Below are positions 1 through 64,000 of a stretch of 64,000 bases of DNA, in pieces. Under the pieces are notes generated by a model. The model ran no database searches, had not been told where the DNA came from, and saw nothing but the letters and a program-made list of their open reading frames with translations. How positions within the stretch are numbered: the stretch's first letter is position 1; each line of letters starts with the position of its first letter. Both the position numbers and the translations under genes were made by a program. Source of the DNA: Hormiphora californensis (Eukaryota > Animalia > Ctenophora); NCBI GenBank assembly GCA_020137815.1, contig CM035352.1, forward strand, positions 1 through 64,000, written 5' to 3'.

Positions 1-82
1 AGCTACATTTGCAAAACGTGATTTCATTTGCAATAATGCCTACGAGCAGTTTGCCTACCCTCCACCTCAGGGTGTAGGCAGT

Positions 83-180
83 ATTGCATTGCAGTTGACA
101 ACTCGCTAAGGATATCTCGATTCGGTATATATATTTACCGAATCGAGATATTCTTAGCGAGGTGTCAACTGCAATGCAAT
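83..180. repeat. ~98-bp near-perfect palindrome (mini fold-back)
   Basis: ATTGCATTGCAGTTGACA...TCGATTCGGTA / TACCGAATCGAG...TGTCAACTGCAATGCAAT arms around a TA-rich loop. Confidence 0.85.
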
Positions 181-206
181 CTTTCATTCTCTTTTCTATC
201 AATATA

Positions 207-750
207 TCACTGCGCTGGCAAGCGCAAAGGTTGCCATTCCCCCCCCCCAAAAAGCGCTGCCAGAAACGCAGTTATACGTTTTATGGGTGTTTGGCTGAAA
301 AACCGGATTTCAGAAGGCTATAGCGTCGCCCCCTTTCATCCGATTGACTTCAAATTTGGAATGTACACCCGGCTTGGGGTCTTTTACTTAAGTTTAAAAT
401 TTCAAGTCTCTATCTCATCTGGAACTGAAGTTACAGATAGGTCCCATTTGCCTTAGATTCAGTGTAACGGACACGCGCGCGCGCGCGTACGCGCATAGGA
501 GAGACGCTTTTTCTGAGCACGGTTCTGAACAAATTTTGACGTTTTCGCGGAGATTTTAACAATCTGAGAGCGTCCGAACTCCGAACTCCGAACAAAAGTC
601 CAAAAAAGCACAATTGGAAAAATTCGTTATAATTTTAAGTTCAAGTCATTCTCAAGCCTTTCTCATCAAAAGCGCGTTTTATGTTTTGCGCGTGATGAGA
701 GTTCGCGCGTGATGAGAGTTCGCGCGATCTTCTCTACTATGAAAGTGCTG
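207..750 (+). mobile_element. Helitron/Helentron-like non-autonomous element, 5' part (3' end uncertain)
   Basis: Starts A|TCACTGCGCTGGCAAGCGCAAAGG, the same 5' end as the element at 51254 and similar to 27759; contains a CCGATTGACTTCAAATTTGG-type motif. Confidence 0.4.
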
Positions 751-895
751 CGCCTGGCCGTTTAGCTCTGGCAGTGAAGTTTGAGAGCGGACACCATCTC
801 TCACATCTCGTGATCGTCCATTATGTGCGATCGATTCTCAATACTCATACCACGACTACTAGAATTTGATATTTGTTGTTGAGTCTCTTATGAAC

Positions 896-936
896 TTTCA
901 AACTTTTCAACACTACTTTAAACAAATTAATTTGAG
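896..936 (+). other. Spliced-leader-like 41-mer at the LINE 5' end
   Basis: TTTCAAACTTTTCAACACTACTTTAAACAAATTAATTTGAG; exact reverse-complement copy at 33799-33839; matches my recollection of the ctenophore (Pleurobrachia) SL exon; followed by TTTCAG, not a GT donor. Confidence 0.75.
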
Positions 937-973
937 TTTCAGCCAAATGTCTGCCTGACCACCCCGGAAGACG

Positions 974-2191
974 ATGCCGGATATGTCAAACGAGATACTA
1001 GCGAAACAGAAAGCAGTGCTGTCGGAGCTATGTGATGACCCCGATTGTAGTGACGAGGTGAAACGGATCGTGAAGGCCTACAGTCCTACAGCTAAAAGGT
1101 ACCAGACCAATCTCAAGGCACTTGATCGTTTTACGGACATTGTTTTGGAGGAGGCTGCGCTTTTCTTTGGGGGGAAACCCCGTACTGATGACGGAAAGGA
1201 AAAACGGTACCGGGACAAAGCCAGTCTCATCGACTGGTTGATAATGGCTATTGAAAGTCTATTTCCGCAATTTTGTGAGGCATGCGAGAAAGACTATGTG
1301 ATCAAAAGGTGTGAGAAATCCAGGTTCAATTGTGGAAGTTGTGGGGCAGGGAGCCATAATTGCACCCTAATCCAGGAGCAACCGCTGTGCTCTATTCCAG
1401 GTTTCAAGTGGATTTGTCACATGTGTTGCAAGAAACACACACTGGAAAAGTTTGTGGGTTCCAGTGGGGAGTTTGCAAGCCCTCCCAAGAGTGCAGCAAG
1501 TGAGGCTTCGGATGACGCCCTAAGGAGGAGGTTTAGCTTCATGTCAGAGGTTGGAGACACCAAACCAGAACACCAGCAGAAGCCACCCGGTCAGAAATTC
1601 AACAGTGTGGAGGAGGCTGATGAGGGCAAGAAGAAAGACGATGATAAGCCGATCCCGGTGTGCCAACACTACCTACAAAATCGGTGCAAGTACGGCCGCT
1701 ACGGAACGAAGAAGATCGACGGAGTTTCATGCCAGAAGTCACATCCCCCAATGTGCCGGAGATACTGCGCCCATGGGTCCATGAAGAAATACGGCTGTCA
1801 GCTGGGGAAAGAGTGTCGATACTACCATCCACCTATCTGCCGCTCTTCCCAGTTCAGGCACGAATGCCTAAAGAAGGACTGTCGTTTTCAGCATCTCAAG
1901 AACACCCGACGAGTTGCAGTGGACGAGACTCTAAATCTCAATCGGAACGGAACCCTGTCTTTTGGTGTCGGAAGGGCTGAGACGAACTATGCTAGGGATA
2001 CGGAGATACCACGATCCCAAAATCCGAGTGGTAGCTCCAATGACACCCGTGAACCACCCCGATTTGATGAGGATTCTTTTTTAGAGAGACTGTTCGGGAG
2101 AATGGAAGTGAGAATGAAACAGATGCTAGACAAGAGGTTCGAGAGTATAGAGACGATACGCCCGACTCTAAGTCAATGGAGAGATCGTTAG
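974..2191 (+). CDS. LINE ORF1: PHD-like finger plus three CCCH-type zinc fingers
   Basis: CEAC...CGSC...HNC...WICHMC (PHD-like); CQHYLQNRC...CQKSHP, CRRYC...C...CRYYHP, CRSS...C....CRFQH. Confidence 0.85.
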   Translation: MPDMSNEILAKQKAVLSELCDDPDCSDEVKRIVKAYSPTAKRYQTNLKALDRFTDIVLEEAALFFGGKPRTDDGKEKRYRDKASLIDWLIMAIESLFPQFCEACEKDYVIKRCEKSRFNCGSCGAGSHNCTLIQEQPLCSIPGFKWICHMCCKKHTLEKFVGSSGEFASPPKSAASEASDDALRRRFSFMSEVGDTKPEHQQKPPGQKFNSVEEADEGKKKDDDKPIPVCQHYLQNRCKYGRYGTKKIDGVSCQKSHPPMCRRYCAHGSMKKYGCQLGKECRYYHPPICRSSQFRHECLKKDCRFQHLKNTRRVAVDETLNLNRNGTLSFGVGRAETNYARDTEIPRSQNPSGSSNDTREPPRFDEDSFLERLFGRMEVRMKQMLDKRFESIETIRPTLSQWRDR

Positions 2192-5151
2192 GGACTGTTT
2201 CTACTACGAGTAACATATTACTGCTTAATGCAAGGAGTCTAAGTCCGGCAGGTGATACGTGCTGGAAACTCGGTCTTATTAGAGATTATATAAGAAATGA
2301 GAAAACTCCTACAGTAGCCATTGCAGTTACTGAAACCTGGTTTAAAGGGTATCACTCAGATGCCCAGGTTGAGATACCGGGATATAATGTTTTTAGGAGT
2401 GACAGAGTGAGTAGAGTCGGTGGAGGCTGTGCTCTGTATGTTCACTCGTCGCTGGCTGTTTCTGATAGTACATGTTTTGCTAGTGCGTTTAACAATATGA
2501 AAGCTGTCTATGTTGGCCAGATTAACACCATATTTGCTGCTGTTTATCGTTCAGAGTCGAGTGTTTTGGACTTTCAGAGACTAATGAACACCTTACAGAC
2601 ATTTATCGATAAGTACAGTGAGAGCGGGTTACCAGAAGTGGTATTATCGGGTGATTTTAATCTCCCACTCTTTAATTGGGTTGACGGGTCATCAGTCCCA
2701 GTTGATCAGCCTAACTACAATGTTGTATCGGACTTTATGGACACTAATTTTCTATCCCAGGTTGTAGAGGGCCCTACCAGGGGCAACAATACGTTAGATC
2801 TCGTGTTCACCAACAGACCGGACTACTTCAGCGATATTTCCATTACAGATGAGGGTGTATCAGATCATCTGTGGGTATCATGTCACCTTACCTTCAACCC
2901 TCTCGGTCCAGTAAGTCTATTTCTGCCTGGCAAACTGGAAGGTTATCGGCAACTGGATCTCCATTCAGCGGACTTTGTGAGTATTGATGCTGACCTTGCA
3001 GCTACTGATTGGGACAAACTGCTTGTTGAGTGTGAGGATCTGGGTGATGAGGATGGCTCATTGTTTGTGGAAGCTGTTCGAGATAGAGTGTTCAAGGTGG
3101 TTAAGTCACATTGCCGAGTGAAGAAAATGCGAAAGGACTTTGTAGACAAGGAGCTCAGGCATTTGACTAGCAGGAGGCGTAAACTTGATAAACGTAAGAA
3201 CGATTCAGTAAAGTGGAAGTCGGTGATGGATTGTTTAATTGGGAAAATCAAATCCCATCTGATATCAAGGGACAAGAAAGTGGAGAGGAAGGCTGTGGGT
3301 GCTATCAAGGTGAACCCCAAGTACTTTTATACTCACGTTAAAAAGAACTCCAAGGTTAAATCATCAGTTGCCCCCCTTGAGCGTGCGGATGGTTCCTTAA
3401 CTGTGGACCCCCTGGAGAAGGCTAACCTACTACAACACCAGTTTGCTAGCGTCTTCAGCAATCCGGCGGCTATTGATCCCTCTGTGGCAGCGGGTAACAT
3501 TGAGGACCTTGGTGAGATCCTGACGACCATGGATTTTTCACGGAATTGTATCCAGAGTGCACTAGAGGAGCTTAAACCCTTTTCGGCCTCACCTCCGGGC
3601 TGCATTCCTTCGTGCATTCTGAAACGATGTAACAGCAGCTTGTCTTATCCTATATGGATGTTATGGAACAAGTCATTTGAAGATGGGGCTGTTCCAAATT
3701 GTTTAAAGCAGCAGTTCATAACACCGATCTTTAAGAAAGGGTCGAAGTCTACGACGGCAAATTATCGCCCTGTGTCGATCACCAGTCACCTATCGAAGGT
3801 GTTTGAGCGGCTAGTCAGAAAGAGAATAGCTGATTATTTGGATGAGATGCAGTTACAGAGTGAAACGCAACACGGTTTTCGAAAGGGACGTAGTACTATG
3901 TCCCAACTGTTATCTCATGTTGACTACATCCTAACTGAACTCTGTGGAGATAGAGAAGTTGATGTTCTCTATTTAGACTTTTCTAAAGCTTTTGATTCGG
4001 TGGATATCAATGTGTTGCTAGCTAAGTTGAAAAGGTACGGGATTGGGGGAAAACTTCATCAGTGGATCAGTGCGTGGATCCTGGGCAGGCAGCAGTGTGT
4101 GATGGTGGATGGGGTTAGGTCACCATGGGTGGAGGTGCTCAGCGGGGTGGCGCAGGGTAGTGTCCTGGGCCCTCTCCTCTTCCTTATTTATATACTGGAC
4201 CTGGAATCTGTACTGGATGGTAGTATGTGTCTCACCTTTGCGGATGATACCAAGTTAATGAAAGCCATAACAGATATTGTTGATCAGGAGGGTTTACAAT
4301 CGGATCTTTTGAAGGTTACAGAATGGGCTAAGATAAACAATATGGTGCTACATGACCAGAAATTTCAACTCCTGAGTTACAGACTGAACAAGTCGGCAAT
4401 CTACAAGGAATTCCCTTTTTCAGTTGACATATGTTCGTATACCACAAAATCTGGAGTACAACTGTTTCCTGAAGCTGATGTCCGTGACTTGGGTGTCCAG
4501 ATGTCCTCGGATGGTTCTTGGTCTAAGCACATTGCCACCATTGTGAGAAGAGCCTCTCTCCTATCTGGGTGGATTTTCAGTGTTTTTCGAGATCGTTCAC
4601 CAGAGGTAATGTTGCAACTCTTCAAATCACTGGTCAGACCAATTTTGGAGTATTGTTGTCTGGTCTGGGATCCGTCAAAGTCTGGGGACATCAAGTCAAT
4701 TGAGAACGTCCAACGGTGTTTTACTAGAAGACTTGATGGAATGCAGAATCTCGACTATTGGGAGAGATTAAAAGTTCTCAACCTGATGTCTCTTCAACGT
4801 AGGAGACAACGTTACATGTTGATACATGTGTGGAAGACGATCCATGGGTTTGTTCCGAATTCTGCAAATCTTGTGTTCCAACACAGTGCAAGGCTGGGTA
4901 TGAGGTTAGTCCCACCAGTGTTTCCTTATCGGGCTGAGACCTGGAGAGCGAATCAGTACCATTCTTCCTTCGGACCGAGAGCTGCTCACCTGTGGAACAG
5001 GTTGCCAGCAGTCGTTAACTCTTGCGGAAGCTTAGGTCAATTCAAATCATCCCTGGGCAATTACTTGACAGGCTTTTATGACCGTCCCCCTGTCAGAGGC
5101 TATCCATCACTTCCCAATGATATTTCCCCTCAATGTGCTGTAAATGTCTGA
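2176..5151 (+). CDS. LINE ORF2: AP endonuclease plus reverse transcriptase
   Basis: LLNARSL, VTETW, SGDFN, LDLVFTN, SDH (APE); NYRPVSIT, QHGFRKGRST, YLDFSKAFD, QGSVLGPLLF, FADD (RT); overlaps ORF1 by 16 nt. Confidence 0.97.
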   Translation: MERSLGTVSTTSNILLLNARSLSPAGDTCWKLGLIRDYIRNEKTPTVAIAVTETWFKGYHSDAQVEIPGYNVFRSDRVSRVGGGCALYVHSSLAVSDSTCFASAFNNMKAVYVGQINTIFAAVYRSESSVLDFQRLMNTLQTFIDKYSESGLPEVVLSGDFNLPLFNWVDGSSVPVDQPNYNVVSDFMDTNFLSQVVEGPTRGNNTLDLVFTNRPDYFSDISITDEGVSDHLWVSCHLTFNPLGPVSLFLPGKLEGYRQLDLHSADFVSIDADLAATDWDKLLVECEDLGDEDGSLFVEAVRDRVFKVVKSHCRVKKMRKDFVDKELRHLTSRRRKLDKRKNDSVKWKSVMDCLIGKIKSHLISRDKKVERKAVGAIKVNPKYFYTHVKKNSKVKSSVAPLERADGSLTVDPLEKANLLQHQFASVFSNPAAIDPSVAAGNIEDLGEILTTMDFSRNCIQSALEELKPFSASPPGCIPSCILKRCNSSLSYPIWMLWNKSFEDGAVPNCLKQQFITPIFKKGSKSTTANYRPVSITSHLSKVFERLVRKRIADYLDEMQLQSETQHGFRKGRSTMSQLLSHVDYILTELCGDREVDVLYLDFSKAFDSVDINVLLAKLKRYGIGGKLHQWISAWILGRQQCVMVDGVRSPWVEVLSGVAQGSVLGPLLFLIYILDLESVLDGSMCLTFADDTKLMKAITDIVDQEGLQSDLLKVTEWAKINNMVLHDQKFQLLSYRLNKSAIYKEFPFSVDICSYTTKSGVQLFPEADVRDLGVQMSSDGSWSKHIATIVRRASLLSGWIFSVFRDRSPEVMLQLFKSLVRPILEYCCLVWDPSKSGDIKSIENVQRCFTRRLDGMQNLDYWERLKVLNLMSLQRRRQRYMLIHVWKTIHGFVPNSANLVFQHSARLGMRLVPPVFPYRAETWRANQYHSSFGPRAAHLWNRLPAVVNSCGSLGQFKSSLGNYLTGFYDRPPVRGYPSLPNDISPQCAVNV

Positions 5152-5310
5152 GAGTGGCTGAGAGGTGATACGTGTTTAATTTATTTAGGTGGACCCACTA
5201 AGGGAAGGCCTGTTGTGTACACTAAAACTTTTATTGTAAACTTGTAAACTTGTAAACTTGTAATGAAATTGTGATATTTGACAGAAAAAAAAGATTGATA
5301 TAAACTAACT

Positions 5311-7461
5311 TCACTTGAGCCTAATATTTCTCTCCTTAGTAGCGAAATGATCTACAAGGGATTCTGTACTCAAGCGATCTGTTCTGTCAGCCTCGATCTC
5401 CAATAGAGCAAGATGGCAGAGCCGCTTATCCAACATATTGGTGCGGAGCCGAGATTTGATACGTTTCAATGCAGAGAATGACCTCTCACACGAGACACTG
5501 GTTAGTGGAATTGTCAATATCAATTTGATGAGTTTCGTCAGTTCTTTTAACTCAAAGCTGTCCATTTTCAACTGATAAATCTTTTGTATGATTTTAACTG
5601 GATCTTCCCCCAGCTCTGGAGAATCCCGGAAATACGTCAAGTCGGATAACAATCTACCCTCGTCAAAAAGATGCCCGTACGGTGAGGACATAAGGGCATC
5701 AACCAGCGGCTCGATGTTGGCCTTTCTGTCGAGCAGGTTCAAGAATGTCAGCTCACTGAGACTCTCAAATCGGTTTGACAGTTCTTCAGTCATTCCCCAC
5801 ACAACATTTGCCAACTCTTCCCGAGCATCGAAAGAGATATCGTCGGAAGATATCCCCTGAATCATCTCCTGGTACTTTTCGTCGGTGTCTAATGCAGCTA
5901 ACTTCTCCATTTGGGTCTCAACCAGTTTGTTAGCTGACGTTATGTTTAGCCCCACACTCTGTAATTGTGTGTATAGGACATCTGTGATCTGGAAACAGCG
6001 GTGCAAGAGCCTCTCCAGAAATTTGAAGTCTGCTGACTCCATGTGCCCGATGAATAGGGTCGCGGATGCCTGTGCCGATACATCCCAATTGCCATCCCTA
6101 ATTTCCCTGAAACAGCTGAGGTAAGCTTCCCGATTCTGGAGAAGGTGAGCCAGCTGTCTGGACTTGTGGTTCCACCGGGTGTTGGAGACTGCGGGTGGCC
6201 TGGAGCAAGTCAGCGCTGCAGTTCTTTTGAAACTAGTCCTGAAAAACTTGGAAATCTCATCCAACACTATCAGCAGTCTTGAACAATCAACTGACTGAAT
6301 GGACGCTTCCATTGCCAGGTTCAACCGATGTGAGAGGCAGTGTGTAAAAACTGCCATAGGACACTTGTCCCGGATTAGCTTCTGTACGCCATTTAACCAG
6401 CCGGACATGACACTAGCACCATCATAACTTTGACCTACCACATTAGCAATGTTGTATTCTGTCAGAAGATCAAGAATTTTCTGACTCAGCCCAGCAGCAC
6501 CCCCAGACTCTGAGATGTTGTAGAATCCTATGAAACTCTCCTTTAGCTCGCTTCCAGAAACATGTCGGAGAACTAACGAAAGCTGATTGTGTCCAGTTAA
6601 GTCAGTTGTTTCGTCTGCCAGAATAGAAAAGAAGGGAGCTTCCAAAACTCCAGATTTTATTTCTGCTAGGACAGCTTCTGCAGTTATCTTAATGAGCTCG
6701 TTCTGGATATCCCCAGAGGTTCCCTTAAACCCCATTGACCCAGAGACCTTAATCCTATCCTGGAGGGGACGCTCCGCCTCCATCAGCCTGAGAGTATCTC
6801 TGAAGCACCCCTGATTCACTGAATCATCCGTCTCTGTGTTTCCCCGAAATGCCAGCCCGTGTATTCCCAAATACTTCACAACTTTAAACAGTCGTGTGAC
6901 ATAGTCCCTATTTATCCTCACCTGCTCCTCGGACTCTTTCAACCCTACACTTGTAGAACCCACAATCGTTGTTGATTTTGAGGGGTCGATACGTTCCAAG
7001 AACAACTTCTCCATTCTGGAACAGTCCAAGTGAGTGTTGGACGATTCATGCCTTTTTAGGCCCATAGATATCCTCGAAAATTCCTTAAACCCGGAAGACG
7101 TCCAGGGAGGACACGTGCCCATCAACAGACAGGGCCAGCAATATAGGCCACCGTTGTGTGCGGTCAGCCAGCTCTTCTGGTCCAGGATGTTGTCTGAAAA
7201 AGAAAAGACAAATATTATGTCATTTAGGGAAATGAAAGGGTTAGGGACTCGTTGGTTTTTCATTTTTGTGTGGTCGAGAGTGAAGCAATGAATATAATTA
7301 TTGGATATCGACTAAGAAAATGTATTCTTACGTTTAGGGTCTGTTTTTGAATGTATGAGGGTTTTCTTATTGCCACTGAGAGTTTTGTATTCGTAACTAA
7401 ATGCTGGCTTGGGGCATCCAGCCGTCACAATGGCTCTTTTTTCAGGTATTTTGCGGTGCAT
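5311..7461 (-). CDS. hAT transposase (ZMYM1-like/DUF4371 plus hATC dimerisation domain), two exons 7461-7332 and 7193-5311
   Basis: LAFRG, LADETTD, SYDGASVMSG, HCLSHRLNL, TRW, SCERSFS motifs; GTAAGA...TTTTCAG intron 7331-7194 joins in frame (MHRKIPEKRAIVTAGCPKP...DPKH|NILDQKSWL). Confidence 0.9.
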
Positions 7462-7897
7462 GAATGGAATGTGTAATTGATTAAACCATCATTTATTTCT
7501 GCTCTGAATAATCGTGTCATATTCTACTATATAGGGCATATTCAAGATTTGGTGTGCGGACTCTAGTGCTACACTCTAAGTCTACAGTGGACTCTATATC
7601 TAAATTTAGATTTAGATAAAGAGTCCAAATAAGTCTAAACTCTAGGAGGACTCTATCTCTAAAAAGTCTAAACAGGGCGGACTCTTTATCTAAAAAGTCT
7701 ACAAAGAGCGGACTCTATATCTACATAAATCTAAATTAGACATAGAGTCCGCCATTCTCAGCGAACTCGAGATTTCGGCCGTTAGGCCGGAAACGAGAGT
7801 TTGCTGTACCTCTATACTAATTGAGAAGTGTTAGGGCCATTATTTGGGTTCGAGGTTAGGGTTAGGGTTATGGTTAGGGTTAGGTTTTGGGTTGGTT

Positions 7898-8369
7898 GGC
7901 TTTAGGACTGTAACTCACCTGGACAGTAACTCGAAAGTGAGTTATTGTCCGAAAATTGGCGTCGACTTTTTTTTTCTGGTGACTTTCTGTCCGCATTATT
8001 TTCGACTTTTTGCTAGGACAAAAAGTCGATAGCTAGGACAAAATCTCGAAATTTAAACTCACCTAGGTGAGTTATGCGGACACTAACTCGAATTTTGTTT
8101 CGAGTTGGTGGACAGAAACTCACTTGCTAAAACTACGAAAATGTCGAAAATTCTGGTGACATTTTCATTTTCCATGGCAGGTGAGTTTCTGTCCGGCCGA
8201 TGAAATAGGTTTCCAAACAAAATTTTTGAGTTTTTTTGTGCTAGCTATCATTATTACAAGAGAAACAAGTTGTGTGGTTGACATAAATACACTGTAAAAC
8301 CCATCTCCCATCCCTTTCTCTATCTCCCTTCATCTCTCTCTTTCCCTCTCTCTATCTCTACCTCCCTTC

Positions 8370-8446
<77 letters not shown>

Positions 8447-9835
8447 TCTCTCCATGCTGCTCTTCAGAAGCCTAGAAAATCCAAAATTCGTCAACAGAGA
8501 AGATGATGAGGAGTCATATCTGATGGAGTCATATTATAGGATCGGACTGGGCTCAGTAGAGAGAAGTCTTGAGTCGTAGTTGCATAGTGGGTATGGTGTC
8601 GATAAGGAGGAAGGATCCACAATCAGTTATAGGTCTCGCTGTGATAGATTGTCGAGGATAGGTGGGTAGCTATCTGCTATAGGCTGACTGGGAACATATT
8701 GGAGAGGAGACAAACCACTGCAAGTGATGAACAGCTCTCTTTGTCTCTCCATCTCTCTTCCTCTCTCTCTCTTTGTCTCTCCATCTCTCTTCCTCTCTCT
8801 TTCTCTTTGAACGGTGTGATAGATTGTCGAGTGAAGGATAGGTGAGTCACTGAGTAGGAGAGCAGCTGCAGCCTGCAGCTAGGCTGGTTGGAACAGATTG
8901 GAGAGGAGATATAGACCACTGCATGTGATGAACGATGAGATCCATGATGGGAATTAAGCCCGGGAGCTAGAGCGACAAAGAGAAGCAGAGCTCAACCAAT
9001 TAGTAGAGTCGATAACTACATCGACCTCTCCCAATTGTTCCAGTTTTTGTCACATCTGTTTGGAGCCTCGACACGACCTCTAAACAGGTGTTACTTTTTC
9101 ACAAACTGTTTTCATCTTGGTGTAATCAGCAGTTAAAATGTTGCTGATCATAACAAAAACCTGACTAAATTTTTTCAACTTGGGGTAAAACCATGGGTGT
9201 CAAAAGTTAGCTCTAGGTCCCCTGAGTAACCATCCGGAGACTCTAAGAGATATTTCAAGCCGTTCTCCCGTAATCATTAATCCCGGTGGAGAAAAAAATA
9301 CAATGCGGACGTACGTGAGCGCTGGCAGGCTGTTTACATGTTATTGTATGTCTCTCACTCCCTCTGGAAAAACCGCACGTGCGGTTGCGCCGCGCGAGAT
9401 AACTCTTTCTCAAGGGGGAGAAAAGAGAGAGACGCACATTAACGTTATACATTAAAGTTGAGGTTGTAGGCAATTGCACGTACGTCCATACTCAAATATG
9501 TGCTCTACCGGGATTAATGATTACAGGAGAACGGCTTGAAATATCTCTTGGAGTCTCCGGATGGTTACTCAGGGGACCTAGAGCTAACTTTTGACACCCA
9601 TGGTTTTACCCCAAGTTGAAAAAATTTAGTCAGGTTTTTGTATGATCAACAACATTTCAACTGCTGATTACACCAAGATGAAAACAGTTTGTAAAAAAGT
9701 AACACCTGTTTAGAGGTCGTGTCGAGGCTCCAAACTGATGTGACAAAAACTGGAACAATTGGGAGAGGTCGATGTAGTTATCGACTATACTAAATGTATG
9801 AGTGAACAACGAGAACTGAACTAGCCCGCCCTTTC

Positions 9836-9912
<77 letters not shown>

Positions 9913-10357
9913 AGGCTCTCTCTACAACTTTGCATCCCTCTCTCTGCCAACGACGCCGCCATGTCTTCCCGCCGTTTTCTCGCTGTACATGAAGTGAGTT
10001 TTAGTCCGGACAGAAAGTCACATATTTTCCCGCCCTTTCCCTGTCACTGTTGTTCCCCCTGTCTACTGAAAGTGAGTTGTAGTCCGAATTTGTGAGTTTA
10101 GAGGGCGGACAAAAAGTCGAATTTCGACATTTTTAGCGGACAGAAACTCACCTTCGCCCCCACAACTCGAACAGGTGAGTTAGTGTCCGCCCGGACTCTA
10201 ACTCACCGTAAATAGTACTAAACAGTGGGGCGGACAGAAAGTCACCTGATCCGGACTATAACTCACCTAAATTCGACATTTTCAAAAGTGAGTTATAGTC
10301 CGAAATTTTCGAGTTCGAGTTCGAGTTATCGTCCGTTCGAGTTTCTGTCCGGTACCC
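7898..10357. mobile_element. Merlin-like non-autonomous element (copy 1)
   Basis: Termini GGCTTTAGGACTGTAACTC / GAGTTTCTGTCCGGTACCC; 8-bp TSD GGTTGGTT; empty site visible in the 11588-12167 copy. Confidence 0.85.
9001..9792. mobile_element. Fold-back MITE, TAGTAGAGTCGATAAC TIR family (copy 1)
   Basis: ~290-bp TIRs; the empty site in the 12273-13872 copy (CCAATGTATG) implies a 3-bp AAT duplication. Confidence 0.85.
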
Positions 10358-10631
10358 GGTTGGTTTAGGATTTTAGACATACAGTCCGGGTTGGGGGATT
10401 TGGCGCCAAAATGTACTAGAGGACTCTATATCTAAAAAGTCTACACAGTGCGGACTCTATATCTAAAAAGTCTACACTGGGCGGACTCTTTATCTAAATT
10501 TTTTTCAAAGTCTAACTGTAGATAAAGAGTCCGCTTTTAGAGATAGATTCTGCCTTGAATTTAGATAAAGAGTCCGTTAGCACTAGAGTCCGCCCACCTC
10601 AACATTTCTAACTCAGTCTCTCTCTTTTTCT

Positions 10632-10739
<108 letters not shown>

Positions 10740-11587
10740 GATCTCTCCCCTTCCTTCTCGCCCTTGCATCAATCATTGAATATGTCCTAAACGTGTTAAA
10801 CATAACGGTATGATAGACGATGTGGTAATGGATGCTTCAGCATGTATATTTACAAATACGTTGGACGTTGGTCGAATGGAATATATAGGTTACAGCCGAG
10901 TGGTCCACGGTTCGAATCACATTGATCACAAAAACTGTGACATGCTATGGTATCGCAAAATTTCACGAAAAGTAGGTTACACTTTTATAGACGTTTTTAA
11001 TATATTTTGGTTCAATACATTTCACTTCAGAACCGTTTACTAGCGATTTAGACTCCAAGCGTCCTGGACGCTCGGGCCCTTTAAAACTGTGTGTATAGCG
11101 CGCACCTCCCAATGCTTACAACACCCTACTTCGCTAGGCGCCGTGCGTCTTGAACGCTCTCGGTCAATCATCCCACATCCGAGTTGATATTTCAAAAAAG
11201 AGTTGCTTGCGGAGTAAAAACTTCACGCGCGCGAGACTAAAAATTCAGCGGAGAAATCGAAAATTATCCGCGCGCGACCAAAAATGCATCTGATGATTTT
11301 TTCTTATCTCTTTTCCCGAAAAAAAAAATCTGTGCGTTCATGAACGCACAGACGCACGGTCAGCTCCGCCTCTGGAAGTCACCTCCGATAATCAAGTCGA
11401 GACCGCACCATGAGGCCAGGTCTCCAAGGGCCCCGGGCAACGGTTCACCAGATGCCCAGTAAACACAACATACCACCAGTTTGTCAGTTTGTCAGTTTGT
11501 CTCTCTTCACCACGACCATGTCTGCGGAACTGAATTGAGGTATTTGCCTTAAGCCCGATCCTTTTGTGATGACGGTTGATCTTATTC

Positions 11588-12167
11588 GGTGGGCGGACTC
11601 TAGTGCTACACTCTAAGTCTACAGTGGACTCTATATCTAAATTTAGATTTAGATAAAGAGTCCAAATAAGTCTAAACTCTAGGAGGACTCTATCTCTAAA
11701 AAGTCTAAACAGGGCGGACTCTTTATCTAAAAAGTCTACAAAGAGCGGACTCTATATCTACATAAATCTAAATTAGACATAGAGTCCGCCATTCTCAGCG
11801 AACTCGAGATTTCGGCCGTTAGGCCGGAAACGAGAGTTTGCTGTACCTCTATACTAATTGAGAAGTGTTAGGGCCATTATTTGGGTTCGAGGTTAGGGTT
11901 AGGGTTATGGTTAGGGTTAGGTTTTGGGTTGGTTTAGGAATTTAGACATAGAGTCCGGGTTGGGGGATTTGGCGCCAAAACGTACCAGGGGACTCTATGT
12001 CTAAAAAGTCTACACAGGGCGGACTCTATATCTAAAAAGTCTAAACTGGGCGGACTCTTTATCTAAACTTTTTTCAAAGTCTAACTGTAGATAAAGAGTC
12101 CGGTTTTAGATATAGAGTCCGCCTTGAGTTTAGATAAAGAGTCCGTTAGCACTAGAGTCCGCCCACC
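11588..12167. mobile_element. GGTGGGCGGACTCTAG-TIR MITE (copy 2, intact, 580 bp)
   Basis: Perfect 9-bp TSD ATCTTATTC (11579-11587 / 12168-12176); internal GGACTCTATATCTAAA repeats and a TTAGGG-like run. Confidence 0.92.
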
Positions 12168-12272
12168 ATCTTATTCTGCCCCCGTTGGATCCAACATGGC
12201 TAGTGAGGGCGCCGAACCCGTCCGCTTTCAGTCCCTGACCTTTTATAGGTGGTTCTGTAACCAGGGCAATAT

Positions 12273-13315
12273 GGGTACCGGACAGAAACTCGAACGGACG
12301 ATAACTCGAACTCGAACTCGAAAATTTCGGACTATAACTCACTTTTGAAAATGTCGAATTTAGGTGAGTTATAGTCCGGATCAGGTGACTTTCTGTCCGC
12401 CCCACTGTTTAGCACTATTTACGGTGAGTTAGAGTCCGGGCGGACACTAACTCACCTGTTCGAGTTGTGGGGGACAAGGTGAGTTTCTGTCCGCTAAAAA
12501 TGTCGAAATTCGACTTTTTGTCCGCCCTCTAAACTCACAAATTCGGACTACAACTCACTTTTAATAGACAGGGGGAACAAGAGTGACAGGGAAAGGGCGG
12601 GAAAATATGTGAGTTTTGTCCGCTTAAATAGCGAATTTCGATTTTCTGTCCGGACTAGAACTCACTTCATGTACAGAGAGAAAAAGGCGGGAAGACATGG
12701 CGGCGTCGTTGGCAGAGAGAGGGATGCAAAGTTGTAGAGAGAGCCTGACACAGAGAGAGAGGGGAGAAAGGGCGGGCTAGTTCAGTTCTCGTTGTTCACT
12801 CATACATTGGTTGAGCTCGCTTTCTTTGCGTCAAAGCCCCCCGGGTTTAATTCCCATCAGGGGACCGGTCTTTATCCAAGGGTCTCTTTCATAAAGCAGT
12901 GGCTATATTCCTCCCAATCTTTTCCCAACCCAGCCTAGCTGCATGCTGCAGTGCTCTCCACTCGGACCCCCCACCCTTCACTGAAATTTTCACAAAAAAG
13001 AAAAAGATCAGAGGGGGAAGAAGATGGAGAGACAAAGAGAGTGTTTTCACTGCATGGTTTTTTTTCCCCCCCAATCTGTTTTCCCCACCTGCTATAGTAC
13101 CCACCTATCCTCGACAATCTGTCACAGCGAGACCTACTGATTGTGGATCCTTCCTCCTTATCGACACCATACCCACTATGCTACTACGACTCAAGACTTC
13201 TCTCTACTGAGTCCAGTCCGATCCTACAATATGACTCCATCAGCTGTGACTCCTCATCATCTTCTCTGTTAACAGATTTTGGATTTTCTAGCTTCTGAAG
13301 AGCAGCACGGAGAGA

Positions 13316-13405
<90 letters not shown>

Positions 13406-13872
13406 GGGAGGTAGATGAAGGGAGATATAGAAAGGGATGGGAGATGGGTTTTACAATTGTATTTATGTCAACCATACAACTTGTTTCTCTTGTAATAATG
13501 ATAGCTAGCACAAAAAACTCAAAAATTCTGTTTCAAACAGAATTTTTGAGTGTTTGGAAACCTATTTCATCGGCCGGACAGAAACTCACCTGTCATGGAA
13601 AATGAAAATGTCACCAGAATTTTCGACATTTTCGTAGTTTTAGCAAGTGAGTTTCTGTCCGCCAACTCGAAACAAAATTCGAGTTAGTGTCCGCATAACT
13701 CACCTAGGTGAGTTTAAATTTCGAGATTTTGTCCTAGCTATCGACTTTTTGTCCTAGCAAAAAGTCGAAAATAATGCGGACAGAAAGTCACCAGAAAAAA
13801 AATGTCGACGCCAATTTTCGGACAATAACTCACTTTCGAGTTACTGTCCAGGTGAGTTACAGTCCTAAAGCC
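12273..13872. mobile_element. Merlin-like non-autonomous element (copy 2, inverted relative to copy 1)
   Basis: 8-bp TSD GGCAATAT (12265-12272 / 13873-13880); GG...CC termini. Confidence 0.9.
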
Positions 13873-14468
13873 GGCAATATCGGCTTCATTGTGTTCTAAT
13901 CTGATCCTAATCTCAGTTGCAGCTACAGTGGTCTTTCTACAGTTGTGCTGGATGAACTTCATATTGGAGATAGGATGGTAATTGGTACTGGTAGGTGAAA
14001 CGATGTTGAGTGAGGTGATGAGAAAGTTGAGGTATTAAAATAATAGTGGTTTGTGAGATTACTGTGAGAACACCCTGTATTAATAAATAGTAAAATCTGA
14101 GGCTCGCACAGTTGGAGGGGAATGATGTTACTGAAACACAAGGATTTGATCTATAAGAGATATCAACTTCAGTTGGCTCTTAAGTGGGTATTTTTTAAGA
14201 GGGGCCCTTTGTTTCTCAGATCATTGGGTGCATGGTGACAAAGTATTGAAAATTGATCCGGCCAAGAGTGAGAGATGACGGTGTTTATGGTAAATATGGG
14301 GAGTTGAATAAGCTGGATGTGGGAGACTAAACAACAACAAAAACGGGGCATGTGTATATGTGACCTAATCGTTGAAATGGGTGAGGTTAGGAGTCTGCAA
14401 AGGGCGGACTCTTTATCCAAACTTTTTTCAAAGTGTAAGTGTAGATAAAGAGTCCACTTTTAGATATA

Positions 14469-16270
14469 CAGGGTGTCCCACTGTCTTTGCATCACCTGCG
14501 ATTTTGGGTCATGACCGGGCTCCATTAAACGAACCAAAACTGATCGAAAAATTGGTCAAAATGGTTCTAACAAAAAACAGTGTTCTAGAGAATTGTCTGG
14601 CGAACATTTTGGTTGCAAGATTGACTTTCCAAGTCTTACCAATCGTCAGATATATCGTCGTAAAGTCAAAATTACGTGTTCATGAAATCCGACCGGGGTT
14701 CACGTTTTGAAAAATTCACAAGTGCAAAATTGTTCGGATCACATTGAATTCCTCATAAGAGTTGTAGGAAATTGTCTGGCGGTCATTTTGGTACCCGGGT
14801 TTTTATCCTAGCTCAATGTTTAGAATGTCTTGTGAATGTCAGAACTGGAATTTTCCCAAAAGTGGTCTCAGGTATCGCATTGCATTTTGCCCTGTTATGA
14901 AGCTCATAGCTGCTTGAATAACATCTTAGTGTATGATAGGGTTGAGATAGACCACTTGCGTATCCTACACATTAACAGGGGCCTTGCCAAATCGTCATAA
15001 CAACCCTGTCAAGTGTCTAGATGAAATTGAGACGATATGTGCTGATTATCATGGGATTACACACGACACCGAGCCACCTAATTAGGGGTTGTGAGCCGAT
15101 ACCAACTAAGACTCAGCATAGAAAAATCTTCATGTTCCTACAGTCATAACGCAACTTAAACGTAGAGCTATGGAAAAAACCATGGTATCAAGATGAACCT
15201 TAGAAGATTCCAATGAAGCTCTTGTAAATTTCAAATCATTTTACCCATTTGTTGAGGACACGTGATCCCCTCAAAAATGCTGGTTGAATTTCGTCTTTAG
15301 GCTATAAGCATACTGATCGTGATGATCATAATCAGTTAAAAAGATGAAGTGTGCTCATGGTTTTGATCATCATCATCTGCAAAAAACTACAGTGTGCGGA
15401 ACATTATGATCATCACGTAAGAGCTGGCCCTGGAGCCGTCTCTTAAGTTGGATGATGATCATCAACACCTAGTGTGCGCAGGTTTTGATCTTATTCTTGT
15501 GGAGGGCTGCACTGTAGTCATGTGATATGTACCACGTGGTACGACTTCGCGCGCGCGAGAGGCTGTTGTACAGGTCACGTGATATGCAACAGCCTCTCAG
15601 AGCGCGCGACTAGGCAAGGGGGAGCTCCCGGGAGATAGCATCATCATGCTGAGCACACTGGTCATGATGATCATGATCTAAAGGCAAGTTCCAGCAAGTT
15701 GAGCATGGTTTATGATGATCAAACGTGAGCACACTATGGTTCATGATGATCAAACGTGAACACACTATGGTTTGAGAACATCATGATGCATCAAGCCTCC
15801 ATCATGATGATAACCATCAGTGTGTGCGCTCCTTTGATGGTGACCATCAAAACGTCCGCACACTGACCTGATTATGATCATCACGATCAGTATGCTTATA
15901 GCCTAAGACAGTCATAAGACACTCTAAAAATTGAGTTAGGACAAAAACCCGGGTACCAAAATGACCGCAAGACAATTTCCTACAACTCTTATGAGGGATG
16001 CAATGTGATCCGAGCAACTTTGCACTTGTGAATTTTTCAAAACGTGAACCCCGGTCGGATTTCGTTAACACGTAATTTTGACTTTACGACGATATATCTG
16101 ACGATTGGTAAGACTTGGAAAGTCAATCTTGCAACCAACATGTTCGCCAGACAATTCTCTAGAACACTGGTTTTTGTTAGAACCATTTTGACCAATTTTT
16201 CGATCAGTTTTGGTTAGTTTAATGGAGCCCGGTCATGACCCAAAATCGCAGGTGATGCAAAGACACCCTG
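14469..16270. mobile_element. Tc1/mariner-type MITE with ~350-bp TIRs
   Basis: TA|CAGGGTGTC...GACACCCTG|TA; long inverted arms ~14483-14830 vs ~15920-16265. Confidence 0.85.
15300..15903. mobile_element. Nested TIR element (PIF/Harbinger-like) rich in ATGATGATCA motifs
   Basis: GGCTATAAGCATACTGATCGTGATGATCATAATCAG inverted at both ends; TTA/TAA flanks. Confidence 0.55.
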
Positions 16271-16366
16271 TAGAGCCCGCCTTGGGTTTAGATAAAGAGT
16301 CCTTTAGCACTAGAGTCCGCCCACCTGTCGCGTCGGAGTAGAATCACATCCGCAGTACCAATTGTA

Positions 16367-16620
16367 CAGTCGGACCCCGATTTAGTGGCATCCTCGGGGA
16401 AGAAAATCCTGCCACTAAATCGGGATGCCACTAAATCGGGGTAAATCATATTTGGCGCATAAAAACTTATTATAGTTCTTGTGTTTATTGGACAAGTTAG
16501 ACTCGCTGGATATTATTGGATGAAACCAGATATTTCGGTGTTTAACACCATCATCAGTAGTAGCTAAAAATAGAACATATTAGGAATAGGAATCAAAATC
16601 GAAATTCATATCAAAACAAT
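16367..16620. mobile_element. Truncated pogo-like MITE (CAGTCGGACCCCGATTT family)
   Basis: TA|CAGTCGGACCCCGATTTAGTGGC left end only. Confidence 0.65.
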
Positions 16621-16657
16621 CACGTACTCTCTATCTCTCTCACTCTCACTCTCTATA

Positions 16658-16733
<76 letters not shown>

Positions 16734-16867
16734 ACTCTCTCTACTCAACTCACAAACTCTATCTCTCACTCTCTCCCCCTCTCTCTCACTCATTCTCACA
16801 TCAGATCAGATATACATAAATTCAGATTGTACTATACACAGAGCTATGACGAGTAGTCTAGGACTTA

Positions 16868-17154
16868 TCAACTATTACTGACTAGGAAGCCTAAAGCACT
16901 CTCACACTCTTTCTTGTTGTTCAGAGTAGGTTTCAATTGTTGTATGAAATCAGCTTCACTAATTTTTCTCTGTATCGTTCTCGAAAGATTCGATTTCAGT
17001 ATTTCCAAACTTAAAATAGGGGTACTACCCTCGTGTGTCTCTTTATAGTGTGTCGCAAATGCGTTGTTCTGGTATGATGTTGATGTGGGGTTGATCGCCG
17101 CCCGCCGATGTTCTAGCATCCGGTCATGTATTGGGCGTGCGGTCTCACCCACAT
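16868..17154 (-). pseudogene. Penelope-like element GIY-YIG endonuclease, C-terminal fragment
   Basis: HVGETARPIHDRMLEH...AFATHY...RKISEADFIQQLKPTLN fits the PLE YIGET..R..EH...E...I....P.LN pattern; cut by the element starting at 17155. Confidence 0.85.
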
Positions 17155-17385
17155 GGGGGGATCCCATGGTATACTTTGGTATACTTTGGTATATGGAAAA
17201 TCCCAAAAAAATATGTGGAAAGTACCAAAGTATACCAAAGTATACCATATCTTTTTAATAACTTTAAAGTACTTTAAAGTGTTAATTTACAACAGTTTAT
17301 AACATTTTATATAAACTTTCTTGACTCATAAAATTGGACAATGGTGCTAAATAGGCTAAATTCATAGAATCGAGGGAAAATATTA

Positions 17386-18162
17386 GGGTAAACCGGGGCA
17401 ATTCGAACAACTGGGGCAATTCGAACATAGTACTGCCCGTCTCTCACCTAGTTAAGCTATCATAATGACGTCATCCTATCTCCAGAAGAAAACTGCTCGT
17501 TCGAGCCTGCCCGTTACCACTAAATAGGCTCTAGATCCGGTTTAAGTTGGTCAATTTCCGATTTGAAAAAACCAGCTGAAAGCTAATAATATCAGCTTTC
17601 AGATGGTATAAAAATTATTTAAATATTCGCATGTTTTCATTCCAAATTCTGGTAAATTAAGATTACCGGGGCAATTCGAACAACCGGGGCAATTCGAACA
17701 TGGGCAATTTGGTTAACACACCGGGGCAATTTGGTTAACTCCCGGGCCAATGATGTACAGTTCTTTGCACCACGTGATCACGCGTGATACCGGGGCAATT
17801 CGAGCAAGAACGACCAGCGTGTAGATTGCGTGTAGATTACATTGTTCGAATTGCCCCCACCTCTAACAACACCAGGCGGGAATCTTCTTCTGGTGTTGTG
17901 AGGACGTTCACGTGACTCCCACGTGACGAAATAAAGCACTCCTATTGGTGATGCTCGAATTGCCCCGGTACCAATTTTTCCGACCAAAATTTTTCAATTA
18001 GTTATTTAGTTAAGTAAATGATGGTCCCTATAGTTGAAATTTATCTTATTTGAAAGATAAAATAATGAACTTTAATCCTATATAATTTTTTTCATTGTAT
18101 CTTTTTTTAAATGGGAGTGAGAACCGATTAAGTAAAGTTAACCATTTTGCCCCGGTTTACCC
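17386..18162. mobile_element. TA-flanked MITE, GGGTAAACCGGGGCAA family (copy 1)
   Basis: TIRs plus TA flanks; near-identical inverted copy at 47790-48568. Confidence 0.9.
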
Positions 18163-18390
18163 TACCTATAAAATGGTGAGTCAGAAAACTGGGGTTTGAC
18201 AAATTGAGACCCATTTGAGTATGATAAAAAAACTTTAAAAAGTCAAGAAAATGTTCAAATAGTATTTGGTAAAGTCTCCAAAAATTTTTCAAAAATTGCC
18301 TTCACCGGGAATCGAACCCTGAGTGGCAAGCCTTGAGCACTAGCCGGATGATGTAACAAAAACGTAAAAATCGGTTTAATAAGCGTTACA

Positions 18391-19498
18391 CCGCGCGGCC
18401 CAAAAAAAACTAAGGGTACGTTGGCCTTCTTTTCTCACAGAAGTTTAATTTCGATCACTCTGATATTTTGTCACAACATTTGTATGGTTACTCATTCGAG
18501 GAATCCGGAGTTTCAAAACATAAAAGTTTGAAGTTCATGAATGAACCCAATTTCTCGTTTTTCGGGTTTTTCCAAGTTTTCTCATGGTTAAATTCGATTT
18601 TATTCTTAAAAATAGCAACCATGCATTAGAGTAAACAATAATAAATGGCAATCCGAGTTTTTATTAAAAATGAATCAAGTTTAGTTGGTGAAATAAATGA
18701 TTAAAAATGGTCATTTTTACCAAACATCGATTTTAACCGATTTTGACAAGAAATTGGTAAATTCAGGCGCTAAAAATTCGTACGGCCATTACACTTGATC
18801 GATTTTGATGTTAGCTAGAATTTCGGCTCTCTATCTAAAAATTCATTTTTACGACTGGAATGAATCCTAAATGAACTTGAAAACAAAAAAGGTATTCCAA
18901 ACCGGAATTTCACAGTCGCCTTCGGGTAACGATTTCCTTTCAAACGCGACTAATTTTAGCTCAATTGGACCACCACAAGAGACACAGTGGCCACTTTTCC
19001 GACACTAGGTCTGGCCAAGTGACCCCTAATGGACCGCTAGCGTCATTACTAAGTGCCAATAAGCAGGTTTAACGGTCGCGTATCACGTATCACATCTGCT
19101 AATTAGGACGGTATACCGATACAGCGTCCGTTAGAATGTAAGTTCTCTTGCTAACACGTCATAATTTGATGGGGATCACATGACCCAACCTAGGCTAGGT
19201 AAACTGGTCACTGTGATTCTTGGGGTGATCCAATTAAGCTCAAACTGGTCGCGTTCGAAAGAAAATCGGTAGCCAAACAAATTTGTAAAACTTTGATACC
19301 AAAATATGGTCCCGTTTTGGCGTTCATTAAATGTTCATTCGGGCGAAAAAAATGAATTTTCATCCAGAGGGCTGAAACTCCGGATTCCTCGAATGAGTAA
19401 CCATACAAATATTGTGACAAAATATCAGAGTGATTGAAATTAAATTTCTAGGAGAAAAGAAGGCCAACGTACCCTTAGTTTTTTTTTGGGCTGCGCGG
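18391..19498. mobile_element. MITE, CCGCGCGGCCCAAA TIR family
   Basis: ~125-bp TIRs; related element at 57477-62393. Confidence 0.8.
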
Positions 19499-19717
19499 TA
19501 TTACCAACTTATAAAGAAATAAGGATGTAGTTTTACAAATTTAGTCATTTATGTTAACTTATCGCTTAAATTTTACCTTTTTTAAAATTTTTATGGTATA
19601 CTTTGGTATACCTTGGTATACTTTGGTATACTTTGGTATACTTTGGTATATGGAAAATCGCTGAAAAAGTTGTGGAAAGTGCCAAAGTATACCAAAGTAT
19701 ACCATGGGATCCCCCCC

Positions 19718-19960
19718 GATTGGGAAGGCCAGGAAAGGACCATGAAGGACAGAGAAATACAGGGAAGGACAGTACAGAACAGTAAAAGACAGGGAAAGAC
19801 AGCGAAGGATAGGGAATGACAGGGAAGGATAGAGAAGGACAGGGAAGGATAGCGATGGATAGGGAAGAACAGGGAAGAACAGGGAAAGACAGTGAAGAAC
19901 AGGGAAGTACAGGGAAGGACAGGGAAGGACAGGAAAGGATTGGGAAGGACAGGGAAGGAC
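19718..19960. repeat. 10-bp satellite (CAGGGAAGGA)n
   Basis: Repeating ACAGGGAAGG-like units. Confidence 0.85.
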
Positions 19961-20035
19961 CCCCGTTCGAAAATTCAAAATTTGCCAACCAATTGGAAAG
20001 AAATGTCTCCCAGGATGCTGATTTTTTTAACGAGA

Positions 20036-20699
20036 ATGCTGATTTTTACAATTCAAAAATTTCATCTACATATTATGTGCTGAAAATTCTGCTGAAAATA
20101 TAGGTGGTGCAGTGAATGTGAAAGACTGAAGAGTGAGAGAGAGAGATATCTGGGGATATTATGTGCTGGTTGTGTGTGACAGAGAGACAGAATATGCTGG
20201 GGAATGTTCCAGTTTTGCGTAATGCACCGACAACAGTTTTCAGCACGATTTTCAGCAGATTGGTTGAAATGGATAATGTTTTAATTATGCACTGAACTGC
20301 TGTAGACATCACCCACTCACTTCATACACACACAAACACCCACACAACTTGTGTGGGTGAGCACTGCTGATTTTTACAATTCAAAAATTTCATCTACATA
20401 TTATGTGCTGAAAATTCTGCTGAAAATATAGGTGGTGCAGTGAATGTGAAAGACTGAAGAGTGAGAGAGAGAGATATCTGGGGATATTATGTGCTGGTTG
20501 TGTGTGACAGAGAGACAGAATATGCTGGGGAATGTTCCAGTTTTGCGTAATGCACCGACAACAGTTTTCAGCACGATTTTCAGCAGATTGGTTGAAATGG
20601 ATAATGTTTTAATTATGCACTGAACTGCTGTAGACATCACCCACTCACTTCATACACACACAAACACCCACACAACTTGTGTGAGTGAGCACTGCTGAT
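20036..20699. repeat. 328-bp near-identical tandem duplication
   Basis: Identical ORFs at 20073 and 20401 (offset 328). Confidence 0.9.
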
Positions 20700-21499
20700 A
20701 ATAAGAGCCCTGTCTATACGCCTAATCTGTTCAGATAGCAATAAAACACAAGGATTGTTGCTATCCGAGATTCCTGATATAAAGATACGCCAATTCGAAT
20801 AGTACTGTGGGTATGTGCCTAGATTAATCGAACCCAGTGGATTCCCTTGGTAACTCCCATGTTAAACAAGGAAATGAAACTGGGGGGTTGGAGTTACCTC
20901 ATATATCAGTACGGCAAATAATATCTTTGTATCAGAATTCTCAGAATTAAAATTGGGGGTATAAGGGATTGATTTACGTTTATATTTAAATTTGGTTTAA
21001 AATGGTCCCGTTTTCAACACGATTTTTTAGCAGATTGGGTTTAACCGGTCGGCGAAAAAGAGAGAGGAGAGAGCCAAATTTAATTGGGAATGGGAATGGG
21101 ATGAATCTCTCAATCTCCCCCTTTTCCCCCCCCCTAAAACTGTTTTTTCGGGCACTACCACAAATGGCGGGCCCAAACCCAAAAACATATTTTCCATCTC
21201 CCTCCCCTCTCCCCCCCCCCCCTCTCCCTCTCTCCCCTCCTCTCTCCCCTCTCCTCATCTCTCTCTCTTTTCTCTTTTCTCTCTCCCCCTCTCTCTCCCT
21301 CTCCCCCATTCCCCTCTTGGGGAATTTTTTCCCCCCCAAAATTTTTTTAAAAATTTTTCTCTCTTTTTTTTTTTAAATTTTTCGCCATTTGGGGTAAAAA
21401 AAGAAAAGGGAAAAAGGGGCTAAAATGCTGAAAAATTTTCTTATTTTGATCAGGATGCTTTCCAGTTTAAAACTATAGTAGACCAAAAATTCGATTTTG

Positions 21500-24400
21500 G
21501 GGTAAAGGGCGTGAAGGCCCGGGAAAGACAGTGAAGGGCATTGAAGGAAAAAGGAAAAGGGTTGGGAAAAACAGAGAAAACAGGGAAGGGGAGGGGAAAT
21601 TTCGGGAAGGGGGCAGTAAAAGAACCCGTAAGAGACAGTTTAAGGCAGTGGGAAAAACCCGGGGAAAGGGCAGGGAAGGATGAGAAGGCAGGGAAGGGCA
21701 ATTTTGGGCAGGGGGAAGGGTAGGGAAGGCAGGGAAAGGGAAAAGAAGGAAAGAAGGGAAAAAAGGATAGTGGGTGGGGAGGAAAGGGGTAGGGAAGGAA
21801 AAAGGGGGGGACGGGAATTTCAGGGAAAGACAGAGAAGGATGGGAAAGGACAGGGAAGGAATGGGAAGGACTGTGAAGGACATGGAATAACAGGGAATTT
21901 CAAGGGAAAAACGTGGGAAAAACAGGGAAGGAATGGGAAGGACTGTGAAGGACATGGAAGAACAGGGAAAGACAGGGAAAGACAGTGAAGAACAGGAAAG
22001 GATTGGGAAGGACAGAGAAGGACGGGGAAGTACATAGAAGGACAGTACAGAACAGTAAGAAAGTTTAAGGGCAGTAAAAACGGGGAAAGGGCAGCAAAGG
22101 ATAGGGAAAGGGCAAAGGGGAAGGTAGAGAACCCAGGGAAGGGCCGTGATTGGGGCAAAGGGAAAGGGAGGGAGGGGCAGGGAATGGGAGCGAAGGACAA
22201 GGAAAGGGTAGAGAAGGGGCCCGGGAAGGGAAAGGGGAAAGGAAAATGGGGAAAGGGTATGGAAGAACAGGGGAAAAACAGGGAAAAACCCGTTAAAAAA
22301 AGGGAATTTCCGGGAAGAAAGGGAAGGGGCAGGGAAGGATACGGAAAGGGGAGTGAAGGGCAGGGAAAAATAGTGAAGGGTTAGGCAAAAGACCAGGGAA
22401 AAAACAATGAAGGACAGTAAAGAACAAGAAGGAAACGAAGGATAGGGGAAAGACAGGGAAGGGCAGGAAATTTCCGGGGAAGGGCAGTACGAACATAAAA
22501 AATGTTAAAAAACAGATAAAGGCAGGGAAGGATAGGGAAGGACAGCGAAAGACAGGTAAGGAGAGGGAAGGAGAGGGGAAAGGGCAAAGGGAAGGGTTTG
22601 GGGGGGGGGACCGGGGAAAGGGTACGGAAGGGGCAGTGAAGGACAGAAAAACGTCAAGGACAAAGGGAAAACCCGGCAAAACATTTTAAAGGGGCCCTGA
22701 AAACCCGGGAAGGCAGGCAATGACAGCGAAAGGGTAGGGAACGACAAAGGGGGGACGGGAAGGATAGAGAAAGGGTTTGGGGGGGACCCTTGGGGTGGCG
22801 GGAAAGGGCAGGGAAGAACATGTAAAAACATGAAGGGGCAGTGAAAAACAAAGGGGGGCAGCAAAGGATGCGAAGGGGCAGGGGAAGGGTGAAAAGGACA
22901 GGGAAAGGGCAGTGTGGGAAAGGGGAAGGAAAATGGGGGGGTCGGAAAGGGCAGTGAAGGACAGGGGAAAAGGGCCTTTAAAGGGGTGAAGGACAAAGGA
23001 AAAAACCCGGGAAAAACAGTGAAAGTCGAAGGACATTAAAGGGCAGAAAAGGGGTATGGAAGACAGGGGAAGGGGTGGGTTTAGGGAGAGGATAGGAAAG
23101 GATAGGGAATTAAGGGGAAATCAGGAAGGACGTGGAGGGGCAGTAAGGACAGGGAAATACGGGGGAAAAAAACCCTACAAAGGCAGTGAAGGACGAAAGG
23201 AAAACAAACCGCGAAGGATAGGGGAAGGAAAAGGGGTTTGAAAGGATAGAGAAAGGGCAGGGAAAGGGTAGCGAAGGACAGGGAAGGAAAAGGGGGAAAG
23301 GGCATGGAAATAGAGGGGGGACAGGGAAAAGGGCATGGGTTGGGGGGGAAGAACAAAGGGGGGGACAAAAGGGAAAAGAAAAACGAAGGACAGGGAAGGA
23401 TAGGGGGAGGAAAAGGGGGAAGGGAAAGGGGAAAGGGCTGTCAAGGACAGGAAAAAACAGAAGAAAATTTAAAGACAGTGAAGGACAGTTGGAAAAAACC
23501 GGGAAAGCAGCAAAGGATACAAAGGGGGAGTGAAGGACAAGAAGGGCAGCGGGGGGGTTGGGGGAAAGACAGGGGGGGCAGGGAATTACAGGGGAAAAAC
23601 AGTACAGAACTGGAAAAAAAAAGTGAAAAACAATAAGGACCCGGGGGAAAGGGTAGGGAAGGACAGCGAAAGACAGGGAAGGATAGGGAAGGACAGGCAA
23701 GGATTGGGAAGGATAGGGAAGGATAGGGAAGGGCATTTAAGGGCAGGGAAAGGAAAATCAAGGACGGAAGAACAGGAAAGACCAGGGGAAAGGGCAGCGA
23801 AGGAAAAGGGGAAAGCAGGGGGGGGCAGGGAAGGAAAAAGACAGGGAAAACAGTGAAGGACAGGAAAAGGGTAAGGGGAAGGACCCGCGAGTTAAGGGAA
23901 GGACAGGGGGAACATGTAAAGACGTGAAGGGAAATGAAGAAAAGGGAAAGGGAAACGAAAAATAGGGAAGGGCAGGGGGAAAATTTGAGAAGGACCCGGG
24001 AAAAGGGCAGTGAGGGGGGAAAGGGGAAGGAAAGGGGGGGATCGGGAAAACAGTGAAAGGGCAGGGAAAGGGGAGTGAAGGGGGAAGGACGGGAAAAACC
24101 CGGGCAAAGACAGTGAAGGACAGTTAAGGACAGAAAGGGCTATAGAAGAACCCAGGGAAGAACAGGGAATAACAGGTAGGGACAGGGAAGGACAAGGGGA
24201 AGGGTAGGGGCAGGGAGAGGAAAAGGGAAGTACAGGGGAATACAAGGAAGGACAGGGGGAGGACGTGAAGGGCCCGGGGGTACAGGGGAAATACAGGGAA
24301 AACCTACGGGGCAATTAAAAACAGGAAAAAGGGCAGCGAAATTCGAAGGATTGGGGAAGGGCCGGGATCGAAAGTTAGAGAAGGACAAAGGAAGGGTTAA

Positions 24401-26587
24401 AGAAGGACGGGAAGGGTTGGGGAAAGGGCAAGGAAACAATTTAGGATTAAAAGGGCAAGGGGAAAAACTGGGAAAAAACAGTTTAAAAGGGCAGTTAAAG
24501 ACGAAAGGGGATGAAGGACAGGGTAGTACTGGGAATAATAGGGAGGGACTGGGAAGGACAGGGGGGGGTAGGAAAGGGGTTGTGAAGGGGCAATGAAGGA
24601 CACGGAAAGGGCAGGGAATCCGGGAAACATATAAAAGGAGTGAAGGCCGAAAGGGCGCGAAAGGGTAGGGGGGGACAGGGAAGGGTAGAGGGAAAGGGTA
24701 GGGAAAGGGTATTTAAGGCAGGGGAAAGGGTAGGGAAGGGCCCGGGGAAAGGGCAGGCGAAAGGACAAGGAAAAAACAAAAAGGACAGCGAAGGATAGGG
24801 AAGGATAGGGAAGGACAGGGAATTACAGGAAGAAAAGTACAAACCCCTAAAAAACAGTGAAAAACAGATAAAGGGCGGGTAAAGGGTAGGGGAAGGGCAA
24901 ACGAAAAACAGGAAGGATAGGGAAGACAGGGAAGGACAGAAGGACAGGGAAAGGGCAGGGAAGACAGGGGAAAAACCCGTCAAGGAAGGAAAACCAGGGA
25001 AAGACATTGAAGGGGATTTAAAACAGGGGAAAGAAAAGGGAAGGGCAAACGAAAGGGTAGGGAAAAAGACAGGGGAAAGGGCCGGGAAGGATAGAGAAGG
25101 GTAGGGAAAGGGCAGTGATGGATAGGGAAGGGTGGGAAGGCCGGGGATGACAAGGGAAGGCCCGGGAAAGGGGGGGAAAGGGGGGGGGGGGGGGGGGGGA
25201 AGGTAAAAGGGCAGGGAAAGGGCAGTGAAGGCAGGGGGAAGGGCAGGGAAAGGGAAAAGGAAGGGAAAGGGGGGGCAGGGAAAAGGATAAAAGGAGGAAG
25301 GAAAAACCCGGGGGGGCCCGGGAAGGGCAGGGAATACGAAGGGGCAAAAAAGGGCAGGGAAAAGGAGTAAGGGGGTGAAGGGGCAGGAAAGGGCCCGGGA
25401 AGGGAAAGGGGGGGGAAGGGGACAGGGAAGAAGTTTTAATACGGGAAAGGGGCCATGGGAAAAACAGGGAAATACAAGGGAAAATAAACAGTGGGACAGG
25501 GAAAAACCGGGAAGGGTTAAGGCAGGAGAAAATATAGGAAAGGACAGGGAAGTAAAAAGGGAAATTTAAAAGGAGGGAAACATTTAAAGGAAATGAAGGA
25601 CAGGGGAAAAACGGGAAAAACCCCGTAAGGACAGTTGGGAAAAAACAGGAAAGGGGACGGGAAAATGGAAGGGGTTTGGGGAAAGGGCAGGGAAAAGGAA
25701 AGGGATTTTGGGGGAAAGGGCATGGGAAAGGGGGGAAGGAAAAAGGGAAAAGGGAGGGGAAGGCAGGGAAAAGGCAGGAAGGAAGTGGGAAGGGGGCAGG
25801 GAAGGAATGGGGAAAAAAAAGGGGAAGGAATTAAAGGGCAGGGGGGAAAGGGCAAGGAAAAGGGAAGGGGAATGGGAAAAAGGGAAAAAACCGGGAAAAG
25901 GGAAAGGGAAAAAGGGTAGGGAAAGAGGAACAGGAAGGGAATGAAGGACCGGGAAGGAAAGGGAAGGGCAACAAGGGGGTTTTAAGGACAAAGGGGGGGA
26001 CGCGAAGGGAAGGGGGGGACAGGGAATCAAGGAAAGAAGGGAGGGGGAAGGGAAATGAAGGACAGGGAAGGATAAGGGAGGACCAGGGAAAAACAGGGGA
26101 AGGAAAAAAAAGGGAAAAAAAGGGAAAAGGGCGGAAAAGGAAAGAAGGGGAAAAAAGTAAGGGGAAAAAAGGACCGGGGAAGTTGAAAGGGCAGGGGAAA
26201 AAAAGGGAAGGACAACGGGGAATTTTTGGGAAAGGGCGGAAGGCCCCGCCAAACCCCCAAGGACAAGGGAAAAAGGGGAAAACCTCCTACATAAACAGGG
26301 GGTTTAAGAAGGAAAAACAATTTTTTTTAAGGCAAAAAACCCCAAACCCCAAAGGTTTAAAGGGCAGGGAAACCCTGTTCCCAAAGCCCCATTTTCAAAG
26401 GGGGCAGTGGAAAAACCTGGAAAAACTTTTAAAACGAAAATAAAAAAACCCCCCCACCCCAAACTTTTTTTTAAAAGAATTTTTGAAAATTTCCTTTCCC
26501 CCCTTGGGGTAAATTTTTGCCATGAATTCCAAATTTTTTTTTTTTTTTCAATTTAAAAATTCCCTTAATTTCCGGGGGGGGGGGGGG

Positions 26588-26626
<39 letters not shown>

Positions 26627-27140
26627 AACCAAAAAATTTGTTTTAAAAGGAAAAAACATTCTGAACCCCCTTCAAATTTTTGAACCCCCCCCCCTCTTTC
26701 TTTTCTCCTCTCTCTCTCTCTCTCCTTCCCTCTTTTCTCTCTCTCTCTCTCTCTTTTATGGAAGGAGGAAGAGAAAGGACAGGCGTAAGGACAGGAAGGA
26801 AGGGAAGGACAGCAAAGGATGGAAGGACAGGGAGGAAGCGAAGGACAGTGAAGATAGTGAAGACAGGGAAGACGCAACAGGAGGACAGGAAGGTTGAGAA
26901 GGACAGGGAAGTGAAGGACAGGAAGGAAGGAAGACAGGGAAGACTAAGGACAGTGAAGGACAGGTACAGGAAGAATACAGACAGAGTGAAGAGTGAAGGA
27001 CAGGAAGGAAGCGAAGGACAGGGAAGGCATTGGAAGGCCCGACAGGAAGGACATGAAAGAAACAGGGGCAATGACAGAGAAAGTAAGTGAACATGAATAA
27101 AGACAGGAAGACACGAAGGATAGGGAAGGAAGGGAAGGCC
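21500..27140. repeat. Degenerate (CAGGGAAGGA)n purine-rich satellite array, probably low-accuracy consensus
   Basis: Strongly G/A-biased strand, 10-mer remnants, many inflated homopolymers. Confidence 0.85.
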
Positions 27141-27555
27141 AGTTCGCCAAAGTCCCCTATAGTCCTCTCTGAACAAGCCATAGAAAAACCTCAGACTTCA
27201 GGGGCTTATGCAGACACATTTTGATGTCATACTTCTAATTACATTCCAATACTTCAGGGTTCAGGAAGTTTCCACATTCCAAGTCCCTATCCTAAGGAAG
27301 CATCCGTGAAAACGACCTCGAGACTTTTCAAACGAGCCCTAAAAACCTTTCTACGACTTTATTTTAATAGTATGTAATTACTTCTAATTACATTCCAATT
27401 GTCCCCCGTGTGTGGTGGTGTGGAGAATCCTTTTACTCAAAGTCCGATGCAATTCCAATGATGTTTTTGGTATACACATTTTAGAAAATACATTATATGC
27501 GGGGCCACGAACAGAATTGGTATACACAATTCTGACCTTCAAAATCGAACTCTCT

Positions 27556-27757
<202 letters not shown>

Positions 27758-28989
27758 ATCATAGCGCTGGCAAGCGCCCGGGTCCCAATCCTCCCTCCCC
27801 CAACCATCCTTCCCTAAAAAATGTCCATTTTCCAAGCATTCTTGCTTCCATTGAATGGAAAATCGAAATTGCGAAAAAAAAAATTTTTGAATTTTTTGAA
27901 AATTTTTGAAAATTTTGACAGCGCTACTATACTTATAGTCTGAAATCGGCAATTTCAACTTTGTTTTAGACAACCTTCCCGTTGTCCTACGAACTTGCCG
28001 CTTGGTAGTTTGTGTTGCCTTGACACCTAGAGCCCACGTTCAAAATTTCATGCAAATCGGAGTTACGGTTTTTACGCTACAGAGGGTCGTGTTTTAGACA
28101 AAATGTCCGTTTTTCGCGTCACGAACCACCGTAAAATAACCAATTTTTTGCGTACTTAATAGAGGAGACAGTTTTAAAGCTATCACCATGAAACTTTGGG
28201 AGTCGGTAGGTCTAGTGATGTACCTTGTATTAAAGCTTGGACAGAGAAAACGGACAGTCATAACAAAAGTTATGACTGTCTTAAGTTTTCTTTTGCGTTT
28301 AAGACGGTCTTCCCGTCGTTCTACAAATACGCCGCTTGGTACGCGGTGTTGCCTTGACATCTTGAAGACATGTTAAAAATTTCAAGCAAATCTGAGTTGC
28401 GGTTCGTCAGTTACGGACCTAGAAAAGAGCAAATTAAACTACAAATCATGATTTCATCATATATATTTTGCCAACGTATGTCAACTGCTGTATTTTCAGG
28501 TATAATTGGTAGTCATAGATTTATGACTGTCTTAAATTTAAGACGATTTAAAAAATACCTAGAAAGAAGCGATTCAGAGTCTAAATTAACATTGAAATAG
28601 ATTTATTTTATAAAATTAGGTTTATTGCCGCATTTTCAGTTATAATTGGTAGTCATATCTAGAGTTACGACTGTCTTAAATATACGACGATTTCAAAAAT
28701 CACTGAGAAATGAGCGAATTAGCACCTAAAACCTGATTGCATCAGATATATCTGATTATCAACGCTTATCCGTGATTATTATCCGTGACTAATAATCAAA
28801 ATCATAGAACAATCGCGGAGCGCCAATCGTGAATATATCAAATGCTGATAACTAATCAATAATAGTAATCGCGGATAACTAACCACGATAACTTATCGCG
28901 GAATAAGTAATATAATAGTAACCAATCGCAGATAGCATATTCGTAGATGGCTAATCGCGATAGCTAATCGCGATAGCTTATAATACAGG

Positions 28990-29637
28990 TTGGTGACATT
29001 GACACCTAGTGCGTGCTAGATCGAGCTCGCACATAGGTGTCCGCTCCGCCCCCTAAAAAAGGGTCGTGTCTTTCAAGCCAAATTGCACGTGATCCACTGG
29101 ACCGATTTGCATCCGGTTTGTCGCAAAAGACTAAAAATTGGTCCTAGTTTACTGGAAAATACCCGAGAAGTTTGCCTGTCAACAGGAAGTGGGTCAAAAT
29201 TGACACTGAAGTCAAATCTATAATCTGGCTTCCGAGCCTTTTTGCACCACTCCCAGACGGTGTAGAATGAATCTGAGGGTATCAGAAGATAGGTTGAACT
29301 CTTGTGAGTACTGGAAAATACCCGGCATTAATAGCTGATGCTAATTGCATCAACATATCTCCCAATATCTTCTAAATCGCATGGGCGTAGTGCAGAAACT
29401 CTCGGAAGCCAGATTATAGATTTGACTTCAGTGTCAATTATGACCCACTTCCTGTTGACAGACAAACTTCTCGGGTATTTTCCAGTATATTAGGATCATT
29501 TGTAGGCGACAAACCGGATGCAAATCGGTCCAGTGGATTGCGTGCAACATCCCTTGAAAGAAACGACCCTTTTTGAGGCGGAGCAGACACCTGTGTGTGA
29601 GCTCAATCTTGGTCGCGCACGGTGTCTATGTCACCAA
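28990..29637. mobile_element. Mutator-like MITE
   Basis: TIR TTGGTGACA...TGTCACCAA; 9-bp TSD TAATACAGG; absent from the right arm. Confidence 0.88.
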
Positions 29638-29642
29638 TAATA

Positions 29643-30279
29643 CAGGGTGTTCATTTTGGATCTTTACAAGCGTTAGGCTTCACCCAGAAAAAAGTTGACA
29701 AGATTAGGTCATGAAACTTCATACTTGGACTATTCTATACCCTCATTCAAGGTTCCTGGGGTTTTTGGAGCTTTAGGACCCTGGGAAGTGTGTTTTTGGC
29801 ATCAAAACTACCAGAAGGAATTTTTTGCTGGTGCTGAGACTTTGCTTAAATGTTTTTCGGGTATTTTCTATGTCAATCCTAAAGTTTCATAGAGATTGGA
29901 TGTGTTTTTCAGACTCAAAATTTCATAAAAAGTGGCTGGAAAGACTCAATTTTAGCCGTTTTTGAGCTGTTTTCGAGCCTTTCCAGCCACTTTTATCGAA
30001 ATTTTGAGTCCGAAAAACACATCCAATCTCTATGAAACTTTAGGATTGACATAGAAAATACCCAAAAAACATTTTAGCAAAGTCTCAGCACCAGCAAAAA
30101 ATTCCTTCTGGTAGTTTTGATGCCAAAAACACACTTCCCGGGGTGCTAGAGCTCCAAATCCCCCAGGAACCTTGAATGAGGGTATAGAATAGTCCAAGTA
30201 TGAAGTTTCATGACCTAATCTTGTCAACTTTTTTCTAGGTGAAGGCCAACGCTTGTAAAGATCCAAGATGAACACCCAG
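29643..30279. mobile_element. Tc1/mariner-type fold-back MITE (CAGGGTGTTCAT)
   Basis: ~300-bp TIRs, TA flanks; identical inverted copy at 36064-36700. Confidence 0.9.
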
Positions 30280-30479
30280 TACTTATAACGGATTCGTGAT
30301 TGGTTATCCGTGATTACTATAATATATTAGATATTCGCAATTGATATCCGAAATTGGATTTCTGCGATTATTATGAGGCTACCTACGATTGAAAAAGTCC
30401 GTGAATCCCCAATCGTTTAATCGCGTTTATTAAATTCAGCTAGTATTAAAAAATGCATGTCGTAGTATAACAAAATGCT

Positions 30480-31225
30480 TGATACTAGATCCAAAAACCA
30501 AACAAGTTTGGTGGATAGCCGGGGCCGCAGAAATTAAAAAACGTGCGAAAGTTTTGATACATGAACTTTCGGGGCCTGGGGTGCTGTTAAATTCGCGTTT
30601 CCATGATATAATAGTCAGCCGTTCATTCAAAGCATATACTATTGTTCTGTAAAACAGACTCTGAAACGACCCAATGGCCACTGTGTGCAGTACATTATAT
30701 ATGTGACATGTGTTGATCTGTAGGATTTTATTATGCCTATAAGTTGTACCTGAAAACTTATAACACGAGACCGAAGGTCGAGTGTTATAAGTACAACAAT
30801 AATGATCCGAGACCACAGGTCGAGGCAGATTCTTGTACTTTAGTGCACGAGCCTGCGAGTGCCACTAAGTGTAACTACCTCACGAGCCTGCGAGTGATGT
30901 AGTTTTACTTTTTGACCGAGCCTGCGAGGTCTAAAAGTGTACGAATCTGGGACATTATTGTCGACGTCAGGTACAACGAAAACAGGCACAATAAAATTGC
31001 ATTGTAAAATTTTTTAAACAAGAGTGAGAGACATTTTAGGGCGTAACAATAGAACAAATTCATGATAAGGTAGCAGGCAGAGAAATCAGTATAAGATAAG
31101 ATAACGCCTGAGATAGGAAAAGAGAGTGAGAGATTAGTGAGAGTGAGAGAGATAAAGAATGTGTGGGCCCGGGAGTTCGTAACCGTTATCTTGATCTCGA
31201 TACTGCAACGGCGAGAGTGTGACAT

Positions 31226-31311
<86 letters not shown>

Positions 31312-31759
31312 TTCGTACACGTTTATCTTTCTAACGGTTTTTAAGTGTGACAGAAACAGTGGAGTAAGGAGTTCGAAGTGCAGCGGTGTTATAAGTTTTC
31401 ATGTATCACTGGGGGGTGTTATAAGTGAAAACTTATAACACTGGGGGGTGTTATAAGTGAAAACTTATAACACTGGGGGATGTTATAAGTTGTACAAGCA
31501 GTGCTACCTAAAGAATTATATTATATCTCAAAATTTTACAATGTATGTTTGATAATGCGGAATAAAAAATAATGATAATTTGATCATTGCGATAGTTTCC
31601 TAGCGTATAGTTTGAAAATGTTGCTGGTTATAATCATGGAAACGCGAATTTAACAGCACCCCAGGCCCCGAAAGTTCATGTATCAAAATTTTCGCACGTT
31701 TTTTAATTTCTGCGGCCCGGCTATCCACCAAACTTGTTTGGTTTTTGGATCTAGTATCA
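30480..31759. mobile_element. TIR element TGATACTAGATCCAAAAACC
   Basis: ~125-bp inverted ends (30480-30607 vs ~31633-31759). Confidence 0.65.
30738..31494. mobile_element. Possible Crypton-like non-autonomous element
   Basis: Terminal direct repeat TATAAGTTGTAC, CACGAGACCGAAGGTCGAGTG hairpin near one end, 32-bp tandem repeats near the other; lies in a segment missing from the right arm. Confidence 0.4.
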
Positions 31760-33656
31760 GCTCTATGAAATGCACAGTTCACGCCAACCGCTCTTATAAA
31801 ATCAAACTCAAATATTCTCATCTCTCTCTAGGTCTCTCTCCCACTATCCAACCAGCGCTTTCTCACTCTTAGTACTCTCTCTAGCTCAAATACTATCTCT
31901 CTCCAAATCTCTCAGAGTCTAAATTTCTCCACTTTTAATATTTCACTCTGTCTCTGAACTCCTCCTCGCGCGACTCTCAGACTGAAAGTTAATTAATGTT
32001 GCCACACTAACTGGCTTTTTACCGTTTTTTTGCTCATTGAAGCGAAATAACGGCTAAACGGTTGGAGATAGAGCTTAAAAGTCTGACGTCGACCCCCCCC
32101 CCCCCATAACTTGGCCATTGCCTACAAAATGGCAGCAGTGAAATGTCTCTAAACCATTCCTAAGTGGCTATAGCCATATAGCCAAAATACGGTTAAGCAC
32201 ATATCTAATTATCCAATTATCTAATTAACCAGATGAGATAGAGGCGTAATTCCAGCACCTAACCCCACTAATGCGAGGACGCTACACACTCTAGTGCCCT
32301 TGATTCCCCTGCTCGTCTCCTAAGTTGGTTTTTGGGTTTTCGTGCCAGGCTGAAATACATGTGAAAAGGGCGTGGCCCGGAAACCCAACTTCCACACATC
32401 AGAAAGTGCGACAAACTTAGGAGGACATTCTGGGGACCTATCTGAGCATCCTAGAAGTGGAAATATAAACTTGAAAATTAGTTCCCAAAACTGCCGTTTT
32501 TTTGCTCTATTTTCCTGGTCTACAGGGATTCATGGTATAAGACTACGATCAATCTGCTAATAGTGTGAAGCAATATATGCCTAATCGAGATGAATCTAGC
32601 CGAGATCCCTGCTGCATGGCTTGTAAACAGGGTATCGGAAGTGGAGGGTTCCGTACAGTTGTAACACTAGTTGGCAGAAACGAGATGCAGCAGATGTGGT
32701 CCTAACCCTTCTAATTGACATGTACCGGTGACAGTGCACACCAGGACTACTACCCATCGCTCTCGTTACCATGTGTTGGCCAGTTTAGGATCAGTTACCC
32801 CCAACCCACCCTTTATATAACAGTTGTTTAATCGCACTGTATGGGGGAGCCGGGAGAACTGTGTTAAAGACCTGTATGGAGCCTACTGAACAGCACATGA
32901 GAAGGTTGTATCGACCCTGTTAGAATGCAATGTTTGTTTCTACTAGATCCAAAAACCAAACACGTTTGGTGGATACTGGACAGTGCGAATTTTGTATATC
33001 AAGAATTCTTTTTGGACAGTTTATCATTATTATATGTCAGTTATTTTCTTCAGTTTTTCCCACGATATGTGTGCCGTTGTATGTCAGTTATATTCCATTA
33101 TGGTATTGATAGAGTAAATTTTTCCCTAGCTTTGTATCCCGCTCTTATTGTCTTTCAGTGGCAGCAGTTATCTTTTGATCTGCTGCCCCTGGAGGTTATG
33201 GGCGGACTATAACGCCCACTGCGCATTTTTTGGAGAAATAACACCCACGCGGTAGCGGGCTGATATGACTGCATTAGAGATTAACACAACAAGGGGCGGG
33301 GAATGGCGACAAGAGAGAGAGACAAGGGAGATATTGGTAATCTGTATCTCTATCTATTTAATTAGCACCCAATAGTTCGATTGTGTGTGTGTGAGTGTCT
33401 AGACATGGCTGGAGTTGAAAAGGGAACATATTTGAAGGACTGACATGAGTTGTGTTGCGTCTCTCTCTCTGTGTAATTATTTGTTGTTGAACTGTGAAAC
33501 TTTGATGATGTGAATAGTTTGTGAAGTTGAGTTGAAAAACTTGAAAGGGGATTAGTGTTGTTCTCTCCTTGCTTGCAGTGGGCGTTAGGGCGCGCACAGA
33601 CTGTTCATGCGTGATCATGTCCATAAGTGGGCAAGATTTTGATTTCCTGTTATGTA

Positions 33657-33944
33657 ATAGACAGTTGGGTGATCGGATAACTGTTTATTAGCCTCATGTT
33701 TGATATTCAGAGTTTTTGTTATTCTCTCTGTGGCTGAACAAATGAATCAGACGGGTATAATGACGCTACCAGTTTCGAGGATCTACCTCTTCATCGGGCT
33801 CAAATTAATTTGTTTAAAGTAGTGTTGAAAAGTTTGAAACTCTTTTGAGCCCGATGAAGAGGTAGATCCTCGAAACTGGTAGCGTCATTATACCCGTCTG
33901 ATTCATTTGTTCAGCCACAGAGAGAATAACAAAAACTCTGAATA
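33657..33944 (-). mobile_element. Short snap-back retroposon (Penelope-like, non-autonomous) with SL-like loop
   Basis: 11-bp TSD CCTGTTATGTA (33646-33656 / 33945-33955); perfect 101-bp arms 33704-33804 / 33844-33944; SL-like sequence at 33799-33843; 47-nt unpaired tail. Confidence 0.85.
33846..33887 (+). ncRNA. Hammerhead-ribozyme-like motif (PLE minimal type, U4C core variant); mirrored on the minus strand in the left arm
   Basis: CCGATGA-A-GAGG(TAGAT)CCTC-GAAA-C-TG-GTA-GCGTCA. Confidence 0.5.
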
Positions 33945-34039
33945 CCTGTTATGTATACATAGGGTGCACTTTACATAATGCTTCTCTCTCAAATCAGTGT
34001 AGTTAGTATCTCCAAAATCCAAGTGAACTTTTACAGGGA

Positions 34040-34430
34040 AAAGTTGTATATAATTAGTTGTAATTATATTGCTCAATTAGACACAATCATGCTCATTTAG
34101 AGCAATTTATCCACAATTTCGAGCTTAGAAAAGATACTCATGTGAATCAGGGTATCGAAATTAGTGGGTTAAGTGCCTAAATTTGTCATGATAGCGTTTC
34201 CAGGAGAGAAGTTGTAATTTCGGTCGATTAGACCCAATTATGCTCAATTTGAGCACTTCCCCAATATCTGAGAGCTTAGAAAAGATACTCCTGTAAATCA
34301 GGGTATCCAAATCAGTGGGGTAAGCGCCTAAATTTGTCATGATAGCGTTTCCAGGAGAAAAGTTGTAATTTCGGTCAATTAGACCCAATTATGCCCAATT
34401 AGAGCACTTTATCGACCTCTGAGGGCTTTA
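34040..34430. repeat. ~151-bp tandem repeat, about 2.5 diverged copies
   Basis: GAGCTTAGAAAAGATACTC recurs at ~34121 and ~34272. Confidence 0.7.
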
Positions 34431-35203
34431 AAAAGTTAGTCGGGTAGAGTGATTAGTCGGGTAGAGTGATTTTTGATTTGATATCAATTAGTTGCATATT
34501 TAGCCAATTTCTGGCCAGATATTCTACAGCAGCAAAACCAAAAAGTGCAGCCCCCCCCCTCCCCAGTGAGTGTAACCTCCTAGATACACTAGAAAAGTGA
34601 GATCGTGGCGTAGAAACTAGAGAGGAAGAGAGATACAGGTATTTATATGCAGGGGGAAAGTGTTTCCATGATTATAACCAGCAACATTTTCAAACTATAC
34701 GCTAGGAAACTATCGCAATGATCAAATTATCATTATTTTTTATTCCGCATTATCAAACATACAGATCAACACATGTCACATATATAATGTACTGCACACA
34801 GTGGCCATTGGGTCGTTTCAGAGTCTGTTTTACAGAACAATAGTATATGCTTTGAATGAACGGCTGACTATTATATCATGGAAACGCGAATTTAACAGCA
34901 CCCCAGGCCCCGAAAGTTCATGTATCAAAACTTTCGCACGTTTTTTAATTTCTGCGGCCCCGGCTATCCACCAAACTTGTTTGGTTTTTGGATCTAGTAT
35001 CAAGCATTTTGTTATACTACGACATGCATTTTTTAATACTAGCTGAATTTAATAAACGCGATTAAACGATTGGGGATTCACGGACTTTTTCAATCGTAGG
35101 TAGCCTCATAATAATCGCAGAAATCCAATTTCGGATATCAATTGCGAATATCTAATATATTATAGTAATCACGGATAACCAAATCACGAATCCGTTATAA
35201 GTA

Positions 35204-36061
35204 CAGTCGGACCCCGATTTAACGGCACCCTCGGGGGAAAGAGTTTTGTCCGTTAAATCGGGGTGTCCGTTAAATCGGGTTAGAGCATATTTGGCCTATA
35301 AAACCCTATTTTTGTCCAAAATGCTATACTAAAACACCTCTAAGTGTTAAATACAATGTCCATGTATTGATTACATGATCATTTCTGATTAGAAAAAGAA
35401 AATAATTTTCAAAATTTTCAAAAAAAGTTATAAAAATTTCTAAGGTACTATATCAACCACGTCCGAATCGTTTATCGAATCAGTGCATGCTTATCGCATG
35501 TCTCGCTGCTAATTAGACGGTTCTAGACGAACCGATACGTGATACCATGCCGAATCGGGGCACTTTAAGCGGGGTGAGGAAGAATTTGAATTTCAAAATA
35601 TCTTTTTCTCTGAAAATTCATGGGGAGCACCGATCAAAGTATTGCCAATCATTCTGTAAAATTTTGCAAAAAAAGTTTATGAAAATTTTTCAAAGGTATA
35701 TCAACCACGTCCGAATCGTGTTTCGAATCAGTGCATCTTATCGCACGTCCTGTCGCTAATTAGACGGTTCGAAACGATCTGATACGTGATCCCCATGGAG
35801 CCAGTTTAACAAGTGTCAAAATTGCGATTCGATGGGCCTCATGGGGATCACATATCTGTTCGTTTCGAACCGTCTAATTACCGGCAAGACATGCAATAAG
35901 ATGCACCGATTCGAAACACGATTCGGACGTGGTTGATACACCTATGAAAAGTTTTCAAAAAATTTTCAAAAAAATTTCAAAAATTTTTTTTGGGGGAAAT
36001 TTATCCTGCCGTTAAATCGGGGTGCCGCTAAATCGGGGGCCGTTAAATCGGGGTCCGACTG
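35204..36061. mobile_element. pogo-like MITE (CAGTCGGACCCCGATTT family)
   Basis: TA|CAGTCGGACCCCG...CGGGGTCCGACTG|TA; absent from the left arm. Confidence 0.92.
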
Positions 36062-36063
36062 TA

Positions 36064-36700
36064 CTGGGTGTTCATCTTGGATCTTTACAAGCGTTGGCCT
36101 TCACCTAGAAAAAAGTTGACAAGATTAGGTCATGAAACTTCATACTTGGACTATTCTATACCCTCATTCAAGGTTCCTGGGGGATTTGGAGCTCTAGCAC
36201 CCCGGGAAGTGTGTTTTTGGCATCAAAACTACCAGAAGGAATTTTTTGCTGGTGCTGAGACTTTGCTAAAATGTTTTTTGGGTATTTTCTATGTCAATCC
36301 TAAAGTTTCATAGAGATTGGATGTGTTTTTCGGACTCAAAATTTCGATAAAAGTGGCTGGAAAGGCTCGAAAACAGCTCAAAAACGGCTAAAATTGAGTC
36401 TTTCCAGCCACTTTTTATGAAATTTTGAGTCTGAAAAACACATCCAATCTCTATGAAACTTTAGGATTGACATAGAAAATACCCGAAAAACATTTAAGCA
36501 AAGTCTCAGCACCAGCAAAAAATTCCTTCTGGTAGTTTTGATGCCAAAAACACACTTCCCAGGGTCCTAAAGCTCCAAAAACCCCAGGAACCTTGAATGA
36601 GGGTATAGAATAGTCCAAGTATGAAGTTTCATGACCTAATCTTGTCAACTTTTTTCTGGGTGAAGCCTAACGCTTGTAAAGATCCAAAATGAACACCCTG
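36064..36700. mobile_element. Tc1/mariner-type fold-back MITE (copy in the right arm)
   Basis: Inverted copy of 29643-30279. Confidence 0.9.
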
Positions 36701-38231
36701 TATTATAAGCTATCGCGATTAGCTATCGCGATTAGCCATCTGCGAATATGCTATCTGCGATTGGTTACTATTATATTACTTATTCCGCGATAAGTTATCG
36801 GTACTACCCGCATCCTCCATATCCTTAAATCGATAGTGTTTACGCAGTGAATACAGAGTGAATACGCAGTGAATACAGAGCGAATGCAGAGTGAATGCAG
36901 AGTGAATGCAGAGTGAATGCAGAGCGAATGCAGAGCGAATGCAGAGTGAATGCAGAGTGAATGCAGAGTGGTTCCAGAGTGAATACGCAGTGAATGCAGA
37001 GTGAATACGCAGTGAATACGCAATCATTGGGGATATCCTACCAGAACTGTTTACGCAGTGAATACAGGGTGAATACGCAGTGAATACAGAGTGAATGCAG
37101 AGCGAATGCAGAGCGAATGCAGAGCGAATACGCAATCATTGGTAATATCCTACCAGAACTGTTTACGCAGTGAATACAGGGTGAATACGCAGTGAATACA
37201 GAGTGAATGCAGAGCGAATGCAGAGCGAATGCAGAGCGAATGCAGAGCGAATACGCAATCATTGGTAATATCCTACCAGAACTAGAATGCCGTAAATACG
37301 CAGTGATAGGAAGGAAAAAATTGGCTATGTTGGCTAAATACAAGAAAAAAAGGTGGTGTTATCTCGCTAGAGAGAGAGACGAGAGCGAGAGAGAGAGAGC
37401 AGAGATAGAGAGAGAGGAGGGGAGAGAGAGAGCGAGCGAGACGAGAGAGGCGCGGGCTGCGAGAGAGAGAAGAGAGACGCGAGAGCGCGAGAGAAGCGAG
37501 CGCGAGCGCGAGAGAGCGAGGGGCGCCGCACGCGCGCGAGCGCGCAGCGCGTCCGCGCGCGCGCGCGAGCGCGCGCGGCGCGCGAGCGGCGAGCGGGAGC
37601 GGAGGCGGGAGGCGCGCGAGCGAGAGAGGAGGAGAGAGAGAGAAGCGAGCGCGGAGCGCGAGCGCAAGCGGGAGCCGCGGAGCGCGAGCGAGAGAGCGAG
37701 AGCGAGGAGAGCGCGAGGCGCGCGCGCGAGCGGAGCGCGAGGCGCGAGCGCGAGAGCGCGAGGCGCAGCGCAAGCGCGGAGCGCGAGCGCTAGCGAGAGA
37801 CGCGAGCGAGAGCGCGAGCGCGGAGCGGAGCGAGAGCGAGACGCGAGCGCGAGCGCGAGCTCGAGCGCGAGCGCTAGCGCGAGCGAGAGCGAGAGCGCGA
37901 GCGAGAGACGCAAGCGCGAGCGAGAGAGCGAGAGAGAGCGAGAGAGCGAGAGAAGAGCGAGAGCGAGGAGAGAGCGGAGAGGGAGAGAGAGAGAGAGAGA
38001 GCGAGCGAGAGAGAGAGAAGGAGAGAGAGAGAGAGAGAGAGAGAAGAGATGAGAGAAAGAGAGCATTAGAGAGAGAGCTAAAAGACGAGAGCGAGAGAAG
38101 AGCGAGAGAGAAGGGCGCGATAGAGATCTATAGTCGCGCGCAGATAGTAGAGAGGAGAAGAGAGACGAGCGCGAGCTCGATAGAGCAGAGAGAGACGAGA
38201 GAGATAGTCTATCCTCTCTATCTAAGAATCT

Positions 38232-38294
<63 letters not shown>

Positions 38295-38570
38295 CTCTCC
38301 GGCCATAATCGGCCATGTGATCTGCTTTAATCGGCCATGTGATCTGCTTTAATCGGCCATGCGATCTGCTTTAATCGGCCATGCGATCTGCTTTAATCGG
38401 CGATATGACCTGCCACGATCAGTCCTAGTCATGTCTCGCATAACCCACGTCTCATATAACCCAATCATCAATAGAACACGCTAAACGGTGAGGCGATCCC
38501 TAGTGACTCTATACTATAAATTAACCATGTGCGTGAACTATAATTATCCCAATCCTTTACAAACAACATC

Positions 38571-39341
38571 ATGAGTTCTTCTACCTTCGGCGAATGCACT
38601 CTCTGCACCAAGACCCTCCTGGACAACCTCACCTTTAAACCTGACGGGACAGTCATCCTGCAGTACTCCTGCACACCCTGTGCTACCCACTCAGTCACTC
38701 CTACCGGACCCCCTGCTGGACCTACACCTCCTACTGTACCCGCTGCTGCACCTAACGGACCCCATGCCGGACCTGCTGGACCCCCTGCCCCGCCTATCGG
38801 ACCTCCCGCTGGACCCTCTGCCCCGCCCATCGGACCTCCCGCTGGACCTGCTGGACCACCTGCCCCGCCTATCGGACCTCCCGCTGGACCCTCTGCCCCG
38901 CCCATCGGACCTCCCGCTGGACCTGCTGGACCACCTGCCCCGCCTATCGGACCTCCCGGACCCTCTGCCCCGCCCATCGGACCTCCCGCTGGACCCCCTC
39001 CTACTGGACCTGTTTCTGCCCAGCCTGGGTCTTCATTCGGGGCCAATAGCATCGCGGGGAAGGCACTGACCAGATACAATCTTGTCTGGAACCAACAGAG
39101 GTCTACCAATTCCAGCACAACAGAGGCTCTGTCGGCGACCGGCATCAACCTGAGAGCATTCTACGATACAAAACCAATTGCTGAGGCAGCTTTGATCGAG
39201 CCTCGCAAGCTTCATCGATATCTTTCTCAACGAGGACGCAACACAATCCTACTCACCAAAAGGGAATGTCAAAACATCCTCAGAGAGCCACAGACTGCAC
39301 GACGGGTCCGAGAGGCGAGAGTGAGCGGGGAATTGATGTAG
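38571..39341 (+). CDS. Merlin cargo gene 1: 256-aa protein with CxxC...CxxC N-terminus, (GPPAGPSAPPI)-type Pro/Gly repeats and a basic C-terminus
   Basis: Open ORF with in-frame repeat expansion, ACATCATGA start context, AATAAA at ~39425. Confidence 0.65.
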   Translation: MSSSTFGECTLCTKTLLDNLTFKPDGTVILQYSCTPCATHSVTPTGPPAGPTPPTVPAAAPNGPHAGPAGPPAPPIGPPAGPSAPPIGPPAGPAGPPAPPIGPPAGPSAPPIGPPAGPAGPPAPPIGPPGPSAPPIGPPAGPPPTGPVSAQPGSSFGANSIAGKALTRYNLVWNQQRSTNSSTTEALSATGINLRAFYDTKPIAEAALIEPRKLHRYLSQRGRNTILLTKRECQNILREPQTARRVREARVSGELM

Positions 39342-39479
39342 AGTGTTGTGAATATATATTGTAAATTTATAGAATTATCTAAGTTTTAACAAACCATGTG
39401 TTTTAGAAGTACACTCCTGCAAGTAATAAAAATTGGATACTATCACGCACAATTAAATACCTGGTCATTGAAATCACTG

Positions 39480-39870
39480 GTTGATTGTTAGACAATACCA
39501 CTTCACGTAATAATATCACACTGTCACGTACCATAGCTAATCATAACAGTCACTAACTGGTAATTATTAGACAATACCACTCCGCGTAATAATATGATCA
39601 CACTGTCACGTACCATACCTAATCATTGTAACAGTTACTAACTGGTAATTATTAGACAATACCACTCCGCGTAATAATATGATCACACTGTCACGTATCA
39701 TACCTATCACCATACCTAATCATTGTAACAGTTACTAACTGGTAATTATTAGACAATACCACTCCGCGTAATAATATGATCACACTGTCACATATCATAC
39801 CTAATCATTACATTGTAACAGTTACTAACTGGTAATTATTAGACAATGACGTAATAATATCACACGATAA
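39480..39870. repeat. ~75-90-bp tandem repeats between the cargo genes
   Basis: TAGACAATACCACTCCGCGTAATAATATGATCACACTGTCACG recurs 4-5 times. Confidence 0.8.
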
Positions 39871-39932
39871 CGCACTTGAATACCTGATCACTGATATATA
39901 AATACAAGACCGTTTCTTACTTCAAACTAACT

Positions 39933-40523
39933 ATGCCACGCCACAACTCCCAACCATTTAGCTATCTTCCAGTGTCTCCTCGTGTTTGTCACCCTGATTA
40001 TGATTTAGCTTTACACCCTAAAACTAAACGATGTATATTGCCTGAGTGCTATGGTACCGGTTCATTTGCCGAACCGAAAACATACATACTTCCTCTACCT
40101 CTGAATCTTGATGAACATTCTCCAACTGGGACTCGAAAACTCGTTAATGCATTTGAAAAAGTGCGATTCAATAAACAGGTATGGTGCTATAACAATACTA
40201 CTAAATTTTTCACTTACCAAGGTGGTTATTGTAACACTCCCATACTAATATTTCTCTAATCCACACAGTTTGGATCAACAAACCTACGTGAAGCATGTGC
40301 AAGGAGCAACGTCAAGAAGAGCCTTTTCATGAAGAGTAAGCCAATTGCTCAGCTTTACAAGGTCTCAGAAAGAGACAATTTCGAGAAACTGAAAGGAAAA
40401 CATACGAAGAAAGACGGTACTATAAAATTGCTGAATTTTTCGACATGTTGTGAGCGAGAACTCCAGAAACCTGCCTACCAACTTACGTTGAAACGTGAAA
40501 GAGAACGAGGTTCTATCATTTGA
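39933..40523 (+). CDS. Merlin cargo gene 2: two exons (39933-40178, 40269-40523), ~166 aa, unknown function
   Basis: GTATGG...CTAAT...CACACAG 90-bp phase-0 intron joins the two ORF-track ORFs in frame; AATAAA at ~40610. Confidence 0.6.
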
Positions 40524-40643
40524 AGTACAGTGTTATAACTTGATTGATATGGATATATAGTTGAAAACAACTGGTACAACAGATTTTAATACAGAATTAT
40601 TGTAATTAGAATAAAAATACAGCTGATTAAAGTTAAACACACA

Positions 40644-41564
40644 TCACCATGTCCTGTAATATAGGAGGCCAGGCAAGAACTCAGAAAATAGACGGCTCAT
40701 ATCATGTACAGTAGTGACTCCTTTGCTCTTCAGCCAGGCGTATTCAGTAATATCCAGTTGTAAGGTCCTCTCAGAGCGATTTCCTCCAACCCGCAAACGT
40801 GTATGATTCTTTAGGTGGGTCCAGAGTCCCTCAATGGCGTTGGTGTGCGCTCCAGTAGTAGGGCACACAAAGTTTGTGGAATGGTTCACGGTATGATGTG
40901 TGTATCCGTGCTGGTTGAGGTTTCTGTATGCGGCCCAGCAGTCAGAGATGATTATTGAACCAGGACGGATGTAGCTTTTGATGATGGGAAGTAGGGTTGC
41001 CTCGTCTCTCTTGTTTCCTGGGCAGATCACGAAAAATGCTTCTCCTGTCTCTTGGTCGACACCTCCAAAGACCCAGTGTCCATCCACAATTCGGCCTCGG
41101 CTGTACTTTTGGTGTCCATGCTTGCTCTCGTCAATTTGAACAATCTTCCCAGGTCCTCCGATCATCCCAGCAGTAGAGGTCATCTCATCGTGCATCTTCT
41201 CCCGTATCTTGCAGTAGAATCTGTAGACGGTGCCCTCATCTAGAGAAAGTATGATGCCAGTGGCAGCAGCTGATGTTCTCAGGGTGTACTGGTTCAGGAG
41301 GCCGATAAACTTGCTGAAGGGCATCGGACTTCGTTCGAGGATGCTGTGTTTCCGTACAGACACAGTAAGTCCACAAGTGGTGCACTTCCAACTGAAGCCA
41401 TCACTGTATATGGTGGTAGAACAGGGTGTTATCCTCATCAGGACCAGGCAGTTGTTGCATTGGCAGTGGGTAGGAAGGATCTTCTTTCTCAGGAGGTAGT
41501 CAAAGCAGTCGTACTCCGAGGAGAGGACACCGGCGAGAACAAGGTCAGAGTAAGATACATGCAT
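40644..41564 (-). CDS. Merlin / IS1595 (ISXO2-like) DDE transposase, 306 aa from the first ATG
   Basis: Zn ribbon CNNC...WKCTTC; IGGPGKIVQIDESK, WVFGG, LLPII...PGSIIISDCWAAY, HHTVNHS..FV.P.TGAHTNAIEGLW. Confidence 0.95.
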   Translation of the reverse strand: MHVSYSDLVLAGVLSSEYDCFDYLLRKKILPTHCQCNNCLVLMRITPCSTTIYSDGFSWKCTTCGLTVSVRKHSILERSPMPFSKFIGLLNQYTLRTSAAATGIILSLDEGTVYRFYCKIREKMHDEMTSTAGMIGGPGKIVQIDESKHGHQKYSRGRIVDGHWVFGGVDQETGEAFFVICPGNKRDEATLLPIIKSYIRPGSIIISDCWAAYRNLNQHGYTHHTVNHSTNFVCPTTGAHTNAIEGLWTHLKNHTRLRVGGNRSERTLQLDITEYAWLKSKGVTTVHDMSRLFSEFLPGLLYYRTW

Positions 41565-41856
41565 GTCCTTGAGGGACACCGAAGCGCTAAATGGAGACAG
41601 GGTCAAATAAAGAGTGAATGCCCTAGGAAGAGTCAGATAGTAACTCAGCTCTGGTAAAAACACATAAAACAAAACAACTAAACTAGCTAAAAAACATACC
41701 CACTAACTAGCCAACTTAATACATAGAGGGAGGGAGAACAGACGAGTACTAGGCGAATAGGTGAAAACAGACAGAAAGAGATAGCCTAGTCCACGTGTGT
41801 TATTATATGGTGCCGACATACTGAAGTTACCCAAGTTACCCCTCACAATAGTTAAC

Positions 41857-41964
41857 AGACAGTTGGGTGATCGGATAACTGTTTATTAGCCTCATGTTTG
41901 ATAGTCAGAGTTTTTGTTATTCTCTCTGTGGCTGCCACAGAGAGAATAACAAAAACTCTGACTA
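41857..41964 (-). mobile_element. Second, 5'-truncated copy of the snap-back retroposon
   Basis: 12-bp TSD ACAATAGTTAAC (41845-41856 / 41965-41976); 31-bp arms 41902-41932 / 41934-41964; same tail as the 33657 copy. Confidence 0.88.
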
Positions 41965-42354
41965 ACAATAGTTAACTTATAATATGGATAATTAAAGACG
42001 GAAAGAAAAATATAGCACAGATTGGCAGCAAAATCGCCCAATATCTACCCTAACGAAGCACTTGCAGCACACTACCAATCACAACACAATGGAGAACCCC
42101 CTGATTTAGAGTTTGACATATTGGCAACTGGACCAGCCAGTCAGACGAAAAGTCACGGAGGCGATCCTAATCAAATCTCTTAAACCTAGCATTAACAAAC
42201 GAGAAGAGGGAGAAAAGATCGAACAATTTATTATCTGATACAGTATCTGATTTCTGATTCCTAGTTTGCGTGTGATGTATATATTGTATAGTTCCTATTT
42301 CGTGTATTTTAGATATTAGACATGTGACCTTATTTTTAGCAGCCTGATGATGTC

Positions 42355-42461
<107 letters not shown>

Positions 42462-42476
42462 TAGAGAGAGAGAGAT

Positions 42477-42508
<32 letters not shown>

Positions 42509-44671
42509 TGAGAGAGACAAAACCACTTTTTTTCGGGTTGTAGCAACAATATCCAATTTTTCTATCACTGCGTATTTACGGCATTCTAGTTCTGGTAGGA
42601 TATTACCAATGATTGCGTATTCGCTCTGCATTCGCTCTGCATTCGCTCTGCATTCGCTCTGCATTCGCTCTGCATTCACTCTGTATTCACTGCGTATTCA
42701 CCCTGTATTCACTGCGTAAACAGTTCTGGTAGGATATTACCAATGATTGCGTATTCGCTCTGCATTCGCTCTGCATTCGCTCTGCATTCACTCTGTATTC
42801 ACTGCGTATTCACCCTGTATTCACTGCGTAAACAGTTCTGGTAGGATATCCCCAATGATTGCGTATTCACTGCGTATTCACTCTGCATTCACTGCGTATT
42901 CACTCTGGAACCACTCTGCATTCACTCTGCATTCACTCTGCATTCGCTCTGCATTCACTCTGCATTCACTCTGCATTCGCTCTGCATTCACTCTGCATTC
43001 GCTCTGTATTCACTGCGTATTCACTCTGTATTCACTGCGTAAACACTATCGATTTAAGGATATGGAGGATGCGGGTAGTACCAAGTTATCGTGGTTAGTT
43101 ATCCGCGATTACTAGTATTGATTAGTTATCAGCATTTGATATATTCACGATTGGCGCTCCGCGATTGTTCTATGATTTTGATTATTAGTCACGGATAATA
43201 ATCACGGATAAGCGTTGATAATCAGATATATCTGATACAATCAGGTTTTAGGTGCTAATTCGCTCATTTCTCAGTGATTTTTGAAATCGTCGTATATTTA
43301 AGACAGTCGTAACTCTAGATATGACTACCAATTATAACTGAAAATGCGGCAATAAACCTAATTTTATAAAATAAATCTATTTCAATGTTAATTTAGACTC
43401 TGAATCGCTTCTTTCTAGGTATTTTTTAAATCGTCTTAAATTTAAGACAGTCATAAATCTAGATATGACTACCAATTATACCTGAAAATACAGCAGTTGA
43501 CATACGTTGGCAAAATATATATGATGAAATCATGATTTGTAGTTTAATTTGCTCTTTTCTAGGTTTTTTTTGAAAATCGTCTTAAATCTTAATACAGTCA
43601 GATGCCCGTAAGGGTCCAGTTAGAGATTTTGCGACTGACGTTAGTTACAATGAAGCAGGCCCCTGCTGACACTGCTGACACTGCCGCGCGCGCTACTTTA
43701 CATGCAATTCACATCGAAAACCCTGCTAGTCAACGAAGATTTGGCGCGCACAGGGACTCTCCCAGCTTGCGCCAGTTGCAGACTGGAGGCTGGCGCCAGA
43801 AACTGGAGCCAGCCTCCAATCTGCAACTGGAGCGTAACTGACGAACCGCAACTCAGATTTGCTTGAAATTTTTAACATGTCTTCAAGATGTCAAGGCAAC
43901 ACCGCGTACCAAGCGGCGTATTTGTAGAACGACGGGAAGACCGTCTTAAACGCAAAAGAAAACTTAAGACAGTCATAACTTTTGTTATGACTGTCCGTTT
44001 TCTCTGTCCAAGAGAGAGAGCAAGGGGTTAGGTATGCCCTCTCATTCCGGAAGAGGCTTATTACATCACCTCTCGCTCCTACACCACCACCACTAGCTCA
44101 GTCGGTGGTTCCTCAGCCTATGGTATCCCCTGTGGTGTCCCCTGTGGTGTCTCAGATGACATTTTCGCCTGTACCCCCTATGGTTGATGGATACCAGCCA
44201 GATGTCTCTGGATTTTCTACCGCCGCTCCACAATCGGCACCTAATTCTCCAAGGACTCTACTCCTGGGAACTTCCATGACGAAGTGGGTGAACGAGGACC
44301 TGGATCTGATAAATGTGTCGGTATCGGGTGCGAGGCTATGCAAGCCATTCAGAGATTGGGAGGGAAGTCTTGCAATAGACATGTTGAAAGGCTTTAGAGA
44401 GAGACAACCTGAAGTGGAAGTGAGAAAAGTTATAGTTGCGTTCGGTACGAACGACATCAGGAGGTGGGTTAAATTTGTTAGGTCTCATAGTGGTAAGAAT
44501 GATATTTATAATGCGTATGTAGACCTCGTTAGGGAAATTAGAAACATGTTTGGGAAGACAACTGAAATCGTGCTGGCCACAGTTATTCCACTTAGGCCAG
44601 ACTATGGTTGGACTGCTAGTAATGTTTTCATGTTTAATAGGATTGTAACAAAAGTATCATCAATGCTGAAG

Positions 44672-47652
44672 ATCTAGAGGAGCACGCTACGGAACTGACT
44701 AAAATCCTTATCAACGCATACAAAGAATGCACTCCACTGACCCACATCTCAGCCACCACCAAAGATCCAGTGTGGCTCACGGAGGAAGTCAAGACCGCCA
44801 GGAGGTCCATGATCTCCGCGCTGACAGCAGCTCAGAGCGGTAAAACTCCTCCCTTATGGGAAGAAGCAAAAGAAAAATCAAAAATATACAAAAAACTGAG
44901 AGACCAATCCAAACGCACAGCCTGGCAATCTTGGACAGGCGAAATGGACGCCCTCTCTGACGCTCAAAAAATTGGCCAAGTAATTAAAGATAACCCGGGC
45001 AATAACCTTAGTTGTCTGATCAAGCCAGACGGCTCCCTGACGTGCAGCCCAGCCGAGACCCTGGAACACATGCGGGACTCCCTCTTCGGAGAAGACCATA
45101 GCACACGGCCATCACTTACCCCATTGAAAAATGGATCCAAAGAAGAATGGCCCAGTGAGCATGTCTTCTCCATACCAAGAATAATCAGAGCACTTAAAGA
45201 GTTCAAACCGCTCACAGCGGCAGGACCAGATGAAATCAGACCAATCATGATGCAAAAGGTTGCTCCAGCCTTTGCTACTTACTTCCAAAAGATAGCAATT
45301 GCATCTTTCTCCCTTGGGGTCACTCCTCAGTCATGGCAAGAGGCTGAAGCAATTTACCTCCCAAAGCCAGGAAAGAGTGACTACCGACAACCAAAATCAT
45401 TCCGAACCATTACCCTAGCATCCAACCTCCAGAAGCTTATGGAGAGGCTAGTTCTATGGCACATCGAAGTGGACCAAAAAGTACACAAGAAACTCAACAA
45501 AAACCAGTTCGGATTTAGACGAGGTGCGTCCACTGACACTGCCCTCCACAAAGTCGTCCGAAAAATAGAACACACCCTCATGCACAGAGGAATTGCCATG
45601 GCAACCTTCCTCGACATAGAGGGCGCTTTCGACAACGTGGCCTTCAAAGCCATAGAGAGAGCACTACACAACAAACTAAAAGACAGTAAAACGGCCAATT
45701 GGATTACTTACATGATCTCCAATCGCCGAGTCAAAACCTCACTCTTGGGACACACCCTAGTGTTCGGCCTGACAAAAGGCTGCCCCCAAGGAGGAATCCT
45801 ATCGCCATTCCTTTGGAACCTGGTGATGGACGACCTCCTCAGCCTAAAGAAGGACAAAATTCCTGGTGATCTCCAAGGGTTCGCAGATGATCTCTGCCTT
45901 CTAGCCGCGACAATATCGCCTCCAACGAAAGGCAATGCGGCTGCAGACATCTACCCCCTCAGAGAAGCAACCCAGAAAAGCCTATCCACCATTAGCAAGT
46001 GGTGCAAATCAGTGGGACTCAAGCTCAGCGCTCTCAAATCCCACACAGTAATATTCACCCACCGCCACAACATAAAACTCAGAGAACCCATCAAGGTAAT
46101 GGGTCACGAGATCAAAGCAACCAACCACACCAAATTCCTGGGTGTCACATTGGACTCCAAACTAAATTGGTCGGAACATATTGATACCCAAATAAAGAAA
46201 TGTAAACAAGTCCTATTCCAGTGCAGGAGAGCGGTGGGCCCAACGTGGGGCTTCTCGCCAAAGACCATGCTGTGGATCTACAAATCCATCATACGGCCCA
46301 TGCTCTCCTATGGCGCGCTCGTATGGGCCAATGCCATGCTGACACAGAAAAACAAGATAAACACATCAAGAATCCAAAGACTTGCCCTCCAAGTGGTAAC
46401 TGGAGCAATGTCCAGCACACCAGGGAAGGCGCTTGACATGATTACCCACACCATGCCCATAGTAGACCACCTGAGACAATGCGCCATTAAAACAGCGTAC
46501 ACGCTCAGAGCGGCCAATCAGTGGGAAGGGAGTATAGTGTCGCAGCTACCACAACCAAAAGTATTCACATCCCACGCAAACACAGTGGATGAATGCCTAA
46601 ACCTCCTTCCAGCAGAGTGGGAACATGACCACACCATCCCTCAACTCATCCTCGACCGGGAATACTCCCTGGAGATTCCGGACGCAGAGGACTACAAAGA
46701 AGAGGGAGAGGACGATCACACAATAATAGCTTACACAGACGGTTCCAGAATTGACGGCAACGCCGGCGCGGGCCTCCTAATCCGTGAAAATGGACAAGAG
46801 GCCCACTCGGCCGCTTTCAATCTGGGTGATACCACAACAGTCCCTATGGCCGAAATGATAGCCATCCAAAACACCACCAAACACCTCCTTGGCACAGGAA
46901 CTGCCAATCAAAAAATCCTCATCAATTGCGATAGCCAAGGAACAATCAAAGCACTGGATAGCACCGTATGCAGATCCAAAACCACCCAAAACACCATTTC
47001 CAACCTGAACGCCCTTGCAGTTTTCAACACCGTTAAAATACGGTGGATCCCTGCTCACAAAGGCCACGAAGGGAATGAACTAGCAGACTCCCTCGCTAAA
47101 AAGGGAGCACAAGAGATTGAAAACATCATACGCCCTCCAATCCCGAAGAAAGCCGCCTATGCGGCCCTAAGGGAGAAGACAAAAATGACAACGGCTCCAA
47201 CGGCTCACATGAATCTTTTCTGGAACCCGAACCACGTCAAACAGCTCCAGCACCTGGACCGAAATCACTTGAGAGCGGCAACCCAGCTTCTGACTGGGCA
47301 CAACACACTTAAATACCATTTTCACAAGATGAAACTAGCAAACACTCCAACCTGCCGCCTATGCGGCATAGAAAATGAAACAGCCAAACACCTCCTCACT
47401 GACTGTCCAGCTCTCTGGAAACAGCGACAAGAGAGGTTTGATCGGCTTGGTTTAACCCTCGATGACATCAAGAATGGCTTCCCGATCACCAAGACTGTTT
47501 CATTCTTCATGGATATCCTGAAACAGTTAAACCGGGGGGAAGAGGACTAACAAATCCAAACCCTCAAACCAGGCCGGGGAAAGGAATCTCCATGGTACCA
47601 CCCCTCAATCTCACCTATGGTGGAGACGGCCTAATAGAAGAAGAAGAAGAAG
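44672..47652 (+). mobile_element. 5'-truncated RT-RNase H LINE (R1/LOA-like, I group)
   Basis: (AAG)n tail at ~47635-47652; inserted at GAAG of the host ORF1. Confidence 0.85.
44770..47550 (+). CDS. Reverse transcriptase plus RNase H plus C-terminal CCHC knuckle (APE domain missing)
   Basis: AAGPDEI, KPGKSDY, FRTITL, QFGFRRG, FLDIEGAFD, GCPQGGILSP, FADD; YTDGS, AEMIAI, CDSQ, WIPAHKGHEGNELAD; CRLC...ETAKHLLTDC. Confidence 0.95.
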   Translation: MWLTEEVKTARRSMISALTAAQSGKTPPLWEEAKEKSKIYKKLRDQSKRTAWQSWTGEMDALSDAQKIGQVIKDNPGNNLSCLIKPDGSLTCSPAETLEHMRDSLFGEDHSTRPSLTPLKNGSKEEWPSEHVFSIPRIIRALKEFKPLTAAGPDEIRPIMMQKVAPAFATYFQKIAIASFSLGVTPQSWQEAEAIYLPKPGKSDYRQPKSFRTITLASNLQKLMERLVLWHIEVDQKVHKKLNKNQFGFRRGASTDTALHKVVRKIEHTLMHRGIAMATFLDIEGAFDNVAFKAIERALHNKLKDSKTANWITYMISNRRVKTSLLGHTLVFGLTKGCPQGGILSPFLWNLVMDDLLSLKKDKIPGDLQGFADDLCLLAATISPPTKGNAAADIYPLREATQKSLSTISKWCKSVGLKLSALKSHTVIFTHRHNIKLREPIKVMGHEIKATNHTKFLGVTLDSKLNWSEHIDTQIKKCKQVLFQCRRAVGPTWGFSPKTMLWIYKSIIRPMLSYGALVWANAMLTQKNKINTSRIQRLALQVVTGAMSSTPGKALDMITHTMPIVDHLRQCAIKTAYTLRAANQWEGSIVSQLPQPKVFTSHANTVDECLNLLPAEWEHDHTIPQLILDREYSLEIPDAEDYKEEGEDDHTIIAYTDGSRIDGNAGAGLLIRENGQEAHSAAFNLGDTTTVPMAEMIAIQNTTKHLLGTGTANQKILINCDSQGTIKALDSTVCRSKTTQNTISNLNALAVFNTVKIRWIPAHKGHEGNELADSLAKKGAQEIENIIRPPIPKKAAYAALREKTKMTTAPTAHMNLFWNPNHVKQLQHLDRNHLRAATQLLTGHNTLKYHFHKMKLANTPTCRLCGIENETAKHLLTDCPALWKQRQERFDRLGLTLDDIKNGFPITKTVSFFMDILKQLNRGEED

Positions 47653-47789
47653 GATTGTAACGAGTGTATAGGAGTAGATTGGACTATTCCATTTTTGAAT
47701 AATGAGCTTAATTTCAATTATGAACTTTTCTCAAATGATGGAGTACATCTGAATCCTAGTGGATATAATGTGCTTAATGAAATAGTATA

Positions 47790-48568
47790 GGGTAAACCGG
47801 GGCAAAATGGTTAACTTTTTACTTAATCGGTTCTCACTCCCATTTAAAAAAAGATACAATGAAAAAAATTATATAGGATTAAAGTTCATTATTTTATCTT
47901 TCAAATAAGATAAATTTCAACTATAGGGACCATCATTTACTTAACTAAATAACTAATTGAAAAATTTTGGTCGGAAAAATTGGTACCGGGGCAATTCGAG
48001 CATCACCAATAGGAGTGCTTTATTTCGTCACGTGGGAGTCACGTGAACGTCCTCACAACACCAGAAGAAGATTCCCGCCTGGTGTTGTTAGAGGTGGGGG
48101 CAATTCGAACAATGTAATCTACACGCAATCTACACGCTGGTCGTTCTTGCTCGAATTGCCCCGGTATCACGCGTGATCACGTGGTGCAAAGAACTGTACA
48201 TCATTGGCCCGGGAGTTAACCAAATTGCCCCGGTGTGTTAACCAAATTGCCCATGTTCGAATTGCCCCGGTTGTTCGAATTGCCCCGGTAATCTTAATTT
48301 ACCAGAATTTGGAATGAAAACATGCGAATATTTAAATAATTTTTATACCATCTGAAAGCTGATATTATTAGCTTTCAGCTGGTTTTTTCAAATCGGAAAT
48401 TGACCAACTTAAACCGGATCTAGAGCCTATTTAGTGGTAACGGGCAGGCTCGAACGAGCAGTTTTCTTCTGGAGATAGGATGACGTCATTATGATAGCTT
48501 AACTAGGTGAGAGACGGGCAGTACTATGTTCGAATTGCCCCAGTTGTTCGAATTGCCCCGGTTTACCC
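47790..48568. mobile_element. TA-flanked MITE, GGGTAAACCGGGGCAA family (copy 2)
   Basis: Removing it plus one TA restores the ORF1 frame. Confidence 0.92.
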
Positions 48569-51253
48569 TATGAAGAGTTGATGGAGAATTATATTTATTG
48601 ATTTAATGATAACAATAATATTAATATGGGGATATTTTTGGGCTGTGTTTTACTGATTTTCATTGATCTCATCCCCTGACTCCCAAATCTAACCCTAAAC
48701 TCTAAGCCCATCCCTAAACTCCAATCGTAAACCCGAATAAATGATCAGTGTCGAACAGTACAGAAAAGCTATTGGGGGGTTTGCGGGGGGTTTGGCTGGG
48801 GGGAAAAGGATAAAAATTGACAACACCGACAATAATATTAATAAAAGACAATACAATTGTATTCATTAATGAAACGACAGACATACTTATCTACCATTTC
48901 ACCATATACATTTGTTACACAATACTAATGATAGCTCTTTTAGGATTAATGTTCAGGAGCACCCCTCCAAGTGTCAAGTTCAGGAACGAAGGACAATTTT
49001 GGTTTGATATTAACTTTCCGTATATCTGGTATGCTAATTGTGTACTATTGCTATTCCTAGTCAAAGGTATGAGTTCTAGTAAATATACATATGTATGGTA
49101 TAAAAAACTCAGGCTCGTATGCATTACTATGCTCAAAGTTAGATGCCGATATACTATACTCGTAATGTTTGTTACATCATTAGCGAAAATGCTTCTACTG
49201 AGAAGCCATCCAGATATTATTAATCCAGGGCCTGATAAAACGTTGAAATTAGTGTATTGTAATGTTAACGGTCTTATAAAGATGCACACAATAGGTGGAG
49301 ATCAGCCTGAGTTTCAGGTCTCTAAACTCAGGGATCTAAAAGCATACTTGTTTACCTACTCGCCCGATATTGTTGTTCTAAATGAAACATGGCTGAATAA
49401 ATATATTAGTGAAGGAGAGCTTATATCAGACAAATATTACTCTATATTTCAAAAGGACCGCACTGAGAAGGATATGAAAACTTTTGGTAAAAAAGGAGGA
49501 GGTGTCTTAATACTCTGTAAAAACAATATTGGTGTTGAGACGGAGATAGTTAAAACAAAAACTGATCTACCAATAGTTACTATTCTTCTAAAGCATAAAA
49601 ATACAACCCCGCTTTGTATCTCTACATTTTATAGATATGATTATTCTGGATTAGAACACTTCAAAGAGGCGGAACGTTACTATACCAATCTAGCCAAGAA
49701 GTTTAAGAATCTTACCATTATAGGGGACTTAAACCTAAGTTCGGTAGATAACTGGGACGTCCCAGTGTCAAACAATAGTACTTACGAAAGTTTTATTAAT
49801 CTATTCTCATCTCTGGGCCTAAAATCCTTAGTTAATATACCAACACATAGGGACGGAAATATTCTTGACCTACTACTTACTAACATAGATACTGCCTATA
49901 CTAATGTTTTGCTCGAAGAGAATTGTCTTGTAAAGTCGGACCACCTTACACTAAAATGCGAGATAAAGTTCAAGAAATCACGCCCTAAGTATAAGAATTG
50001 TAAGAAATTTTCCTATAGAAAAGCTGATTGGGACTCTCTAAATAAAGAGCTCTTAGGAATTGACTGGTTAGCACAGTTCAAGGATCTGTCAGCGGAGCAG
50101 TCCCTGCAAATCTTTAAGTCGAGGTTGGACATTGCACTTCGTCACAATGTGCCATTAGTCAATGTAAAAATTGGCTCACAACCACCCTGGTATGATGAAG
50201 AGCTACGCCAACTTAAGAAATCGTTTGATAACTCTAGAAAAACCTTCCTAAAAAATAAAGATAGTATTGTAGCTAAAGAGGAGTACGAACTCAAAGAACA
50301 TCAATATAGAGCACTTGCAATTGAGAAAGAAACATCCTTTCTTGAGCTCTCCTCTATTATAGATGAAGACTCACCAAATGCTAATGTATCTAAGAAATTT
50401 TTTAAACACGTTAAGTCCAAGACAAATAGTACTAGAATTCCTGAGACAGTACATTTTAATAACAATTACAGTTCTGTGAGTCATCGTAAGTGTGAAATGT
50501 TCAATGAATTTTTCTGTAATCAATTCACTGAATCTAGCACTTACCAAGAAACTGTGGATATGGATAGAGATCACACTACTGATTTTAACTTTGAGAAATT
50601 TAGATATGATGAGATCCTAAAAATTCTAAAAAAGTTGGATGTATCAAAAGCAACAGGTCCAGATAATATTGATGGTGTTGTCCTTAAGAAATGTCACAAA
50701 TCCTTAGCTTATCCACTTACTTTTATATTCAATAAATCATATACAGAGGGATGTATACCAACAGAGTGGAAAACTGCGAACGTTGTCCCAGTTCACAAGA
50801 AAGGGGATCGTTCATGCGTTGAGAATTATAGGCCTATATCCCTGACTTGCCTTGTTATGAAAGTGTTTGAGAAATTAGTAAGAGAACGCCTATACAAAGC
50901 TTGTTTAGATAAAATAACTCCCTATCAGCATGGTTTTGTACCCTTTAAGTCATGTACGTCGCAGCTGATTGAATTTAATTGCGAATTAGCGCTTAACATA
51001 AATAACCGATATCAAACAGACATAGTTTACTTTGACTTTCAGAAGGCCTTCGATAGTGTATCACATGACGTAATTATAAGAAAATTAAAAAATGAGTTCA
51101 ATTTAGAAGGTAAGATGTTGCGTTTCCTAATAAATTATTTATCTGGTAGGCAACAAAGGGTTGTGCTAGATGGGGATTTTTCAGAATGGGTAGAGGTCAG
51201 GAGTGGAGTTCCACAAGGCTCAATACTAGGGCCTTTCTTGTTTGTGTTATTTA

Positions 51254-52490
<1,237 letters not shown>

Positions 52491-55057
52491 TAAATGATAT
52501 AGTTAATGTTGTAAGAGATGATGATCTAACTAAAATTAGGCTATATGCAGATGATCTTAAAATATGGCGTGTTATAAATAGTGAAGAAGATAGTTTGCAG
52601 CCCGACATCGATAGTTTAGTGCAATGGGCTAACGATAATAAAATGATATTCCATCCCAACAAGTGTAAGCTGCTTAGATGTACATTAATCGACATCAATT
52701 AAATTATCGCTTAGACAGAAATGAAATTAAATCATGTGAAAAAGAAATTGATCTAGGAGTCTCAACTAACCACAAATTATCGCCAATATAACACCAGAAA
52801 ACTGTTGTTTCCAAAGCTTCTCAAAGATTAGGACTGGTTAAATGTCCACTTAAAAAGAAGAACCTCTACATTAGTCTAGTTAGATCTTTGTTCGAACACT
52901 GTAGCCAAATATGGCGACCAGTAAGTGATTCAAGTCTGCTTAAGTTTGAAAGTTTGCAGAAACGTGCCACAAAATGGATATTAGGTGAAACAGACACTAG
53001 TTATAATTTAGAAACGTATGTAAAGAAACTCAGGGAGATTGGCGTACTCCCAATGACTCAAAAATTTCAATATAATGATCTTAAGTTGTTCCATAAAATA
53101 TTCTATGAAACATCTCCTATAAAATTTCCATCTTTCCTACAAAAATACGATCCGGAATCACATCTCAGACGCACCACCAGACAACAAACGAAACGAGACA
53201 GAACGAACATTATATGCATTGAACAACCCAGAGTGGACCTGTTCAAAAACTGTTACTTCTACCGCTGCCACCTTGAGTGGAATTTACTGCCTCAAGAACT
53301 GAGAAATACAACCGAACACAATTTATTTTCCTCCAAACTGAAAGACCATCTCTGGAACGCCTTACATGACACAACTTAATTCGCCTCTGTGGTGGGGGTC
53401 CCTTTCTCTTCCTTTATTTCTGCGGTATCTCTCCCACCTCCACACAGCTCATTCTTTACATTGTACTCAAATATGAGGTTTGGAGTGGTGTTGAACAGTT
53501 TGAAACAGGACAGGCGCCCCCACCACAGATATGAATTCTATCTGATATAAATCTCTACCAACAGCCGACGGTATACTAAATTTTGGATGGGGATCATGGG
53601 GGAGGGGTGGGGGACTAGGAAAAATGGGCAAGGGTAAGTAATTATTTTTATCATTAATGAGTGAATCAAAATTAACCAACTAGTCTAATGTGAATAGCCT
53701 TATAGCTATTTCTATTTTTATTTAGCTATACTATATTAGTCTGTTTGTCCGTAGTGTGCGAGAACTGTCTGTGTAATCGTAATAGTAATTTGAGGTGTAA
53801 GCGCTCCGTCTATATATTGACACTCCGTCAATAGGAGCCAACCGGGATATTGTCTTTATATATTGTATATCGATTTTTATCCTTTTTCAAATCAAATCAA
53901 ATCAAGCTTTAATACAAGGTACACCACTAGACCTACCGACTCCCAAAGTTTCATGGTGATAGCTTTAAAACTGTGTCCTCTATTAAGTACGCAAAAAAGT
54001 GGTTATTTTACGGTGGTTCGTGACGCGAAAAACGGACATTTTGTCTAAAACACGACCCTCTGTAGCGTAAAAACCGTAACTCCGATTTGCATGAAATTTT
54101 GAACGTGGGCTCTAGGTGTCAAGGCAACACAAACTACCAAGCGGCAAGTTCGTAGGACAACGGGAAGGTTGTCTAAAACAAATTTGAAATTGCCGATTTC
54201 AGACAATAAGTATAGTAGCGCTGTCAAAATTTTCAAAAATTTTCAAAAAATTCAAAAATTTTTTTTTTCGCAATTTCGATTTTCCATTCAATGGAAGCAA
54301 GAATGCTTGGAAAATGGACATTTTTTCCCTGCCCGGGTGAATGCCGAAGGCATTCACCCGGATGCCTTTTTACTTTGTAAAAAGGCATAGCAGGGTTAGA
54401 ATTCGAAAACGACATTTTGGTATACTAACTAATCGGTAGAGGGACCATTTTGGTCACACTTTTGTTGCGAGGGCAACGGTGTAGCAACTAAAGCCGCGCA
54501 CACAGTTACGAGCTGCTCCTTCATAAACCACTTCATTGGCACGTTTTCAGGAAATGTGTGGCGCACAATGTGGCGGCGTGGCGCGCAATTTAGTGCTACT
54601 AAAACACAAGGATTTGCTCTATACTGTTTGTGTGATATAGATGATCGGGATTTTGTGTCCCGCTTGCTGCTACAGCGGATCTAGTCATGATTCCTTTCTT
54701 CATAGATTCACATGGCAGGGAAATTCAGCATTATGTTAGAACATAATGCAAATAATTCTTGTTTAGGGAAATGCTGCGACACTTTTCCAAAATTCTCGCG
54801 AAGAGCGAAATTTTGAAAAAATCAGGTTGTTTCAAAGTTTTTTGAGGTAGGCTCATTGGTGGTTGGTCCTATCAGGTTAAAACCGGTACTACGTGAAAAT
54901 TCAGACAAAACTGTTCGACCTACTCTTCACCGATTTTTGAGATCAGCCCTACTTCCAGAGCTATGGCGATTTCAAAATATTAGGTCGAAAAGACGTTTTT
55001 TTGAGGTCACTTTTTAGATTTCTCTAGTTTCACCTGTACTTGCTCATTTTTCGTCTA

Positions 55058-56531
55058 CAGTCGGACCCCGATTTAACGGCACCCTCGGGGGAAAGGGTTT
55101 TGTCCGTTAAATCGGGGTGTCCGTTAAATCGGGGTAGAGCATATTTGGCCCTATAAAACCCTATTTTTGTCCAAAATGCTATACTAAAACACCTCTAAGT
55201 GTTAAATGCAATGTCCATGTATTGATTACATGATCATTTCTGATTAGAAAAAGAAAGTAATTTCAAAATAATTTCAAAATAAGTTATAAAAATTTTCTAA
55301 GGGGGACCACATACAGCACTGTACTGAAATTCGCACCGCCGTATGTGGTGCCTCAAACTTCAGTTCTCACTAGCACATACAACACTTTCGGTGCAAACTT
55401 CAGTACGCACTGCGGTATGTGGTGCCTCTTACTGATAAATATCGGTGGGACTATCAGTACACAATCTCACGTGAGCTTAGCTCAGAAAAGATCAGTACGG
55501 TGCTGTATGTGCTCTTCGTACTGAACTGAAAGGTCACGTGGGGGTCACGTGCGCGCACTAGCCAATGACAGACCTGCATCTCACAATACACACACACACA
55601 CCCACACCACAGCAACCAATAAGAGGCGCACGCACTCTCACTACGACAGAAAGGGCCACACCTAGAACAACGGCGAGATTATCCGACATATCGAGAAAAT
55701 ATGTGCTGCAATCGGGAGAGATAAGAGAGAGATAGGTGGAGATAAACATAACAAGAGAGAGAAAAGGAGGTAGAGAGAGTTCGGTATTATAATTAGTGAG
55801 AGGAAGATATTTCACAAAAAATTACGTGTTTTTAGCTTGTTTTGAAGGTTTTTTATTGATTGTTCAGTAAGAGGCACCACATACACTCACTGTACTGAAG
55901 TTTCCACCGACAGTATGTGGTGCGACGTTCTGGAGTTCGCACCGGTGCTGTATGTGGTCCCCCTAAGGTACTATATCAACCACGTCCGAATCGTTTATCG
56001 AATCAGTGCATCTTATCGCATGTCTTGCTGCTAATTAGACGAACCGATACGTGATACCATGCCGAATCGGGGCACTTTAAGCGGCGTGAGGAAGAATTTG
56101 AATTTCAAAATATATTTTTCTCTGAAAATTCATGGGGAGCACCGATCAAAGCATTGACAATCATTCTGTAAAATTTTGCAAAAAAAAGTTATGAAAATTT
56201 TTCAAAGGTATATCAACCACGTCCGAATCGTGTTTCGAATCAGTGCATCTTGTCGCACGTCCTGTCGCTAATTAGACGGTTCGAAACGAACCGATACGTG
56301 ATCCCCATGAGGCCAGTTTAACAAGCGTCAAAATTGCGATTTGATGGGCCTCATGGGGATCACATATCTGTTCGTTTCGAACCGTCTAATTACCGGCAAG
56401 ACATGCAATAAGATGCACCGATTCGAAACACGATTCGGACGTGGTTTTTCAAAAAATTTTTGGGGGAAATTTATCCTGCCGTTAAATCGGGGTGCCGCTA
56501 AATCGGGGGCCGTTAAATCGGGGTCCGACTG
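55058..56531. mobile_element. pogo-like MITE (CAGTCGGACCCCGATTT family) with nested element
   Basis: TA flanks; similar to 35204-36061. Confidence 0.92.
55301..55963. mobile_element. PIF/Harbinger (Tourist-like) MITE
   Basis: GGGGGACCACATACAGCAC TIRs; TAA TSD; empty site seen in the 35204 copy (TTTCTAAGGTAC). Confidence 0.9.
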
Positions 56532-57285
56532 TAGTTTTCACCTAGACATAGACAATTAAATTCTCTAAACGATGTACTTTGTTTCAAGTCGCTAACATAA
56601 AAACAAACTGAGCAGAAAGCAATTATTTGCATGTTGTCATTTTGTGCTAGTCGTTTGTGCGGAGAATTTCAAAACGATGCGACACTGGTGACAGACCCTG
56701 TTTAGGTCGCCTTATATTTCTGTAATAAGGTAGTCGTCACCAATAATACAATATGACGGAGCACCATTGCAATTGTCACTTTACATCTTTTCACCGCTCT
56801 ATATCTCGATATTTCCTAATTTTAGACTTAGTTCAGAACAGAATGCCGAACGATATAGCGTACTCACAGAATCAAGGAGCATATGAATTGTTTCATAAAA
56901 CTTGATGTCACAATGATTGAGACTCAATCGATCATTATGTCTCTCAATCTCGACCCGCTTGACATTTTTCGATAATTCCAGTTCATCTAATACAGGAAAG
57001 AAGTCGTGTTTGTTCCCCGCAATACACAAACCGCACACAGTAACAGCAATGCACATTTCACTATTTTCTAACGTAGTCAGGTTAACAAGAGGAACACCAT
57101 AAGACGAGTCACGAACCTTAACATACTTGACCTAAACAGGAAGAAAAGATTAGCATTCGTCATAAGTGGCAAATACTGATTAACGAAAGTCGTACTATAA
57201 TTTCTTTTTTCCCCCTAAAATTTACTAACCCCAACACCGATTGGCATCACTTTCCAACAGCCGAAGAGAAGCTGGCGAAGAGAGA

Positions 57286-57324
<39 letters not shown>

Positions 57325-59707
57325 TATATAATAGACGTAATTATACCAAAACTAATTGAAATTAGTAGACCGGAAAGGTTGCCCTATGATTTGAGCTACC
57401 TTTGCCACCATAAAATTCACGGGGTGCATACAGGGTACAGATGCTTCGTCTCTCTTCAAAAGGGAATGTACTGGTACCGCGTGGCCCAAATTAAAGGGAG
57501 GGTACGTTGGCCTTCTTTTCACCCAGAAGTTTAATTTCAATCACTCTGATATTTTGACACAATGTCTGCATGGGAACTCATTCGAGGAATCCGAAGTTTC
57601 AAATCATAAAAGTTGAAAGTCCATTAATGAACTCAATTTTTCATTTTTCGGGGTTTTTTGAGGTTTTCTCTTGATTAAATTCGATTTCATTATTTTAAAA
57701 ACCGCCATACAATAGAGCAAGTATCAACAAATGGCAATCTGAATTTTTATTAAAATTGAATCAAGTTTAGTGGGTGAAATAAGTTATTCAAAGATGATAT
57801 TTTTTACCAAACATCGATTTTGACCTGTCTATCTATCTATCTATCTACGGAGTGCCTGGGCTTGCCAACGGCAAGCCCACAAGGGACTATCGCAAAGCGA
57901 TTTCGCCGGCACTAGGAGAATAGCCCCCCTCCCCTCCCCCACCATCAGGAACTGACCACAGGACAGGTTCCATTATAGGTGGCTTCGGGTTCGGGAGGCT
58001 AAACTCCTTAGAGAGAGTCGCAGGATCTTGGTTCTTCTTTCCTGAGTCTTGGATCTCCTTCGAGAGTCGCAGAATCTTGATTCTTCTTTCTGTGATTCTT
58101 GGCTCCGTGGCTCTATCCCCCTGCGACAAGAGGGGATGTCGTTTATATTCTTTAGTCTCGATTAGCTTGATAGCTACCGCGATGTGGTTTATTATCGTTT
58201 TACATAGGTTATTGTACGAGGTTTTGCCTCCGTTTTTAGGATTTTAGGTCACCCGCATATTAGGTGTTTGGGGTTTCATTATTATAGTATTATAGTATCT
58301 TGAATTGGTCTGGCATATGGTAGGTTTACATTGCATTATAAGTGGCAGGACGGGTATTGTACGTATTATATGTGTAATGTGAGACCTATCTGTCTGATTA
58401 GGACCAATTAAGTCCGATTAGGTTAGAAGGCTGAACTAGCAAGGATTTGTTCTCAGTCCACAGTTTTGTTTAGTATGTATATATTGGTGGTGGGCGGGGC
58501 GGTTCGGGGCGGGTGGAGGGTAGTAGGGATTAAAAAATATCGGAGGTTTATTTTAGATCTAGATCTTGAAATTGTTATTCAACCAGATAGTATTTACTCA
58601 ACAATTAGTATCTGTATGCCTGCAGGAGCAGCGTACCTGCAAAGCAGTATCGGGGGAGTAGTAGACAATTGTGTGTTTTTTTGTGTATTTCTGAGTGTGT
58701 TTCTAAGTCAAGTGTTTCCAGTGTTTTTTAGTACTGAGGTCTTAGAGCGTTTCTCCAAGTGTTCTAGTGCTTTTTCTAGTGTGTTCTAAGCGTTTTTATA
58801 TTTATTTGTTAATGCTTGCCGGCCTGCCTCTTTTTTGTGTTGAGTTTTTTTCAAAACCCCGGGCTGTTTTTCAGACTCATTTGTTTCCAGTATATGTGTG
58901 TATGTGTGTGTCTTTTTTAAGTGTGATCTAAGTGGTTTTTATATATTTGTTACGGGATGGAAGTTTCTATTTTTTATGAGTTTTAATTTTTTGGGCGTAC
59001 CCAGGGCTGTTTCTTTTGTAGACGAATTGTAGAGATAATTTATTGATGACCTAATTTATTGATAAAAGAAAGAAAGAAAGAAAAAAAGCAAAAAAAAAAA
59101 AAAAAAACAAGAAAAAAAAAAACAAAAAAAACAAAAAAAAAAAAACAAAAAAAAAACAAAAAAAAAACAAAAAAAAAACAAGAAAAAAAACAAAAAAAAA
59201 ACAAGGAAAAAAAATCCCCTACCTACCCCCCCCCCCTCCTTGGTGGTGTCTCAACCTATGATTCTGGGCGTCTGTTAGTTCCACTAAATATTCTGATTCA
59301 TAGTTTTGTCCTTTGTCTTGTCCTTAGTCCTGTCTGTTGGTCTGCTGTTTTACTGTCGATCTATTACCCATCGGTTGTTTCCTTTCACTGTCAGTGCTGT
59401 TGTCCTTTCCACTGTGAGTAGTACCCAATCTAGGCTTGAGACACTAGCCGTCAACCTTGGGAGCAAATAACCCTCCCGAGGAATATACCTCCTCAGAAAA
59501 CGTGTTGCCGATATTCACGTTCATGCCTGATCAATCACCCATAAGAAAATCACCTCCTAATCTCACCATACGCCGAAGATAAAGGACCGCTCTAGGAGCA
59601 GGCATCTGGTTGCAGTCACTGTTTTTCGGAAAGGCGGACCATTTGCATATTACAAACTGTGTCAGAGCGGGATATAAACTGTTACTATTATTATTATTAT
59701 TATTATT

Positions 59708-61622
59708 AGTTTTGTTACTGAGGTAGGAAGTTCATGTTGGGATTTTAATTAGTACTGCAGATAGTGCGTGACCTACATCGCAGATATTTCTATCTCTTTG
59801 CAGAGAGAGCGAGAGAGAAAGAGAGATCAGAATTCGAGAGAATGGGACTGGAAAATGCTAGACGGGGATGGTTGAAACTCAGTGGAGTGAGAGTAGGGAT
59901 TAAAAAATATCGGAGGTTTATTTTAGATCTAGATCTTGAAATTGTTATTCAACCAGATAGTATTTACTCAACAATTAGTATCTGTATGCCTGCAGGAGCA
60001 GCGTACCTGCAAAGCAGTATCGGGGGAGTAGTTTTGCTACTGAGGTAGGAAGTTCATGTTGGAATTTTAATTAGTACTGCAGATAGTGCGTGACCTACAT
60101 CGCAGATATTTCTATCTCTTTGCAGAGAGAGCGAGAGAGAAAGAGAGATCAGAATTCGAGAGAATGGGACTGGAAAATGCTAGACGGGGATGGTTGAAAC
60201 TCAGTGGAGTGAGAGTAGGGATTAAAAAATATCGGAGGTTTATTTTAGATCTAGATCTTGAAATTGTTATTCAACCAGATAGTATTTACTCAACAATTAG
60301 TATCTGTATGCCTGCAGGAGCAGCGTACCTGCAAAGCAGTATCGGGGGAGTAGTTTTGCTACTGAGGTAGGAAGTTCATGTTGGGATTTTAATTAGTACT
60401 GCAGATAGTGCGTGACCTACATCGCAGATATTTCTATCTCTTTGCAGAGACAGCGAGAGAGAAAGAGAGATCAGAATTCGAGAGAATGGGACTGGAAAAT
60501 GCTAGACGGGGATGGTTGAAACTCAGTGGAGTGAGAGTAGGGATTAAAAAATATCGGAGGTTTATTTTAGATCTAGATCTTGAAATTGTTATTCAACCAG
60601 ATAGTATTTACTCAACAATTAAAGTCGAATTTTTTATTTAAGCGACAGGCCGCCGCGCATTCAAAGAGGTCGCGCGGCGTTGTATTTGCGCGTGATAATC
60701 GAGATCGAGTTCCTGGCAATCTTAAGACTTGAACCCGGAAGCGTTGGAAAGATAATTTCAAGACCTTTCCAACGCAACCAAGATCAATTCTTTATCTTAT
60801 CAGGAACTGGAGATATGAGCGAAAAGGTTTCTCGAATTGTCACGCGCAAATACAACGCCGCGCGACTTCTTTGAATGCGCGGCGGCCTGTCGCTTAAATA
60901 AAAAATTCGACTTTAGTATCTGTATGCCTGCAGGAGCAGCGTACCTGCAAAGCAGTATCGGGGGAGTAGTTTTGCTACTGAGGTAGGAAGTTCATGTTGG
61001 GATTTTAATTAGTACTGCAGATAGTGCGTGACCTACATCGCAGATATTTCTATCTCTTTGCAGAGAGAGCGAGAGAGAAAGAGAGATCAGAATTCGAGAG
61101 AATGGGACTGGAAAATGCTAGACGGGGATGGTTGAAACTCAGTGGAGTGAGAGTAGGGATTAAAAAATATCGGAGGTTTATTTTAGATCTAGATCTTGAA
61201 ATTGTTATTCAACCAGATAGTATTTACTCAACAATTAGTATCTGTATGCCTGCAGGAGCAGCGTACCTGCAAAGCAGTATCGGGGGAGTAGTTTTGCTAC
61301 TGAGGTAGGAAGTTCATGTTGGGATTTTAATCAGTACTGCAGATAGTGCGTGACCTACATCGCAGATATTTCTATCTCTTTGCAGAGAGAGCGAGAGAGA
61401 AAGAGAGATCAGAATTCGAGAGAATGGGACTGGAAAATGCTAGACGGGGATGGTTGAAACTCAGTGGAGTGAGAGTAGGGATTAAAAAATATCGGAGGTT
61501 TATTTTAGATCTAGATCTTGAAATTGTTATTCAACCAGATAGTATTTACTCAACAATTAGTATCTGTATGCCTGCAGGAGCAGCGTACCTGCAAAGCAGT
61601 ATCGGGGGAGTAGTTTTGCTAC
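59708..61622. repeat. Five near-identical 322-bp tandem monomers (partial extra copy at ~58519-58660)
   Basis: Repeated ORF starts at 59764, 60086, 60408, 61024, 61346 (period 322; 616 = 322 + 294 insertion). Confidence 0.95.
60622..60913. mobile_element. 292-bp MITE inserted in monomer 3
   Basis: AAGTCGAATTTTTTATTTAAGCGACAGG TIRs; TA duplication relative to the empty monomers. Confidence 0.92.
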
Positions 61623-62391
61623 TCGATTTTGACCTGTTTTGACCAGAAATTGGTAAATTCAGGTGCTAAAAATCTGTACGGCCACTACACTTGATAAATT
61701 TTGATGTTAGCCGGAATTTAAGCTCTCTATCTTAAAATTCATTTTTCCGACTGGAATGAATTCTGAATGAACTTGAAAACAGGAATGCTTTTTGGAAACC
61801 GGAATTTCACAGTTGCCTTCGGGTATCGATTTCCTTTAAAACGCGACTAATTTGAGCTCAATTGGACCACCACAAGAGACACAGTGTCTAGTTATCTAAC
61901 TCTAGGTTTGGTTATCTGACACCTAATGAGACGATAGCATCATTACTAAGTGCCAATAAGCAGGTGTAACGGACGAGTATCACGTATCACGTCTGCTAAT
62001 GAGGATGGTGTACCGATACAGCATCCGTTAAAATGTAAGCTCTCTTGCTAACACGTCATAATTTGATGGGGATCACATGACTTACCCTAGGCTTAGAAAA
62101 TGGATTACTGTGATTCTTTTGGTGATCCAATTAAGCTCAAACTGGTCCCATTCGAAAGGAAATCGATAGCCAAACAAATTTGTGAAACTTTGGTACCGAA
62201 ATATGGTCCCATATTGGTGTTCATTCAATGTTCATTCGGTCGAAAAAAATGAACTTTTATCCAGAGGGCTGAAACTTCGGATTCTTCGAATGAGTACCCA
62301 TGCAGACATTGTGTCAAAATATCCGAGTGATTGAAATTAAACTTCTGGGTGAAAAGAAAGCCAACGTACCCTCCCTTTAATTTGGGCCACG

Positions 62392-63172
62392 CGATAACTA
62401 CATCGACCCCTCCCATTGTTCCAGTTTTTGTTACATCTGTTTGGAGCCTCGAAACGACCTCTAAACAGATTTTACTTTTTCACAAACTTTTTTCATCATG
62501 GTGTAATCAGCATTTGAAATGTTGCTGATCATAACAAAAGCCGAACTATTTTTTAACTTGGGGTAAAACCATGGGTGTCAAAAGTTAGCTCTAGGTCTCC
62601 TGAGTAACCATCTGGAGACTCTAAGAGATATTTCAAGCCGTTCTCCTGTAATCATTAATCCCGGTGGAGACAATAAATACAATATGGACGTACGTGAGCG
62701 CTGGCAGGCTTTTACATGTTATTGTATGTCTCTCACTCTCTCTGGAAAAACCGCACGTGCGGTTGCGCCGCGCGAGATAACTCTTTCTCAAGGCGGAGAA
62801 AATAGAGACGCACATTAACGTTATGCATTAAAGTTGAGGTTGTAGGCAATTGCACGTACGTCCATACTCAAATATGTGCTCTACCGGGATTAATGATCAC
62901 GGGAGAACGGCTTGAAATATCTCTTAGAGTCTCCAGATGGTTACTCAGGAGACCTAGAGCTAACTTTTGACACCCATGGTTTTACCCCACGTTTAAAGAA
63001 AATAGTTCGGTTTTTGTTATGATCAGCAACATTTCAAATGCTGATTACACCATGTATGGTGAAAACAGTTTGTGAAAAAGTAACACCTGTTTAGAGGTCG
63101 AGTCGAGGCACCAAACAGATGTAACAAAAACTGGAACAATTGGGAGGGGTCGATGTAGTTATCGACTCTACT
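62392..63172. mobile_element. TAGTAGAGTCGATAAC fold-back MITE (copy 2, left tip lost)
   Basis: Similar to 9001-9792; fused to the preceding MITE through a CG microhomology. Confidence 0.85.
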
Positions 63173-63284
63173 ATGGTGCCAAGGTAGCTCAAATCATAGG
63201 GCAACCTTTCCGGCCTAGTAATTTCAATTAGTTTTGGTATAATTTGCATAATTTTTGGGTTTTTTTTATATCCATTTAGATATA

Positions 63285-63715
63285 CAGTCGGACCCCGATT
63301 TAGTGGCATCCTCGGGGGAACAAAATCCTGCCACTAAATCGGGGTGCCACTAAATCGGGGTGAGCCATATTTGGCCCATAAAAACCTATTTTATGCCCAA
63401 AATGCTATACTAAGACTAAAGACACCTCTAACTGTTATATGCAATATTCATGTATTGATGATATGATCATTTCTGATTAGAAATATTATAGAAAACTATA
63501 AAATAAATTTTCAAAAAAATTGTGAAAAATTTTCTAAGTTATACCAGCCCGTCCGATTTGTGTTTCGAATCGGTGCAGCTTCCTGGATGTCCTGTCTAAT
63601 TAGCGGGTTCGAAACGAACCGATACGTGATACCATGCCGAATCGGGGCACTCTAAGCGGGTGAAAATGTATCAAAATTTCAAAATAACTTTTTCTCTCAA
63701 AATTTATGGGGAGCC
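63285..63715. mobile_element. pogo-like MITE, left part, interrupted by another element running off the window
   Basis: TA|CAGTCGGACCCCGATTTAGTGGC. Confidence 0.75.
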
Positions 63716-64000
63716 GGGGGGGGGGTTCAGGATAAATGGTTCGGACGTATATGCCACTTAAGGGGGTGGGTGTTTTTTCAAACTTGCCACTTAGTGTTTT
63801 TCGCTAAATGGTCATTTTTTGGCCAGATTTGGTCAATTTTCGGCCAAATTTGGTCAATTTTCGGTAAAAATTGGGATTCTTCGAGGTGGACCTGAAAAAT
63901 TTTCAATTTTCAAAATTCAAATTTCAATTTTCTCACGCGCGAAAATTTTTTCTGGAAATTTTTTGGTTTTGGTCCCAGAAAACAGCCTAAATTTTGCCAT

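Follow-up and report, generated by a model that had tools for sequence, protein, structure and literature searches.

Every LINE has to recover its full 5′ end although the copy it starts from has lost the upstream promoter, and to our knowledge the answers to this problem are internal promoters and self-cleaving ribozymes. R2 cuts itself out of co-transcripts with an HDV-like ribozyme, and L1Tc is described as doing the same in the part of its literature that was available to us. Spliced leaders (SLs) lie next to retroelements in parasitic flatworms, where 597 partial-SL loci were found beside LTR and LINE elements and the accessible text suggests the integration of trans-spliced element RNA (PMC12582326). 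The SL of Hormiphora californensis is 44 nt long, is carried by 56% of Iso-Seq reads and has 718 genomic copies, according to the accessible text of PMC8527503.

We analysed the first 64,000 nt of contig CM035352.1 of this ctenophore (assembly GCA_020137815.1, forward strand), a stretch called the window throughout. As read from its letters, the element near the start of the window is an intact, autonomous-type APE-RT LINE with two open ORFs, a repeat tail and a probable target-site duplication (TSD), and its features are collected in Table 1. The original prediction of an intact LINE that opens with an SL, 37 nt before the ATG of ORF1, was confirmed.

Table 1. Positions of the SL-headed LINE, its neighbour and the second SL copy in the window
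Feature	Position	Strand	Basis or remark
Candidate 5′ target-site duplication ATGAA	890..894	+	read from sequence
SL exon, nt 4–44 of the published 44-nt SL	896..936	+	match to published leader
TTTCAG, canonical 3′ splice-acceptor-like hexamer	937..942	+	CAG is the second AG in the element
Three-codon uORF upstream of ORF1	947..958	+	same place in L081
ORF1, 405 aa, Cys/His-rich	974..2191	+	open; PHD-like and CCCH-like clusters by eye
ORF2, 991 aa, APE endonuclease and RT	2176..5151	+	open; Pfam
3′ UTR and tail	5152..5262	+	tail of TTGTAAAC units at 5234-5262
Candidate 3′ target-site duplication ATGAA	5263..5267	+	after the TTGTAAAC tail
Neighbouring hAT transposase ORF, in the flank, outside the LINE	5311..7263	−	ORF and Pfam
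Minimal hammerhead-ribozyme-like core (Penelope-type)	33761..33798	−	directly behind the second SL; by eye
Second SL copy, complete, at the head of another small element	33799..33842	−	exact 44-mer

In Pfam, ORF2 matched PF14529 (Exo_endo_phos_2, E 1.5e-08) and PF00078 (RVT_1, E 2.6e-25), and no match was found for ORF1. Eight homologues of ORF1 share 28–88% identity and conserve the Cys/His clusters, and an Atlas search gave a weak lead to zf-CCCH (score 0.89). From its C-terminal motifs we take ORF2 to be CR1-like; a six-row ORF2 tree, which came with a long-branch warning, left it unplaced. The SL at the head of the LINE is without the first 3 nt of the published leader, and a single C at 895 stands between it and the 5′ TSD. 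G is absent across 896–933, so that the first AG inside the element is the terminal GAG of the SL (935–936). The ATGAA that had been proposed as a TSD is present on both sides as stated. By chance alone, 0.5–1.7% of random junction pairs give such a 5-mer match, the value varying with the slack, and the pair is a probable TSD. The LINE adjoins the hAT ORF just past the stop codon of the latter and on the opposite strand, and a search for hAT terminal repeats around the LINE found none. In sequencing run X5, a joint at window positions 1490–3505 skips 2014 nt with GT..AG ends at a depth of 26, and may be a spliced form of the LINE RNA or derive from a copy of such a form. A related oligo-dT RNA contig in run X19 has poly(A) behind 5248, inside the repeat tail, and shows only that the 3′ end of the family is present in an RNA library. 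The DNA copy ends in repeats without poly(A), whereas the X19 RNA adds poly(A) inside the tail, which suggests priming on the repeat.

The 41-mer at the head of the LINE occurs with 0 mismatches at 896–936 (+) and at 33799–33839 (−), the latter being the identical copy that had been noted 33 kb away in a different element. None of 100 shuffles held any match, and chance was rejected as its source; moreover, 33799–33842 is all 44 nt of the SL as printed in the accessible text of PMC8527503. Metagenome contigs were scanned with the 3′ 24-mer of the SL, and 121 of ~130 loci (L-numbered) were analysed. At most 20 nt precede the 24-mer in 108 of the 121, which are contigs and not capped reads. The Pfam scan covered the 80 long SL loci, fetched full length, and not the 41 short ones; 65 of the 80 encode host Pfam families, among them EF-1alpha, G-alpha and cathepsins. 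The 13 loci with >20 nt before the 24-mer comprise the elements L028, L039, L042, L064, L071 and L081, two SL genes, four mRNA-like loci and L085. Since it equals the published leader and sits at the 5′ ends of unrelated mRNA-like contigs, 896–936 is, judged by these matches, the ctenophore SL that had been suspected, which marks the window as DNA of a pleurobrachiid-type ctenophore. It was rejected as an SL RNA gene, because TTTCAG and the LINE follow it, not a GT donor, an SL intron and an Sm site. At L087/L088, which lie on one contig at a distance of 778 nt from each other, the SL is followed by GTAAG, with a hairpin over the donor region; these are predicted to be tandem SL RNA genes, the GTAAG giving them a donor site as an SL RNA gene would have. 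The base before AGTTTC at L087/L088 is C, and the cap may be the source of the initial G in the published 44-mer, in which case the copy at 33842 would record it. No SL match was found in the viral contigs set. In L006 a single SL heads one contig with two tandem G-alpha ORFs, which may be an operon or a chimera of the assembly.

The second SL copy is likely the head of a second kind of SL-headed retroelement. It lies at the centre of an inverted repeat (33704–33944), and by eye the core behind it has an extra base before helix II, a G10.1-C11.1 pair and a tiny palindromic helix III, the same hammerhead features that the accessible text of PMC4209133 lists for Penelope elements. Around this SL, Rfam gave no hammerhead; its matches there were hairpin-type miRNA models alone, none of which reached the gathering score, and no Penelope ORF was found near it among the window ORFs. 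Similar cores were seen among the loose ends behind the SL in runs X1 and X5. We take the repeat at 33704–33944 as a probable element of Penelope or retrozyme type that arose by copying of SL-spliced RNA. A shorter hairpin at 41853–41968 repeats its outer arm and has no SL, and the window is dense in fold-back repeats. A third, degenerate SL-like sequence at 53466–53506 (−) ends in TTTGAG and is followed by a one-codon ORF, with no coding element found behind it. The window holds a further LINE at 44120–47550, with a GDSL/SGNH esterase-like ORF1 and an RT and RNase H ORF2, which looks 5′-truncated, and a second APE-RT ORF at 48928–51339, the 3′ end of which is interrupted by an insertion; no SL was found upstream of either. 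An N-terminal motif of the latter ORF ends in NPGP and resembles 2A ribosome-skipping peptides. An IS1595/ISXO2-like transposase ORF at 40644–41564 (−) is presumably Merlin-type.

An SL head had been expected in more than this one copy of the LINE. In run X1, an unbranched contig of 620 nt runs from 914, inside the SL, into ORF1 at a depth of 397, and 7 other SL pieces among the matches listed have depths of 13–45. In run X8, from a second organism, a contig from 915 with 8 differing letters has a depth of 331, compared with 17–31 for 6 flanked SL pieces. The contigs of X1, X5 and X8 carry 22–25 SL letters, the bar for a bridge being 31 letters, and they break inside the SL; variable flanks were seen across families, not across copies of the window family. 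The depth of a contig is a mean and not a copy number, and the high-depth joins suggest ten or more copies, which is not a count. The flank at 760–879 is uncovered in 4 of 4 runs, which would fit a single-copy flank, a hole being no proof. In the sister family L081, the SL is followed by TTTCAG, the uORF and an ORF1 start 48% identical to that of the window over 87 aa, and its upstream flank of >300 nt is unrelated to the one in the window. L028, L039, L042 and L064 are SL-headed L2-like elements with CCHC-type ORF1s, and in the three that hold ORF2 it is 23–27% identical to the ORF2 of the window. In L042 and L064 flank follows an (ATT)n end; a TSD was sought for both, and none was readable. 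The leaders behind the SL in these four loci are 145–190 nt long and end in AG near the ATG. With L085 included, leaders span 145–215 nt with an AG close to the ATG, and two start with GT; a retained intron or a second trans-splice acceptor is possible there. No ORF support was found for L085 as a LINE. L071 and L015 share a third ORF1 type, which is LINE-like by resemblance only, and L015 fell into unnamed ctenophore clusters in the Atlas search. The SL starts at nt 3–5 in the window, L081, L071, L039 and L028, and by eye at nt 2–3 in L064 and L042, a clipping by 1–4 nt that is expected if reverse transcription stops near a cap. Across families the SL part agrees letter for letter while divergence is seen behind it, and the flanks all differ. 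Taken together, the X1 and X8 joins, L081 and the L2-like loci show, as far as contigs can be read, that SL-headed LINEs exist in ctenophores across families, and the feature is not a one-off.

The TTTCAG behind the SL had been regarded as secondary, but it is kept in the sister family and is removed exactly in a minority form. The hexamer stands directly behind the SL in the window family and in L081, with TTTTAG in L071, so that TTTYAG is kept in three families; TTTCAG differs by one letter from the last six of the SL. In X5, a 53-nt contig spans 912–970 with 6 gap letters at a depth of 430, and the next contig begins at 941 at a depth of 3674. When single 6-nt deletions were tried from 913 to 969, only that of 937–942 (three equivalent placements) ended the variant arm at 970. 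From this contig geometry we infer a minority form that is without exactly 937–942, the product expected of trans-splicing at TTTCAG. It accounts for roughly one tenth of the X5 depth (430 vs 3674–5542, the depth along the element being a sum of overlapping contigs), a run that was taken as DNA by guess. This form was not seen in X1 and X8, and the 6-nt loss is absent from the list of X5 indels; it could also be slippage between the two near-identical hexamers. TTYYAG directly behind the SL was found at 2 of the 121 loci analysed (of ~130), both of them elements, and at 0 of 111 mRNA-like loci. T-rich starts are present behind the SL at 3 of 111 mRNA-like loci vs 6 of the 8 loci labelled as elements, labels that include L085 without ORF support, L015 and L071 by resemblance only, and related pairs, and are thus not independent. 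A YAG lies within 6 nt behind the SL in 30 of the 111 host mRNA-like contigs, which include repeats of the same gene; the shuffle mean was 14, and 0 of 1000 shuffles reached 30. Host contigs often keep a YAG behind the SL, and an upstream AG can therefore win in this host. No tandem SL relic was found behind the SL in the 121 loci (of ~130), and a six-letter relic still fits TTTCAG. The hexamer is probably central to the mechanism.

Integration of SL-trans-spliced RNA is the best origin of the SL head, and the original prediction of a copy made as cDNA of SL-trans-spliced LINE RNA agrees with it. As a whole the original interpretation is partly supported; its further points, the lack of a promoter and the use of the AG of the SL itself as acceptor, stand as hypotheses. 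The full reading, in which SL-trans-spliced RNA is the template of the LINE and every cycle renews the head by trans-splicing, we judge to be just on the probable side. RNA would enter from the flank, or start weakly near the head, and would then meet the G-free, AU-rich SL relic and two close AGs. Splicing at the first AG, the GAG of the SL itself, would swap the old SL for a new one and restore the same capped RNA; splicing at the second would give the minority form, 6 nt shorter. TTTCAG would help the spliceosome to recognise the site, with joining mostly at the upstream AG, and reverse transcription to the cap would lay the SL down anew, clipped by a few bases. The recognised AG and the used AG are likewise split in Drosophila Sxl. 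TTTCAG is kept across families though splicing there would delete it for good, and it would therefore be needed and mostly retained in the replicating RNA. Splicing usually prefers the AG closest to the branch point, and mammalian competition tests ranked the acceptor contexts CAG > TAG > AAG > GAG (both in the accessible text of PMC2018619). Because GAG is the weakest acceptor, the form without TTTCAG would be expected to dominate, and its being the minority speaks against renewal. The RNA runs X22, X14, X18 and X19 gave no cover of the SL-LINE join, and a piece of X19 ending at 952 continues into unrelated sequence. The wider claim is a tentative one, and we regard it as somewhat doubtful: that ctenophore LINEs of several clades are promoter-less parasites of SL trans-splicing, the integrated SL serving as outron and acceptor for its own replacement with help from the T-rich signal behind it. 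The leaders of the L2-like loci have room for a promoter, which counts against a promoter-less renewal.

It is rather unlikely that one capture or a few from a trans-spliced RNA brought in an SL that is now fixed, with an internal promoter in the SL exon, the leader or ORF1 starting transcription at the genomic SL and trans-splicing at TTTCAG happening only now and then, as a side reaction with a very short outron. Most of the depth keeps TTTCAG, as would be expected of transcripts that have their start at the SL and undergo little splicing, and this account explains the retention equally well; the clipped SL starts fit equally, and the L2-like loci with their long leaders also agree with it. 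In Ascaris the SL exon acts as a promoter element, a point for which our literature search gave no match. For dinoflagellates, the accessible text of PMC12014239 proposes a TTTT box of the SL as a basal promoter of retrocopies. Separate captures or a very strict constraint would be needed, however, as the SL is letter-identical among elements whose ORF2 is only 23–27% identical, and the TTTYAG kept in three families is not readily explained, since splicing there deletes it for good. An improbable account is that rare masters with a longer 5′ region (promoter plus outron) make RNA that is trans-spliced like host mRNA, and that SL-headed copies are mostly their dead-end offspring. In Hydra, an SL is present on about 30% of the long reads from TEs (accessible text of PMC12220107), the 597 flatworm loci were interpreted in this way (PMC12582326, accessible text), and a rare branch could be pruned from contigs. 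Yet the LINE copy in the window is intact, and in two organisms the main path carries the SL head; no other head is joined at 937–975 among the matches listed, and masters copied from spliced RNA would lose their outron. Site-specific insertion into SL RNA genes, in the manner of NeSL, CRE or SLACS, or a jump of the reverse transcriptase to SL RNA as a new template, is hardly credible and was rejected, as had been foreseen for the insertion: such target-specific elements exist (PMC4640811, accessible text), but the endonuclease is APE and not restriction-like, the flanks (hAT side and unique DNA) are unlike the sequence upstream of L087/L088 and the GTAAG-starting sequence downstream, the TSD lies outside the SL, and the join falls exactly at the exon end with no part of the SL intron and is fixed on the LINE side.

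If the renewal cycle is true, host SL trans-splicing would be a third way to regain the 5′ end of a LINE, and trans-splicing would be linked to transposon survival in the lineages that use it. Renewal is directly testable, because the products of two acceptors separated by 6 nt can be told apart in both RNA and DNA. A part of the hundreds of dispersed Hormiphora SL copies, which the accessible text of PMC8527503 leaves unexplained, would also be accounted for; if the wider claim holds, many of the 718 would be heads of LINEs and Penelope-like elements alike. Dispersed copies of such a kind should be taken neither for SL genes nor for shared first exons. In a literature search, mostly of open-access papers without supplements, we found no description of an SL-headed ctenophore LINE or an SL-renewal cycle, and nothing on SL-headed elements was found in the accessible text of PMC7986045, PMC12460157, PMC2566580, PMC5240408 and PMC1474057. 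The supplements of PMC8527503 and PMC12582326, beyond the main text available, may annotate such loci. What we add is SL-headed ctenophore LINEs across families with a two-acceptor signature and, as a plausible extension, a renewal cycle without a promoter; SL fragments beside LINEs have been reported in flatworms and are already known in kind (PMC12582326, accessible text).

The flatworm loci resemble the ctenophore LINE in having a genomic SL beside retrotransposons that is interpreted as integration of trans-spliced RNA, and in the accessible text of PMC12582326 these partial leaders were discarded at a filter step, without element anatomy or a cycle. In contrast, the ctenophore SL is near complete and heads an intact two-ORF element, in several families, with a kept acceptor hexamer and a form without it. 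The dinoflagellate SL-relic retrogenes (DinoSL-DinoRL) share the entry of the SL into DNA by reverse transcription and the re-splicing of the integrated SL; there, the AG inside the old SL is spliced and relics are stacked on host retrogenes (PMC12014239, accessible text), whereas the ctenophore elements have a single SL and no stacked relic in the 121 loci (of ~130), as exact replacement would give. Element RNAs also use host trans-splicing in the TE transcripts of Hydra (PMC12220107) and in Cer1 of C. elegans (PMC3315495), at the RNA level only in the texts accessible to us; the full-length 8-kb RNA of Cer1 avoids the SL1 site, the opposite of what we propose for the ctenophore. NeSL, CRE and SLACS are likewise non-LTR elements next to SL exons, but they have a restriction-like endonuclease and target SL genes (PMC4640811, accessible text), neither of which is found in the window LINE. 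With the LINEs of the CR1 group (CR1 and L2 clades), the window LINE shares an APE and RT ORF2, a Cys/His-rich ORF1 and a tandem-repeat tail; those LINEs have a longer UTR of their own, whereas its 5′ end is the host SL exon and a 37-nt leader. R2 and L1Tc are functional analogues, in that a defined 5′ end is regained from read-through RNA; they do this with a self-cleaving ribozyme, whereas for the ctenophore LINE the host spliceosome would act and would add a cap as well.

What the first reader, a model, noticed from the sequence alone, without database searches (positions are those of the whole stretch)
33646..33955. SL-headed snap-back retroposon: 101-bp perfect hairpin with the SL as its loop, flanked by an 11-bp TSD
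Seen: TSD CCTGTTATGTA, a 47-nt tail, a 101-bp arm, a 39-nt loop, then the exact inverted arm. On the minus strand the unit reads AGAG+SL (33843-33799) joined directly to CCCGATGAAG...CCCAACTGTCTAT, an RNA of ~187 nt. There is no GT donor after the SL, so this is not an SL RNA gene. Inference: an SL-trans-spliced small RNA was reverse transcribed from its 3' end to the cap, and the cDNA then folded back and copied itself before second-strand joining. Known: inverted pseudo-LTRs with a short extra tail are typical of Penelope-like elements. Together with the LINE at 895, two unrelated retroelement classes here appear to use the SL as their 5' end.
Basis: partly seen in the sequence, partly recalled or inferred. 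Interest (0 to 1): 0.9.

Follow-up and report, generated by a model that had tools for sequence, protein, structure and literature searches.

The report
Spliced-leader-capped Penelope-type hairpin insertion
In a comb-jelly genome, a 288-base hairpin between two 11-base target duplications carries the host's complete spliced leader exactly where other copies of the same repeat carry an intron end, so it is likely a Penelope-type jumping element copied back into DNA from an RNA that the host had already trans-spliced.

Summary
The leader is the published ctenophore SL plus one 5' A, with no GT donor.

New evidence:
- A second copy at 41857 has a 12-bp TSD, 31-bp arms, a 1-nt loop and no SL. Its inverted arm ends at the same base as copy 1's.
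- A hammerhead core follows the SL directly (1 of 20,000 shuffles).
- Three contigs in three runs carry a U-rich tract ending TAG at exactly the SL junction. The SL was therefore likely added by trans-splicing at the element's own intron acceptor, which sits beside the hammerhead as in Drosophila Penelope.
- Copies vary in truncation and fold-back point, so this is not a MITE.

It works like a solo Penelope-like pLTR with inverted arm and tail. No RT/GIY-YIG partner and no SL-headed RNA were found. Snap-back is unproven; priming from both nicked target strands fits slightly better. SL-headed LINEs recur in other SL-bearing metagenome contigs. Verdict: new variant of a known kind.

The parts
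33646..33656 (+). left target-site duplication, 11 bp
33657..33703 (-). one-sided 47-nt tail. Holds an ATG at 33697 whose frame is open for 13 codons to the end, an AATAAA at 33689-33684, and a weak terminal stem-loop that is no better than shuffles as RNA
   Evidence: other copies end at 33658, 33663 and 33699-33701
33704..33804 (-). first arm, 101 bp: pLTR-like body plus the last 6 nt of the SL
33762..33797 (-). hammerhead ribozyme core: C at position 4, extra base after A9, 4-bp helix II closed by G10.1-C11.1, GAAA, 2-bp helix III, GUC triplet; helix I weak
   Evidence: 1 of 20,000 shuffles, my own descriptor; no Rfam hammerhead hit
33798..33800 (-). SL junction; the position of a U-rich 3' splice acceptor ending TAG in other copies
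   Evidence: loose ends behind 33800 in X9, X6 and X7
33799..33843 (-). complete ctenophore spliced leader, 45 nt; its 5' 39 nt form the loop
   Evidence: RNA contigs of X9 cover 33812-33843 without a difference
33844..33944 (+). inverted arm, 101 bp, no tail; starts with the last 6 nt of the SL
33945..33955 (+). right target-site duplication
41845..41976 (-). second copy of the family: 12-bp TSD (41845-41856, 41965-41976), 45-nt tail, 31-bp arms (41902-41932, 41934-41964), 1-nt loop, truncated before the hammerhead and SL

Best explanation
This is a short, protein-free insertion with the anatomy of a Penelope-like element's terminal repeat (hammerhead core, one-sided tail, inverted arm, target duplication), likely reverse-transcribed from an RNA whose 5' intron had likely been replaced with the host spliced leader by trans-splicing. 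SHOWN: the anatomy; the leader's identity; an intron acceptor at the same junction in other copies; variable truncation, fold-back point and TSD length; a fixed inner end of the inverted arm in 2 of 2 window copies. INFERRED steps: (1) a family member that retains its intron is transcribed, and the spliceosome joins the SL to the acceptor just 5' of the hammerhead; (2) an unseen PLE RT/GIY-YIG protein binds the RNA at the tail and makes staggered nicks 11-12 nt apart; (3) one nicked strand primes cDNA at the outer tail boundary and here runs to the cap; (4) the second arm is copied from the same or a sister SL-capped template and ends at the inner tail boundary, more likely by priming from the other nicked strand at a second internal start site (about 55%) than by the first cDNA snapping back on itself (about 40%); (5) the two 5'-truncated ends are joined head to head and the gaps are filled. 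The template may be a short RNA ended at the AATAAA or the 5' end of a long PLE mRNA; the sequence does not decide.
For: Acceptor: contigs in X9 (107 nt of body, 1 difference), X7 (82 nt, 1 difference) and X6 (about 70 nt, 7 differences and 1 gap) leave the window at 33800 into U-rich sequence ending TAG, in two different versions. A 94-nt X3 contig of depth 884 stops exactly at 33800. In D. virilis Penelope the intron's 3' end maps to the 5' strand of hammerhead helix I (PMC4209133). A second hammerhead unit at window 16557 shows the same acceptor-then-core layout without SL. Hammerhead core: 1 of 20,000 shuffles. Known PLE anatomy: inverted pLTR, 8-10-bp TSD, 31-bp tail on one side, ORF start inside the pLTR (PMC3846280); 30-40-bp tail on one end only (PMC8557442). 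A PLE protein cuts and extends both strands in vitro and starts at two internal sites that bound the tail (PMC11167929). Retroposon behaviour: TSDs of 11 and 12 bp, arms of 101 and 31 bp; six fold-back-type joints at different places in X1 and X5 (table 5); contig ends cluster at 33658, 33663 and 33699-33701. One template source: both arms share the copy-specific base at 33706 in 2 of 2 copies, and both arms of copy 1 carry SL letters.
Against: No PLE RT or GIY-YIG frame was found: none in 103 window frames scanned, two read-through peptide searches found nothing, and seven short motifs were absent from the Craig 2021 supplement. No contig joining SL to body was listed in RNA: X16 held the SL only, and X9's one body contig was the unspliced form. 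The hammerhead is atypical (C at position 4, a C-A mismatch opening helix I, non-palindromic loop III), does not fold as a hammerhead by minimum free energy, has no Rfam hit and was scored with a descriptor written after I saw it. The tail (45-47 nt) is longer than the 30-40 bp in the papers read. Two of the three acceptor contigs come from environmental runs, and each is a single contig. Tail-less ends listed lie at 33699-33701, a few bases off the 33704 of the inverted arms.
Confidence: 0.72

Rival explanations
1. One reading: a discrete ~187-nt SL-capped RNA is copied once to its cap, then the cDNA folds back and copies itself until it is cut or stops at the tail boundary. This shares the PLE identity with the best explanation and differs only in RNA length and in how the second arm is made.
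For: The arms are identical and share copy-specific variants. The tail-bearing arm is the longer one in 2 of 2 copies. An AATAAA lies 27 nt before the end. PMC8557442 attributes the tail to endonuclease resolution of an intermediate.
Against: Copy 2 has a 1-nt loop, too tight for a primed hairpin. Neither cDNA 3' end folds into the needed register. Both inverted arms stop at the same base. No such RNA was seen.
Confidence: 0.3
2. A SINE-like passenger moved by one of the abundant APE-type LINEs, with the inversion made by L1-style twin priming.
For: The window holds LINE RT frames and no PLE RT. LINEs here also begin with the SL. Variable TSDs fit LINE integration.
Against: There is no poly(A) or simple-repeat 3' end, and no blastn match above chance between the body and LINE 3' ends in the window or the 34 loci. 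L1 twin priming does not duplicate the inverted part (own knowledge). Hammerhead, one-sided tail and intron position are PLE traits.
Confidence: 0.08
3. The SL was not spliced on: the RT switched templates from a truncated element RNA onto SL RNA or an SL-capped mRNA, as in U6-L1 chimeras.
For: SL-capped RNAs are abundant (56% of Iso-Seq reads in PMC8527503). No SL-headed element RNA was seen.
Against: The join lies exactly at the exon's 3' end and exactly at the element's own acceptor AG, with no SL intron letters and no mRNA letters between.
Confidence: 0.06
4. A DNA MITE or foldback element, or an assembly fold-back artefact.
For: The window is full of elements with long inverted repeats. 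The exact copy-1 junction was not among the listed contig pieces.
Against: TSD length, arm length and fold-back point vary; the tail is one-sided; the leader is processed. Copy 2's type of junction (33735 to 33914) stands in an X1 contig at depth 468. An artefact would not make a TSD.
Confidence: 0.02

Closest known systems
Penelope/Poseidon-type PLE pseudo-LTRs (D. virilis Penelope, Adineta Pen2a_Av, Anolis PAc)
   Same: Inverted 5'-truncated arm next to a direct arm, tail on one side only, short variable TSD, hammerhead in the pLTR, intron end at helix I, possible ORF start near the tail (PMC3846280, PMC4209133, PMC11167929, PMC8557442).
   Different: No ORF in the insertion. The tail is 45-47 nt. 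The intron is replaced by the host SL, whereas PLEs are known for keeping their introns. The hammerhead has C at position 4 and a weak helix I. No partner identified.
Non-LTR retrozymes / non-autonomous PLE derivatives (bioRxiv 10.64898/2026.07.22.740005, first of five parts read)
   Same: Short, non-coding, type I hammerhead core, likely PLE-derived.
   Different: Retrozymes are defined as head-to-tail tandems. This is a solo head-to-head unit with TSD, tail and SL, and no tandem was seen.
Dinoflagellate relic-SL retrogenes (PMC3229502, passages) and SL-capped TE transcripts in Hydra (PMC12220107, passage: about 30% of TE Iso-Seq reads)
   Same: SL-trans-spliced RNAs are reverse-transcribed into DNA; TE transcripts receive the host SL.
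   Different: Those concern host genes, or TE RNAs without genomic SL-headed copies. The passages read do not mention PLEs or ctenophores in this role.
Ctenophore Naiads (Naiad_Bfor, Naiad_Mley; PMC8557442 supplement)
   Same: PLEs exist in ctenophores; Naiad_Bfor is marked 'HHR_core'.
   Different: Six body motifs and one SL motif searched were absent from the supplement, and the 3' ends displayed do not resemble this unit by eye.

Membership tests
Penelope-like elements (EN+) | Telomerase-like RT plus GIY-YIG endonuclease in the element or its autonomous partner | tested here: inconclusive
   None in the insertion or in 103 window frames; peptide searches empty; no whole genome to search.
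Penelope-like elements (EN+) | pLTR with adjacent inverted 5'-truncated copy | tested here: met
   2 of 2 window copies; further fold-back joints in X1 and X5.
Penelope-like elements (EN+) | 30-40-bp tail at one end only | tested here: met
   One-sided tail of 47 and 45 nt, slightly longer than published; two clusters of ends in contigs.
Penelope-like elements (EN+) | Hammerhead motif in the pLTR | tested here: inconclusive
   Core, helix II and NUH triplet present (1 of 20,000 shuffles); position 4 is C, helix I is weak, no Rfam hit; cleavage untested.
Penelope-like elements (EN+) | Spliceosomal intron ending next to the hammerhead, kept in genomic copies | tested here: met
   Acceptor-type sequence at the junction in DNA-labelled runs X6 and X7 and in X9; the donor end was not seen.
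Penelope-like elements (EN+) | Short, variable TSD and variable 5' truncation | tested here: met
   TSDs of 11 and 12 bp; truncation at different points.
Non-LTR retrozymes | Head-to-tail tandem units, each with a type I hammerhead; circular RNA | tested here: not met
   Both window copies are solo and head-to-head; RNA circles could not be tested.
SL RNA gene | GT donor and intron with Sm site directly after the leader | tested here: not met
   CCC follows the leader; L022 shows the true gene form.
MITE / DNA transposon | Terminal inverted repeats at both ends, fixed ends, constant TSD length | tested here: not met
   One-sided tail, TSD 11 versus 12 bp, arms 101 versus 31 bp.
LINE-mobilised SINE | 3' end shared with a LINE, or a poly(A)/simple-repeat end | tested here: not met
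   No such end, and no match to LINE ends in the window or 34 loci; LINEs elsewhere in the genome could not be tested.

The most novel reading that the evidence does not exclude
Ctenophore retroelements of two unrelated classes have built SL trans-splicing into their life cycle. In PLEs the SL is spliced onto the acceptor at hammerhead helix I, which swaps the helix's 5' strand and so switches the RNA between a ribozyme-competent, intron-bearing form and a capped form, and both forms are retrotransposed. In LINEs the DNA-encoded SL ends in an AG that can take a fresh SL each cycle, fixing the 5' end without an internal promoter. Most of the hundreds of 'SL loci' counted in ctenophore genomes would then be retroelement heads, not SL genes.
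Probability: 0.35. Interest if true: 0.78.

Novelty: new variant of a known kind. Interest (0 to 1): 0.55.

Why it matters
How PLEs make their inverted repeats and tails, and why they keep introns, is open (PMC8557442, PMC11167929). An SL head is a natural tag: it marks the RNA's true capped 5' end and shows that a spliceosome-processed RNA served as template. Sorting hairpin copies by whether each arm is SL or intron form would directly separate snap-back from two-ended priming. It also offers an explanation for the 718 and 491 genomic SL copies reported in Hormiphora and Mnemiopsis (PMC8527503): among 8 fetched loci with clear genomic flank, 1 was an SL gene and 5 were LINE 5' ends.

Tried and rejected
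- No whole genome was held, so no genome-wide copy table could be made.
- Rfam: nothing at gathering score in the window; by E-value, 9 sub-threshold hits (miRNA hairpins and two bacterial sRNAs), no hammerhead family.
- Exact-pattern scans found nothing: tail in metagenome contigs and viral contigs; hammerhead in genome contigs; SL in viral and genome contigs. One search used a miscounted pattern and is void.
- Pfam on 103 of 134 high-complexity frames (of 240 frames of 70 aa or more) found LINE RTs, hAT and ISXO2-like transposases, and no GIY-YIG.
- Two frames of the body read with X at stops found no longer protein; the tool calls this weak evidence.
- The 187-nt RNA folds no better than shuffles (z 0.11).
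- The family body and hammerhead cores were absent from the 34 SL loci.
- X16 (RNA by guess) covers only the SL and a few bases; the lack of cover is weak evidence.
- Summed contig depth falls across the SL junction (X3 2051 to 365, X6 17361 to 2546, X1 68508 to 47035). It is no copy number and lies at the edge of the stretch, so I did not use it as a count.
- An alternative long helix III with a later GUC was considered; common variants at 33767 and 33770 break it, and no partner changes were listed.
- No TSD was found for the unit at 16557 or for the LINE at 895.
- Earlier findings: three look-ups returned nothing.

Full report
OBSERVATION. The structure is as described: 11-bp TSD, 47-nt tail, a 101-bp arm, a 39-nt loop, the exact inverted arm, and the TSD again. 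On the minus strand 33843-33799 is one A plus the 44-nt leader printed for Hormiphora in PMC8527503 (passages and section 37), so the host is a ctenophore. That paper notes that over half of annotated transcripts begin with AG, and RNA contigs of run X9 match 33812-33843 without a difference, so the copy likely reaches the cap. The leader is followed by CCC; a real SL gene (L022, tandem) has GTAAG there. The last 6 nt of the SL are in both arms.

SECOND COPY. blastn of the unit against the window found one more copy: 41857-41964, with a 12-bp TSD, a 45-nt tail, 31-bp arms and a 1-nt loop, cut off before the SL. Its inverted arm ends at the base equivalent to 33704, as in copy 1. The two copies differ at one shared position (33706), and in each copy both arms carry that copy's base.

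FAMILY BEHAVIOUR. No genome was held, so I laid contigs of 7 of the 16 runs listed (X1 twice, X3, X5, X6, X7, X9, X16); both outputs hide most pieces and many loose ends. In X1 and X5, six joints link the left arm to the right arm at different places, which is what fold-back at variable points gives (table 5; a seventh joint lies in the flank). Contigs leave the element into mixed flanks at 33658 (6, 7 and 16 contigs in X1, X3, X6), at 33663 (5, 6, 3) and at 33700-33701 (3, 1, 2). Short copies with flank on both sides also occur, such as X5 record 21, matching 33658-33730 inside 1012 nt. This is a dispersed, 5'-truncated family with two clusters of 3' ends, not a MITE.

THE SL JUNCTION IS A SPLICE ACCEPTOR. 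Three contigs continue upstream of 33800 with something other than the SL: X9 record 25 (seawater RNA run, 107 nt matched, 1 difference), X7 record 25 (marine DNA, 82 nt, 1 difference) and X6 record 24 (the window's organism label, about 70 nt, 7 differences, 1 gap, depth 799). Read on the element strand, each is a U-rich tract ending TAG at the junction; X7 and X9 share one version and X6 has another. A 94-nt X3 contig of depth 884, against 14-35 for junction contigs of that run, stops exactly at 33800, as a branch point would. The inference is that the SL was joined by trans-splicing to the element's own intron acceptor. The intron's donor end was not seen.

HAMMERHEAD. Two bases after the junction begins a hammerhead core: CCGATGA, one extra base, a 4-bp helix II closed by G-C, GAAA, a 2-bp helix III and GUC. 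A descriptor I wrote after seeing it matched 1 of 20,000 dinucleotide shuffles and one other place in the window (16557). The extra base and the G10.1-C11.1 pair are traits of PLE hammerheads in PMC4209133 (parts 1-2 of 4). That paper also says the D. virilis Penelope intron ends at the 5' strand of helix I, giving different ribozymes in spliced and unspliced RNA. Against: position 4 is C, loop III is not palindromic, Rfam gives no hammerhead hit, and minimum-energy folding gives helix II only. By hand, the X7/X9 intron letters could give five pairs (two of them G-U) behind a C-A mismatch in helix I, and the SL only two; this is inference. The 16557 unit has a canonical core, a 4-bp helix I and a U-rich TAG 6 nt upstream, without SL: the same layout in a different family.

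COMPARISON. Adineta Pen2a has an inverted pLTR, a 9-bp TSD, a 31-bp tail on one side and its ORF start within the pLTR (PMC3846280, parts 1-3 of 5). PMC8557442 (passages) gives the same general anatomy. PMC11167929 (parts 1-2 of 4) shows a PLE protein cutting and extending both strands and starting at two internal RNA sites that bound the tail. The unit therefore works like a solo PLE pLTR. Membership is not proven, because no RT/GIY-YIG partner was found (supplement searches). An ATG at 33697 opens 13 codons to the tail end, which may be an ORF start or chance.

HOW THE HAIRPIN FORMS. Shared variants and SL letters in both arms point to one template source. Snap-back explains that, but it needs a primed fold that neither cDNA end forms, a 1-nt loop in copy 2, and a fixed stop. 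Priming from both nicked strands at two start sites explains the fixed inner end and the tight join, but it needs the same or a sister SL-capped RNA for both arms. With two copies I cannot decide; I put it at about 55 to 40.

RNA. X16 (RNA by guess, same organism label) had 604 records on the stretch, covering 4 of 29 bins, all at the SL; X9's single body contig was unspliced. No SL-headed transcript was seen. Because PLE RT starts internally, the template need not be 187 nt long, though the AATAAA 27 nt before the end allows it. Recurrence of the SL-headed form is only hinted: X1 record 7 spans SL and right arm with 6 letters missing at depth 351, and X5 record 23 is a diverged SL-headed piece at depth 14.

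SL-HEADED LINES. A scan for the SL gave 35 matches in 34 metagenome loci. Eight loci have 17 or more letters upstream of the SL: 1 SL gene (L022); 5 LINE 5' ends (L007 and L034 with APE and RT by Pfam; L003 and L021 homologous to their first ORFs; L020 38% identical to ORF1 of the window's LINE at 895); and 2 unclassified (L016, L032). L008 and L015 also have APE-RT behind an SL, with only 5-6 letters upstream. Of the other 24 loci, 21 have Pfam hits to cellular proteins, as SL-capped mRNAs would, and 3 (L014, L023, L031) have none.

NOVELTY. SL-capped TE transcripts are reported in Hydra (PMC12220107, passage) and relic-SL retrogenes in dinoflagellates (PMC3229502, passages). Searches for Penelope with spliced leader or trans-splicing and for ctenophore with spliced leader and retrotransposon listed no paper whose title or abstract opening describes SL-headed PLEs or LINEs in ctenophores. 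The library lacks most subscription journals, I did not read Derelle 2010, Repbase was not available, and the supplements of the bioRxiv retrozyme preprint are closed. Verdict: real, a new variant of a known kind, interest 0.55.

Noticed in passing
window 16440-16625 (-), core at 16557: A second hammerhead unit of another family: canonical CTGATGA core, 4-bp helix I, U-rich acceptor 6 nt upstream, AATAAA downstream, no SL, no TSD found; likely a solo PLE pLTR that kept its intron end.
   Followed up: partly
window 896-5280 (+); L020, L032, L016: The SL-headed LINE (ORF1 959-2188, APE-RT 2071-5148, short tandem 3' end) and three fetched loci have TTTCAG or TTTTAG straight after the SL. This second acceptor-like motif is kept in DNA, which suggests re-splicing at the SL's own AG.
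   Followed up: partly
L003, L007, L008, L015, L021, L034: A second SL-headed LINE group (related ORF1s, 32-61% identical to L003's) in other contigs. Papers count 718 and 491 genomic SL copies in two ctenophores without assigning them to retroelements in the section read.
   Followed up: partly
L032 521-1656; L016 118-1153: SL-headed units with one ORF1-like frame. L032 runs into an Asn-codon repeat soon after the ORF; possibly ORF1-only LINE derivatives.
   Followed up: no
window 33796: In one search, 25 X1 and 22 X5 contigs, against 1 in RNA run X16, read T on the element strand at hammerhead position 4 next to the SL. This may be an SL-headed family with a canonical core; it was not listed.
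   Followed up: no
window 33945: X1 record 8 (depth 409) matches the right flank up to the TSD with 12 unmatched letters beyond: a possible empty site. The 13 nt left of the first TSD resemble the arm's end (D5).
   Followed up: no
window 33585-33643: A piece of another very high-depth repeat ends 2 nt before the TSD; it is not part of this element.
   Followed up: no
window 29641-30281 and 36062-36702; 14482-16265; 10014-12616: Long inverted-repeat elements: two 307-bp-arm hairpins with 27-nt spacers, and nested foldback or MITE-like elements.
   Followed up: no
window 5314-7311 (-), 40647-41702 (-), 44641-47547 (+), 48814-53376 (+): A hAT-like transposase, an ISXO2-like transposase, an RT-RNase H frame behind a GDSL-like frame, and a second, interrupted APE-RT LINE.
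   Followed up: no
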